A stretch of DNA of 64,000 nucleotides from Botryllus schlosseri (Eukaryota). Made by a program: the position numbers and the translations under genes. The number at the start of each line of letters is the position of its first letter. The first letter of the stretch is position 1. This document shows positions 1 to 64,000 of this stretch, piece after piece. Under the pieces are notes generated by a model. The model saw only the letters and a list, made by a program, of their open reading frames with translations. It was not told the origin of the DNA and ran no database searches. Where the stretch lies: NCBI GenBank assembly GCA_051294905.1, contig CM119371.1, positions 12,836,001 through 12,900,000 on the forward strand, read 5' to 3'.

Positions 1-235
1 ATTTTTTCATGACGACTTTATCTTGCACTCTCTCTTCCACGAATCAGTCTCTCTCTCTTCCATGCGCCTTTATTCATTCGATCATTGCTGCCGACTTTCA
101 AGCTCGGCTCACTGTAGTTTCTGGGCTTTTCAAGTCACTGCAATCGCAGAGAGGTCGGCGTAGAGCCGAGACTCGAACCATCAACCATTGGTGTCGTGAC
201 AGTGTCGATTTGCACACTGCGCCACTCGCTTCCCC
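1..235 (-). mobile_element. Possible tRNA-derived SINE head
   Basis: Minus-strand A-box-like TGGCGCAGTGT (224-214) and B-box-like GGTTCGAGTCT (179-169) at tRNA-like spacing. Confidence 0.4.
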
Positions 236-1390
236 TGCTTGGCACAAATGGTTTTTTGCGAAGGTATGATGACAAAATCCGGAACATCAAAGCGAGCGAA
301 AGCGTGAAATTTGTTCAGGAACATGATATATTTGTTTAAAAAAAGAGCAGTTGCATTTACATTTGCTATAGCATGAGCTTTTGAGACTATATGAATCTGT
401 GCTCTCCCGCGGTTCCACAATGATGAATGTCACTGAATGCCTGATCAACCTCTTCCACGGGCCGTAATTATGGAATCTGACGTAAAATGTTTGTGCCATT
501 AATTCAAAACTACATTGGCGATTCCTAGTCTCTGGGAACTGGTAGCACCCCTTTCTCACTGGTAGTGTCTACTTTGGAAAGGTAAAACGTTGCTTAAATG
601 CAAAGCAAATTATCAATTCTTATCAATAATTTTCCGATTCATAAATTATTTGTTCTGCTGAAGTCACTCGCGTTCAGCTATTAGTATGCATACCACAGTC
701 TTGGCCTTACGACCAAAAATAGTATGAAAATAAAATTTGAACTTAACGTACTGTACGTGACTTCGGAGAATTATCCTCAAATCGTTTCATTGCATTACTG
801 TTAGGGTACGATATTTATATGTATTCTGCTATCCTATATTGGGAGCGTAGACTACTACAATATATCTAAAGTACACATTTTCCGTTAGTACTGACTACGC
901 ATTCATATTCTCTAATCGAGAAACGTAGTTATTAGGTCGAATTATATCGGGGGTCTAAATAAATAGTCCTGGCCCACAACAAGTTTCAGTGTTATGTCGG
1001 CGGCGTTCTTCCCTGCTGAAGATCTCAATTTTGTTGTCACCATACCAGGCTCGTTCTTCGGTAATTTACGGTGACTTTTATCACATGCTGGCTAGGCATC
1101 AAATATAGTTTGAAGTACCGATACAACTACGCTGCTATAGATTTATTTGCTACAATGAAGTAAAACGAAACAGTGAAGACTGCGCGGCCATCCAAATCAT
1201 GTTAGTTCCAAAATGCTCAAGAACTGACGACTATAGCGGAATGAATATGAAAATTTAGCAGTTCGGTTGTCGTAGTTTTTTACTCTGTTTTTACTCTGTT
1301 ATTGACATATCACTGTCAATAACTGAAAATATACAATAATTTACTCCATATTATTTCATTCTGATCTGATCAAAGAAAATAATTCCTTAC

Positions 1391-1489
1391 CGATCTTCCA
1401 TGAATATACTTCTCGCCGATATCGTCGTCACATTGGAAATAGGTGCAATTGCACGGGACAGTAACATATTCACCGGAGGAGTTGGTAAC
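1391..1489 (-). CDS. Probable host exon, start of an LDLa-like module
   Basis: 99 bp, ends at a gtaag donor; VTNSSGEYVTVPCNCTYFQCDDDIGEKYIHGRS. Confidence 0.6.
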
Positions 1490-1754
1490 CTATTAATATA
1501 TGTAAAAGTGAATAAATTAATTTCATTATATTTAATGAAAAGAGCTGGCGGTTTTATATTACAGTAACTAATAAAACAGTAGTTCCGTGATTTTAGAAGT
1601 CGGTCCGACAAGAAATTCGATCATGACAACCACCAAAATACAGCAGTCTTCGTTCACGTATATATTTAACGTTCCTGACAAAGATTACTGCGCATTTTCA
1701 ATTTAACTATGCAATGGAAGCGCATATTTCCGTTCACCATGTCACTACATTTAC

Positions 1755-1815
1755 CTCATTTTTGCATTCCTTAATCATCGATACGTTTTGATAGGGTACA
1801 TTGGTGCAGTCGTAC
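1755..1815 (-). CDS. Probable host exon (Cys-containing)
   Basis: tttccag/...gag|gtaaat; YDCTNVPYQNVSMIKECKNE; phase 0 into 1391-1489. Confidence 0.55.
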
Positions 1816-2035
1816 CTGGAAATAGATCATAGAATGTAGAAGAAACAGCCATAACTCATTCATTTTAGTGTAATTGGAAACGTGGAAGCGAAACGGGGCA
1901 TTTCGTAAATCAAGAACCGATTTTCCATTGAATGAATACTTCCCGTATAATCAATTTAACATGTATATTTGTCGTCCGGTTGGAACATCACGACTCACCT
2001 CACGAATGTGACCGTAGATAGCAAAAAGATTTTAC

Positions 2036-2940
2036 CAGAGGTGGTCAGTAACGAAGTACTTCTACTATGAAGTACTCATGTAGTGTTCTGCTATTTGGGT
2101 ACTTGCTCAAGTAGATATAATTTCCCGCTACTTCTACTTCGTAATATTTTGTGATCTACTTACTTATTTTCGCTATTTTCAGTTTATAAAGTACAAGTAG
2201 TTTAATCCCCCTATCAGGAAAATAGCCTGAGGAATTTCGTGTCTGCTTTCATGGAGTATTAACATTTAGATTTCATTATTGTTGAGTAAAGCCCCGAATT
2301 GTTGACGCGCTTCGCGCACAATGAATATGGAGTGGCCAGTATGATTTGATGAAGGTATAGGTGAATAAAATTTAGGTAGAGGGTTGCGTGGTTTCGTTCA
2401 CACCGCATTGTCGCCCATATAAAATATTTCATCTCAGCCTATATGACCTATCATAACGTTTGAAACTGATGTTTTGCAATCTAGCATTTACTTGTATTGT
2501 AATCTAGCAATCCTGGAAACTGGACTTTTTTAGCTTTAGAGCTGTTTTAGCATATAAACTTCGAAACTTTCCGGATTAAAGTCATGAAAAACATTTTCCG
2601 CTTTTAGAAATACTATTTGTATTTCCCTTTCCAATCCCAGTATCAAACTGTAAGTAATAATTAGTTTCAGTTCTTTTGTATGGAAAACATACATGTTGAA
2701 GTATAAAAGCAAATGTTGTAATGCCTTTAATTGCCGGAAATAAAGCTCAACAATATGGCTATTTTACGATCCACCATATTATTAATGACGGTTTACTAAT
2801 TGTGCAGAGTGTTAGCACCTAATCCGATTGCTCCTCGACTAAACCTGTAAGGGCCTTATAATATAGGGGCGGGAGCCATACCATGATATTTTCTAAAACG
2901 GGCTGTTGGAGCAAAAAGATGAATAATATCGCATTTCCAG
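2036..2940 (+). mobile_element. Truncated copy of the CAGAGGTGGTCA MITE family
   Basis: Colinear similarity to 15107-~16066; right end absent. Confidence 0.75.
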
Positions 2941-4835
2941 ATCATTCGGTGGACCAGTTTTGAGTAAACATTAAAAGGATCTACCACATGACGAAAAAAG
3001 ATGAAGGGCACTGCTACAGATTACAAACCTACGGGAGTATGTGATGAATTTATAGTATGACTGCCATGACGCAATTGACTGGTCCAGCACCGAAAGACCG
3101 AAATTACATTGTATTGCCGTCGCTTAAACTTGAAAGTTTCAGCGCAAATGAAACTTAATCCGAGGGCCATGAACAGGATTTTTCTCGGGCGGCTTTGTGA
3201 CCGCGCTCAGATGCTTTCACGCCCCCAGTTAGCGAACCACCGCATTTGACGATTCTTCACCGATCACGTACTGGTTTCTAATGGAGCCTTTATTCAGAAA
3301 CTCAGATACCATATTTCGCCAATCTAGTGGGCTAAGCCAAATGATTCCATAAACGTTAGCCTACTCACCAAACATCGCAATCAATGAGATTTAGATTGTA
3401 ATATTCTGCACTGCAAGTGATCCACGGATATGAATAATTCAAACGGATCTCCGTCAGTCTGTGGTTAAAAGCAGAGTTGCAAATTAGCAAATAGATACAA
3501 TATTACATATCAAATCGTCTCAATCAAATAATCACACCACACCTACAAACCTATTGTGATCGGCATCTCTGAAAACGACGTCGCATATTTTTCCGGGAAA
3601 TTCAAATCATAATATGCGTTCACAGAAAATTGTTGAAAGAACCTTTAATATTATCGATCGAGGAAAAAATCATAGAGTGGCTTGCTAAACGAATTTGTTC
3701 ACTACATTCGGTTTACACATCTTGGAGCATTTTACCTTTGTACTTTTGTGCACTATTATCCCTAAGGCTACTTCACATTGGGGTCCATAAAATTGACTTG
3801 GTTAAATCCAATCCACCGGTGACACAGTGACAAGTAGATGTTAAATTTAATCTGGCGACTCGATGAGACTATTTTGAAGATTGAATGAGTCATAAAATTT
3901 CCCCGGATTATGTGTGTATTTACCGATTTTTTTACTGGAAATAAAGAATATAATGATAACGTTCGGTTCGACACGATCCAAAAGATCACGTTATTGGGCA
4001 TTGTGCATATTCTTCGGAAGGCCTTGAATGCAGCACTGGACTAAAATTACACCTGTGAATCACAGCATAATTTCTATAATTTAAACTCTTCATTTTCAAT
4101 CATCTCTACCCCTGCTCTGTAACGCTTGCCTATTTTCATCTACTGCAATTCTGTAATCTGACTTCTCCGTGTATTGCATAGGTATAACAATTTGACTGTA
4201 TTACTGAAATTACTCCAATATCGCCATTATCCTTTGTGTGCAGGTTGCTCTCCGGATTTTGTGGGTGGGTTATGATCGTCATAATATATATTCTCAACTG
4301 ATCAAGACACACACAATATAAAATGATATATACAAAATTTAATGCGATGTAATGAACGGATTAGGGGATGCCGAAGCGACCAGCTGCGTTCTCTTAATCT
4401 GGTATCCATCTCGGTCTACCGCCCGATTTCACATTTTTTTCGATGGTGATTAAGGATGGTCTGAACCTCTGAAAGGTTCAGGTTCGTGTGAAGGCGAACC
4501 TTCTGAAGGGTTCTGTGTGAACGCTAACGTGAACCTCATGACGTCACGTGACGTCATAGTGCCACTTCCAAGCCGATACTTAAATGCAGTGATAGCCTGA
4601 ATGAACACGATACCTAGCGACGACTCGGATCTCATAATGCCACAATGCTGAAGTACATATAGACGTTTTAAACGTCGCCAAATGTATCAACTGGAACAAT
4701 TAAAATGATGAAATATTCCCAAAAAATCAATATCTTACGTCGCTTTGCCGACAATTTCGACGAGGACTTGCAAATGAATATAAGAATAAGCCTTAAAAGT
4801 CTAGGCCAGACCGGACAATGTATTTGGCGTCATAG

Positions 4836-7760
4836 TATGGCGTGTTCTGTCGTGGGCGCGCGTTCTTCTTGGTCCGCGGCTCGATAAGTCAAAGTAGACA
4901 AGTCAACATTGATCTTTTATTAAAACAACTAAAACATGACGATGCTCGTCCGGAGACTAACAGACGACTGGCTCGGACGGTGACTAAAAGCAACTGCACC
5001 TCCGACGGTGACTAAAAGCCGACCCGGACGGTGACTAAAATCAACTGCACCTCCGACGGTGACTAAAAGCCGACTGGCTCGGACGGTGACTAAAATCGAC
5101 TGCTCGTAAAAAGATTACAACACAAGACGTAGCCTAGCAGTAACATAATCAGTGATCGGCGGGGATAATTACAGGTTAATAATGAAGCGGTACGCTACAA
5201 AGGCCCCCCTGGTTGGTAAAAGCTTTAGGGTATAATGGACACTCCAGTCAACGATTTAACTATATACGAATGAAGGACGCTACAAATATGAAACGGTAGT
5301 GGTTACAGATTAAGATTCGAACACGAGTGCAATACTAATGTTCTAACGACTAACGAAAGCGAGGTGGGTGTGGTGGTAAAGCTATATAAACGGCAAAATT
5401 ATGCGTTTAGCGATAATGATGCACTTTACAATGTGAAAGGCTCAAGACACAATTTATAGAACATACAGGAGATGAAGGAGCCTGTTGCGAAAAAATACAA
5501 GTGATGGCGGAAAAGTGAACGAGTAACACTAAATATCCATATTAAATACTGGTGACAACACAAAATCATTCAAGTGATGTGGAGTACGAATAATACGGCC
5601 ACTGGCATAGTAACAAAGCCAATCGGTTGAGGCGTCATGCGGACGGTTATTCGTTCGAATTGTGAAAAACATTTCAGTGCGGATCAAAACTTGATGTGGA
5701 CAGAATAAACTGGATCAAGTGATGTGCAGTGTGATTATCATTTTAAAAACACGTGTGCGTAATTGTATAATCGTTTGGGACGTGTGATTTTGAATTCGAA
5801 GCGTGATTTTCAATTCCAATTAAAGTTATCTGGAATCTGCGCAACCCAGAAAAAGAGCGTTTGGATTTACTAGCGTAGCCGATACCATCGGAGTGAATAG
5901 TGAATACTAGAATAGGGATTCACTAAATGGCGAGGCAACACATTCAAGTGCCATGCACATTACAGAGCTCTGATGGCAAAAACATTTAGTTGATCGAGTA
6001 ACGGTTGAGTGAGATTTTTAAGAATTGCGCGACTACAAGCGTTGTCTAATCCTATATGGTACGCAAATAGGCATGGGTTGCGAAAGCTTTTGGGCGTAAG
6101 AGATAACGTCATGATTCGCTTACATAAGTCGAAGTTAGTAATATCATGTGCTATGTGCTGATCAATCTTACAACAGTTTTGGGATATGTAACGTCTAGTC
6201 GTGACTGATGGCGTAAAATAACGATAAGAATTCATTAGAGTAAACTGAAAAACGGTCAATACACATGGAACAAATGAATGAATATGCAGATATTGCTAGG
6301 GGAACGTCCATCAACATCACGGAGCGGAATTGTTCGAATAGTAGGCCTACACTGACACTGGGTTTCCGGAATCTCTGCAATTCGATTGAACTTCGAGCGT
6401 TATTGGACCAGCACGTTGACATCGTTGCACGAATTAGCTCTGTCGCGCTCCATATTTCGCAATTTGTGTCGTTAAGGTCCGTCAGAAGTCTAGTAGATTC
6501 TCGGATGCGTGAGCGGGTAATGTAGAACAGAACGTCGAAAGCGTCTGCCACATAATACTGAGACGAAGAGCGTCTGCATTCGGAATATACCTATCAAGGT
6601 GATAGGTTATTGCAAGTCGTCGCTCGACAAGATTGAGTGAAGGGGAGGGGGGTCTGCGTTTGAGCGCATTTCCAGCTGTTTCTGTCGATGTCGAGGTGAT
6701 TCGATTCGGTTCGGTTCATGGTCCCATCATGAATAATGGTTCCGTCGGCTGTGTAGAGTTTCGTTCGGCTCATCTTTCGTTCTACATTTGGGATGCGTAG
6801 CGACTAGCGAGACAGCATAGCTGCTTCTATATCTACGTAGAAAAACGGGTATATCGGTGTCGGGCGATCGGAGATATGAAGTTGCGAAGAGAATTCAGTG
6901 TACGTGGTCGCTGTGCTAAGGCTCGGTCATGTCGTCGTCGTGCTGCAAACATGCAAGTTCGCAATCGATGAAGGAAGTCGTACTCGGTGGTAAAGTCTTC
7001 AGCATGCAAATTCGAATTCTGGAGTCTTGAATTGGACGAATTGTCGGCGGTATGGCGTACTCAACCAAGACTAAACTGACACATATGTTGAGTGACATCG
7101 GGTCGGAGCGTCGTACCAAAGCAAGTACGCGTGGAAAGGTCCGAATTCCATGTCGTTGAAATCCCGCATTCATGAAGACAAACTAACGATTCCTATGCTG
7201 TCAGTGCAAAACTCGTTTTCTCGTATCGTGAATTAATCGCTTTCTATCATTGATCCTGGTCGAGTTTAGGCATTACAGTTGTCCCGTCTACAGCGCTGCA
7301 TTTCCAAAAAGATCACGTCGGCTATCACGTTGAATAGCGAAATCACGTCGGCTTCTGATTACGTCGGGTTCTGATCACGTCGGGGTCACCAAAATATAGC
7401 GTGCTCTCTGTCGTGGGCGCGCGTTCTTCTTGGTCCGCGGCTCGATAAGTCAAAGTAGACAAGTCAACATTGATCTTTTATTAAAACAACTAAAACATGA
7501 CGATGCTCGTCCGGAGACTAACAGACGACTGGCTCGGACGGTGACTAAAAGCAACTGCACCTCCGACGGTGACTAAAAGCCGACCCGGACGGTGACTAAA
7601 ATCAACTGCACCTCCGACGGTGACTAAAAGCCGACTGGCTCGGACGGTGACTAAAATCGACTGCTCGTAAAAAGATTACAACACAAGACGTAGCCTAGCA
7701 GTAACATAATCAGTGATCGGCGGGGATAATTACAGGTTAATAATGAAGCGGTACGCTACA
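4836..7760 (-). mobile_element. Non-autonomous LTR retroelement (Gypsy type, tRNA-Trp primed)
   Basis: LTRs at 4836-5199 and 7395-7760; 4-bp TSD ATAG (4832-4835, 7761-7764); PBS TGGTGACCCCGACGTGAT; polypurine tract AGGGGGG next to the 3' LTR; no pol ORF in the 2.2-kb interior. Confidence 0.92.
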
Positions 7761-9657
7761 ATAGTATTGTAACACAAAAAATGGTCGAATGATTGTGAGC
7801 CTCATAGCTCAATAGTGCCCTCTCTGGGGAGATTTTCTCTCCGTGTCTTGATAGACACTTGGTGAATTTTAGTCGCTTTGTTGCTCGTAATATGATAGAA
7901 TCAGTATTGAAATTAGACCTGGTTCATGGATGTAATGTACTAATTGGCACTATTTGTATGTTCAAGTATTGTATAAGTTTGGGCCATCATTCAGGTGATT
8001 GTATTATATTGATTAGCTTGTAAGTTTAGAGCCTAGAGAGTTAACTGTTGTTAACCGCTACTGTGACTGTTGCCTCGACGTTGACGTGATCGTTCTATGT
8101 AGTAAATTTGTTATCATATTCTGTATTTGTTTGATTTAGATTTGATCGGGTCTCAGGGGCAGGCGCGGATTATCGGAAGCAAAGAAAGTGAGTTTCAATT
8201 CGAATTGACAAGCTATACTCGGCAAGCCTAAATTGTTACAGCCAAAACTCCAATCAAGTGAATATAATAAACTATCGTTTTGGCTAGGCCACGACCAGAA
8301 CGTACGTTATAAGTATTGTTGCGTTGACATTGAGCAGAGTGTAAAATGGGTTTCTATACAGCAGTAGCCAACACCCCAATCTCAAGGCTTTGAATTTTAT
8401 GATACAGTAAACAAATAAAGTCAAGATTGAGCCGTGCGCCTGTTAGATTTTTTGCATCAGACAACGATATCAATTTCTTTGCTTGCTTGCTTGAATAAGC
8501 ACCATTCGCCGACAACATGTACAGTAGATCGCCCTTGATATTGTATGATTTTCGGACAAGCCAACAGAAGAGAGTTAATTAGATATTCGAGCAAACTTTT
8601 CTACAGAAGATAGTAAATTTTTTGAGATTGTCCATGTGCATGTTCGTTTGGTGTTGATTTGTTATGCTGTCAGCGACATGCATAGAGTATCCCGCAATTG
8701 AAATGCGGTAAATTCCAATCAAAGATAGTACAATGAGTTGGAAATTGTAATATATAAAAAAGGTTCACAGTGAAGAACCTATCATGGTCTGTTTGTCAAA
8801 GTGCAACTCTAAATTTCTGAGGTTCACACACGGAACACGAGCAATAAAATGAGCAATATAATCAGTGCGTTGCTAAATCGCATGTGTGGTAGTGAAACGA
8901 AAAGGGCGAGTACCACACATATTTGGAACAAAATCCCCCATTCCTTTATAATTATTACTAATGTACAAGCCCTCCATATGTGTACTAAATTGGTATATTT
9001 GTAAATTACAGTAATGATTATTCGGTTATGAGCCATCATGACGCTTCAAAAAGTAGTAGACTTTGATATAAGTAAATAAAATTATTCCTTATTCCAAACG
9101 TATAAACGTTGAATAAATGACAAACGGCATATAGGGGTTTGTTATAACTGGGCATTTTTCAACGGTAGTATGCATTATGATGGCAATCTGAATTTTCCTT
9201 GTGAAACGTTGATCCGGGTTTGCTTGATCGCGACGGCTTGAATAAGATCCTATTGCGATATTAATGGTTTTCCGCTTTTCTTACACATTGCATACTAAAT
9301 TATGCTTATCTTGACACTCATAATTAAATGAATATCGATTATTATTTCACCAAACATACTCAATCCTTTGTTTTTAATTCAGCCATTGTAATACCTTGCA
9401 GCAGTCATTATCATTCAACTGATACTCACTGATGCTGGTCAAGAAACAGCTTGCAATGTAGGTTGTCACGCAGGCACGTAGCGATTGATATTGTGGGTTG
9501 TGTTTCGTACAAACATATTCTCCCTGAAATACGAAATCAACAACAGATAGGTTTTTGATTGTGCTGGCTGCAGAGGAAAGAGTTGATTCATGTTTCCAGC
9601 GAATTGGAAAATTGGAAACTGCTGTCGTAGTTTGCAAACATGATGGGACATGTCCTC

Positions 9658-10284
9658 CGGTGCGGAGTATGGACCGGAGCCGGATCGGATATCCAGCCGG
9701 ATTTTTCCAATTTTGGTCGGACCGGATCGGAGCCGGATCAGCGATTTTATGATACGCCCGAAGGCGAATCGGAGCCGGATCAGTATATTTTTGCCTATAG
9801 TGACTTCCGAGTTCCGACCTCAGTGAGAAAACAACCGAGCCATATTTGTAAAATCACTGAGCCATGACCATAATTTATGCTAACTCATTCAATCGCAGCA
9901 TTGAATCTATGACTAAGCATTTATTGCCTCCAACATCCTGGTTTCCATTGTATGTGGTCGATGGAGGGTCTCCTTAGCGTGTAGTGATATGGCTAGCCTG
10001 AGCTTTTATGTAGTGTTTGTGTAGTTTTCATGTTCCATTCAAAGCTGTTCGCTTCAATGCCGTGTTTCTTTTGTTTCAATATAACCTGAAGCCATTGCCT
10101 ATGATTTACTGAATTTGTAGTTAACTAGACATAGCTAGTCGCACATGAATATTATCGGAGTTTTTTTGGATCGGATATCGCTCATTTCAAGTATCCGGCC
10201 TCAGAGTGGGAATGGAGTCGGACCAGAGAATTGTGGAACAGGATCGGAGTCGGCCCAAAGAATTGGTCGATCCGCTCTGCACCA
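9658..10284. mobile_element. hAT-like MITE with CCGGA/GGATC subterminal repeats
   Basis: 8-bp TSD ATGTCCTC (9650-9657, 10285-10292); imperfect TIRs GGTGC...GCACC. Confidence 0.8.
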
Positions 10285-11467
10285 ATGTCCTCAATGTTTT
10301 AAATTAGGATTGAATTCAGTTCCTATTTGATACATCTTTGCGCTTTACTCGTTTGTCGTATGTACCCGACGGACCGCAGGGTCTCACAGAAGGTCAACAA
10401 GACATACATAGAAGTCATACAGTAATCAGTATATCAATGTAGCCCACACAAATTGAACATTAGCCGAGTTGACGCTGGTTTTCTCGTAGCGGATTATCTG
10501 AAAAAGATTTTATAGTGATACTGTTTATGTTATTATATAGGAGCATATAGCACCCAGACGTAATTTGAAATATTAATTAACGTAATTAAACAGAATAGTG
10601 AGTATTTACGATGCTGCTGCATTACTCGTTTATTCAACTCCCTCGGTGGCTTTGGTTCATGACCATATGGGGGTCAAATGCCAACGTTTCTTTTGTGTGT
10701 GTGTGAAGGGGGCTGACGAGGTATTGTGTCGCCCTGGGCGTACGCTTAGGCTAATATGATATGGTTACCATGAGTCCCCTTTTAAGTAGATTTGTCCTCT
10801 ATTTTGGCTTTTTAGGAAGTATCTTCGAAGTACACTCAAATGTCCTCTTTTTTGAGATTTGCCCGCATTTTTGAAAATTTCGCAGAAATTTTACTTCGAT
10901 ATAGCAAATCAGCACTCAAGTAACGGTCCGACGGGACTTTCGGAAGATGAGCCAGAACGACGACCTTTTTTATTTTGAATCAACACCACCAATTTCCCGT
11001 AAAAATTGCCGGAGCCGAGCGAAAGTGATGACCACTTTTTTATAATCAACCAACTACAAACTCGGGATAAATTTACCAATTTTTCCAGATTTTACACCGG
11101 TTTAAAAATTTTGAAAAAGTGTCCTTTATTCAGATTCTTAAAATACGTTAACCCCTATAAGAGAGGTCTCAAACAGGCGGCCCGCGAGACCTTTTAGTGC
11201 GGCCCGCGAGGGCATTTTGGACTTCGAAGCATTCGACAATATTGAACTATCAATTTCTATTTTAATTTGAGATATCGAATTTCGCTCTCAAACTACCACG
11301 GAAGCCTCAAACTACTCATCTGACTTCACTATGACATCATTTTCAAAAGGTATCACGTGGTGAAAGGTCAAAAATTGCGTGGCATTACTTGTTCATCATG
11401 GTAAAACATGACCCGTTGATGATTGGTGACCGGAAATTGTGATTTGGACTAGGTCGCGACCTTCTGT

Positions 11468-13461
11468 GAGGGTTGTAACCAAGTCACATGGTTCCGAGTC
11501 ACGAGTCCATCTTACTTTTGTGGTTTTGACTCGAGTCAAGTCGAGTCATTTTCAATTCATCACTGAGTCGAGTCCGAGTCCAAGTCACCGTTTACCGGGT
11601 CAAGTCCGAGTCATAGTGTTATGACTCGAGTCCGAGTCCAAGTCACAGTATTGAAGTCATGTTCATCCAATGTTGTCAATCCTGCTTGGGTGATATCGAA
11701 TTCCTTGCTTGCCTAACATGCTTATTTTGTCTCTACCAGAGTCTTGGCACATGTTTATTTAGGTAGATTACGGACAGTTCCTGGCCTCATTTACCGATGC
11801 TACAGATATACGAGACAGGCCGCCAATATGATAACTTTACTAATCTTAGAACTTAAAATCAAATATCTGTCTTGTCAGTCTGATACATCACACATACAAG
11901 CATTCAGTTTTTATTACGACCACATCGACGACAGCTCACAAATAGCGGATTGAGAACCAACGAATTCAAGTCTACATACTACCTGATAAAGAACCTACGA
12001 ATTCACGTCAACAAATAAGGTGATAGAGAATCAACAGATGCATGTTTATGTAGGGATATTTTTACCAGGCCAGCATGCTGTAAAAGCGTGCATGTAGCTA
12101 TGTGCAGTGACAAAAAACAGATACCTTTTGATAGTACTAAAGGTTTTCCCAATTGCATTACAGACTACATCGCAGTTACAGCATTGGAGAAATAATTAGG
12201 GCTGTTAAAAAAACATTTTTTGCAATTTTCCGGCTACTTCTTAGAATTGTTAGATTGCCTAAAAAAACTCAAATTTCGCTCAATTCCGACCGGTAGAAAG
12301 TAATGCTCTGGGAGAAAATTTTGGATTAATTACGAATAGAGATTTTCGAATTTTACTGGCTACCTCATGATATTGTTAGATTGTGTAAAAATATGATTCA
12401 TAGCAAATTTGGCTCAATTCCAACAAGAAGAAGCGAAGTTATCAGAGTAGGTTATTTTGGATATGAAAAAATAGTCGGCTTACCACTAGTATGTAATTAT
12501 ATTATATGAAAGAATTTATCACTAAAAAACTCAATTTTCAAATCCAAAATTTTCTCTTCTCATATCATTGATTCTACTTTTTAAAATTTAACCAGATTCA
12601 GTGTTCTTTTAATGCAACATAACAATTTTATCAAGTAGCCATCAAGTAAAATAAAAAAGAAGTTATTTTTGAACACCCTACTGTACAAACATCACACAAC
12701 ATTAGCCATTCATTTCACGTGCACAATGCACATACCTAATAAAACGTCAAATGGACGGAGGGTATTGTGTGTTTTCACTGACGGCAGATCAAATCAATGA
12801 TGAGTTACACTTTAAAAATACCAAATTGGAGAGGAGATCCTCAGATATAGGCTACTAAAGCCGCATGGCCTTAGAATGAATCCACATCTACTGAATACAC
12901 TTTCCACTTTCCACTTTATAGTCGCCCAAAAATGCAAATAATCATCGCCTGCAAATCTACACATGAGCTTATCAGTCTCTTCCAAGTACTTGACCATCTG
13001 AGTCATTGCATTGGCTCTAATTGAACTTTGCTTAGATTCTTTGCTTATATAATTAAAAAGTCTTGAGTACGGTAGGCCTACTTTGATTGCGGAGGATTTA
13101 TTACCTCTTCCTCACTGGATGATTTTGTAAAATGCAATGCTACTATGTACCATTGTCTGTTGTTTTTACGGCAGTCTATCTGTAGTGCAACGAAAGCACT
13201 CGTGACAAATAGCGATGTCGGCAGAATTCGTCAGATGCGTTGATCTAGTCATTACGATTCGTCTTCGAGTCATATAAAATAAGCCAAGTCAATGACTTGG
13301 GTCGAGTCATGCGTAATGACTCGAGTACAAGTCGAGTCAATCCAAATATTGACTCGAGCCGAGTCGAGTCGAGTCATTTCCCATTTCAAGAACATGACTC
13401 GAGTCAAGTCGAGTCACAAAAAAATCGTGACTCGAGTCTGACTCGAGTCATTGCAACCCTG
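11468..13461. mobile_element. Non-autonomous hAT element with GACTCGAGTC subterminal repeats
   Basis: TIRs AGGGTTG...CAACCCT; TSD CCTTCTGT (11460-11467, 13462-13469); minus-strand hAT dimerisation-domain relic VESVFSRCGFILRP near 12860-12910. Confidence 0.85.
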
Positions 13462-14193
13462 CCTTCTGTAGCATTACTTATACTCAGACTCGCGTCGTCC
13501 CACGTTACAATCAGATAATCAGAGGAATTTTGTGACTCAGCATGTCGTGACTTGGTATAACCATGGACGAAACAAACTATCAAAGACGTTTGAGAAACAG
13601 TAAAATATAAAAAGTTCGTAGGTCGAGTTGCATAGCTTATTAAGATATCTAAGCAGGTCGGTATGGCAACCGCCATTGGCATCTTAAATTCTACCTATAT
13701 TTGTTGGACGTCAAATGTTCACTAGCTGCAATATTATAACGCTTTTACGATGTCCTGGTGCATCTGCACTGTCGAATGGTGTCTACAACTAATAATTTCG
13801 ACAAGCTATACCCAGTATAGCAACATTTTTATTTTAAAATGTGATTTTTGTCGTGCCTGGTGTCGATTTACAATAGTAAATCGCATTTCCACGTTGCGTG
13901 TGGAATGTGAGTCTGCAAGATCCCGTTAAATAAGGCTTCATTGGAAATACATTGTATTCCCCTATTATTAGTGCTGTGCTGCGTCATCACAAAGTATAGG
14001 AAATTGGCGCGTGAGCACATTTGACTTTGAGACCTCTGCTTTAAAATATGCGAACCCCAGATTTTTGCCTAATCATAAAAGCAAAACAAAACTGTGCATG
14101 ACAAACAGTGTTAAAGGAGCAGGACTAGGTTAGAACATGATTTGGATACAATCAAAATATTATAATGAATATTTACTGCATATCGGCCTGACG

Positions 14194-14701
14194 TTTACTG
14201 TATGACTCCTATGTATGTCTTGTTGACCTTCTGTGAGACCCTGCGGTCCGTCGGGTACACACGACCAACGAGTAAAGCGCAAAGATGTATCAAATAGGAA
14301 CTGAATTCAATCTTAATTTAAAACATTGAGGACATTGGTGCAGAGCGGATCGACCAATTCTTTGGGACGACTCCGATCCTGTTCCACAATTCTCTGGTCC
14401 GACTCCATTCCAACTCTGAGGCCGGATACTTGAAATGAGCGATATCCGATCCAAAAAACTCCGATAATATTCATGTACGACTAGCTATGTCTAGTTAACT
14501 ACAAATTCAGTAAATCATTGGCAATTGCTTCAGGTTATATTGAAACAAAAGAAACACGACATTGAAGCGAACAGCTTTGTATGGAATATGAAAACCACAC
14601 AAACACTACATAAAAGCTCAGGCTAGCCATATCACTACACGCTAAGGAGACCCCTCATCGACCACATTCAATCGAAACCAGGATGTTGTAGGCAATAAAT
14701 G
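14194..14701 (-). repeat. Inverted duplicate of 9918-10425
   Basis: Near-identical reverse complement including the MITE end, its TSD and ~140 bp of flank. Confidence 0.9.
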
Positions 14702-15106
14702 GTATAGGTATGGTAAATAAACGTCGCTATATTGTGCTATACCTTGAAATTCCAACTTCATAGTCCAATGCATTTAACAAATGTACATATTGTTACTTAC
14801 CAGGTCCGGCTGGATGGCATCGTTCGTGTGATATTCCTGTGGGCAAACGTAAAATGGAACCCAATCGTCAGGAAGAGTATTCTTGAGACATGAGCCAAAA
14901 TTGAGATTTACCAGATTTAGAAAATTCTCATGAAATTGTTATTACGATGGGATTCAATTCTCATCAAAATGTGTGGAAGTCCTAAAAACCAAGAAAATCG
15001 ATATCACTTCACAGTAGTTGTCGTGTTTACCATATTTTCAGTGTTCGACGATGTTGTGATATCCTAGCTCCCATACTAAATTTAATATTGTTATCTAATG
15101 TATCAG

Positions 15107-16394
15107 CAGAGGTGGTCAGTAACGAAGTACTTCTACTTTTTCGAAGTACTCAAGTAACTTTCCTCTACTTCTGGTACTTACTCAAGTAGATTTGATTTTC
15201 GCTACTTCTACTTCCTAATATTTTGTGATCTACTTACTTACTTTTCGCTATTTTCAATTTGTCAAGTAGAAGTAGTTCAATCTTCCAATCAGGAAGATAG
15301 CCTGAGGAATTTGGGAGCTGTTTTCACGGAGAATTAACAATTAATTTTCATAAAAGTTTAGTAAAGAAAATAATTTTCGTCGCGCTTCGCGCGCAGTGGA
15401 TGCGGAGTGACCAGTTTGATTTCACGAAAGTATCGGTGAATATAATTTAGGTGTAGGGTTGGCGTGGTTCCGTTCACACCGCATTGTCGCTCTTCACCCA
15501 TATGAAATAATTCATCACAGTATATGGCTCATCATAACGTTTGAAACTGATGTTTCGCAATCTAGCATTTTCTTGCCATATAGTAATCTAGCATATACGT
15601 CAATGGCGTGTCCTAATCTGGAAGAGTGGACTTTGACTTTTTTTTAGTTTCACAGCTGATTTTGCATACCACCTTTGAAACTTTCTGGACTAAATACATG
15701 AAATACATATTCTGCTTTTAGAAAGTAGTATTTATTTTTCACTTTCAATTCCCAGTATCATGTACTTTGACTTATAATTAATGTCAGTTCTTTTGACCGA
15801 ATAACAGACATGTTGAAGTATAAAAGCAAGTGCAGTAATGCCTTCAATTTCCGGAAATAAAGCTACACAATATGGCATTTTTACGGTCCACTATATTTTT
15901 TATTAACGTTTACTATCGCGCCAAGTGTATACACCGTATCCTATACAACTTCTCCATATTGCTCTTCAACTAAACTACGGGCCTTATAATATGGGGGATG
16001 GCGCCATACCATGCTATTTTCCAAAACGTGTTGTTCGAGAAAACAAAGGATTAGTATCGCATTTCCTTATAAAGACTATCATTTTCATCCCATGATGTGG
16101 ACGAATTCTTATGCTATCGAAAATTGGATACCTGCTGGTATGCATCAATATGAATCAAGCTCGTCACCTATCACATAGCTAAATTTGCACCTTTTTTATA
16201 ATCCATCCAATCTGGATCGTTTTCACAACTACGTACTTACTTGAGTACTTTTAATGTCAGTCAATTCTACTTCTACTTCAAGTAGTTTTAGGTTGCTCGT
16301 GAAAGAAGTACTTCTACTTGTACTTGAGTATATTGTTCCGTCGCTACTTCTACTTCTACTTGAGTAGCTTTCTTGACTACTTTGACCACCTCTG
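15107..16394. mobile_element. hAT-like MITE with AAGTA/TACTT subterminal repeats
   Basis: TIRs CAGAGGTGGTCA...TGACCACCTCTG; TSD TGTATCAG (15099-15106, 16395-16402). Confidence 0.9.
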
Positions 16395-18099
16395 TGTATC
16401 AGGATGTCATGCTGATGGGAAAATAATTTACTAGGAGGATGTATGGAGTGAGCGTATTCACAGTCCACACACGACACCCTGTACTTTTAAATTAATCATA
16501 ATAGTAAAAATAACGACTTGCTATAGATTTATATGGAAATTGTGATTGACAAACGCACCCATATCTCTAAACTTCCCCTTAACCTTTAGCCCAACCTTAA
16601 CGTAAATTAACCTTACCCCCATCCGAACCCAACCCATTCAAATGGTTTTCGTCTACTTATTGCGCGAGCCTATGTCAGTTTAATTTCCCGCTAGGTTTTC
16701 TTCTACTTCGTCATTTTAGTGACCTATCTACTTTTAGCTATTTACATTTTTCCAACCAACAGTATTATGTTCCGCCAATGACAAATAAAGAGACGGAATG
16801 GAGATTTCGGGCCTGTGTTCACGAAATGAGTTTTCTAATGAGCATATAGCGATTGCGCTCACATCCAGAATTTCGCTAATTCATTAGAAAATCATGTGAT
16901 ACTGCGCTCCAAATAATAGATGGTCGCAAATTAAATATAAAATGAGGGGGGTATTTAGGCCCGCAGCAATTTCGCAGCGGGTTAAGTGGAAAAATGACCT
17001 GCGGCGATCCCATGGGAAGTAATTCATGCAGATTGCGTGCAATATGAATTGTTCGATTAACTTCAATCTGAATTCCAGGACGGTGGCTGCCTGAAGAAAA
17101 TGGTTGTGGCCAGAAGTTCTCTCCCGGGTTTATCTTTAATTTCAGAGACCATTATATTTAGAACGCCCTATTAAAAGATGTTAGGTCAATAAATATGCTA
17201 TAAAATACATAATATGATAATTTAACATATATGCTTTCGGTTTCTGTGCTAAAATTATTCAATCCATCAACCATTCAAAATATCAAATTGCAGTTCCCCT
17301 GTTAATTCAATCGATTTTATTCGGTAGAGCTTCCGGAATTCAGATCAAAGATTCTCCTGGTCACTACTATAACGTGGGGAGCCCGAAATACATACACCTA
17401 ATGTCTCGAGACAATTTGCTACTTTATGCCAACATATGTGCGAGGGGAGACTGATCGAATTAATATTGTAGAACCAAGCTATACACATTTTAATTCGTAG
17501 AAATCAGCTGACAATAAATGCGGGTTCTCACCATCGCAGTGCTTTTTACTTTCAGCAAAGCTGCAGTCAGAGCTAATAAAGAAAAATATGTCATTTCATT
17601 GATCATTCATTGGCATGTTATCACCCATTTATGTGTTTGTAGGGATATAGTCAATGACACCGCATTGTGCTCCCTCCCAGCGAATGTATTTTACTGAAAT
17701 CGACTTCATTAATTGGTCGTCGCCTGTATAATTGAATTGTTCATTCCCCTTTCTCATTAACCCCGATACAATACGACATCCAAAACTATTGCACCAACTT
17801 GAAATGACTGTAACAAAACCAGAGTTGACAAGTAGAGCATCTATTCGCCCGAGTCATCCACGCGCAGTAATATACTGGAGTAAATATATCTCTTGAAAAC
17901 CTAATGAAGTGACGCAATTCCGAGCGGAATCTGAAGAACGATATCATACAAATTACCCCGTCCACACGGTATTGAAATCCGCCAGAATTCAGTCAGTTCT
18001 TTACAAGACTAAAACTTCAAAGACGTTAATACAAAATTGTTTCTATAATTGCAGCATGATTCAACGTGAATAATATAACCAGGGCACGAGGATTATGGA

Positions 18100-18340
18100 A
18101 TAAATTTGCCTCTTGGTTAGTTGCCGAGAAGCGTTATAATATCAATGGACATGTGGCTCCGTTCTGCTATTCCAATAAATAATAGTTATAGCGAGTACAT
18201 TGGGGCAAATAAATGCCCTACCGTTTCAGTCTCGCCGCATGTCGTACAAAGAACATCGTCTTGATAACTTATTCGATGTAAATGGCCGTTCAGTTTACAA
18301 TGACCGGTTTGACCTCGCATCAGTATCGATGATTCTTTGC
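18100..18340 (-). mobile_element. 3' fragment of a non-LTR retrotransposon (I-group-like)
   Basis: Reads TGHCKLNGHLHRISYQDDVLCTTCGETETVGHLF, the C-terminal CCHC-type motif of LINE ORF2. Confidence 0.7.
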
Positions 18341-18635
18341 CTAAGAGTCGCAGTGGCGGTGAAACCTCGCACAGTGTTTAGCACAGTGTTTACTGCATTT
18401 GTCTTACTCTTACAACAAGCTAACCAGGGTTCATGCCACAACCTAGAAACCAGCCATCGTCGATGTGTGAAAGTTATGTTTTGGAATAAAACGTGTCGGA
18501 TTCACATCAAAGTGATATTGCAGGATTAGATAAAGACCTCCGCACAGCTAGTTCAGTTAGGGATAGGGAGTCGGCAGTACATTTAATCTCATGTGACTTG
18601 CAGTACGGTCAAATGTATGGACCTACAATACATAC

Positions 18636-18720
18636 TTTGTGCGGCACACCTGTGTTGCAGTGGCATTAACCCGTTGTGAATTGTTTGATTCCTTGCACCA
18701 AAGATGGGGTTGCTGACCTT
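18636..18720 (-). CDS. Probable next host exon
   Basis: cgcag acceptor, phase 1, open frame EGQQPHLWCKESNNSQRVNATATQ; donor ambiguous (exon end 18650 or 18636). Confidence 0.5.
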
Positions 18721-18792
18721 CTGCGATATCAAATATTTATATCGATTAGAAACTGCCATATCTTTTCAACCCACTAAAACAATATTTTATAC

Positions 18793-18951
18793 CCCATTCA
18801 AGTCTTTCACAAATCTCTGGACGTTTAGTCGATTGGCAAAGGCATTCGTCAGTCAGATCAGGACAATCGAACTTTCCATCGCATACTTTGCTGATAGCGA
18901 CATTTTTTGGACAACTTCCAAAGCAGCGCATCCCAGCGTTGTCAAGACGAT
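18793..18951 (-). CDS. Host LDLa-repeat gene exon
   Basis: 159 bp, phase 1-1; MRCFGSCPKNVAISKVCDGKFDCPDLTDECLC. Confidence 0.85.
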
Positions 18952-19381
18952 CTCGAATAAATTTCATTTATCAAGTCTCTATTCGATGATCATCAAATGT
19001 TCACTTCGACAAATATCAATTCATTTGCGTTGATTACATAAGACAAGAGTATGTGGAATCTCTTATGTATCCTGTAAGACTCTTAAATTGATACCTGTAA
19101 CTACTGACCTTTCATGCCGGGTCTAGTCATCGACCACCAGACAATAATTACAGATAGCATTTCAACAATTGCACATGTCAATAGGAATGAGATTCTCAAA
19201 CCTTCAAATTCAAAGTTAATTTGATTCCGTTCGCCACATACAATGTTTTAGTAACCCAGCGACCGTTCATTATGAATTTGTAGACAATTTTGCAATGATG
19301 TACAGTGTACAGTTTACGTCATTCTCTTCCCAGCATAACAAGTTCGTACTTACCCAAGAAAAGTTTGATATTGATTATTAC

Positions 19382-19417
19382 CTTGCATTCTCTCTCCACA
19401 GAAGCATTCATCCACAT
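19382..19417 (-). CDS. Host LDLa-repeat gene micro-exon
   Basis: 36 bp, ttaacag/...gtaata; (D)VDECFCGERMQ completes CDGNTMCAE-DVDECFC across the Polinton-containing intron. Confidence 0.8.
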
Positions 19418-19560
19418 CTGTTAACAGTAAGAATTCATTCTATTTAACGACTACATGCTACGTAAATAACAATTGTAGGCAACCCCAGGCACTTTTACTA
19501 TGTCTCTGTCGGATATCTTAATAAACAAATTTAGTCAACGGAATGCGATGGCGTCATAAT

Positions 19561-21828
19561 CAGACATGGGGTGATTACTTCATGAATGTAATCGATTGCG
19601 ATTACGACTACTTCCGATTTACGCGGTTACTATTACGATTACGATTACAGCAAAAACAGGAAGTAGTCGACTACGATTACATTGGAAAAGTAATCACGAT
19701 TACTCACGATTACATCAACTTTGCATTGCAGAAGTTATATTGGAAAACAATACGTGGATTGCGCTGAAAAGGCGCATTCCTTTAAAAAAGATGCGTCATT
19801 TGCTTGACTGCCGCACCCCAAATTTCCCAATATGGTGGTGAGCGAGCTCGAAGGGGTTTCAAGAGTATTTCGTAAACCAACATAAATTATAGAGTGTTCT
19901 CGAGAGATTTAATTAACTTGAAAATTCTTTTTAGATAAGCTTGATTTTGTAATGCATACGTCTCCCCCTCAACAAAAATGCATACATAATTTATAGTGGG
20001 CTTGTATTTAGAACAAATGGTTGTTGGAAACACATTGTTTAAAACATGATTTAAGCAGTGTTATAAATAAAGGCTTTAAAAAAACTAAATTGTGTTTTTT
20101 TAAGTTGTAAAATCATGCCATAATTGCGTAAATGCTTTCCACAATTATCACCCGATTTAGCCGACGTACATCGATATGGGATGATTGGATCCCCTAAAAA
20201 TAGTCCGTTCAACAGTTATAATACCGATATTTCGTCAAAGAAGTTATATTTACCCTATATTTTCAATTGTCAATATCAATCCACATTCCTGACGTAATGG
20301 CTTAAAACAACAACAACAACAACAATAAAAAACATGCTTAAACATGGGCCTTCTTGCAAACAAGCTCGTTTTAAATTTATTTTTGTTTTAAATGCAACCC
20401 TAATTTATAGCAATAGGCATTTAAGTTCCAGTCAATACCGTGCCATGACACACCAAAATACATGTGCAATTTCGATAAACACGCAACTTCACGAAATGTG
20501 CTACTAAAGAAAGACCTTGGCTGAAACTTATGGTATGTGTCTATTTTCAATAGCCGCGCTGGGTGAGCGTGACTAATTCCGGTCCTTCCAATCCGAGCCC
20601 ACATTGCAAATGCCACCCGGACACCCACAGACCATTAAAGACATGACAATGTGTGTGTGCGTCTCACGAAAGTTTTTCTTTTAGTCTGCTACCTCAGGAA
20701 TACAACTATATCTTTTGATTATATAACAGACCGGAAGTCACGAATTAACAACCTACACTAAAGTAATTATAACAAGATAACAGACGTTATAATTATGAAT
20801 TACGTACCACCTCCTCTACAGGTAAATCTGACCATCGGAGGCAGAGAGAGATGAATAAATAATAATAGTAATGCGATTACCAATATTATTGACGAAATTC
20901 AATCTCCAACTCACATTTATCACCCTATGGGGTCAAAGACCAACGTTTGGACTAGGGGACGAATAGTTGTTTTGGTCCTGATTCTAGCTACAACCCACGC
21001 CAACATGATATATATGGCCATTGCTATGGCGGCAGGTCCCAATGTTGAGTAAAGAATTATGACATAACGATTGGCGCATGTTTCAAGGAGTGTCATATGA
21101 GCAGAACATAAAATTCTGCCTTCAACTTAATACAGATAATGTACTGCAAGCTGCCGCTACGAGAAACGGCAGACACGGCCCGGATATGATAGACATCATC
21201 AGCTGTTGACTTTTATTGCTTCGTTGTGGAAACCGTAATGTTTTATTTGACGATTACAAAATTTCAAATCTCTGTCCGGTGTACTTAGGCTACGTACTAC
21301 ATGGGCCTACTGCTCGCCGAGAAGCAACGGTCAAACTGCGTTCGCATAACCAAACATCAATACACAAGTTACTAGGTAGTGTGGTGATTAATTATCTTGC
21401 TGCGAAGTACTGGCGCGTGGTACGTGTTGATAACCTGATATACAGCACGGCGGGTGTTCTTACAATCACACGTATGTACGTGACGTGACGTACATCGAAT
21501 ATCTATTTACTGTGAATACTTCTTACGCAATGACTAGCAAAGCTAATAGGCTACTTCTGACGTAATATGAGCAATGACATTTAAAAATCAGACGTTTGAA
21601 CCTGGTATAATACATCTTCCTTGTTCACGAATGCTCAGTTTATGTCATAGTCCTTGTACAAATAAAAACTAATCGTTCTTTCACAAAGAAATCGATTAGA
21701 TATGGGATGTAGTCGATTACGATTACGAATATTTCGTAATTTTATCGAATGAAATCGATTGCGATTACGATTACTTGAAAATGCTGTCATCGTCGTAATT
21801 GATTACGATTACTAATAGCGATTACCCC
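19561..21828. mobile_element. hAT-like non-autonomous element with GATTAC subterminal repeats
   Basis: Left TIR CAGACATGGGG after GTCATAAT; right end ...ATTACCCC lacks its terminal 7 bp and is followed by TCATAAT. Confidence 0.8.
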
Positions 21829-22134
21829 TCATAATTACAATGATAAAAACTGCGCAGACTTTGGAAGTATGATTTCAGTTTTTTGTATCCGTTTGTTGTT
21901 TTGTAATCCCGTGCAAATCCTATCAAAAAGGAGTCAGGGTGCGAAGTCGCAAATATTAAAACTGCAGTAAATGTACTGGCATATTCAAAAGCCTTGGGCA
22001 TCAAGCTTTATCCCAATTGAATTATTCTTTAAAAACCGAATTTACACCACTTGCCATTCACTCCTCCCATGCAGATAGCGGCGAGAGCGCTTCTCGATAT
22101 CCTCTTTGGGTTGATTCTCCCGCTAGTATGCGAT

Positions 22135-22471
22135 AGTAGTAAGAGAAATGTGCGGAATCCCCCCATTCGCGATTTATAAAGAACAAACAAACATTATCAA
22201 GATAATAAACAGTGTAAGAATTAGCTCATTATCAATTTAGCAGCAATACTTTTATGACCTTGTGTGCTGCAATCAAAAAAAAAGGGGGGATTGACTGAGA
22301 TAAAACGAACAAAGAATCTCGATTGACCTTTGTACTCAGACTGGAGTCATTCTACTTGTACTTTTCCACTCCTGATTCTACCTCGCCTGACTTCTGGACA
22401 CGAGACTTGTGTATTATGTATTATATTTCCCCCCGAACAGCAATGGATTGGCATTTAATTTCAATGGTATG
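22135..22471 (+). repeat. Polinton left terminal inverted repeat
   Basis: Reverse complement of 38175-38512, with about 5 substitutions and one poly-A length difference by eye. Confidence 0.95.
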
Positions 22472-23586
22472 CACTTACTAGTAATTTTTTATATTTCCCC
22501 CGAACAACAACAGTATAGTATTGTTATATTTCCCCCTACGAACAACAACAGTATAGTATTTGTTCCCTCGGGTCCGTATGTGAGATCCCGGCGCGTGTTT
22601 TAGGTGGATTGTCAACGCGCGTCCGGGCAGATGTATCGCCAAAGCGGATTATCGGTTACTTACGTTTGTCTGTGCAGAGTGACGCCTACGGTCTGTGTCA
22701 TACTGGAAACGTACTCTACTTGTTATTGATCGAGATTGTAGCAGGGGAGATGATCTGTTAGGGTTATAAATATACGGGTCAACTCGAGTTCTCGAGAACA
22801 CCCATGTAAATAAAGCCCTCGCTATTGTTACGGGTCACAGAGCACGGATCACGTGTCGACAATCGATCGAAGCCCGTCAACTGGTATTTTGAAAGCTCGC
22901 GGTATGGTGTATTATTGTGTATGGATTGTTGCGGTATTAGAATTGTGGTTACGGCTCGTTGGCGATGCGAGGATCAGGTTTATAGTATACTATAACTACT
23001 TAGCTCGGGTATGATACGACGCGCTGCTATTGCCCAAGACCTAATTCACGATAATCAATCGCGCTTTCGAAAATAGACATGCGGCCGCGTAGACTGTATA
23101 GCGCCTTTTGTTTTGTGATCCTCCCTGCTGTGCCGAGGAGCGATAATCTCGCTTTCGAAAACAGCCATGTCGCCTCGTAGACATGCACAGCGCCTTTGTC
23201 CTGTAATCCACCCCGCTGGGTCGAGGAGCTATTCTCTTTGTTCGAGAATGTTGGATATTGGTCTCGGCCGTCGCTTGGCCACTATACTGAATGCGAAAGT
23301 TGGTTATTGATTAACTATCACGCCGATTTCCCCCCCGGTTAATGCTACTGTCTCGCTCTGCTTTAATTATCACGGCGTATAGTACTCTCACAAACACGCG
23401 GTTTTACAATCTGATAACCTCTTTCCACGCCGCTTGAGTGAGATTGCTAAGTCGAGACGATAGCTGGTAGTATGGTATTGAAAGATGATGTATTCTGGCA
23501 GGCTAGAAAGTTTACCAACCCTAATCTCTGATAAATAGTGTCAGCAAAATAATCACATGTTTCTTTTATTTCATACATGAAACAGT

Positions 23587-24294
23587 TCATTCTTTGCAAA
23601 TACGCGAATAGTCTTGTAAGAACAGCTCACGTTTGCCTGATCGGACTTGGACACGTAGATGGGTGACATCATAGTATTTGTCAGCAGTGAATAACGGTAC
23701 AACACCCCAATTTTTCAGATCGACAGAAATGTCACCATTCACTAGTGCATATGAATGTAGCTGTCTCTCCGAGTTTGTGCCAATGGATTCAGAATCCGTG
23801 GCAATACAGAGACCTCTGTAATTAACAATCTTGTCATCGTACAAGCCTTTTTGGATATCTTCTGCGGACACGTACCGGAATTCAACCATCTCTGGGCTAG
23901 GTAAGCGTGCTTTGCTCTTTGTAACAGTAGAATTGCGACCAATGATTAATGACGGGGCATCAGTTCTTGCGTCAGCAGTGATCTTGATGTTACAGAAAGT
24001 CATAGTATGACCTTGTCTGTACGCTGTTTCGATGCAGTCCAGTAATTTGTCATTGAATATCACCCCTGGTAGAGATTTTTTACCATCTGTGATCGAGGCT
24101 TTCACATAAGTCATCTTGGGTCCATGTCGTCTGGTCGACGCCAATTGTACACGTCCATCGAAGCTGACTTGCATGCCATAGAAACTGGTGGCATTGTCGA
24201 AATTTGGAATATGAGACGGGGCAGCCCGTTTCAAGTCGGTATTCAACTTGCGCTTGGTTGCAGTATTTTCGTACGGGTTGTATTTACATGCCAT
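23587..24294 (-). CDS. Putative tandem OB-fold ssDNA-binding (RPA/SSB-like) protein, 235 aa
   Basis: Intact ORF inside the TIRs. Two beta-rich repeats with RPA-type spacing: KASITDGKKSLPGVIF...MTFCNIKI...LIIGRNSTV and IVNYRGLC...YALVNGDISVDLKNW...YYDVTHLRV...LFLQDYSRI. Fold assigned by pattern only. Confidence 0.6.
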   Translation of the reverse strand: MACKYNPYENTATKRKLNTDLKRAAPSHIPNFDNATSFYGMQVSFDGRVQLASTRRHGPKMTYVKASITDGKKSLPGVIFNDKLLDCIETAYRQGHTMTFCNIKITADARTDAPSLIIGRNSTVTKSKARLPSPEMVEFRYVSAEDIQKGLYDDKIVNYRGLCIATDSESIGTNSERQLHSYALVNGDISVDLKNWGVVPLFTADKYYDVTHLRVQVRSGKRELFLQDYSRICKE

Positions 24295-24314
24295 GGTGTA
24301 ATTATGCCTGTAAG

Positions 24315-24664
24315 TATGTCACTAGAGAAAAAGAGTCTTGTATTTATATTCAAATGGTTGGGGGAAAAAGGCCGAGTAGAGTGTCATAAAATTTCTTGCC
24401 GAGTTTTGCCGGCTCTGTTTAACTGTTTTAAGTACCTTCTTCCAATTGTCATGTAGCTCACAGTGTCTATAAGTAAGTGTAAATCGGGTATGCGAGTATG
24501 GCACTAGAGAAAAAAGAGGTTTGTATGTATATTCAAATGGTTGGGGAAAAGGCGAGTAGAGGGTCATAAAATTCCTTCCCGCGTTTTGCTGACTCTGTTA
24601 AACTGTGTTAAGTACCTTCTTCTGCTTGTCATGTGGCTACAGTGGCTATAAGTAAGCGTAAATT
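24315..24664. promoter_or_regulatory. Two diverged ~175-bp tandem repeats between divergent genes; candidate bidirectional promoter
   Basis: Units at ~24315-24484 and ~24494-24664 share CACTAGAGAAAAA...TATATTCAAATGGTTGGGG...GTCATAAAATT...AAGTACCTTCTT...CTATAAGTAAG; TATA-like motifs on both strands. Confidence 0.55.
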
Positions 24665-24696
24665 GAGCTTACCATCACAAATCTTGGCTCATAGCT

Positions 24697-25170
24697 ATGG
24701 CTGATAACGGGATACCAGAATTGATGGAAGGTGGCTACCCGGTAGACCTACTCGATGCGATTAGTCCAGCAAATGATATTCCAGAAAATGTAGAAAATCC
24801 AGCCCAACCTCCTGCATTCCCATCCAGGCGTAGACCTGGGGGTGAGAGGTTTGGGAAATACAGTAGACGAATGATGGAGCACCTCAAGGCGACCGTTGTT
24901 GAGGCCATCGCAATCAGTCCATCTGAAGCGATCTTTACTATCCTGGGGGAAGTGGATGATATACTTTCGAGATCTAGTTTTCCATCCCATGAAACATTCA
25001 CTCAAGATTATAACCGGATAGAACAAGAAATTTCGCAAATACTATCCCAGTCGAACGGACAGGATTTGCGTATGCAATTACCCTTGGAACGCATCATGCG
25101 TGCAAAAGTTACCTTTCTCAAAGAGATGTCAGCTGCCAGAGCCACCATGAAATTTTATACGAATGTGTAA
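24697..25170 (+). CDS. Polinton hypothetical protein (157 aa), possibly the first exon of pPolB
   Basis: Intact ORF; a candidate GT..AG intron at 25167-25281 would join it in frame to pPolB. Confidence 0.6.
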   Translation: MADNGIPELMEGGYPVDLLDAISPANDIPENVENPAQPPAFPSRRRPGGERFGKYSRRMMEHLKATVVEAIAISPSEAIFTILGEVDDILSRSSFPSHETFTQDYNRIEQEISQILSQSNGQDLRMQLPLERIMRAKVTFLKEMSAARATMKFYTNV

Positions 25171-25282
25171 CTGTTTTTGGTGTACTATCATGTTTTTATC
25201 ACATGCTTAAGTTGTAATATCATATGTATTTATGTGTGTTTTGTCCTACCTGTTATTGATTCTGTGTTTTTTTGTTTGCAGA

Positions 25283-28200
25283 ATGTCTAGGCGGCGAAAC
25301 CTTGTTAGAATTGTGTCTGATTTTACACAACCAAGCAGCTTGGGTATACCTGAAAATCTGATCGAGATCGTGGAAGAAAACTGGCACTCCATTCGCAGCT
25401 CAACACTCGCACCGCACAGTATACGCAGCTTACACAATTTTCGTATACTCGGCCGCAGCCCAAGTGACGTCATCAACGATCTAAAGGACATCTTCGTCTC
25501 ACAACAGTATGGTTTTAGAATCAATTACGCTTTTGCCCACATACTTGGTAATGTTGAGACAAGCGAATTGAGATACTATCATTCGTCCGAGAACGCCGGT
25601 GTTATGTTGGATACACCTAAAATGATTTCTAATCGCAGTGACTTTGACCAATTTGTAGACAATATAGACTTGGCCGCGGGCTTCGAGAGTGCTCGCTTTC
25701 AGAGAGACGATACTAAATTTGATGTCTTGGCGGTCACAAACGTGACCTTTTATGTATACAAATCTGACTTCAGATTAATTGGGTGTAGTAGAATCGAAAT
25801 CCCAAAGTCTATTGTGAATTCACATAGTGTTTTGGATTTAATGAAAAATCGACATGGTGTACCCTATGACGATCATTATTGTATATTTCGCTGTGTCGCT
25901 GTTATGCTTTGTGATGGTAATCATTATAGTGGTGACTTGCAGTCTAAAACACTCTCTCTGGTGGCACAATATTCCGCTTTATATGGGGACCCTGATTCTG
26001 GGGTATGTATGAACGATTTACATAAAGTCGAGTCATGTCTTAAAGTATCCATCTGTGTCTATACATTGAAAGATGGGGTCGGGTATATACTACGACACGG
26101 TGCTCGGGAGGGGTTGAAAATTCATGTTCATTTAGAGGGAGGGAGACATTTTTGTTATATTAAAAACTCGAACTTATATTGCAAGAATTATAGCTGTGAG
26201 ACCTGTCATCGCCTGTTCAGTTCAAAATACTTTCTCCAACGGCATAATTGCTTTAAAGATATTCCTAACCACTACCGTGGGGGTATGTTCAAGCCTGAGC
26301 CTACTATATTTGAAGCGTTGGACGAGTTGGGGATAATTGTGCCCAAACCATCTCGTTTCTACCCGTATAACTTGGTTTTTGACTATGAGAGTATATTGCA
26401 AAAAGGCTCAACTCCAAACGACACTGCTAATGTGCACTATGTAGATCATCATATCCCGGCCGCGGTGGCCTTCGCATGTAATTACCCAGGGTACGAGACC
26501 CCAGAAGTACTGATTAGTGATGGCGACCCTGGGGCGCTGGTTGCTAGAATGATGTCACGGTTTGAATTGATCCAAAGTGAGTGTTTTGAGGCATTATGTC
26601 AACAATTTCATGATGTGTTGGAACGATTAGATTGTATTGCTGAAGAAATGCATACCGCTGAGCCGGATGTCAAGCGTATGAGCCCAGCAACCTTATTGAA
26701 ACATCGTTTTTTGAATTATTTGAGTCAATTACCTGTATTCTTTTTCAATGGGTCTCGTTATGATATACCTTTGATTATCCCATATCTGGTGGAGTACTTA
26801 TCAGACCCTATCAGTATTGTTAAGAGGGGGACGTCGTATATGTCTTTGTCGACTAATCGATTTCGATTTTTGGATGTGACCTTGTATCTTGGCGCCGGCA
26901 CAAGTTATGACGCATACATACGTTGTCATAACTGTGCTTCAACGAAGGCCTTTTTTCCATATAACTATTTCACTGATTTATCGGTATTGGATGAAAAATG
27001 TCTCCCAGACCACATACATTTTTATAACAAACTGAAACGGTCTAATATAACTGATGAACAATATCTTTGGTGTCAATCAAAGTGGGCAGAACATAAAATG
27101 ACTACTTTTCGTGACTATCTGTCTTTCTATGTCAGTTTAGATGTTGGCCCGTTACTGGAGGCCCTCACAAAGCATAAGCAACTCTTTGCTCGTTACTCAA
27201 TTGACATGGCTAAACATGGTATATCATTGCCCTCTCTGGCATCACGGTTTGTGTTTAATAGCATACCACCTGTATTCACCTTGTTGAATCAAAAGTATAG
27301 TCATATACACACCTTGATACGGGAAAATCTACGTGGCGGGCTTTCTGTTGTTTCATTGCGATATGCAGAGGCTAAGGTCACAAAAATCAAACCCCAAATC
27401 TATGGTGATAACGCTCTACCTGTAGAACAGGTGCTAGGTCTGGACGCCAACTGTCTCTACCTCGATTGTCTTCGTTCTCGATTACCGGGGGGTTATCCTT
27501 GTCTGTGGTCACCTAATGAAGATTTTACTCTATTCTCCAGGACAAAAACGGCACCTCTCTATGGAAAAATGGCTCACCAATGGCTAAGCTACATTGCGCA
27601 CTGTCGGGGGGTCAAAATCCAACATCAATTCAATGGTCCTGAGCATCGTATCGGCCTGCTCCAGATTTGCATTGATGGGTATTATAGGACCCCACAAGGG
27701 CCTGTTGCACTTGAGCTGTTTGGATGTTTTCACCATGGCCACGGCTGCGAGTTGGGAACCAGCCCGGATCGTCAAGCCCGCTGGGCCGCGACGCAGCGTA
27801 AAATCCAGTATATTCAAAAAGTGGGGTATAAATTGGAGTACATCACAGAATGTCAATGGGTCATTATGCGTCAACGAAGTGATATAGCTGCCTTTATTCA
27901 AACTCTCGAATTCAGTAAAATGGTGAAATGTCGGGTCCTTTCAAGGTCGAAACTCTTAGAGTTGGTGTCAAAAGATCAATTTTTGGGGCCGTTGAGGTCG
28001 ACATTCATGTGCCAAGTCATCTCAAAGAGCATTTTAGTGAGTTCTGTCCCCTGTTCAAACATGCTTATGTAAGTCGTGATGATATAGGCCCGTACATGAA
28101 AGCATTTGCTGAACAACATGGTTTTTTGAAACGGCCACGGAAATTCTTGATTGCTACTCTGCAGGCCACAAAAACATTGTTAATAACACCACTATTGAAG

Positions 28201-29160
28201 TGGTACCTCGAGAACGGGTTAATCGTTACTAAGGTATATCAAGCTATCGAGTTTGAACCCATTGAATGTTTCAATTCTCTTGTAGATACGATAACCGAGG
28301 CTAGAAGACGGGCTGACGATGACCCGTCTCAGAAGCCACTGGGGCAGTTCTATAAAGACATTGCAAATTCCTGTATAGGTAAAACTATCTCGAATTGTAC
28401 AAAATATTCTGATGTCAAGATTGTTAACCGCCAAAAAGCTATGGTCTTGGTAAATGACTCCAGATTTAAATCGATGATAGAGTTGTCACCAGATATTTTT
28501 GAGGTGTCCATGAAATTGAGAAGACATGTTTGGAGCCAACCTAACCACATTGGGTACTTTTTCTATGATTATGCGAAATTGGCCTTATTACGGTTCCATT
28601 CGTACCTGTCCACCTACCTCCTGCCCCGGTCCATTGAAGTAGCATACAGCGACACTGATTCTTGGTACGGAGCTATCTCCTCTGACAGCCTGCTAAAAGT
28701 TGTACGACCCGAAAAACAAGCAGAATTTTTTGAAAATTTTCACAAATATTTTCCAGCAATCGTCTGTGACGAGCACCGTAGCGAATTTTTGGCCAATCCT
28801 CTTTCGTTCAATGATAAACGTGCCTGTTGCAAAGCTCGTAATCGATATGATCAACGGACCAGTGGTCTTTTCAAAATTGAGGCACAATCGAATATTTTCG
28901 TTGGTCTGTCTGCAAAGACTTATTATTGCAATGAGGATAAGTACTCATGCAAAGGGCTCTCAAAAGTAAACAAACTGACTGCTGACATCTACCGGAAAGT
29001 GTTGTTTGAGAAAAAACCACATGGTGATGTGAATTCTGGTTTTGTGCGGAAGAATGCTTCCATTTATACCTATGAGCAATTTCGATCGGCCCTGTCTCAC
29101 TTCTACTGTAAACGAATAGTCGAATCAGACGGTATTCATACGAGACCCTTGGAACTATGA
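25283..29160 (+). CDS. polB: Protein-primed family B DNA polymerase (pPolB) with vOTU-like, zinc-finger and VSR-like domains; one frameshift near 27980
   Basis: ExoI LVFDYES, ExoII FFNGSRYD, ExoIII YVSLDV; motif A GLDANCLY, motif B KDIANSCIG, motif C YSDTDS. N-terminal DDHYCIF...HFCYI (OTU-like); CETC...H Zn finger; IDGY...ELFGCFHHGH...ITECQW nuclease-like insert. Adding one T to the T5 run at 27980-27984 joins ORFs 25232-28072 and 27928-29160 (about 1292 aa). Confidence 0.95.
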
Positions 29161-29295
29161 TTTTTTCGAATGTGCACTTTCCGTATTCTGTGCTTTTTTA
29201 AACCTGTTTTCGCATTATGCTCTCATGTTGACTCGAAATATTCTATGCATCTTGACCCTTTCCCAATAGTGCTCGTTTTCTCGTGTTGTTTACAG

Positions 29296-30980
29296 ACGAT
29301 AGCATTAACACCACAGGGTCAATAGCTTACAGCAGGTGGGGAAAAGCGTATTGTGTTTCACGATTGTATAATACAATGAGTTTTTTCTTTTCAGATTTTA
29401 TCAGCATATAGAAGGAATCGTATAGAAAGAATCGTGGTGAGTTGAAACTATTATGATTTACCATAAATTGGAATCATAATTGTCTCAATTCTCAGATGGA
29501 TCAATACATCGATCATGTAGAATTCTTTCCGCTTCGGGAGTACATGTCTGGGTACGATCATTTACCTCTATGCGAGCAGAAAGACAAGTTCGAGATTGGC
29601 GTTCTGTTTGGTCTGATCATACGACACGAATGTGGGGCAGACCGGGTGGAACTTTTGGCTGAGGTCTTGAGGATAGAGGCTTTGAACATGGACGTCAGAA
29701 GACTCAGAAACATCTTGGAGGAGATTGGGGGTGTGTAAATATGCTCTTAGCTCTCTGTCGTTGCTAAGGCACGTTTATTCATAGACACAAGAATATGCTG
29801 GCGTCCTCCTCGCCCGTCTCAGCTACAAGACCTGTCGAGTCGCATGGAATTCCTAAAAACAGGTGGGTTGTATATTGTGACACAAGTATGGAGTCTTACT
29901 ATTATTTTATTTTATAGTGTTTCGGCGGCACGTCAAAGACATGTTAAAACGAAGACACTATTTTGCTGGCATACATTGCTTATCTTTTGGTGCTCACTGT
30001 GAAATTTTGTTCCATATTGAACGCTTTTTCTATCATCAACGCCTGTCGCTTGCGACTAGTTTTCGAAGGCGGCGTTTGAGTTTGTATTATGTGTGTTATT
30101 TTTGTTTTTTTCCCAGATGACTCATAACTCAGCTAGCGATTTCATTAGTCATGTTTGCGGCCAGCTTTCACTCAATAGACTTCACCGCGACACCCAAGCC
30201 AACTGGCATCGTGTCTCTGTGCTGAAAGATATTCTGCTGGAAGACAATCTGACCGATCAGCAAACTACTCACTTCAAGAAAGAGTTGCAGGATCGTCTAC
30301 ACATTGCCACCATCTTGAGACCAGGTAACAAGCAGTAATAGTCATTACCCGACACATATGTAGCTATCTTTTGTCTTCTAGAATGGATGAGCTTTCGAGA
30401 CGACCTGTTGAGGTGTGTGACGGAGCTGCAGTTTCTACCTGTGTTCACGTATGAAGGCGATGGTGTGACGAGCCGACTGCTGACTGATGCCCGTATCCTG
30501 AATCGTCGTCAAGTTGGCTTCACAGACCCCACCGATCGTGCCGCCTGTAGCGTACAGAACCGCGATCAGTGCTTGACTCACAGAGGAAACGACAACAACC
30601 GATACCGCTTCATGAACCAGGGTTATCTCCGAACGGGAGAAGATCGTCGCGCCCCTAAATCCGTTGACACATCACCTACCGTGGTTGACGCCCCGTTTGT
30701 CGTGGCGACACCGCAGCGTGCCAGAGACATACATCAGTCGCCAGTGCTACCAAGACCGAATCTGACTGCCCCGTTTGTCGTGGCGACACCACAGCGTGCC
30801 AGAGACATACATCAGTCGCCAGTGCTACCAAGACCGAATCTGACTAAAATCGTAACAAAAAAGTCACACGGCCGGGTATCACCTTACCCTCGTAGACCTC
30901 GAGTCTTAGCCAGGACACCGCTGAGTCCTGATGATGCCTCGTCTTCTCGTATCGATTATGATACCTCGCTTCTGCTGTAA
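29296..30980 (+). CDS. Putative multi-exon orphan gene region of the Polinton
   Basis: GT-AG introns of 55-59 nt at 29336-29394, 29437-29495, 29863-29917 and 30325-30381. The last joins ORF 30117-30324 in frame to ORF 30387-30980. Confidence 0.5.
30690..30845 (+). repeat. In-frame 78-bp tandem duplication (26 aa x2)
   Basis: APFVVATPQRARDIHQSPVLPRPNLT twice; one synonymous difference seen (CCG/CCA). Confidence 0.95.
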
Positions 30981-31098
30981 AAGGCGGTCTCGTGGACATT
31001 GTAAGATTCGCTGCGTGGACGGTTTGCGTGACGCTCAGAATCGGCATATTTTTTCGTGTACCTGTCCTTGTTATATATAGAAGTGTGTTTGTGAATAC

Positions 31099-31740
31099 AT
31101 GTCTCGTCACGTCAAAACAGCCTTGGTGATGGATTTCTCGACAGGGAGGGCATGTCTTTTGGCAGGACCGTCGTTTTCGGGGAAGAGCACTTTTATATTT
31201 AAAGTCATAAAAAATATCGATCAGCTTTCAAAGGGTCGTATTAAAAGAATTATCTATTGCTATACGGCTTATCAAGACTCCTTCAACGAGCTGCAAGGTG
31301 TTGAGTTTTACTCGGATCTCTCCATTTTGGATGAGTTGGCGACAAGCCGCCCCTGTCCTACTCTATTAATTATTGACGATAAAATGGAATTTTCGGACAG
31401 GGTGACCCCCTTCTTTACAGTGTACGCGAACCACAAATCGGTGACCACAATATTCGCGGTCCAAAATTTATATTTCCAGTCCAAAAGATCGAGGGACCTC
31501 AGTCTCAGCACCCAGTATTTGATTATCATGCGTAATCCTAGAGATCGATCTCAGATTCGAGTGCTTGGCAAGCAAATGTATCCGGGTAACTCCAAGTTTC
31601 TAGTTGACGCGTATGCCGATGCGACAAAGAACGCTCACGGGTACCTTTTTATAGATTTGACGCAAGCCACACCCGATTCTAGTCGTGTTAAAACAGGGGT
31701 GTTTCCTGGGGATGAACTCGTGTTGTACACGCCACTATAA
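31099..31740 (+). CDS. A32-like (FtsK/HerA) genome packaging ATPase
   Basis: Walker A GPSFSGKST, Walker B LLIIDD, IFAVQN, RNPRD and HGYLFIDL motifs typical of Polinton ATPases. Confidence 0.93.
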   Translation: MSRHVKTALVMDFSTGRACLLAGPSFSGKSTFIFKVIKNIDQLSKGRIKRIIYCYTAYQDSFNELQGVEFYSDLSILDELATSRPCPTLLIIDDKMEFSDRVTPFFTVYANHKSVTTIFAVQNLYFQSKRSRDLSLSTQYLIIMRNPRDRSQIRVLGKQMYPGNSKFLVDAYADATKNAHGYLFIDLTQATPDSSRVKTGVFPGDELVLYTPL

Positions 31741-31777
31741 ATAGTGAAAGTGCCGGCGCTTTGACACTATATTCATA

Positions 31778-32152
31778 ATGGCTCGGACCAAATCGCTGCC
31801 GAAACGTCACTGTTATATTAAGAAGCACGGCGAGACTTTGAAATTTCTGTCCAAGGCGTCGCCCGCGGTAAGGAAGGATATATTATTGGGGAGCTCTTCT
31901 GGTTTGGTGAAAGCATTTTGCGAAGTCTGTGTGAATGTTTTGAACGGCAATCTGAGACTGTCAAAACGCCATATACAAAATTTACACCCGCACAAAGACA
32001 AAATTCGAAAGCTGACAAGTAAAAAGTTGAGCCTGAAGACCAAGAGACGTGTATTACACGCCAACACCCAGCGAGGAGGCTTTATTAGTGGGATCTTGTC
32101 AATCCTGCCATTGGCGGCGTCGTTGTTGAAATCTGTTTTTGGCAAAAAATGA
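31778..32152 (+). CDS. Basic Polinton virion core-type protein with adenain-like cleavage site
   Basis: K/R-rich; CEVCVNVLNGNL; C-terminal QRGG/FISGILSILPLAASLL amphipathic tail. Confidence 0.75.
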   Translation: MARTKSLPKRHCYIKKHGETLKFLSKASPAVRKDILLGSSSGLVKAFCEVCVNVLNGNLRLSKRHIQNLHPHKDKIRKLTSKKLSLKTKRRVLHANTQRGGFISGILSILPLAASLLKSVFGKK

Positions 32153-32601
32153 ATTTCAAAAAAGTGATCATATCGCCTAACCCTCTAGCTCCCTCTAACG
32201 CGACTGATTTGAACTCCGAGTTGGACCGATCGATCAGCGCGATTTTGACTATGGACGTTTCGGCCGACAAGAAATTGTCCTTGTATAACTCTGCCATCTC
32301 AAAGTATAAAAGTCAACGGGGTCAGATCGACAAGCCTCTTCAGATGAAGATGACCAACACCTCCAACGGGTTCACGAACGATCAGATAGCCACTCTCCGC
32401 GAATTACTGCACGAAGTGAAGCCGGGTCGGGTCACCTCGAAAGTAACACCGAAAGCCCCGTCGTCTCCAAGCACCCCCACCACAAGCAAGATAGCTAAAA
32501 CATCACCGCCACTGCAAGAGATCATCAAACGTAGCCGGCGAGCTAACAGGAAGCCGCCCCAGCTCTACGGGTCGTGGACGGCCTACGACGATGACGAGTA
32601 A
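32149..32601 (+). CDS. Polinton hypothetical protein (150 aa)
   Basis: Intact ORF coupled by an ATGA overlap to the upstream gene and overlapping the integrase start. Confidence 0.7.
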   Translation: MNFKKVIISPNPLAPSNATDLNSELDRSISAILTMDVSADKKLSLYNSAISKYKSQRGQIDKPLQMKMTNTSNGFTNDQIATLRELLHEVKPGRVTSKVTPKAPSSPSTPTTSKIAKTSPPLQEIIKRSRRANRKPPQLYGSWTAYDDDE

Positions 32602-33592
32602 GGATAAATATTTTGATATCAAAGCGCCGGCGAGCTATCGCGGTAAATACTTACACCCCGACAAGAAGGATTTGAAACAAGAGGATAGCTACACCCTATT
32701 CTATCCGTATACAGGCAAATTTCAACGCCAGAAGACGATCGTCGGCGGGCCATTCATTCAGATCCAGAGTGACCTCATGGACTTGTCTAATATTTCTAGT
32801 AGCAATGACGGCTACCGTTATGTGTTGGTGTCAATTTGTTGTTTTTCGAAATATATGTTTTTACACGCGACGAAACGAAAGCGTCCGATAGATATGGTCG
32901 AGGGCTTCAACCAGGTATTCGCTCATAAGAGGCCACACGTCGTTCAGACTGATGCCGGGAAAGAATTTACCGGGTCGGTTATACAGAGGTTTTTTAGAGA
33001 CAACCACGTCAAGCACTTTTTTACCAACAGCGACACTAAGGCTAGCATCGTAGAACGGGTAATCCGTACGACCCGCAATGTATTGAATCGCTACTTTGTC
33101 AAGAACCGCACACATCGCTACATCGACGTGTTGGGTGATATCGCAGAGAGCTATAACCAAACGTATCACACCGCGATTTTAATGCGACCGTCGGAGGTTA
33201 CCAATAGCAACGCGTCTCTGGTGTTCGATAGACTATACAACGGAACCGGACCTCCGGTGTCACCCAAGCTACCCGTCGATCAACCAGTGAGAATTACCAC
33301 CCGACGTGCCACGTTTGCGAAAGGTACAGCGGGGTCTTGGACTCGCGAGATATTTTACGTACACACATGGAAATGGGGGAGCCCCGCTACGTACACCATC
33401 CGAGATTATAACGGGGACGTGATTAGTGGAACATTCTACGAAAGTGAATTGCAAGCCATCGATAAAAAAGACGATGTCTATCGCGTAGAATCGATACAAA
33501 AAGTGAGCGGTAGGGGGCGCAAGCGGAGATATCTAGTGCGCTGGGAGGGTTACCCAAAATCGATGGACTCTTACGTCGACGGCTTTGTATAA
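32591..33592 (+). CDS. int: Retroviral-like (rve) integrase with C-terminal chromodomain
   Basis: DDE triad QSDLMD / QTDAGKEF / VERVIRT; YNQTYHTAI; chromo-like YRVESI...YLVRWEGYPKSMDSYV. Confidence 0.95.
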   Translation: MTSKDKYFDIKAPASYRGKYLHPDKKDLKQEDSYTLFYPYTGKFQRQKTIVGGPFIQIQSDLMDLSNISSSNDGYRYVLVSICCFSKYMFLHATKRKRPIDMVEGFNQVFAHKRPHVVQTDAGKEFTGSVIQRFFRDNHVKHFFTNSDTKASIVERVIRTTRNVLNRYFVKNRTHRYIDVLGDIAESYNQTYHTAILMRPSEVTNSNASLVFDRLYNGTGPPVSPKLPVDQPVRITTRRATFAKGTAGSWTREIFYVHTWKWGSPATYTIRDYNGDVISGTFYESELQAIDKKDDVYRVESIQKVSGRGRKRRYLVRWEGYPKSMDSYVDGFV

Positions 33593-33622
33593 AACAGAGA
33601 CGGGGACTCGACCGTGGTAATC

Positions 33623-33784
33623 ATGGATTTATCGCAGCGGGTACGTTACGGATACCTTTGGTGGTTCTACAGCTCGCGATACTGTTTTTTATCGTGGGGG
33701 TAACTGTTTATAACTTATTCACCGAGACCCAGACGGATCTATCTTCGTTAACTAGGGTACTGTCTCTCCAAACCGCCGACGAGG
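33623..33784 (+). pseudogene. Possible small transmembrane protein gene, frame-disrupted
   Basis: Pieces in different frames: MDLSQRVRYGYL / VVLQLAILFFIVGVTVYNL / LGYCLSKP. Resembles from memory a small hydrophobic Polinton ORF; not verified. Confidence 0.35.
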
Positions 33785-34588
33785 ATGTCTCTTCTGGTTT
33801 TACCGAGTAATTCTTCAATGAGCGTTTTTAAGGCAAACACCGCGAACGATTTTGTAACCCAACTATTCTCCGAGTTAAAATATGATACAGAAAGATATGA
33901 GGCAGGGCTTGCGGAAGTCATGTTCCCAGTGAGCTTCCAGCCCACGTTCACGGTAGACCACAAGCGTGCGGGTATCGAATTTTCTGACAGGGGTCATCGC
34001 TACGTGTATTACATCCCGGCCGGCGAGTATCGTAGTGTCCCAGATATGTTGGAACAGTTCCGCTTGCGATACGAGAAAGAAATTACAATCAAGCGATATT
34101 CCGGTGGCGTGTTCGGCTTGAACTTTGAGTATCTCAAGAGTCGATTTCCACAGGCCGACGAGCCCTTGATACGGGTCGAAAAAATCAGTGGTGCGGGTCC
34201 GCGTCTCATTAGCATCGAAGACACGTTTCCGCGTTATTTTACAGTGGAACATCATGTTTTGAAAAAACAGAAACCAATAGAGTTCCTAATCAGGCCGAAA
34301 ACCGTCGTGAAAGATGTAGACACCATCTATATATACACCGATCTGATCAGACCTCGTGTATTCGGGGGCGAGCTGGTACCTCTCCTTCGAAGCGTTCCGG
34401 TGACCGCGCAAGAAGGAAAAATACAGCACTGTGTATATGATAAACCTTACTTTTTCCCCCTGGCCAAGAGTAATATTCGAAATATACGAGTATATCTTCG
34501 TGACAAGAACAATAACCCTGTCGCGTTTAAAACAGCTCCCGTTACTGTGACTTTACTGATCCGTCGAGGAGCCGTCAAAGCGTTATGA
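33785..34588 (+). CDS. Minor capsid (penton, single jelly-roll) protein 1
   Basis: N-terminal LPSNSS...NTANDF...YEAGLAEV; C-terminal IYIYTDLI...GGELVPLLRSV...YFFPL...IRVYLRD...VTLLIR. Confidence 0.88.
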   Translation: MSLLVLPSNSSMSVFKANTANDFVTQLFSELKYDTERYEAGLAEVMFPVSFQPTFTVDHKRAGIEFSDRGHRYVYYIPAGEYRSVPDMLEQFRLRYEKEITIKRYSGGVFGLNFEYLKSRFPQADEPLIRVEKISGAGPRLISIEDTFPRYFTVEHHVLKKQKPIEFLIRPKTVVKDVDTIYIYTDLIRPRVFGGELVPLLRSVPVTAQEGKIQHCVYDKPYFFPLAKSNIRNIRVYLRDKNNNPVAFKTAPVTVTLLIRRGAVKAL

Positions 34589-35364
34589 GCTATATCACGA
34601 TATTCGGAAGCGGACCCGATTTCACGGTTGAATTACCGGTTGAAATCGAATCGGAGGGTAAACAGATCGCTCTCCGAGAAATTAGCTTCAACCATGATTT
34701 TCAGGAAAGAATTGTGATCACAGAACCCACCCCGGCCCTGCGGTTCTACAATACGATTGTCAGACACGTCACGGAAGTCTACGAGTTACCCACCGGAGAT
34801 TTTGATAATGTCGATCAATTAATGCAAAGAATTAGCGAAGAACTCGTGAACGGCTATCACTGGTACTTTACGCACAGCCAGAATCGATTGGTATGCGAGA
34901 GATATGCAATAAATTCGTGTCTGGGTAGGTCTATGCTAGGACCTTACGCGACTCTTAGCGACCGACAGGTCATTCACGAGCATCAAAGACACGATATCGA
35001 CGAGATCATCGCGGATGAGGGGGAGGTTCCGATGCCTTTACGCTCGATTGAGCACGTAGAGTTCCATACAAAGATCGCTCCATCGATAGTAAAATCTCAG
35101 TATATATTTATATATTGCGATTGCGTGCGTCATCTCCCGGTAGGTGATTATATGTCCAGACTGCTACGAATCATCCCCGTTACGGTGCCGGAAATGAAAC
35201 GACAGCACGTATCATTCAGGAAACCGTTTTACCTACCCGCCGATGCCAACAGCTTTCGTAGCGTACGCATCAGCATAAGAGATTCTCTTGGAAAAGAACT
35301 TAAATGTGGTGACATTGAATTGACCCTTCACTTACGAGATGACGTTCCAAACACTGACCGGTGA
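34585..35364 (+). CDS. Minor capsid protein paralogue 2
   Basis: FTVELP...IALREI and IFIYCDCV...VGDYMSRLLRII...FYLP...IRDSLG...LTLHLR; same frame of motifs as mCP1 with a different central insert. Confidence 0.85.
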   Translation: MSYITIFGSGPDFTVELPVEIESEGKQIALREISFNHDFQERIVITEPTPALRFYNTIVRHVTEVYELPTGDFDNVDQLMQRISEELVNGYHWYFTHSQNRLVCERYAINSCLGRSMLGPYATLSDRQVIHEHQRHDIDEIIADEGEVPMPLRSIEHVEFHTKIAPSIVKSQYIFIYCDCVRHLPVGDYMSRLLRIIPVTVPEMKRQHVSFRKPFYLPADANSFRSVRISIRDSLGKELKCGDIELTLHLRDDVPNTDR

Positions 35365-35704
35365 CGGGCCCGTATTTACCCTACCCCACGGAATGGATTG
35401 TAAAGGTCTTGAGATTGCTCTTATGGAGATAAACTTTGTTCGTGAGTCGTGCGAAAGCCTCTACGCCTTTATCTACTGTAATGACATCGAGTCGACGCCG
35501 GTGGGTGACGCTTTGGTCCCGTTGCTAAGAGTCGTTGCGCTACACGAGGGAGAGCGACAAAACCATATATTTCAAAATCGATACTACGCCAAAGTCAGAC
35601 TCGATCGTTTCGAGTATTTCTACATCTATATAAGGGACGAGTATGGTGAATTGTTAGACATCTCGGGTTTAGACCTCACGATACATCTCAGGGTGTCGTT
35701 ATGA
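35339..35704 (+). CDS. Minor capsid protein paralogue 3 (minimal, 121 aa)
   Basis: EIALMEI joined almost directly to AFIYCNDI...VGDALVPLLRVV...YYAKV...IRDEYG...LTIHLR; central insert absent. Confidence 0.8.
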   Translation: MTFQTLTGDGPVFTLPHGMDCKGLEIALMEINFVRESCESLYAFIYCNDIESTPVGDALVPLLRVVALHEGERQNHIFQNRYYAKVRLDRFEYFYIYIRDEYGELLDISGLDLTIHLRVSL

Positions 35705-36089
35705 AAGTACACTATTGCTGTGACCGAGAAGCCGTATTGCACCACTATCAGACCGGGGCTGGGAATTACGGGTTTTACCGGGGGTCCAGGCAAAGCGGTA
35801 GCGGACTCGCGTCGATTTTTCGAACCATAGGCCGGGCGGTCTTACCTCTAGTGTCAAAAAGCTCCAAGATACTGGGGAAACAAATCCTCCGTACCGGGTC
35901 AAATATCGCAAAAGATTTGGTGGCCGGGCGCTCGTTCAAGCAATCCGCTATATCACGGAGTAAAGAAGGAGGTCTGCAGCTTCTCGATACCGCGATCGGG
36001 GGTCGTAAACGAAAAGCCACGAAAAAGCCGCGCGGGGAGGTACCACGTCAAACAAGAAACGTAGACGTAGAGATATATTCGATGGCTAA
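35701..36089 (+). CDS. Small basic amphipathic core / membrane-active protein; frameshift at G4 36034-36037
   Basis: QTGAG and QSGSG/LASIFRTIGRAVLPL motifs. Adding one G gives ...GGGTTSNKKRRRRDIFDG* with TAA at 36087-36089, removing the apparent fusion to the MCP. Confidence 0.75.
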
Positions 36090-37355
36090 ATTGATGCACG
36101 AAAATTCGGCCGAGTGCCTCAACAGCGGATTAGATATTTTCACGGTACCCCCGACGCAAACGGCGGTCGCCGACACCAGCACTTTGATCGCTACACCGGA
36201 TAAATTGGGCGATGTCATTGAGATTAACGTGAAAGGTAGCGATCACTACTTGGATTTGTCCAGCTCGTTTATGAAAATACAGCTACAAGTGACCAAAAAA
36301 GATTGCACCACGATCGGGGGAGACAACGTCGCCGTCGGATCGGATATATTCGACGCCTTATTCAAGCAGATCGATCTGTATCTGGGCTTGAAGCTGATCA
36401 CCACATCGGACAACAATCACGCCTACAAAAGCTTCATTTTCCATCTACTAAATAGCTCTCGCGCGGCCGGCGAAACCTATCTGAAATGTATCGGCTGGAT
36501 CCCGGATACGATGAAACAGCAGGATACTTTCACGGCAGACAACGTCGGCTTCACGACCCGAAAAGCCCTGACCGCTGACAGTGCAACGCTCGAGGTCATC
36601 GGCAAGATACCGCTCGGTTTATTCGATCAGGACAGATATTTACTGGATAACGTGGATCTGTCGTTGCGATTAATCCGTAACGATGACGATTTCTGTCTCC
36701 TCGGGTCTGCCGACTCTAAAATCATACTGAAAAAAGTGGAATTGCACGTCAAGCAAATTCAGGTTTCAGACTCTGTCAGTTTGGCACACAAAACGATGCT
36801 TCGTACGCACACGGCGAAATACCCTATTATAAAGCTCGAAATGAGTAATCACTCTTTTGGAGCGGGCGATACCTCCATTGAGAAAACGTTGATTTCTGGG
36901 TCATGCCTCGACGAATCGTGATTGGTCTGGTCCCGACCGCTGCCTATAACGGGAGTAAAACTCGAAACCCCTTTAATTTCTGTCACTATCACGTCGGAAA
37001 TCTGGCTATCAACGTGAACGGGAAACTTTTGTACGGGCGTAATTTCAGATTCGACTTTGATAAAAACACAAACCTCGAGGGGTTTTTCAGCGTCTACCAA
37101 TCCACCGGGAAGTGGGATGCTCAGGAAGATCTTTTTATCGACTCTGAGAATTATAAGGCGGGGTACACTCTGTTTGCCTTCGATTTGACCCCAGACCGTA
37201 CGCATCAAGGTTGCTTTCAGCTAGAGAAGACCGGGTCCGTGAAGCTTCACATGACCCTGACCGCGGGGTTGCCGGAAGGAGCGACTCTACTGTGTCTCAA
37301 AGAATACCAACAACTGTTGGAGATCTCAGAGAAGCGCGAAGTAGTGTCTGTATGA
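36082..37355 (+). CDS. Major capsid protein (double jelly-roll); frameshift at 36898-36900
   Basis: Starts MAKLMHENSAECLNSGLDIFTVPPTQ; YLDLSSS, LFKQIDLYL, FDQDRYLLDNVDL, AAYNGSKTRNPFNF, GYTLFAFDLTPD. One extra G gives SGVMPRRI and about 424 aa. Confidence 0.92.
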
Positions 37356-37798
37356 ATACCGATCAAATTAATCATATTTTATTCAATCACCGCGACACGC
37401 GAGATTTATTTGCCGGTACTTTTGCGATCGATTTATTGCCAGTAAAGCTACCAAAGCCGTACGCAGTCGTTATCAATTACGACCCTAACGCGAAGGGCGG
37501 CTCGCATTGGATCTGTATCTTCGCCGATCAAGATGGCACGCACTTTCACGACTCTTTCGGGATTCCGCCTCTGAAGAAGGAGATCTATAGGTTATTGGGC
37601 GCGGGCGATTATACCTTCACTAGTGTGCAATTACAGTCTTTACGTTCATTTGTGTGTGGTGAACATTGTATCGCCTTCCTGATTAGAAAGGGTCAAGGTG
37701 TAGGTACCCTCGATTATTTAGATGCTTTTGGTTCTGATAAACGTGTGAATGATCGCCTCGTTTTTGATTTTGTAAACAAAGAGAAATATACTTTGTGA
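37352..37798 (+). CDS. Adenain-like cysteine maturation protease (148 aa)
   Basis: Catalytic GSHW, FHDSFG, QLQS, VCGEHC; the ATG overlaps the MCP stop (ATGA). Confidence 0.93.
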   Translation: MNTDQINHILFNHRDTRDLFAGTFAIDLLPVKLPKPYAVVINYDPNAKGGSHWICIFADQDGTHFHDSFGIPPLKKEIYRLLGAGDYTFTSVQLQSLRSFVCGEHCIAFLIRKGQGVGTLDYLDAFGSDKRVNDRLVFDFVNKEKYTL

Positions 37799-37937
37799 AC
37801 GCTCGTGACTTGTATTTTCAGATTGTGTATGTTCAATAAACCTTGTACAGCATACGTTCTACTCTTTTACGAGCGTTCGGGAGTCGTTGGCGTCATAAAG
37901 ATCGCTACTAACCAGGGAGCAAAAGAGGTCAACTACG

Positions 37938-38225
37938 ATGACGCAGACCAGAATCGTCACCTTGCATCGCTTCGTCTGGCCGAACGCGTTGACAATCCAC
38001 CTAAAACACGAACCGGGATCTCACATACGGATCCGAAGGAACAAATACTATACTGACATCATGTTTGACGGACAAATATTCCCAAATCCCATCGTGTTTA
38101 CACGCAATTGGATTAATCAACCCACCGCGGAACGACACGTCAAGACAGGAGAACTATATCGATTCGTCGGCGTTCATACCATTGAAATTAAATGTCAATC
38201 CATTGTTGTTCGGGGGAAAATATAA
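37938..38225 (+). CDS. Hypothetical terminal ORF (95 aa) running into the right TIR
   Basis: ATG-initiated ORF; no recognised motif. Confidence 0.4.
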   Translation: MTQTRIVTLHRFVWPNALTIHLKHEPGSHIRIRRNKYYTDIMFDGQIFPNPIVFTRNWINQPTAERHVKTGELYRFVGVHTIEIKCQSIVVRGKI

Positions 38226-38512
38226 TACATAATACACAAGTCTCGTGTCCAGAAGTCAGGCGAGGTAGAGTCAGGAGTGGAAAAGTACAAGTAGAATGAC
38301 TCCAGTCTGAGTACAAAGGTCAATCGAGATTCTTTGTTCGTTTTCTCTCAGTCAATCCCCCCTTTTTTTTTTGATTGCAGCACACAAGGTCATAAAAGTA
38401 TTGCTGCTAAATTGATAATGAGCTAATTCTTACACTGTTTATTATCTTGATAATGTTTGTTTGTTCTTTATAAATCGCGAATGGGGGGATTCCGCACATT
38501 TCTCTTACTACT
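38175..38512 (-). repeat. Polinton right terminal inverted repeat
   Basis: Inverted copy of 22135-22471; its inner end overlaps the 3' end of ORF 37938-38225. Confidence 0.95.
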
Positions 38513-38848
38513 TGCGATAGCTAGTATGCTAGTATGCAATAGCGTACCCACGCCAGCACTTGAGACTCAGATCATAAGAAGAGAAAAAACAACTAAAAAC
38601 TTCGATCGCTCTGCCTATAAAGTAGGCGTAGTTTGTTTTTGCTATATGTCGGCAGCTCAGAAACTAGTCAACAATATCGGTTTGGGGTAAACAGCAACAA
38701 TCCTACCTATTCCGAAAAAAGATACTCTACACCTATAATGTAATTTCACACACCAACATTTTACCTTTCTGTTTTTAATTTAGTGTGTGGTATTTTGAAT
38801 TAAATCATTCATACAACTCACAGCAAACAGAAGCATTAAGAACAATAC

Positions 38849-38994
38849 CTTCTGCACACATTGTGTTTCCGTCACAATAGTATTCTTCCCTCAGCTGACA
38901 TAGTCCCCACCTCGCATTCAAAGAGTTCATTCCGAAGCAAGTTCGATACCCCGAATTTGCTACTGGTGAAGATGTGTCTTCGTCGCTTCCATCG
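38849..38994 (-). CDS. Host LDLa-repeat gene exon
   Basis: AG/GT bounded, 146 bp, phase-compatible; DGSDEDTSSPVANSGYRTCFGMNSLNARWGLCQLREEYYCDGNTMCAE. Confidence 0.85.
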
Positions 38995-39194
38995 CTGAAA
39001 ATATTTAATAAGGTATTAATAGTGACCGTGGAATTAACCTCTATTTTTTCATATGAATACTATGAACGTGATGCATGAAACGTTCACAAAAATAGTTGTC
39101 TGGTATTGGAAGTTTGAAAGAATTCTAGATACCAAATCTAAATCGGCTGGTGATGGCTTTAATTGTTTATACCGTGAATTGTCGTACACTATAC

Positions 39195-39288
39195 CTGCAG
39201 TCTATGCATCCATCGCAGAATACTGAAGCAAGAATACACTTGTTCGAGGGGTCTTGACATTCGAACTCATCACCAGAACAACTGATTT
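39195..39288 (-). CDS. Host LDLa-repeat gene exon
   Basis: AG/GT bounded, 94 bp; ISCSGDEFECQDPSNKCILASVFCDGCIDC(S), completed by DGSDE in the next exon to give a canonical LDL-receptor class A module. Confidence 0.88.
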
Positions 39289-39876
39289 CTGTAAGAAAAT
39301 GACGAATACAAAATATATTTCGTTGTGGAATCTTGTGCTCACAGATTGATCAAGCTATCGAACTATATCATTTTCCGACACACCGTTTTCTACACTGCGT
39401 GGTAGGCAGAAAGAGGTTGAATGCTTCTAGGGAACGAATAAGAAAGATATATAAAGAATAATACTGAGATATGTACTCGCCATGTGTGACATAAAACATA
39501 CCTCGGAGTATTCTGCCACAATATGTATTGTTGTATGTCCGTTTTCACTTAATATATACCATTTATACTCTTGCATGCATATTTGTAGATCATTTGGTGC
39601 ATGAGATCGAATATTCGTGATGCAAAGGTTCTGTTTGAGGATTTAACGTAATCCGCTAAATATTAACTTTTGTAAACCCATGATTTCAAACGCCATATTA
39701 AACAGTTTCAGGGTCATATAAAACACACATATATATATATATATATATATATCATTGATCAGCTGGTATTTAGACGTGAATTCGTTATTGGTTCTATATC
39801 AGATAGCATGTAGAATGAATTCGTTGATTCTCTATAAGCTATAAGCAAATTCAGGATTGAAAACACGAGTTGATCA

Positions 39877-40067
39877 TGACTTCAATACTGTGACTTGGAC
39901 TCGACTCGAGTCATAACACTATGACTCGGACTTGAGCCTTTAAACGGTGACTTGGACTCGGACTCGAGTCGGTGATGAATTGAAAATGACTCGACTTGAC
40001 TCGAGTCCAAACCACAAAAGTAAGATTGACTCGTGACTCGGAACAATGTGACTTGGCTACAACCCTG
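39877..40067 (-). mobile_element. End fragment of the GACTCGAGTC hAT family
   Basis: Reverse complement of ~11468-11660; abuts the THAP relic. Confidence 0.8.
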
Positions 40068-41148
40068 CTTCAGAACAGAAGATTACAGCCGTAAGAGGGT
40101 GTCAGATGTGCCAGTTGGGTTCCAGAAAAACAGGTTAAGAATGGATGCCGTGCCGAGCTGCAATCTTCGAGGCGAGAAAGAGGATACACGGAATAACAAA
40201 CGTAAAACGTGTACAGCTCAGCGTGCTAGTGACGCAACTTTAGATGCAGATAAAAATTGTCATAATTCATCTAGCTCAGTATCCACCAACTCTTCTGATT
40301 GCTCTGTAATCGGCAGCACAAAAGTCATGTCATCGTCTTCAGAACAATGTTGCAGTAGCTCAGATACGCACCCCCAAGGAGGAGAGCTTGAAAAGCAGAG
40401 GGGTGAAGTAGCTGTTGCTCGTAGTGTAATTGCTGCTCTTGTTGATATAAGACCATTTGTGCTCTACTCCACAAAAGTTCCAAGATATTCCAAATTGTCG
40501 CATGATCATAGACTGCACAGAATTCTTTATAGAGACTCCAAGACAAGATCTTGAAGCAGCTTGTTCAAGTTTTAGCAACTACAAAAAGCGACTGACAGCT
40601 AAATACCGTATTGGAGTTGCTCCGAATGGAGCAATAACATACATCAGTGATGGATACCCTGGCAGTACCAGTGATAAAATGATTACCAAGCTGTCAGGGG
40701 TTTTACAACATTTTCAGGTCTGTATCAGCATTAGAATCAGTGGTAAACCTATTATAAGATGATAATTATCAGGCTTGTAATGACTTGAGTATCAATTTTT
40801 CTAGTGAATAGACTTTCGTCATTGTTTTCATTGACTCGACTTGGACCAAGTATTGTAGATCAAGAAATTAGACAAGACCCAATCGAAGTCCCATGGTGTG
40901 ATAGCACTTCTCGTGACTTTGACACTTACAACCCTGGATGATATTATACTTCTTTATAACAGGCTGGGGATTTAGTTCTGGCAGACAAAGGATTTCTTAT
41001 TCATGAATTGATGCCAAGTGGAGTGTCCTTGAATCTTCCACCATTTCTAGCTGGAAAAAAGCAATTTACTGAGACTGAGGCTAGGTTCTGCAAAAAGATA
41101 GCAAGTTGTCGAATACACGTGGAGAAAGCAATAGAAAGAATCCGTAAC
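40068..41148 (+). pseudogene. THAP plus DDE_Tnp_4 (ISL2EU/Harbinger-like) transposase, truncated
   Basis: THAP tail EDY...RLRMDAVPS; IIDCTEF, FSNYK, YPGSTSD; intron ~40718-40962; LADKGF, RIHVEKAIERIRN; cut at the Copia junction. Confidence 0.85.
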
Positions 41149-42330
41149 TCCATAAACGATAACCTTTCGTTAACAGGCCATATCCCAGAAATGTACATAT
41201 TTCAGCTTTAGCAGCAAGCTTGCCTCTTCTCTCACTCTTCGGCAAAAACGCATAAGCTTTGCACCCAAACACCCGCAGATGCTTCACGCTAGGTTTGGTG
41301 CCGTGATAGACTTCAAACGGTGTTTTACAATCCAGAGCAACAGTACTACTTCTGTTCCTCAAATAATTAGCGGTCATAATCGCTTCAGGCCACAGATGCG
41401 GTGGTACCTGCGATCCATGAATCATAGCAACAGCTCTTTCACAGAGTACTGTACTCTATTTAGACGTTCAGCAACGCCATTTTGCGGAGGACAAGCCCTC
41501 ACAGTTTTCTCATGCCGTATTCCTTTCTCTTTAAGCCAGGATTCACATTCATTACTGATATATTCGCCACCATTGTCCGTACGAATACATCCAACACGTT
41601 GTTTCCGAAAATTTTCTTGATGTAGCACGAACGCTCGCAACTCTGCAAACACATCGGCTTTTCTCTTAAGGGGAATCACTCAACTCACGCGACTGTAATC
41701 ATCCGTGAATGTAAGGAAATATTTCGAGCCACCAAGAGACTCGGGAGCAATCGGTCCACAGACATCAGAGTGGATCAACTCCAACACACGCGTTGCCCGT
41801 CGCTCTGAACGTTTAGGAAAGGGCAACTTCGTAGACTTCCCCATTATACAAGGTTCACAAAAATCAAGCTTCAACGGACCATTTAACTCCATACCGTTGA
41901 CCATTTTGTTATTCGCCATCTTTTGTAAATTATCATGTCCAATGTGGCCAAGACGACGATGCCACAACTCAGCTGAAACGGCTCCAGCCAGACAATTTTC
42001 AGTAACATTGTCTTTCACAAATTCCCTAACAGTGTCTTGCGGCAAATCATCCGCTATATCACAAGTATTACAATCTGTGCCAGCCATGGATAATTTGGAA
42101 GGCACTCCTTCTGAGCCACGCGGGATTTGAGTGTCATTGGCAGACCCTACATCACCGACTTCACTGGCAAAAACACATGGTTTATCATCTCTGTTTCCAG
42201 AACCACGAAAACAGTTAACTTTGTTGGTATTATTATCACTTTTAGGAGAATAATGCTCCTTCTCGATGGGGCGTGACAGAGACTCGCGCATTTCTTTTTC
42301 GTTACAAGGGCGAAAATCCAGCATATACAA

Positions 42331-43964
42331 TAGGGTTGTCCATAATTTGGAAAATCTTACAAATCCTCGGTTGTAATGTCTTATTCGATAGATTATTCAT
42401 AAAAAACGACACTGAGCCTGAAAGAAGCTCACAGAAAGGCCGTTAAGATTTCGTGCAAAGCGTTTGAAAGTAGCTGCCGAAGAATGGGCGTGCCACCGAC
42501 CATAGAACGGCGAGAAGACTAGTAATCAAGAAACCACGGCTCTAGATTGGATAATCGGCTATGCTTCAATGACCACGTCAGCAGCAGCTTGCTGATTAGG
42601 TGAACAAGGAGTCTGCTACTGGCGGCGATTCTGAAAGCGCATTGTATGTAGGTTGACAGATAATGATTTAGGATTGATTAAGGGTATGTTGAGGTACGAA
42701 ATACATGATGAACAAACAACAGCTGCTTCACAAAAACGTCTAAAGCATGGCTGCTATATTGTGAAAGAAACCGCCGTAGCCTATATGCCTTGTTTTCAAC
42801 GAGGGAAAGCATAGGCGCTTATGCAAGTGGCGACGGATTCCTAGTTTCAGAAATAATATATCATTATTGAATACAAAGATAAAGCTTAACAATGACACTA
42901 TAGTTTGTGTGATCTCATTGCGCTCAGGTTGTAGTACATAGTTGAAGTTTTGAAAGCTCTAAGGGTCGGCTGAATCAGCGGGTTATGCTTGGCACTTGCC
43001 AGATGCTTGCATCAAACTGTATTCACTTGCAAGCGTTGTCAGAGTCCTTGATGATGACGCAAAAAGAGGCGTAAAAGTAAGCACGTAATATGCTGGATAT
43101 GATATGTCAAATTCCTTAATAATCGCGCAGAAAAGGGGTGTAAAGGTAAACACAGACAATGCTGCATAGTGCATAGTATCCAACATAGTTTGCATATCAT
43201 ATCAAGCAGGGCCTGTGCTTGCATTTAAACCTCGTTACTGCGACATCATTAGGGACTTTGAAAACATTTACAAGTGAATTCAATTTGCTGCAAACATCTG
43301 ACGAGTGCTAAGCCTAACCGTCTGATTCAGCCGATCGCTAGAGCATTCAAAACTTCAACTATGTACTGCAACCTGAGCCCAATAAGATCACCTAACTTAT
43401 AGTGTCATAGCTTTATCTTTGTATTCAATAATGATATATTATTTCTGAAACTAGGAATCCATTGCCACTTGCATAAGCGCCTATGCTTTCCCTCGTCGAA
43501 AACAAGGCATATAGGCTACAGCGGTTTCCTTCACGATGAAGCGGTCATGCTTTAGACGTTTTTGTGAAGCAGCTGTTGTTTGTACATCATGTATTTCTTA
43601 CCTCAAGATACCTTGAATCAATCCTAAATCATTATCTGTCAACCTGCATACAATGCGCTTTCAGAATCGCCGCCAGTAGCAGACTCCTTGTTCACCTAAT
43701 CAGCAAGCTGCTGCTGACGTGGTCATTAAAGCATAGCCGATTATCCAATCAAGAGCCGTGGTTTATTGATTACTAGTCTTCTCGCCGTTCTATGGTCGGT
43801 GGCACGCCTATTCTTCGGCAGCTACTTTCAAACGCTTTGCACGAAATCTTAACGGCCTTTCTGTGAGCTTCTTTCAGGCTCAGTGTCGTTTTTTATGAAT
43901 AATCTATCGAATAAGACATTACAACCGAGGATTTGTAAGATTTTCCAAATTATGGACAACCCTA
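42331..43964. mobile_element. 1.6-kb foldback (almost fully palindromic) DNA element
   Basis: TAGGGTTGTCC...GGACAACCCTA termini; ~780-bp inverted arms with an ~80-bp spacer; TSD ATATACAA (42323-42330, 43965-43972). Confidence 0.93.
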
Positions 43965-45194
43965 ATATACAAGTTGTCAACGACACTGCCAGTAACGACA
44001 TTTAGCCCTGCATCTCTATCAAAATGCGAATACCATCCGAATCAAAAACGACTTCATATTTGGGATTATCAACAGCGGCATTCACGGAAAACAGTGTTGT
44101 TGATAAGTCGGGGACATAAAGTGCGTTTTGTAAATCGGCAATACCAGTTCTCTCGCCATTTTCATACATGGCCATGCGAAGGGTCCCAATACCCTCAGCA
44201 TATATGACTTTACCATCACCTAATTCAATTTCCACACGAAAAGGTGTCAGTTCAATAAACATCTCAGAAATGCAACTCATATGACTGGTCGCACCACTGT
44301 CACAGATAACACACAGTCTGTGTCGAGACAGGCAAACATACGTAAGCATAAGATACTTACTCACGCGAAGACGATCGCTATTACCACGATGCGGCATACC
44401 CAGGTTTCTACTTTCTACAGGTAAAACAGCAAATGAATAAAACAGAGAATGTCTCTCTTCTACACGCATCGAATTATTCTCTCGGGATTTATCATTTCCA
44501 CTATCAGCATAATGAGCAGTTCGACGCTGAAAACGTCCTCTGCCTCTATCAGCAGATCTTCCTCGGCCATAACCACGAGGCTCAAATTCCCGACCACGGG
44601 GATTACAATCATTTTTCAGATCCCAACACATGGACCTTTTATGTCCAACTTTACCACAATGATCACATGTACCAGTAAATTTGGGCTTACCGTACTTTCC
44701 TTCCGCCTGATAGGCTTGAACACTTTGCGGCGGAGAAACCGAAATCACGGTCTGCACTCTCAATAGCAAATTATCCAACGAATAATCCGGTTTACTTTGC
44801 ATTTCGTTCACAAGATACGAACGTGTCACATCAAAACTGGACGGCAAATGCTTTATTACTTCGTAAACCTGGTCACTACCACTAACGGCATGACCCATAC
44901 AAGCCATTCTTTGAAACAGCAATTGACATTCTTGAATCTTTTCAATAATATTCGTATCCGTAAAAGTCGGCATCATTTCAATCTGCCGTTTTAGTGATAG
45001 AAACATCATCGAATTCTTCGGCTCAAACTTCTTCTCCAGATCCTCCCATATTTTCTTCGGATCACTATGATGCTCTTCCGGTATAGCCGGCAACACTGAG
45101 CTATCAAGATTACGCAGTAATATTCCGGCTGCTTTAGTCTTCTTAGACCGGGATGCATTCTCTACATCTCCTTCTGCAACGTATTCCCATAGAT

Positions 45195-46872
45195 CAGGGG
45201 TGGGCAACATACGGCCCGCGGGCCGGATACGGCCCGCGAAGAGATTTTGTCCGGCCCGCGGACAGTTTTCTGTCTTACATGATATTGTGGCCCGCGGCCC
45301 CAGTATTCAGAGATTCTCTGCTACTTGCGTAAACGTCAAATTTTAGTGAGTGTATGTTATTATACACATGTATGCGCACTGCGCAGTGAGCGAGGGTGGT
45401 GATTACTCGTAAGTTAGTCGAAGCGAGAAGACTTGCATTATCGGCATTTACGATGTACTCGACCCTAATGTCATTTGTGGTAATGATATTGTTTGTCGAC
45501 TACAATGGTCATTTACACCAGGCCGATATTTCATATTTTTGATTCCGTAACCGTCGACTTGTAGCACGACACACTTCTAGGCTTTTGTAAGACATCGCTT
45601 ATGCCAGGGGTCGCCAACTCGAAACGGGTCGCGGGGCACTTTCAAATTTTTTAGAGGCCGCGGGCCGCATGAGTTCAATATCGAGATAAAATAGGCCACA
45701 CAGTTGAACAACCACGCTATATCTCGTCACCTACTAAACCAGGGTGGCCAACTTGTGGCCGTAGAAGGGAAATTTGTGGACAAGTAATTCAATTAGTACC
45801 ATATGTGCGGGCGGCCGTCGACATGCAATTTGAATTAACAAATTGAGTCTCGATTTTTTGAGAGATCCTAATCAATCTTGAAATTTTCTTCGCGCTGCGC
45901 GCGATTCAACGTGACTTCGTTTATCGATTTTAATATAGTGGCGCCCTTTGCAATCATAGCCCCACAGTACAGACGTGAATAGCAGAGGAAAATGATGCGC
46001 CTCATATAGAAATCCCAACTCGGAGTGTTGTACTCCTCGCTATACGGACAATCTTGATGATAGGTCAAGAAATAATAGCATCCAACCAAGTGACTAATTA
46101 TAATTGGCCCACCCGAAGATGCATCACCATTGATATCTTGTCCTAAATTTTCGAAAAACACACCCTCCATCAAATCTACAGTTGAATCTGATGACATCGG
46201 ATGAGAAATAATATGAAAAATACTATTATTTGTGACGAAATTCAGGTGATTCGGAAAATATTTTCGCGCTTCGCGCGATTATGTACGGTCCATAACATAA
46301 CCAAGACCAGTCACCAGTGACCACTCGCGAAGTCGGTGCGTATAGTATGCATATGTGATTAAATGGATAAGTCCGGAGTTCACCGGAAAGGGACATGGAC
46401 ACTATAACATGTGTATTTGGCGTCCAGATAGTTCATTACGACTATGCCCTGTAATGCGGCCGTAGGCTACCTGAGTAGTCGGAATGCGGCCGTGAATGGC
46501 AAAAAGGTTGGTCATACCTGTACTAAACCCTAATTAAGAGATATATTGGTGAATTTGTAGTACCGGGCTTATCGAACGCCTTGAAATCTTAATTAGGGAT
46601 TGCACCGTGGTGATCGATCAGAGAGAAGCAAACATAGTGGTGCCTGTATTACAATGACAATACTGTTCTCAAATCCACATTGTCTTCGTCATTATTGGCG
46701 AGAAATGGCTTTGAAGTTACATTGCTGTCGTTAAAATACATTCAATAAATACGATTTATTCCTTGTATATGTGGATAAATGGGCGAATAATGTATCGATT
46801 CAGCAATCCGGCCCGCCAAGTATTTAATTTTCCTCTATCCGGCGCGCCGACTGGAGAAGTTGCCCGCCCCTG
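45195..46872. mobile_element. hAT (Buster/Charlie-like) MITE inserted in Copia gag
   Basis: TIRs CAGGGGTGGGCAAC...GTTGCCCGCCCCTG; TSD CCATAGAT; removal restores ...MANDLWEYVAEG. Confidence 0.93.
45740..46520. mobile_element. Nested hAT MITE
   Basis: CAGGGTGGCCAAC...GTTGGTCATACCTG; TSD TACTAAAC (45732-45739, 46521-46528). Confidence 0.82.
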
Positions 46873-47238
46873 CCATAGATCGTTGGCCATTAATTCACCT
46901 TTAACTTGTATTATCCAGGTAGGCCAATTACTCATCCTACCGCATTTCAACTTATCCATATTATTAGCAGATGACATCGTTGCTGTTGAGCAGATTAGCA
47001 AGGGTGCATAACCTTTGATGAAAAACTAGGAACCTTCTCCGTTCTACCTGCGGCTTGAGATTCTTATCCAAACACCAGTCCAACACACAGCAGAGTATTT
47101 TACAGCGTACCAGTTCAAACAGCGAGCGACGTCTCCAACTTTCTTAAAACTTGTGCCACGAGGTAAGCACACTGGCCAGATATTATACGCGGCATTATGA
47201 CGACACAACACAATCAATATTCCTAGACAATTCTAACA

Positions 47239-50200
47239 CTAGTACAGCGAACATTATTTACAACAGTCTTACAATGTCTCAAGCATTATAAAATTATCAT
47301 TTTCAACACCTGATCTCAAGATCAAAAGCAAACGAAATGAAACAAATCACTAAACAGTAAACAATGCAACAAACTAGAATATAATGCTATCCCATATCAA
47401 AGTCTGCCAACCAGCCGGGTTGTGCCCTTCTGCGAGATGGTCTTTGTTCTGGCATCAATTCTTCACCCAACGGTTCACCTTCCGAAGCCATTGTCGATTC
47501 ACTGGCATTTTCGTCATCAGTTGAAAATAAGTCAATCAGATGTGGCATTCTGCTCTGGCTTCGTTCCTGATCTGGGCCGCAACCCATTACACGTCTTATA
47601 TGTGATATATGACGGTTCGTCCCATTCACTTCAACAACCGAGTCCGATACGATATCCGTCACAGTTCCTTTGTTCCACACAGATGTACACCTCGCATTAG
47701 GTGGCTTCACAAAGACACTTTCTCCGATGTTGTATGGGTTTAAATGTTTCTTTCTGGAATTGCGGTCTTTTGCTACTCCCCGCTCTCCATCTGGAACAGT
47801 AGACTCATAACGAAATACCCTCTCAGCTGGTACGACATTCTCAACGTTTGGGGTATTATTATACCAATACACCATTTCACTCACACTACCACCAGTCCTG
47901 GCCACCATCCGTTTGATGGTCTTGTGATTTCTTTCAACAATCGAATTTCTGGAATGTTTGTAAGCATAGCTGAACACATGGCCAATTCCCCAATTCCACA
48001 AAAATTGTGACAATTTGTGACTTTTGAAGCAACTACCATTGTCACTCAAAATTTCGTCGACAGCCCCACGCTCCAGCAACACTTGGCTTAGATGCTGGAT
48101 GACTTGTTCGGTAGATTCGGTTGTTATCTTCCTCCATCGCAAATCGACTTGGACCACAATAAATCATATTTAAGTAAGGCTGCCCACCAACGTATGTAAT
48201 GTCTAATGCCAGCCTGCTCCATACTTTATCCACCGACAACTGCCCGTGTTCCCACTTGACTGGATGAGGATCAATTTGGCGGCCACCTGTTTAACCATTT
48301 CCCGGCTTACTTCCCGCCCCAAGCAGCGTTCTGCTACATACAATGTTCTATCTGTTCCCAGGTGATGCTTTTCGTGGATTCTCTTGAGACGATCTTCCAC
48401 CGCTTGACTTTGCGTGGCGACTCCCACACAAATCTTTGGGTGCCAGCTCCGTGGTACCCGTGTCAGAGCATCAGCTATGTTTTTGCAGAAGGAACCAAAC
48501 GAATACTGACTTTCATATCATATTCTTCAATCAACTGTGCCATCAATCCCAGCCTTCGTCTAACAATCATTTCACTTAAGCCATGCACTCTTGGCCGGTT
48601 CAAATCTTCCAAAATTGATCTCACCCAGTTGTAGACACTTGCGGAATCAGTGATAATCTCTACTTTCCTTACTTTCCATTTTAGCGCTAGATTCAGTCCC
48701 TTCACCACAGCCTCCAATTCTGCGACGTTGATGTGAGCACCGTCATCCTGCTTCCTCATCCAGGCCGCATCTTCCACTACATGGCCATCCACCATTAGAC
48801 AACACCCAATTGCTAGGTTACTCGCATCACACCAAAGTTGCACCTTTCCTCCAGCAGGAGCTTGCCAAATTCCCCTCACCGGATCTTTCTCTTTCACCCT
48901 TGCAAGGATTCGCCAGCTAGTTGCAACACATGAAGTGGTACTGTTTCGTCCCATGCCACTTCATTAGCAAGGCGCTTTACGTAGCTGCAAGCAATCCTCA
49001 GCCAGCCTTCCACAGGGTAGTGACCAATAAGTTTACCGAACATAGAAAAGAGCTGCCTCTTTGGCCATTCTTTAGCCGGCTCTGGCAGGATTCCATCTCT
49101 GGCCCATTCATACGACCCCGCAACCGTCGCAGTGACTCTCAGTCCTAATACCCGTGCTTCGTTCAATGGGACAGGCTCCTTTGCTCTAAGTCCATACCGT
49201 AATAAGTGCCTCCTCACCGTTTCCACATCCACAATACTGGCATCAACAAATATATCATCGATATAATGATCTGTTCCACGCTTCATCTCTTGACTTTGCG
49301 ACAACACCACCGACAGGATCTTTGACGTTACTTTTGGCGCAACATTGAGACCAAACCCCATACGCGTCATGACGTATTTCTTCTCACCATGCTGCACGAT
49401 TTGAAATGTGTGCAAGCGCTCTGAAACGGGAATTTGTAGATATGCTTTTTCCAGATCTAACATATACGCATGTGTGCCTTTCTTCCGCCATTCTCTCAGT
49501 TTTTCCTGGCACACCACAACATCTGCACCGGGATGACTCATCACATGACTATACATCTCACGGTAATCCATAACTGGCCGCACCTTTCTTGATTTGTTCG
49601 GTTGTTTTACTGCCATCAGAGGGATCAGACCCTTTTGACGTCCATGAACGTCTGGGTTGTATTCTTCCAACCAGCCATTTTGAATCCATTGATTCACTTC
49701 ATGATGGAACTCTTCTTGGCACTCAGGTGGAATCGCGTACCCTGGACAGCGGTTTGACAAGGTTGGTTCTTCATTCGTCCATTTCCACTCTATAACCCAC
49801 TTTGAACCATCAAAAATAGCGTTAAAATCTTTATCATCGATTACCAGCTTCTCCACTTCTTCTTTAACCAACTTCTCATCTTCTTCTTCTTCCCTCAACT
49901 TCTCGACTTCTTCTTCAATCAACTTCACATCTTCTTCACCCCACTTCTCGACTTCTTCTACTTCAATCGGCTTCTCAACTTCTTCTTCACTCAACTTCTC
50001 ATTTTCTTCCTGACAACTCACTCCCACAGCAGCATATGTGGGAAGTGCACCAAAGCGTAGGCTACTCGAAGATCTGGACCAACAAACACCCCATCCATCC
50101 TCTCGATCACATCCGTCCCCAGAATCACCTTTGCATTACAAACCAGACGAGTTGCTATTAAAACTTCCATACAGAGGTCAACTTCGTCAATTTCCAATTT

Positions 50201-51320
50201 GACTGTCGCGTCACCATGACAAAATGTTAATTCGTCATTCAACATTTCCACAACTAGCTTTGGTCCCCTCACTGGCACGCATAATTGCTTACACACGTCT
50301 TCTCGCACCACTGATCTTTGGCAACCACTATCAACGAGAGCTTCTACAGATATTCCAAATATTTTTACAGAAATGATTGGCAGCACCTTTTTCCTCACTG
50401 TCGGTGGCTGGGGAACCCATCCGATGCTGACCGTTCCCCATTGCCGTTTCCCTGATTGATTGGCCATGTAGCACCGTTCTTGCAGAACCGAGCTATATGA
50501 CCAGGGTTACCACATTCAAAACACTTTATTGGCGGCAGCCCACGGCCATAACTCCGTCTCCCAATATCCCTATTTGGGCACTCGCGTGCTATATGTCCGT
50601 CTTTCCCACAAGAGAAGCACTCAAAAGTCTTTCCTTTGTATGTGCCAGCTGCACAGAGCATGCCAACGGGCACCCTGGTGGACATGATCATTCTAGCTCG
50701 TACCACCAATTCACCAATTTCCAGTTTCTCAATTTCAGCAAGAGACTTTAGCTGGCATGCCACATCGATCGGCAGCCTAGTCACAAAAGCGCACTTTACT
50801 ATCGGTTGAGAAGCAGCAGGGTCCATACCCACAATAGTAACCAGTCTCTGGAGGTCAGCTACGAAAACATCAACACTCTCACGTTCTTGAAGAGTCCTGC
50901 GCTGAAACTGGCAGTACGCATCGTAACAATTGACGCCAAATGCTGCCAAGAGAGCAGTCTTTACTTTACTGTACTCCTTTTTATCCTCATCACTTAATTG
51001 CCTATATACTGAGAACGCAGCAGTGTCCAACAATAGAGGAACATATTCTTCTGGCTTGTTACCTCGCAGTTTCATAACGGTCTCAAATTTATCCAGCCAC
51101 ACAGCCACATCCCCCGAAGTAGCGAAGTCCACATACATATGCATAATGTCAGTTATCCTCACCGTCGACATATTGCCGCGATAGCTTGTAGATAGTAATT
51201 GTATTAACAGAATCAGTACAGGCAAATTTAGTCCGACATACCACCGCCGCCGCTCTCACGTTCTCTCCACACCAGTGCCTCTCGCAGGTCACGGTGCACA
51301 TACAACGCATGCAAACCACA
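47239..51320 (-). mobile_element. Ty3/Gypsy LTR retrotransposon (gag-PR-RT-RH-IN), frameshifted, 3' LTR missing
   Basis: gag 51171-50395 with two CCHC knuckles; protease LVDSG; RT LDLEKAY...HYIDDI; RNase H CDAS...AELEAV...TDS; integrase SDNG...VERNH ending 47387; putative short 5' LTR 51320-51187. Confidence 0.92.
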
Positions 51321-51425
51321 ATAACATGATTGGATTTGATTTTCCAACTCTGCTTTTCCAATTACAGCCAGGTCTTCAGAAAAGAATGATAACGCTCCTG
51401 CTAGGGTGACTACCTCTGAATCCAT
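51321..51425 (-). pseudogene. 5' relic of a probable second ORF of the ISL2EU-like element
   Basis: MDSEVVTLAGALSFFSEDLAVIGKAEL/KIKSNHVI, interrupted by the Gypsy start; resembles from memory the N-terminus of SWIM/YqaJ accessory genes. Confidence 0.35.
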
Positions 51426-54400
51426 GAATTACGAATAGCTTCCAATATTACTGCAATCGAAATAATATTATACTGTATATTAGGTAATATCACGACGAAT
51501 AACCTAACAAATTCATCCTGACAACGCCTGGAGTTTTCTCACGGTTCTACAGTACTCTTCTTTTTGCACTACAATTACCCCGGAAGAGTGTGTGACTAAA
51601 AGATTCGGGTATATTTCAATAAGAATATACCATTAAATTGTGAATTGAAGTTTTTTTTACCTCCAATATCTACATAGTGGATAACAACAAATTATAAGTG
51701 TCTTACCAATATTATCCCTATTTACGATAAAGGTAACATTTACAATTAAAAATAACTATGAAAATTCCTGAAAATTATGGTATTTCTCCTGCTGGGGTGA
51801 TGTTACTGCAACCGATAGAATGTTACAGCTCAGGTTATAACCGAACAGACTCATCCTGACAAGGCCTGCAACTTTGAAACGGTTGCAAAATACTGTTCCA
51901 ATGTTTTTGTCTACACTCCCTTTGGACTAGCGCAGTCAGCATGCCCTTGACGACTACGCTGTCAGTCATCACCAAGAACAACAAATTCTGACCAATCAGA
52001 AGCAAGGTAACGAACTTCCGGTTTCAAGCCGTATAGTACCGTATGTCCGTATACTTCAAGGTTTTTTGTTGTTGTCATTGTTACATTGCGAATATCATGG
52101 TTTGTGATTTTAATTGTTGCGTCATACTTTGCCTTTTGGGTTTTGCTTTTAAATCTATTTAAATCCCTTGGGTGTGTAGTTAACTCATGAAAAGACGCAC
52201 TCAAAAATTATTCGAGTTCAATAAATATTATATTACAATGGATGTTGTATTGGAAGCTATATTCTTTCAGATCGTGGAACTGGAACTAGCTCTTCACAGG
52301 TGATACCAGTACTGATGTGTTCCTGTGGTATTACTGGTGTTGTGCCACCATTGCCACACATTTTTCTTTTATGCCTTATCATGCAACAAAATCTTCTTAG
52401 TAGCAAAAAGATAGGCCCAATCCAGCACCTGGCTGTAACCTTGACGAGGTGTGCTGGCTTATTACTAATGTCAGCCGACAGCTTTCGGATTTATGTGGTC
52501 TATTTGGCGTGCAGTTGCCTTGGTATACTATTATGTCATGCTACATCCCATAATTCTTCTAAATAGGTGGGTCTCGACACGCATATAGTTCGCTTGATTC
52601 ACTAGTTTTCGAATATGCCAAGTCGTTTAAAATTGTACTGTGGCATGACATTATAATTGTTTTATATGCTGACAGTTTTATCATGATGTACATACAGACA
52701 AAGCACTACCGGAACAGTGTATACGAGGTGTAGAACAATAAAAGTATCGTTAAGCGTTAGTGACTGGCGGTCTGGGGGGCAATTTGAATTTTTCATTTTC
52801 AATAAATTTTCCAAATAGACCACGCACATCAGCGCGGCTCGTTTCCTAGTAACGTCTTCGAGTAAATGAGATGTCTTGGAGATTGCACGTATGATAAGCT
52901 AGCTGAGTTTCTTTTCGCTTCCCGGACTCTGCGTGTAGGAAACAGGAACCAACAACGCTGACTGAACGCGTCTTGTGCTGTTCATGATAAAGTACATTAT
53001 AATTCTGACCCTCTTCATAACCATCGGCCTGTACAGCGGATCATCATGGTGTGGGCTTGGTAGAGAGTCCTTATGGTTACAATGAGTGTACAATGGACAT
53101 TGGGCAACATCAAACCGTGACCGAGTTCACTATTTTGTAGGGTTACCATACGTCCTACTTTGAGAGGATTTGTCCTCTTTTTTGGACTTTTTAGAAAGTG
53201 TCCTCGAAGGACGCCCAAATGTCCTCTTTTTTGAGAAATTTGGCTAAATATATAAACAACGCATTTTGTTTAGGGCTTAAAGTAGGTCGCATTATCTTAT
53301 ACGGCTATATCAATTAATATGGTCGCCATCATATATTTGATTAAGTTCAGTATAGGCCAGTGCTCTTCAACTTTTTTCGACGTGGTACACCCTTTTAACG
53401 TTTGCTCAAAACTCGTACACCCCTGTTTATTAGGGGTCTTCAAAAATGACTTTTTCCCCAAATCGTACTGGCTACTTGATAAAATTGTTAGGTTACCTAA
53501 CTTAAGCCTACACACCAAATTTGGTTCAATTTCAACCAGTAGCCGCATGGCTACGGAAGAAGAAAGTTTCTATTTATAATGTAAAAATAAATAACGAAAA
53601 ATGTGAAATTTTTCTGTTCACCCCATGAAAGTATTACGTTGTCTATAAAAATGATGTTCTTCAAATTTGGTTCAATTCCAACCAGTAGAAGCGGAGTTAT
53701 TGCCGTCAAAAATTTGGATTTGAATAAAATAGTATTTGGTCACAGAGTCTATTCGCAGCCAGTTAGGCCGCCCGCCACGCAAATTGGAATTTATTTCGTG
53801 TCAGCCCCAAAACAGCATGACATTACGAACGATAATCAACCTAAACGTAACAGTATTGGGGGGAGAGTAGGTAAAGTTACTGCTGCAGAAGCGGTAATTC
53901 AGATCAGCGATGATAGCAGGCGCACCAGCCTACTGCTTATCAGTTCTGCCCCTCACCATACACAGTCGATAGTAGCACATGGGCTGTAAGAGATGTCAGT
54001 AACCTCAGATCGTATGCCGCTATACACAGTCTATTGTCGCTAATTTGCATCACCAATAACAAAATACTAAATTGCAAATGTATGGCGAAATATTGGACAT
54101 AAAATCGGCATTTTAAAACAAAAGGGTTTCGATTTCAACGTGGAAGCTGTTTCGACCCTGGCTGGCTACGTCACTTCATTTATGTGCATTGCGGTATTTA
54201 TTAACGTCGGGTAGGAAGTACTGATTCAAGAAGTCTGAGCTATCGCGGCGGTTTCCTCAAAAATCACTAAAAGACAAATGACTAGCTGAACACATGTTTG
54301 TTAACTGCATACTTTCCAACACCAAACGGAACCATTGGTCTATTGCCGACGGCTAAATGAATAGGAGAAATATTTGCTTATGACATCACAATCAAGCGGT

Positions 54401-54585
54401 GTACAGTATTACACTTGAGATAACATCGTACCATATTGCTCATTAACCTGTGCGTCAACTTGTACTGACCCATAAACCTGTCTTTGTGATAGCGAGCCAT
54501 CGGCTCATTGTAATTCGGATCTGGTACACCCATGTACACCCCATCCGAGTGGTACACCCTTTGCAAATTCTGGTACACCCTAGGG

Positions 54586-55676
54586 CAGGGGTGGGCAAAC
54601 TTTTGAGCTCGCGGGCCGCATTCAACATCTGAATTCATTCGCGGGCCGCACTATATAAAATTGGGATTATAAACCGAAACGCAATATTGATATATGATTA
54701 TATTTAGTGAGGACATGTAGACAATATATGTGCTTATTTAAAACAAGCCAAATATTGCTTTGATGATATCGTACACGAGTCAGAAACATATAGTGGCGAG
54801 ATTTCATAGGCAGGCGGACCTCAATAACCAATTTGTCAAAACTATAGAGATAAAAGGCGGTTGGCCCGATTCTTAGAATAGGATTGAAATATAAATCTGT
54901 GAGCAGTGATCTGTTCATAGATTTACTAATTCCACTTTTGGCTCAGTTCCAGGACACACAATGCTGACAGCATCACATAACCATGTTAGCTTCAAACACG
55001 CTTCTACTGTGTGTAGATAAAATATAAATACCCCCCTTCCCCGCATACAGACAACGAATGTACTTAAGACACGCCCGAATCGGTTTTTTATAAGCACATC
55101 ACTGAAATAATTAAAAATGAAGTGGGCAATCCGAAATCTCACTGGTGATCCAAATTATGTCAATCTCGTTGCAGCTATCCCGCTGTGATATCAAGTATTT
55201 ACCTTAGGTCAGTGGTTCTCAAACTTTTTAAGACACGCCCCGCCACCTTATGATGGTCAAAGATTTCGCGCCCTCTTATCGTCATATCACAAATCGCAAC
55301 CAGAATGCTAGCAAACCTAACGGGTAGTTTGATGGCGTGGAAGGTTACGACTGTGGATGAGAGATTTTTAAATCTGTAATTCAGACTAAATACATAGCAA
55401 TAACAATGAATCGTCTGAAAATCGAGCTCAGCTTCGCGCCCCTTTCAGATGCTTTTACGCCCCCAAGGCGGGCGTGCCAACCAGTTTGAAAACCACTGTC
55501 TTAGAATTATCATGGTGAAATATAATAAGAAAAAGTTAATCAAGTCCCTACATTAATTCGATTTTTAGTACGCATTTTATCAAAATTTAAAAAAAGTTTC
55601 TTTAGACTCTCGCGGGCCGCACAAAACGGCGTGGCGGGCCGCATGCGGCCCGCGGGCCGTAGTCTGCCCACCCCTG
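54586..55676. mobile_element. hAT MITE, middle element
   Basis: TIRs CAGGGGTGGGCA...TGCCCACCCCTG; TSD CCCTAGGG. Confidence 0.92.
55210..55498. mobile_element. hAT MITE, inner element
   Basis: TIRs CAGTGGTTCTCAAAC...GTTTGAAAACCACTG; degenerate TSD (CCTTAGGT / TCTTAGAA). Confidence 0.75.
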
Positions 55677-56394
55677 CCCTAGGGTGTACGACAACCCCGG
55701 TTGAAGAGCACTGGTATAGGCTACGCAACGATAACCAGGTTGTATCGGCAATGATAATGTCTGTGTATCGATGTTTGTATACCAACACATTGCATGCAAT
55801 GTCACACACCTCCATTTGCGCGTATACTGGTGTGGGCAAACAAGCGCGACGTATGTCTGGATGGTATTTTTTCGTGGAAACACAGGGTGTGACATGTTTA
55901 CTTTGAATATTGTTCATTGGTTTATCGATTCAGAGTTGATATCCGGATCCGGTTACATACTTTATCATTTCCGATTTCAAACTGAATGTCGAGACATACA
56001 TTGACCAATAAAGACACAATATAGCAAACATGCCGGAGGAAAACTCGACCAGGAATTGTTATCGCGATGGGTGACATAAATCCAACCGTTTTCCGAACAC
56101 CGGTATCCACATACCAACCGTCGTCGAGGAGGTGTTTTATTCAGACATTTTGACTCTGGAAAATCCAAAGCACGAACCCGGACATCACAGAACTATCGAG
56201 GCCTATTGTCCAAGTTTCCAAAACATGCATTTCGGTGTACAAGAGCATATTGTATGTGGTTAACCGATGATATTGATGTGATACGACCGATGGGGTATAC
56301 TCTGAAACCGGTTGTCTGTGTATATTTCCGTCACTGTTTGTTGTAACAATATACAAAAATATCAAATTGACCGGTGTGGTTGTCAGTTTTCAAA

Positions 56395-57140
56395 ACGAAA
56401 ATGGTATTGTTACCCAGGGAAAAAAATGTATTTCCAAGTGAAAACGGTATTGGTACTCAGTTAAATGATAGTTTCCAGACGAAAAGGGATTGTTACCCAG
56501 GAGAAAATGATTAGTTACTCTAGGTAAAAGTATTTTTCCAGGTGAAAATGTATTGTTACACTGGGTAAACGCCGGATCTCCAAAGGAAAATGATATTTTT
56601 ACTCGGCTAAACGACGACCCGCCAAGTGAAGATGGTTTGTTGCTCAGGGAAAAAATATATTTCCAAGTGAAAAAGGTTTGTTACCCAGAGAAAAAATATA
56701 TTTCCAAGTGAAAAAGGTTTGTTAACCAGAGAAAAAATATATTTCCAAGTGAAAAAAGGTTTGTTAGCCAAGGAAAAAATATATTTCCAAGTGAAAAAAG
56801 GTTTGTTAGCCAAGGAAAAAATATATTTACAAGTGAAAATGGTTTCTTACTCTGGGTAAACGTCAGATCTCCAAAGGAAAATGATATTTTTAATCAGGTA
56901 AACGATGGATCGCCAAGTGAAAATGGTTTGTTGCTCAGGGAAATTGCCAAGTGAAAATGGTTTGCTACTCAGGGAAAAATATATTTCCAAACGAAAAGGT
57001 TATTGCTACTATAGGAAAAGGTAGATCGCCAAGTGAAATGTATTGTCGCTCTAGGTAAACCAAAGATCTCCAAAGGACAATGGTATTTTTAGTCAGGTAA
57101 CGGCTGACCTCCAGGTGAAAATGGAAATTTTACTTGGGTA
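56395..57140. repeat. ~41-bp AT-rich minisatellite
   Basis: Repeated TTTCCAAGTGAAAA..GGTTTGTTA..CAGGGAAAAATATA units, with higher-order GATCTCCAAAGGA variants. Confidence 0.85.
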
Positions 57141-60100
57141 GGTATCGTATGTTTAGTGTCGTTGGTATTGTTAAACGTTGTCGCCGGTAGCCGTTGGTAT
57201 ACTATTACGAGTGTGAAAAGGATTTGCACGCCCTGTGCAGAGTATCGCGGTAGTGAACATATTTTTCGCGTGACGAAACACGATCGCTGTTTAAATGTTA
57301 ATGCATGCATTTCGATTACCGAGTTGCTATACAATAGAGACGACTCTACATTAGATCATGATGTGTGCTTCGATTAAAACCGCAAGACCACATGAAAATC
57401 TATTCGCACAACTCGATGATGTTGATATAGTGTTACTAAAATTAATTATTACGTATTTACACAACATAAAAATACCAATTCATGTCGTAGTAAGTAAGTT
57501 TCTTGAACTCGTGCTTGATGAAAACGAATGGCGACAAGTATGCTGTTGTGTTTGAGTGAAAAATAATTATTTAGAGTAGTGACACTTTGTGACCAACGAA
57601 TGCAAATTGATCATGATATTACAATATACACTTTCATCAACATAACAACTTGACACAGGAGAAACACTTTCACGTTTTTCAATAACTCGATTCTTGAAAC
57701 TTGTTACTTTTACGATGTATCGTTGGGGTGCAAACTATAACGACCATTTTGTATGATAGTATGTTTTAGTTGTATTGTTGTGAGGACAATCATATGATGA
57801 CTCAGCACTTTTCGCTAGCAAAGTAAATTGTTTTGTCTGTTAGATTTGTGGAAAGTAAGTCGAATACATATTTTTTTTTGTGGAAGTAACTGTATTATTG
57901 TTATATCATTGGCAGATCTCTCAAGCAGTGACCATGGTTTTGTTTTTGAAAGATGTATCGATATAATATTTTCTAAAATTCAAACTCGGACGGTTATCAT
58001 GACTGTGTAGGACTTACGATAAACACCTTTGTTACAAGAACTATGATATTTCTGTAAGTACTATAGTTGTGTGTTGGATTATTTGAATATTTAGATGTGT
58101 GACCATTCGTGTAAAAAAGTTTGTAGAGTCTAAACAACCATTTGGTTTCGTAGTGTGAGGATATGAAGTAAAGTCGACTACTTTGTGTGATGTAAATATC
58201 CTTCGTACTTTTGTAAGAGTTGTGGGAGGGTGCTCATTCATACCCTACAAAGTAACTAGTTGATACAAACAAAATAATGAATGACCGCCAACACATTGAA
58301 TTCATAACCCAAGATTGTGAAAATTGTTTACTGTTAGACTAACATAATTCGTATCCAGCAAAACGATAGACACCAAAGGTTCGATGGGGTTTAAATCTAG
58401 ATTGTATTAAGCGAAGTGATGAGTACCTCCAGTAATAAAATCGAAACGGCCAAAACAAATTTTCTGTGTCTTGGTTGTTGTAAATAACTATTTGGTATGA
58501 TATTAGTTGAGTGTGTGACAATTCGTATCTGTCGAGGTTGAATGCTTAACCATATCGAAATGAATCCAGAGCACATGAAGTATACATTGATCACAATAGA
58601 ATCGATGAGAATGTTAACCACGTAGAGTGTGTTTGTTTAAAAATCATTTCCAATGCTGCTACTTCGATCGGTATTAATTCCATGTCATACAAAAAATATG
58701 AAACCATTGTACAGTTTCGTTTTACGAGAATATTGAGTAAAGTTGATTATTTTTTGTGTCACGAAAATATCTTGTGTTGATATTGCACACTGGTTTCGTT
58801 ACCCAAGTGAGTGAAAATTGTTTTCTTCTGGACAGATATGATTTGTATTTCGAAAAAACGACCCACACCGATAAAGCGACGTTGTTTAAAATCCGCTGAG
58901 TGCGTGAAATTGCCTTATGATTTGATTTAGCGAGTTAATTGTTGGTGATTCAATCACATACAAGTATATGGTCTTTTAGTGACTGAGTATTGTGACGACA
59001 TTTACTTTGACAAATGGCAATGGGAAAATTTCCAATTTCTCTGCTCGTGTGTGTTGCACAAATAGTACTAGTATGCATTCAGTGAACATCATACAAATTG
59101 ACAACGACTTTCATTAGTTTGGTTAGATGATGACAATTATTCCGCAGGTTCAAATCGATATCACTACTATGAACAACAATACAAACACATTTTTCTAGAT
59201 TTCAGTGTAGCACATACTTCGATTTTATTATTGTTATGAGTTTTGTATTAACCAAGGTCGGTTGAATAGGATCCATCCAGTAAAGATATTCAAAATTGTT
59301 TCTCTGTTGATCAAAGTCTTAGAGTGTAACCTCGTAATGTTTTACATTTCACACATTCGACAGAGAGTGTGAACAGAGTTTAACACGGATTAAACGACGC
59401 CGCCCGGAGTCCAAAGTGATTTACTCGTACTGCGTAAGATGAGTATGTTTCAATTCACCGTCACAGATTCTGACAATAAAGTATTACCCGGTTGTTAGCC
59501 AGCAAACGGAATTGTTGTTTCATCTTTAGTCTTGGTAACTGAAACGATTACATTTGTAAAGTATTTTCTGATATCCGCGATACCCAGAGTGATTTGTACC
59601 AAGGTGGAATGATTTGTCAATCAAGAACATTTCAGACACGTATAGTTTTACAACTCAATATGTTAATAGCCATGATAGTGAAAAGTTTGTTGCTGTTGTA
59701 ATAACCTTCACCACCTCGGTGGGTCTAATTAACACAAATAAATTAGTAATCAAGTCATGATAGACCATTACAAAACCCCATATGTCAAATCGATGTGACA
59801 ATCCTTATGTTTACATCATGATAATTTTCGATATAACACCTACGTTCGATTGTAAGAAATGAATTCTCAACTAGGATGGCCAGACTTTCAAATCTTGTAT
59901 ACTCAAACATGTTAGGTTAATCTCAAGGCGTCTGCATCGAGTAGTAATTACTTTTGTCTTACAAAATCTATCGAGTAGTAATTACTTTGTCTTGCAAAAT
60001 AGTAACGACTTTTACAGATGAACAAAAAAGACGAGTTGGTGGTATATGCCTAAAACCGAACTTGATATGTTTGTGGGTTGTAGTGATTACTTGCGTAGTC

Positions 60101-61200
60101 TTGTCTACTTTTCGTATGGACACTTTTTGCTTTGGTTCGGTGAGTTACAAACGGATTGACTTGACAAGGTTTGTGTATTTTACTCTTTTGTTGATGGCAA
60201 GATGGTGAGATGTCGAGACGTAATACTATTTCCGTACACTCAATTACAACAAAACATAACCCGCATTCAAATAAGCCGTAAGCTACAAGCGGATTTAAAA
60301 CTTGATGCTGTTTTGTGGTTGACTCAAGTCAGTAGTCATGTTTGTGTTGATTTCGGGAATGATCATGACGAGTTGGTCGGGTAAATTAGGTAATGTGGTA
60401 GTAACTATGACCGTACAGAGTTGCTGACATTCAAATATCTTTTACGGATTTAATTGTGATAAATTATTTCTCAGTTATTGTTCAGACATTCAAATCTCGT
60501 ATACTCAAAATATAATATGTTCAAGTCGAATCGTGTATGCACCGATTAGTAAATACTTTGTCTTCAGAATAGTAACGACCTTTACAATCGAATAAAAAAA
60601 GACCGATCATACGAATACAACCAGGATGAATTAATTCAAATTTATGAGTTGTAGTGATATAATCAAGTAAGTGAAAACTAGATTTTTAACAATTGTTATT
60701 GTTGTGAATAATTCTTTTCAGTATGGTAATATGTTAAAATATCTCTTTGACAAACGGAAAGCGGGGCCGTGAATAGAGTTGCAATGTTACATTACTTGTT
60801 TCAAATCAATGTGTGTATAATATCGAAACGGGCCTGTGGGAAAGTTGGTAGTCATGTTTGTCAATCCTATTTCAATTCACACTACGCCAAAGTCCAAATA
60901 TTCGGTTTCGGATTATCTCAATTTACCTCTAGAACATCTCGCGAATGGATTCCGACACCGTACTATAACTAGATCGCTATGTCTGATGCATTATCCTGTC
61001 AGCGACCGTAGGGTTTTACAATTATTTCACACCTTTTTGAATAAGCGTCCACTTCGCAAAGGATTAGGGTTGGATCAGAAATAAGTGAGAATTTGTCGGT
61101 ATTCGAATCACCGTCTGCGACGGTTCTGTTATTCGTTAATTATTAAATCTTACCAGTGAAACCTCAGATAATCGAATTCCTGGAGCCGGATTAATTTTCC

Positions 61201-61380
61201 GTGACTGGCAAACAGTTACAGAGTAAAACTTCGGATGTGTGTGGAGATCATGCTATCGCATTCTTGATAAAAAGAGCTCAAGGGTTTTCAGCCGAGGAAT
61301 ACTTGAATAATTTTGGGGATGATAAAAAAGTGAATGATACGATTGTGCGTGCTTTTGTGAAGAGTTTGATTTCAGAGTAA
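61201..61380 (+). pseudogene. Adenain protease C-terminal remnant
   Basis: QLQSKTSDVCGDHAIAFLIKRAQGFSAEEYLNNFGDDKKVNDTIVRAFV aligns colinearly with the protease at 37352-37798. Confidence 0.85.
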
Positions 61381-61944
61381 TAAATGAATGTATAATGTGT
61401 ATACTTGTGATTCTTGTTGCGACTGTGAACAGCAGACTATTCTGTAGGTGCGAAACAGCGGTACGGAAGGTGCGAATAATCCGATCTGAAAGTCGTCGTG
61501 CTATTCAGGTTACGTAGGAATCAATAGCGAGGAAAGACTTAGAACACGATCGGTCATTTGTCGCGACTCAACTACGACGTCTTTAAGTAGCACCGCGATC
61601 CCTATACTGTAACGTTATCATGTCGCGTCTATATCAGCTACGTCACCGTGTCACCGCATCCATAAGAATAACGATATATCATTGTCGCACTCACCGTAAA
61701 CGTTGGGATTACTTCAAATTGGTCATATATAATAATTTGAGGTATACACATTAACTAAGAGTCAATCACGTGACTATTTACTTGATACATATTCAACACC
61801 GTGCCGCCGCCGCCTATACCCACAACGTTAGTCAAATCATCTCTAGCTGAAAGGTCACCATGTCACCGCGACTATACCTGAAAAGGTAACCATGCCACCA
61901 CGAGTTTTCACGACACCGTGCCGCCGCAGCCGGTAACCATGCGA

Positions 61945-62275
61945 CCCCCGCCATAAGACACAATGGCACCGTGCCACCCCCGCCATAAGAGATAAGGGTT
62001 GCCGTGCCACCCCCGGTTTCCCAGCCGCTTGCGACCTCCGCCATAAGAAATAAGAGCCGCTCGCCACCCCGCCATAAGACAAAAGAGCCGCTCGCCACCC
62101 CCGCTTTCCCAGCCGCTTGCGACCTCCGCCATAAGAAATAAGAGCCGCTCACCACCCCCGCCATAAGACACAATAGCCGCTCGCCACCCCGCCATAAGGT
62201 ATAAGGAGCCGCTCGCCACCCCCGGTTTTCTAGCCGCTCGCGACCCCGCCATAAGAACCCCATAGCCGCGTGCGA
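61945..62275. repeat. GC-rich CCGCCATAAG tandem repeat array
   Basis: ~30-bp units CCGCCATAAG...AGCCGCTCGCCACCCC immediately inside the ACTACT end. Confidence 0.85.
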
Positions 62276-62859
62276 CCGATCTACTATACTACTGGGGTAG
62301 AGGCATGCATTTCAAAATCAAGCTATCTAGAGCAGTGGTTCTCAACTGGGGTTCCGCGGGCCCCGAGAAGCATTTTAAGGGGTCCGCGAAAGCTCCCAAT
62401 ATACAAAAGGTTGATAACCGAACTTGTATTATTTTTAATTTAGAGAAATCACGAAGCACTTTCGCTTTATAACTGGTAAAATGTCAAGGGCTCACAGAAA
62501 CAGAATGGCGGCGAAATGAAATATTCTACAAGGACGAGGCCATACGTTATATTGGTGCCATAGATGTTGCGATCATGCCTAAAGGTGTCGTCGGAGGCGC
62601 TACGCGTTATTATTACATCCGCCACCACCTATATAGGATATAGATATATCTTTTTGGAAATGGATTTTCAGCACTCGTTCTGTCGTTCATATCAAATCAA
62701 CGGCGCGTATTTTCAAGACACGGCCGCGGACCTGGCAAGAATGCAAATCTTTGGGTACGATAAACTGTCCCCTATACAGTTGAGCAGTGGGTACATTATG
62801 ACGTAACAAGCAAATGGCGCATCTTTTATAGAGTTGTTATTTCTTTAGGCCTGTTCATC

Positions 62860-63860
62860 GCAATCCTTTGTCTTCCAATATACTATATCTTCTAAAATCA
62901 GTTCTAAGAAACAAAAAAAAGGTAATCGTGAGTAATCGTGATTACTTTTGCAAAGTAGTCGTAATCGTAATCGACTACTTCCTGATATTGCTGTAATCGT
63001 AATCGTAATCGTAATCGCGTGATTCAGAAGTAATCGTAATCGCAATCGATTACATTCATGAAGTAATCACCCCATGTCTGTCAGACATGGGGTAATCGTG
63101 ATTAGTAATCGTAATCGATTACGACGATTACAGCATTTTCAAGTAATTGTAATCGCAATCGATTACATTCGATAAAATTCCGAAGTAATCGTAATCGTAA
63201 TCGCAATCGATTACATTCGATAAAATTCCGAAGTAATCGTAATCGTAATCGACTACTTCCCATATCTAATCGATTTCTCTGTGAAAGAACGATTACTTTT
63301 TATTTGTACAAGGACTATGACATGACATGAACTGAACATTCGTTAACAAGGAAAAGATGTTATACAAGGTTCGTGACAGCACCAACGTCTGATTTTCAAA
63401 CGCCACTGCTCATTGTTACGTAATAAGCCGCCTATTAGCTTTGCGCGTCATTGTGTAAGAAGAGAAGTATTCACAGTAAATAGATATTCGATGTACCTAC
63501 GTCGTCCATTAGTCTGATTGTAATAACACCCGCCGTGCTGTATATCAGGTTATCAACGCGTTCCACACGCCACTACCTCGCAGCAGTATAATTTATCTCG
63601 GCTCTGCCTGTAGTTTAAAATAGTAACTTATGTGTTGATGTTTGGTTATGCTTATGTTTAGTTAAACACAGTTTGACCGTTGCTGCTTTGCGAGCCTTAG
63701 GCCTATCCAGTACCTACGCACACCGGACAAAGATTTGAAATTTTGTACTCGTCAAATAAAACATTGCGGTTTCCACAACGACGCAGTAAAAATCAACAGC
63801 TGGTGATATATATCATCAGCGAGCCGTTTTGCCATTTCTCGTAACGGCAGCTTGCATTAC
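62860..63860 (-). mobile_element. GATTAC-family element ends joined TIR-to-TIR
   Basis: CCCCATGTCTG-T-CAGACATGGGG at 63070-63092; the flanks match the left and right ends of 19561-21828. Confidence 0.8.
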
Positions 63861-64000
63861 AACAGTGGTTCCCAACGTGGGCGATATCGCCCCCCAGGGG
63901 GCGATTTGGCGTTCTGGGGGGGCGAAAATGACGAAGGGGGCAACAGGGGGGCGAAAATGGACAAAGGGGGCGATAGGGGGGCGATGACGCGTAACAATGG

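What the first reader, a model, noticed from the sequence alone, without database searches (positions are those of the whole stretch)
23587..24294. Polinton carries a divergent gene that looks like a two-OB-fold RPA/SSB
Seen: the only substantial minus-strand gene of the element, intact, next to pPolB, with two beta-rich repeats showing RPA-like spacing (D/N-G turn, LKNW, Y..V..LRV...G...L). Known: protein-primed strand-displacement replicons such as adenovirus (DBP), phi29 and PRD1 use a dedicated SSB, but an SSB is not in the canonical Polinton core set. Inference: this may be the ssDNA-binding component of a Polinton replication module, possibly captured from RPA or an archaeal-type SSB.
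Basis: inference. Interest (0 to 1): 0.85.

Follow-up and report, generated by a model that had tools for sequence, protein, structure and literature searches.

The report
Polinton-encoded tandem OB-fold (RPA-like) protein
A virus-like jumping gene (Polinton) in this eukaryotic genome carries a previously undescribed small protein whose predicted shape is two RPA/SSB-type DNA-binding barrels, most likely the single-stranded-DNA coat for the element's own DNA copying.

Summary

The gene is under purifying selection (dN/dS about 0.19). It keeps the same place, at the element end and divergent from the protein-primed polymerase gene, in four Polinton lineages of this genome that share only 22-56% identity. 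A fifth homologue from another data set probably shares a contig with a Polinton polymerase.

A related copy is the only conserved ORF in at least 27 giant palindromic, Polinton-type non-autonomous elements.

The most likely function is an element-encoded ssDNA-binding protein for strand-displacement replication (about 0.6). Binding is untested. A terminus- or dsDNA-binding role is not excluded. Capture from host RPA is not supported. My literature searches found no such Polinton gene.

The parts
22129..22134 (.). Left target-site duplication TGCGAT
   Evidence: Read. Identical hexamer at 38513-38518.
22135..22619 (.). Left terminal inverted repeat of the Polinton, starting 5'-AGTAGT
   Evidence: three arm pairs, 94-99% complementary.
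23565..23570 (-). AATAAA poly(A) signal, 17 nt after the stop codon
   Evidence: Read. Function inferred.
23587..24294 (-). Gene for the 235-aa tandem OB-fold protein (stop codon included)
   Evidence: ORF; dN/dS 0.19; model pLDDT 86.1, pTM 0.77; OB-fold matches.
23590..23877 (-). OB domain 2 (residues 140-235): five strands, invariant W196 at the end of strand 3 and Y208 in strand 4
23887..24216 (-). OB domain 1 (residues 27-136): strands 1-3, helix 82-94, strands 4-5; invariant Y63 and F80
24217..24294 (-). N-terminal tail (residues 1-26), low confidence in the model, with a basic KRK...KR stretch (possible nuclear import signal)
   Evidence: pLDDT <50 for residues 1-24; sequence. The import role is inference.
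24341..24348 (-). TATAAATA box 47-54 nt upstream of the ATG, in the 400-bp divergent intergenic region
   Evidence: Read. Function inferred.
24697..25170 (+). 157-aa ORF between the OB gene and the polymerase gene; function unknown
   Evidence: Present in 19 of 20 subfamily-A loci. No Pfam match.
25232..29160 (+). [quoted passage not shown] In this copy it reads as two overlapping ORFs (25232-28072 and 27928-29160), from a frameshift or an unrecognised intron
   Evidence: YSDTDS motif in the second ORF. The intact 1286-aa counterpart in L024 has 152 homologues, many carrying PF03175, and PF03175 clusters in the ESM Atlas at 0.96-0.97. The Pfam HMM itself did not hit.
31099..31740 (+). P-loop ATPase, putative packaging ATPase
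   Evidence: only weak AAA/P-loop hits (E 0.003-0.1). Walker A motif GPSFSGKS.
32591..33592 (+). rve-type integrase with a C-terminal chromodomain-like end
   Evidence: PF00665 E 1.4e-7 (32.2 bits, cut-off 32.6); PF00385 E 0.011.
37985..38512 (.). Right terminal inverted repeat
38513..38518 (.). Right target-site duplication TGCGAT
   Evidence: Read.

Best explanation
The gene encodes a small nuclear protein made of two RPA/SSB-type OB folds. It most likely serves as the Polinton's own single-stranded-DNA-binding protein. When the element's protein-primed polymerase copies the linear genome by strand displacement, this protein would coat the displaced strand. Coating would keep the strand from folding back on its inverted repeats and would stimulate elongation and perhaps initiation at the termini. 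Adenovirus DBP, phi29 p5 and the tectivirus SSBs do this for their replicons.

Shown here: the gene is real and under selection, the fold is a tandem OB, and the gene is linked to the polymerase gene and to the element end.

Inferred: binding to ssDNA, the role in replication, and nuclear import.
For: 1. Fold. AlphaFold2 with 37 natural relatives gives pLDDT 86.1 and pTM 0.77. The topology is strand1-2-3, helix, strand4-5, followed by a second five-stranded barrel.

2. Structural matches.
- Foldseek found 96 PDB matches at E<=0.001. The top ones are RPA70 (4gop_C, 4.4e-11; 1jmc; 1fgu), HIN-200, Teb1 and RADX.
- An independent scan of 48,161 chains lists only OB-fold nucleic-acid binders among its 50 rows.
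- In the viral library the top hits are baculovirus LEF-3, a viral SSB.

3. Language-model neighbours are REPA_OB_2, tRNA_anti-codon, CDC24_OB3 and OB_Ssb-like clusters at 0.92-0.95.

4. Conserved aromatics. Y63, F80, W196 and Y208 are invariant in all 37 family members. F80 and W196 end strand 3 of each barrel. From recalled knowledge of RPA70 (F238, W361), aromatic residues at this position stack on bases. One search aligns W196 with the Trp of the ...DDTG...W motif of an archaeal RPA domain.

5. Selection. Median dN/dS is 0.19 for subfamily A and 0.28 for subfamily D.

6. Linkage. The gene has the same end-proximal, divergent position beside the polymerase gene in lineages A, B, C and E. 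In subfamily A, 19 of 20 loci show the same neighbours.

7. A relative outside this genome. The one clear outside relative (P0006) and a Polinton-type polymerase (P0010) are each singletons from the same source. Each sits on one contig of 12,767 bp.

8. Domain number. One lineage has enlarged the protein to 346 aa by internal OB duplication.
Against: No binding data exist.

No curated family is reached:
- Pfam gives nothing for the window protein.
- PF01336 appears only below threshold, in 9 of 37 members, with best E 0.009.
- PDB sequence and profile searches give nothing significant.

The family is rare. Two proteins were found among 5.8 billion and one plausible relative among 1.84 billion representatives. 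It is therefore not a general Polinton component.

Its survival as the sole ORF of non-autonomous palindromic elements is not what a generic, trans-acting SSB predicts.
Confidence: 0.6

Rival explanations
1. It is a terminus- or origin-specific DNA-binding protein. It would recognise the AGTAGT-type ends, or the frayed or single-stranded 3' end at the termini, to recruit the polymerase/terminal-protein complex or to protect the ends. Telomere end-binding proteins (POT1, TEBP, Teb1) and the terminal-recognition factors of linear plasmids work this way.

For: The gene always lies within about 0.5-1.5 kb of an element end and points outward.

All lineages share AGTAGT termini.

In the two non-autonomous palindromic elements read in full, the termini and this gene are the best-kept part (87% identity over the terminal 1.4 kb, 92% at protein level) and the rest of the arms is 72-84% identical. 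This would fit a factor matched to its own ends.
Against: Single-domain matches are best to non-specific SSBs: Sulfolobus SSB and hSSB1, at rmsd about 2 Å.

Nothing here tests sequence specificity.

An SSB that also stimulates initiation, as adenovirus DBP does, would blur the difference between this reading and the main one.
Confidence: 0.2
2. It is a HIN-like dsDNA binder used against the host, for example to shield the element's DNA from cytosolic or nuclear DNA sensing or silencing. The mouse p202 HIN protein acts as such a decoy.
Against: No sequence signal for the HIN family was found.

Whole-protein rmsd is about 6 Å, so the domain packing is not reproduced.

HIN proteins are, to my recalled knowledge, confined to mammals.

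The conserved aromatic residues at the ends of strand 3 fit base stacking on ssDNA better than backbone contacts on duplex DNA (inference).
Confidence: 0.08
3. It is an OB-fold protein that does not act on the element's DNA. It might be a protein-binding adaptor or an RNA-binding factor, carried as lineage-specific cargo.
For: OB folds are versatile. The list of matches includes tRNA-synthetase anticodon-binding domains and an engineered protein-binding OB. The family is restricted to a few lineages.
Against: Synteny with the polymerase gene is conserved across lineages that share only 22-26% identity. The gene is under purifying selection. Every close structural neighbour binds nucleic acid.
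Confidence: 0.07

Closest known systems
RPA70 DNA-binding domains A and B (human, PDB 1jmc/1fgu; Ustilago, 4gop/4gnx)
   Different: No significant sequence similarity: hhalign against the host's own RPA70 gives probability 2%. The protein has only 235 aa. It lacks the N-terminal OB-F domain and the zinc-containing DBD-C, and there is no sign of RPA32/14 partners. The inter-domain orientation differs (rmsd 7.1 Å).
Single-OB SSBs of Crenarchaeota and metazoa (Sulfolobus SSB, 1o7i/2mna; hSSB1, 5d8f/4oww)
   Different: Those proteins have one OB fold plus a flexible acidic tail. This one has two barrels and a basic N-terminal tail.
HIN-200 domains (IFI16, AIM2, p202, p204, p205, MNDA)
   Different: No sequence-family signal. 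The domain packing is not reproduced (rmsd about 6 Å). HIN domains bind duplex DNA and are host immune proteins of mammals (recalled).
SSBs encoded by protein-primed replicons: adenovirus DBP, phi29 p5, PRD1 P12/P19, Bam35 B35SSB, yeast linear-plasmid pGKL2 Orf5
   Same: The proposed role is the same: an element-encoded ssDNA coat for strand-displacement replication by a protein-primed family B polymerase. For B35SSB I saw the abstract in the listing. The others are recalled.
   Different: To my recalled knowledge, none of these is a tandem RPA-like OB protein. No sequence relation was seen in the PDB searches or in PHROGs.
Baculovirus LEF-3
   Same: It is a viral SSB built from OB folds, and it gives the top matches in the viral structure library (E 4e-7 to 1e-5).
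   Different: LEF-3 proteins are larger (about 340-680 aa). TM-scores are low (0.26-0.34) and identity is 6-13%.
RPA-like proteins carried by Helitron transposons (recalled, not checked here)
   Same: A eukaryotic DNA transposon that replicates through ssDNA and carries an RPA-type OB protein.
   Different: Helitron RPA genes are recognisable captures of host RPA70. This family has no detectable sequence similarity to host RPA70 and belongs to a different transposon class.

Membership tests
Nucleic-acid-binding OB-fold superfamily (RPA/SSB type) | Five-stranded closed beta-barrel with a helix between strands 3 and 4 | tested here: met
   E42-52, E62-69, E74-79, H82-94, E97-107, E114-126. The second barrel (E156-234) has no helix. 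All 50 rows of the Foldseek-independent scan are OB-fold proteins.
Nucleic-acid-binding OB-fold superfamily (RPA/SSB type) | Match to a curated sequence model (PF01336, PF16900, PF21473, PF17244) | tested here: not met
   The window protein has 0 Pfam families at E<=0.1. PF01336 appears only below its cut-off, in 9 of 37 members, with best E 0.009. A six-frame PF16900 search of the genome found only two host loci.
Nucleic-acid-binding OB-fold superfamily (RPA/SSB type) | Conserved aromatic residues on the strand 2/3 face that stack on bases | tested here: inconclusive
   Y63, F80, W196 and Y208 are invariant in 37 of 37 members. F80 and W196 end strand 3 of each barrel. Equivalence to the RPA70 stacking residues rests on a non-significant alignment and on recall.
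Nucleic-acid-binding OB-fold superfamily (RPA/SSB type) | Binds single-stranded DNA | not testable with these tools
   Needs a gel-shift or anisotropy assay with purified protein.
RPA70 orthologue or recent capture of host RPA70 | Detectable sequence homology to RPA70, plus DBD-C with a zinc ribbon and the N-terminal OB-F | tested here: not met
   hhalign of the family profile against the host's 607-aa RPA70 ORF gives probability 2% over 25 columns. The protein is 235 aa with only two barrels.
HIN-200 domain family | Sequence match to the HIN model and HIN-type packing of the two OB folds | tested here: inconclusive
Polinton/Maverick element (the carrier) | Terminal inverted repeats with 5'-AG...CT-3' ends and a 6-bp target-site duplication | tested here: met
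   TIRs of about 485-530 bp, AGTAGT ends, TGCGAT on both sides.
Polinton/Maverick element (the carrier) | [quoted passage not shown] | tested here: met
   The Pfam HMM did not hit. However, the intact lineage-C counterpart has 152 homologues at E<=0.001, many carrying PF03175, and its ESM Atlas neighbours are PF03175 clusters at 0.96-0.97. A YSDTDS motif is present in the window copy. The window copy is split into two overlapping ORFs.
Polinton/Maverick element (the carrier) | Retrovirus-like (rve) integrase | tested here: inconclusive
   PF00665 E 1.4e-7 at 32.2 bits, just under the 32.6-bit cut-off.

The most novel reading that the evidence does not exclude
The OB protein is more than a generic SSB. 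It is a lineage-matched end and replication factor, and it is the one gene that a satellite family needs to carry.

At least 27 elements of about 13 kb are giant palindromes with two arms of about 6 kb. They have Polinton-type AGTAGT ends and 6-bp duplications, and they carry two outward-facing copies of this gene as their only conserved ORF. They resemble the inverted-duplication defective genomes of adenoviruses and linear plasmids.

These elements would be a heritable, defective-interfering-like satellite. It would use its own OB protein to capture the helper Polinton's polymerase, integrase and capsid.
Probability: 0.25. Interest if true: 0.8.

Novelty: new variant of a known kind. Interest (0 to 1): 0.6.

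Why it matters
Polintons are thought to replicate like adenoviruses and phi29, by protein priming and strand displacement. The recognised replication module, however, consists only of the polymerase with its terminal-protein domain. None of the Polinton, Maverick or adintovirus papers I searched mentions an SSB.

A conserved, selected tandem-OB protein beside the polymerase gene gives this clade a candidate for the missing ssDNA-handling part. It is also a concrete reagent for reconstituting Polinton replication in vitro.

The palindromic elements that keep only this gene suggest that Polintons have gene-bearing satellites. This would be a layer of parasitism not described for them.

The case also shows that an orphan with no Pfam hit can be resolved from within-genome paralogues alone.

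Tried and rejected
1. Single-sequence AlphaFold2 gave pLDDT 29.8 and was discarded.

2. Sequence searches were largely empty.
- Pfam, PHROGs and PDB by sequence and by three profiles gave nothing significant.
- The best of these, archaeal RPA domains at E 0.08-0.11, is a hint only.

3. phmmer over 1.84 billion representatives gave 6 hits.
- Five are bacterial proteins of 2,000-3,600 aa made of DUF11/DUF7927 or PKD repeats. Each matches query residues about 44-128 in 6-16 stretches.
- I treat these as summed weak matches to repeated beta-sandwich domains and not as homologues. No such fold appears.

4. Word-indexed searches found 0 proteins for the single protein and 2 for the profile. Longer and shorter length classes were not searched for this protein, so fused or split forms outside 110-412 aa remain untested there.

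5. Public contig scans:
- viral contigs with two single proteins: none;
- metagenome contigs with a profile: none;

6. Internal duplication: hhalign of domain 1 against domain 2 gives probability 0.3%. A recent duplication of one barrel is not supported.

7. tblastn with the window Polinton's 15 proteins at E<=1e-3 found nothing in two palindromic elements. It did not find the diverged OB gene either, so it would also miss other genes that diverged. An ORF scan found only one conserved ORF there.

8. RNA. No RNA holder was listed by the index.
- Raw reads from 4 RNA-seq runs give depth of only about 0.3-2.5 over 23662-24215.
- Most of the laid reads fit only in part, and they may come from any copy at 95% likeness. 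This is weak evidence of transcription.

9. Earlier scan notes held nothing on this place, sequence or topic.

10. No complex prediction was run, because the report claims no protein-protein contact.

Full report
**The object**

It runs from an ATG at 24294 to a stop at 23587 on the minus strand and encodes 235 aa. Reading directly:
- the start has an ACCATGG context;
- TATAAATA lies 47-54 nt upstream (24348-24341);
- AATAAA lies 17 nt after the stop (23570-23565).

The gene sits in a 16.4-kb element bounded by inverted repeats 22135-22619 and 37985-38512. The ends read 5'-AGTAGT...ACTACT-3' and are flanked on both sides by TGCGAT. These are the Polinton/Maverick hallmarks of AG...CT termini and a 6-bp duplication.

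Of 18 ORFs of 100 aa or more overlapping 21000-40000, three are on the minus strand. The other two lie over plus-strand ORFs. A 157-aa ORF (24697-25170) separates the gene from the polymerase gene, so 'next to pPolB' is only nearly right.

**Is the carrier really a Polinton with a protein-primed polymerase?**

Pfam did not recognise the large ORFs. PDB sequence search and PHROGs did not either. I therefore tested the intact 1286-aa counterpart from a sister lineage (L024):
- Residues 600-1286 have 152 homologues at E<=0.001. Many carry PF03175, and the named ones come from invertebrate animals.
- The ESM Atlas places it among PF03175 clusters at 0.96-0.97.

The window copy carries YSDTDS but reads as two overlapping ORFs (25232-28072 and 27928-29160). 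The capsid-like gene is likewise split (35701-36921 and 36903-37355). The integrase matches rve at E 1.4e-7, 0.4 bits under the curated cut-off.

**The gene is real and selected**

A six-frame search of the 495-Mb genome scored 150 of 295 candidates:
- 19 full-length open copies at 92-100% identity, plus one truncated copy (subfamily A);
- a 55% group (B);
- a large set at 22-30% identity, with open frames of about 190-250 aa.

Pairwise Nei-Gojobori estimates give a median dN/dS of 0.19 for the 19 A copies, over the 164 of 171 pairs with dS>0 (mean dS 0.10). For 11 copies of the distant subfamily D the median is 0.28 over 55 pairs.

**Fold**

Without relatives the model was useless (pLDDT 29.8). 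With an alignment of 37 unaltered natural sequences, AlphaFold2 gave pLDDT 86.1 and pTM 0.77. The 37 were 35 from this genome, including the window's own copy, plus P0006 and P0007.

The model shows:
- residues 1-24 disordered;
- a barrel with strands 42-52, 62-69 and 74-79, helix 82-94, and strands 97-107 and 114-126;
- a second five-stranded barrel at 156-234.

Structure searches all agree:
- Foldseek found 96 PDB matches at E<=0.001, led by RPA70 (4gop_C, 4.4e-11). HIN-200 domains, human RPA70 DBD-A/B, Teb1 and RADX follow.
- A scan of 48,161 representative chains that does not depend on Foldseek lists only OB-fold nucleic-acid binders in its 50 rows.
- The viral library returns baculovirus LEF-3, a viral SSB.
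- The language-model neighbours are REPA_OB_2, tRNA_anti-codon, CDC24_OB3 and OB_Ssb-like clusters.

The tandem OB fold is thus well supported.

**What the fold does not decide**

HIN-200 domains (dsDNA binders) and POT1/TEBP (telomere-end binders) score within 1-2 Z units of RPA. The whole-protein rmsd of 6-7 Å shows that the packing of the two barrels matches none of them.

At sequence level nothing is significant:
- PF01336 appears below threshold in 9 of 37 members.
- The domain-2 profile's best PDB hits are two archaeal RPA domains at E 0.08-0.11. They align the ...DDTG...W motif and W196.
- The family profile against the host's own intronless 607-aa RPA70 ORF gives hhalign probability 2%.

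Recent capture from host RPA is therefore not supported. An ancient common origin cannot be judged.

Y63, F80, W196 and Y208 are invariant in all 37 members. F80 and W196 close strand 3 of their barrels. From recalled knowledge of RPA70 F238 and W361, this is where RPA-type OBs stack an aromatic ring on a base.

**Linkage**

- Lineage B (C12): OB gene on the minus strand, then a 280-aa ORF, then an intact 1323-aa polymerase ORF, then the ATPase and the rest.
- Lineage C (C8, mirrored): ATPase, a 1286-aa polymerase ORF, a 295-aa ORF, a 110-aa ORF, then the OB gene. The OB gene ends about 540 bp from a terminus that again reads AGTAGT.
- A fourth lineage (C11, two copies): a 346-aa version with an internal OB duplication beside the polymerase gene.
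- Subfamily A: 19 of 20 loci keep the 157-aa ORF and the polymerase N-terminus in place. L018 gave no hit.

These lineages share only 22-56% identity in the OB protein.

Outside this genome the family is nearly invisible. Two proteins were found among 5.8 billion and one credible hit among 1.84 billion representatives. P0006 is that outside relative. P0010 is a Polinton-type polymerase, 41% identical to lineage C. Each is a singleton from the same source, seen on one contig of 12,767 bp. They are probably neighbours, but I could not fetch the contig.

**An unexpected relative**

Most of the distant matches come in minus/plus pairs about 11 kb apart. I count 27 such pairs among the 150 rows, and one search shows more.

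Two were read in full:
- The C14 element has two arms of 6,273 bp at 99.92% identity around a 0.9-kb spacer.
- The C3 element has arms of about 6,045 bp at 99.9%.

The 211-aa OB gene lies about 0.8 kb from each end and points outward. It is the only ORF of 60 aa or more that is conserved between the two elements. No other protein of the window's Polinton was found in them by tblastn at E<=1e-3, a search that also missed the diverged OB gene.

The ends read AGTAGT. Three of the four pairs whose ends I could read have perfect 6-bp duplications: CACGGG, TATGTT and CTTGTT. The C14 copy has none and sits among other fragments.

These elements are therefore Polinton-type non-autonomous elements shaped as giant inverted duplications of one element end. 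They keep this gene under purifying selection. Similar inverted-duplication derivatives are known for adenovirus defective genomes (recalled). They are also known for a linear plasmid; that reference was seen only in the reference list of PMC11161782.

**Mechanism**

Protein-primed strand displacement releases a full-length single strand whose inverted ends can anneal. The replicons that use it, so far as I recall, supply their own SSB: adenovirus DBP, phi29 p5, PRD1 P12 and pGKL2 Orf5. For Bam35 B35SSB I saw the abstract.

The best reading is that this protein is the Polinton's SSB (confidence about 0.6). The supporting points are the tandem RPA/SSB-type OB fold, the invariant aromatic residues, the basic N-terminal tail, the constant position beside the polymerase gene and the variable OB number.

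The retention in satellites and the constant end-proximal position keep a terminus-specific role alive (about 0.2). A HIN-like dsDNA or anti-host role (about 0.08) and a non-DNA role (about 0.07) are less likely.

**Expression**

Four RNA-seq runs, read at about 6-13% of their depth, give depth 0.3-2.5 over the gene. Most laid reads fit only in part, and reads may come from any copy. This is weak. The same runs show a much stronger spliced and polyadenylated transcript at 29.7-31.1 kb.

**Literature**

Full-text searches gave no paper describing an OB-fold or SSB gene in a Polinton. The searches combined Polinton, Maverick or adintovirus with OB-fold, SSB, ssDNA-binding, single-stranded DNA-binding or replication protein A.

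Term look-ups inside four papers found no relevant passage:
- PMC8097293: 0 of 6 terms;
- PMC11161782: terminal-protein passages only;
- PMC8502044;
- PMC12220804: a false match.

I saw only passages and listings, not whole texts or supplements. A search for palindromic non-autonomous Polintons also found nothing specific (listing only).

**Verdict**

Function remains inferred.

It is a new sequence family of a known kind of protein, in a class of elements where none had been reported in the literature searched, and it comes with an unusual satellite family. Interest is 0.6.

Noticed in passing
Own genome, e.g. L021+L026 (C14:16593629-16607095) and L022+L027 (C3:2997427-3010484): These are giant palindromic, Polinton-type non-autonomous elements of about 13 kb, with two arms of about 6 kb at 99.9% identity. 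They have AGTAGT ends, and 3 of 4 examined have 6-bp duplications. Their only conserved ORF is the OB-fold gene, present twice and facing outward. At least 27 pairs appear.
   Followed up: partly
window 29729-31117: This is the most strongly transcribed part of the element in 3 of 4 RNA-seq runs. It has three short GT..AG introns (29729/29784, 29860/29916, 30322/30380) and a poly(A) tail added near 31117. It covers the 197-aa ORF 30387-30980, which holds a 26-aa stretch repeated twice.
   Followed up: no
window 33785-35704: Three consecutive ORFs (267, 259 and 121 aa) share a C-terminal motif (IY.D...P.G....LLR..P). They look like paralogues, possibly small capsid or vertex proteins. None has a Pfam match. 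The same trio occurs in lineage B.
   Followed up: no
window 25232-29160 and 35701-37355: In this copy the polymerase gene and the capsid-like gene each read as two overlapping ORFs, from a frameshift or an unrecognised intron. The polymerase ORF is intact in lineages B and C (1323 and 1286 aa).
   Followed up: partly
L065:3816-4856 and L066:3674-4714 (C11): This is a 346-aa version of the OB protein made by internal duplication (OB1, part of OB2, OB1, OB2). It lies beside a Polinton polymerase gene.
   Followed up: partly
L067:49-1872 (C11:21966748-21968571, minus strand): The host's RPA70-like gene is a single uninterrupted 607-aa open frame, so it appears to be intronless. A second PF16900 locus lies at C6:26279363.
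   Followed up: no
window 24697-25170 and its counterparts in L023/L028, L024, L065: An ORF of variable length (154-295 aa) always lies between the OB gene and the polymerase gene. It has no Pfam match.
   Followed up: no
Alignment A2 (family members): 10 of 37 family members give weak sub-threshold Pfam matches to Adeno_E1B_55K (PF01696, best E 0.053). This is probably chance.
   Followed up: no
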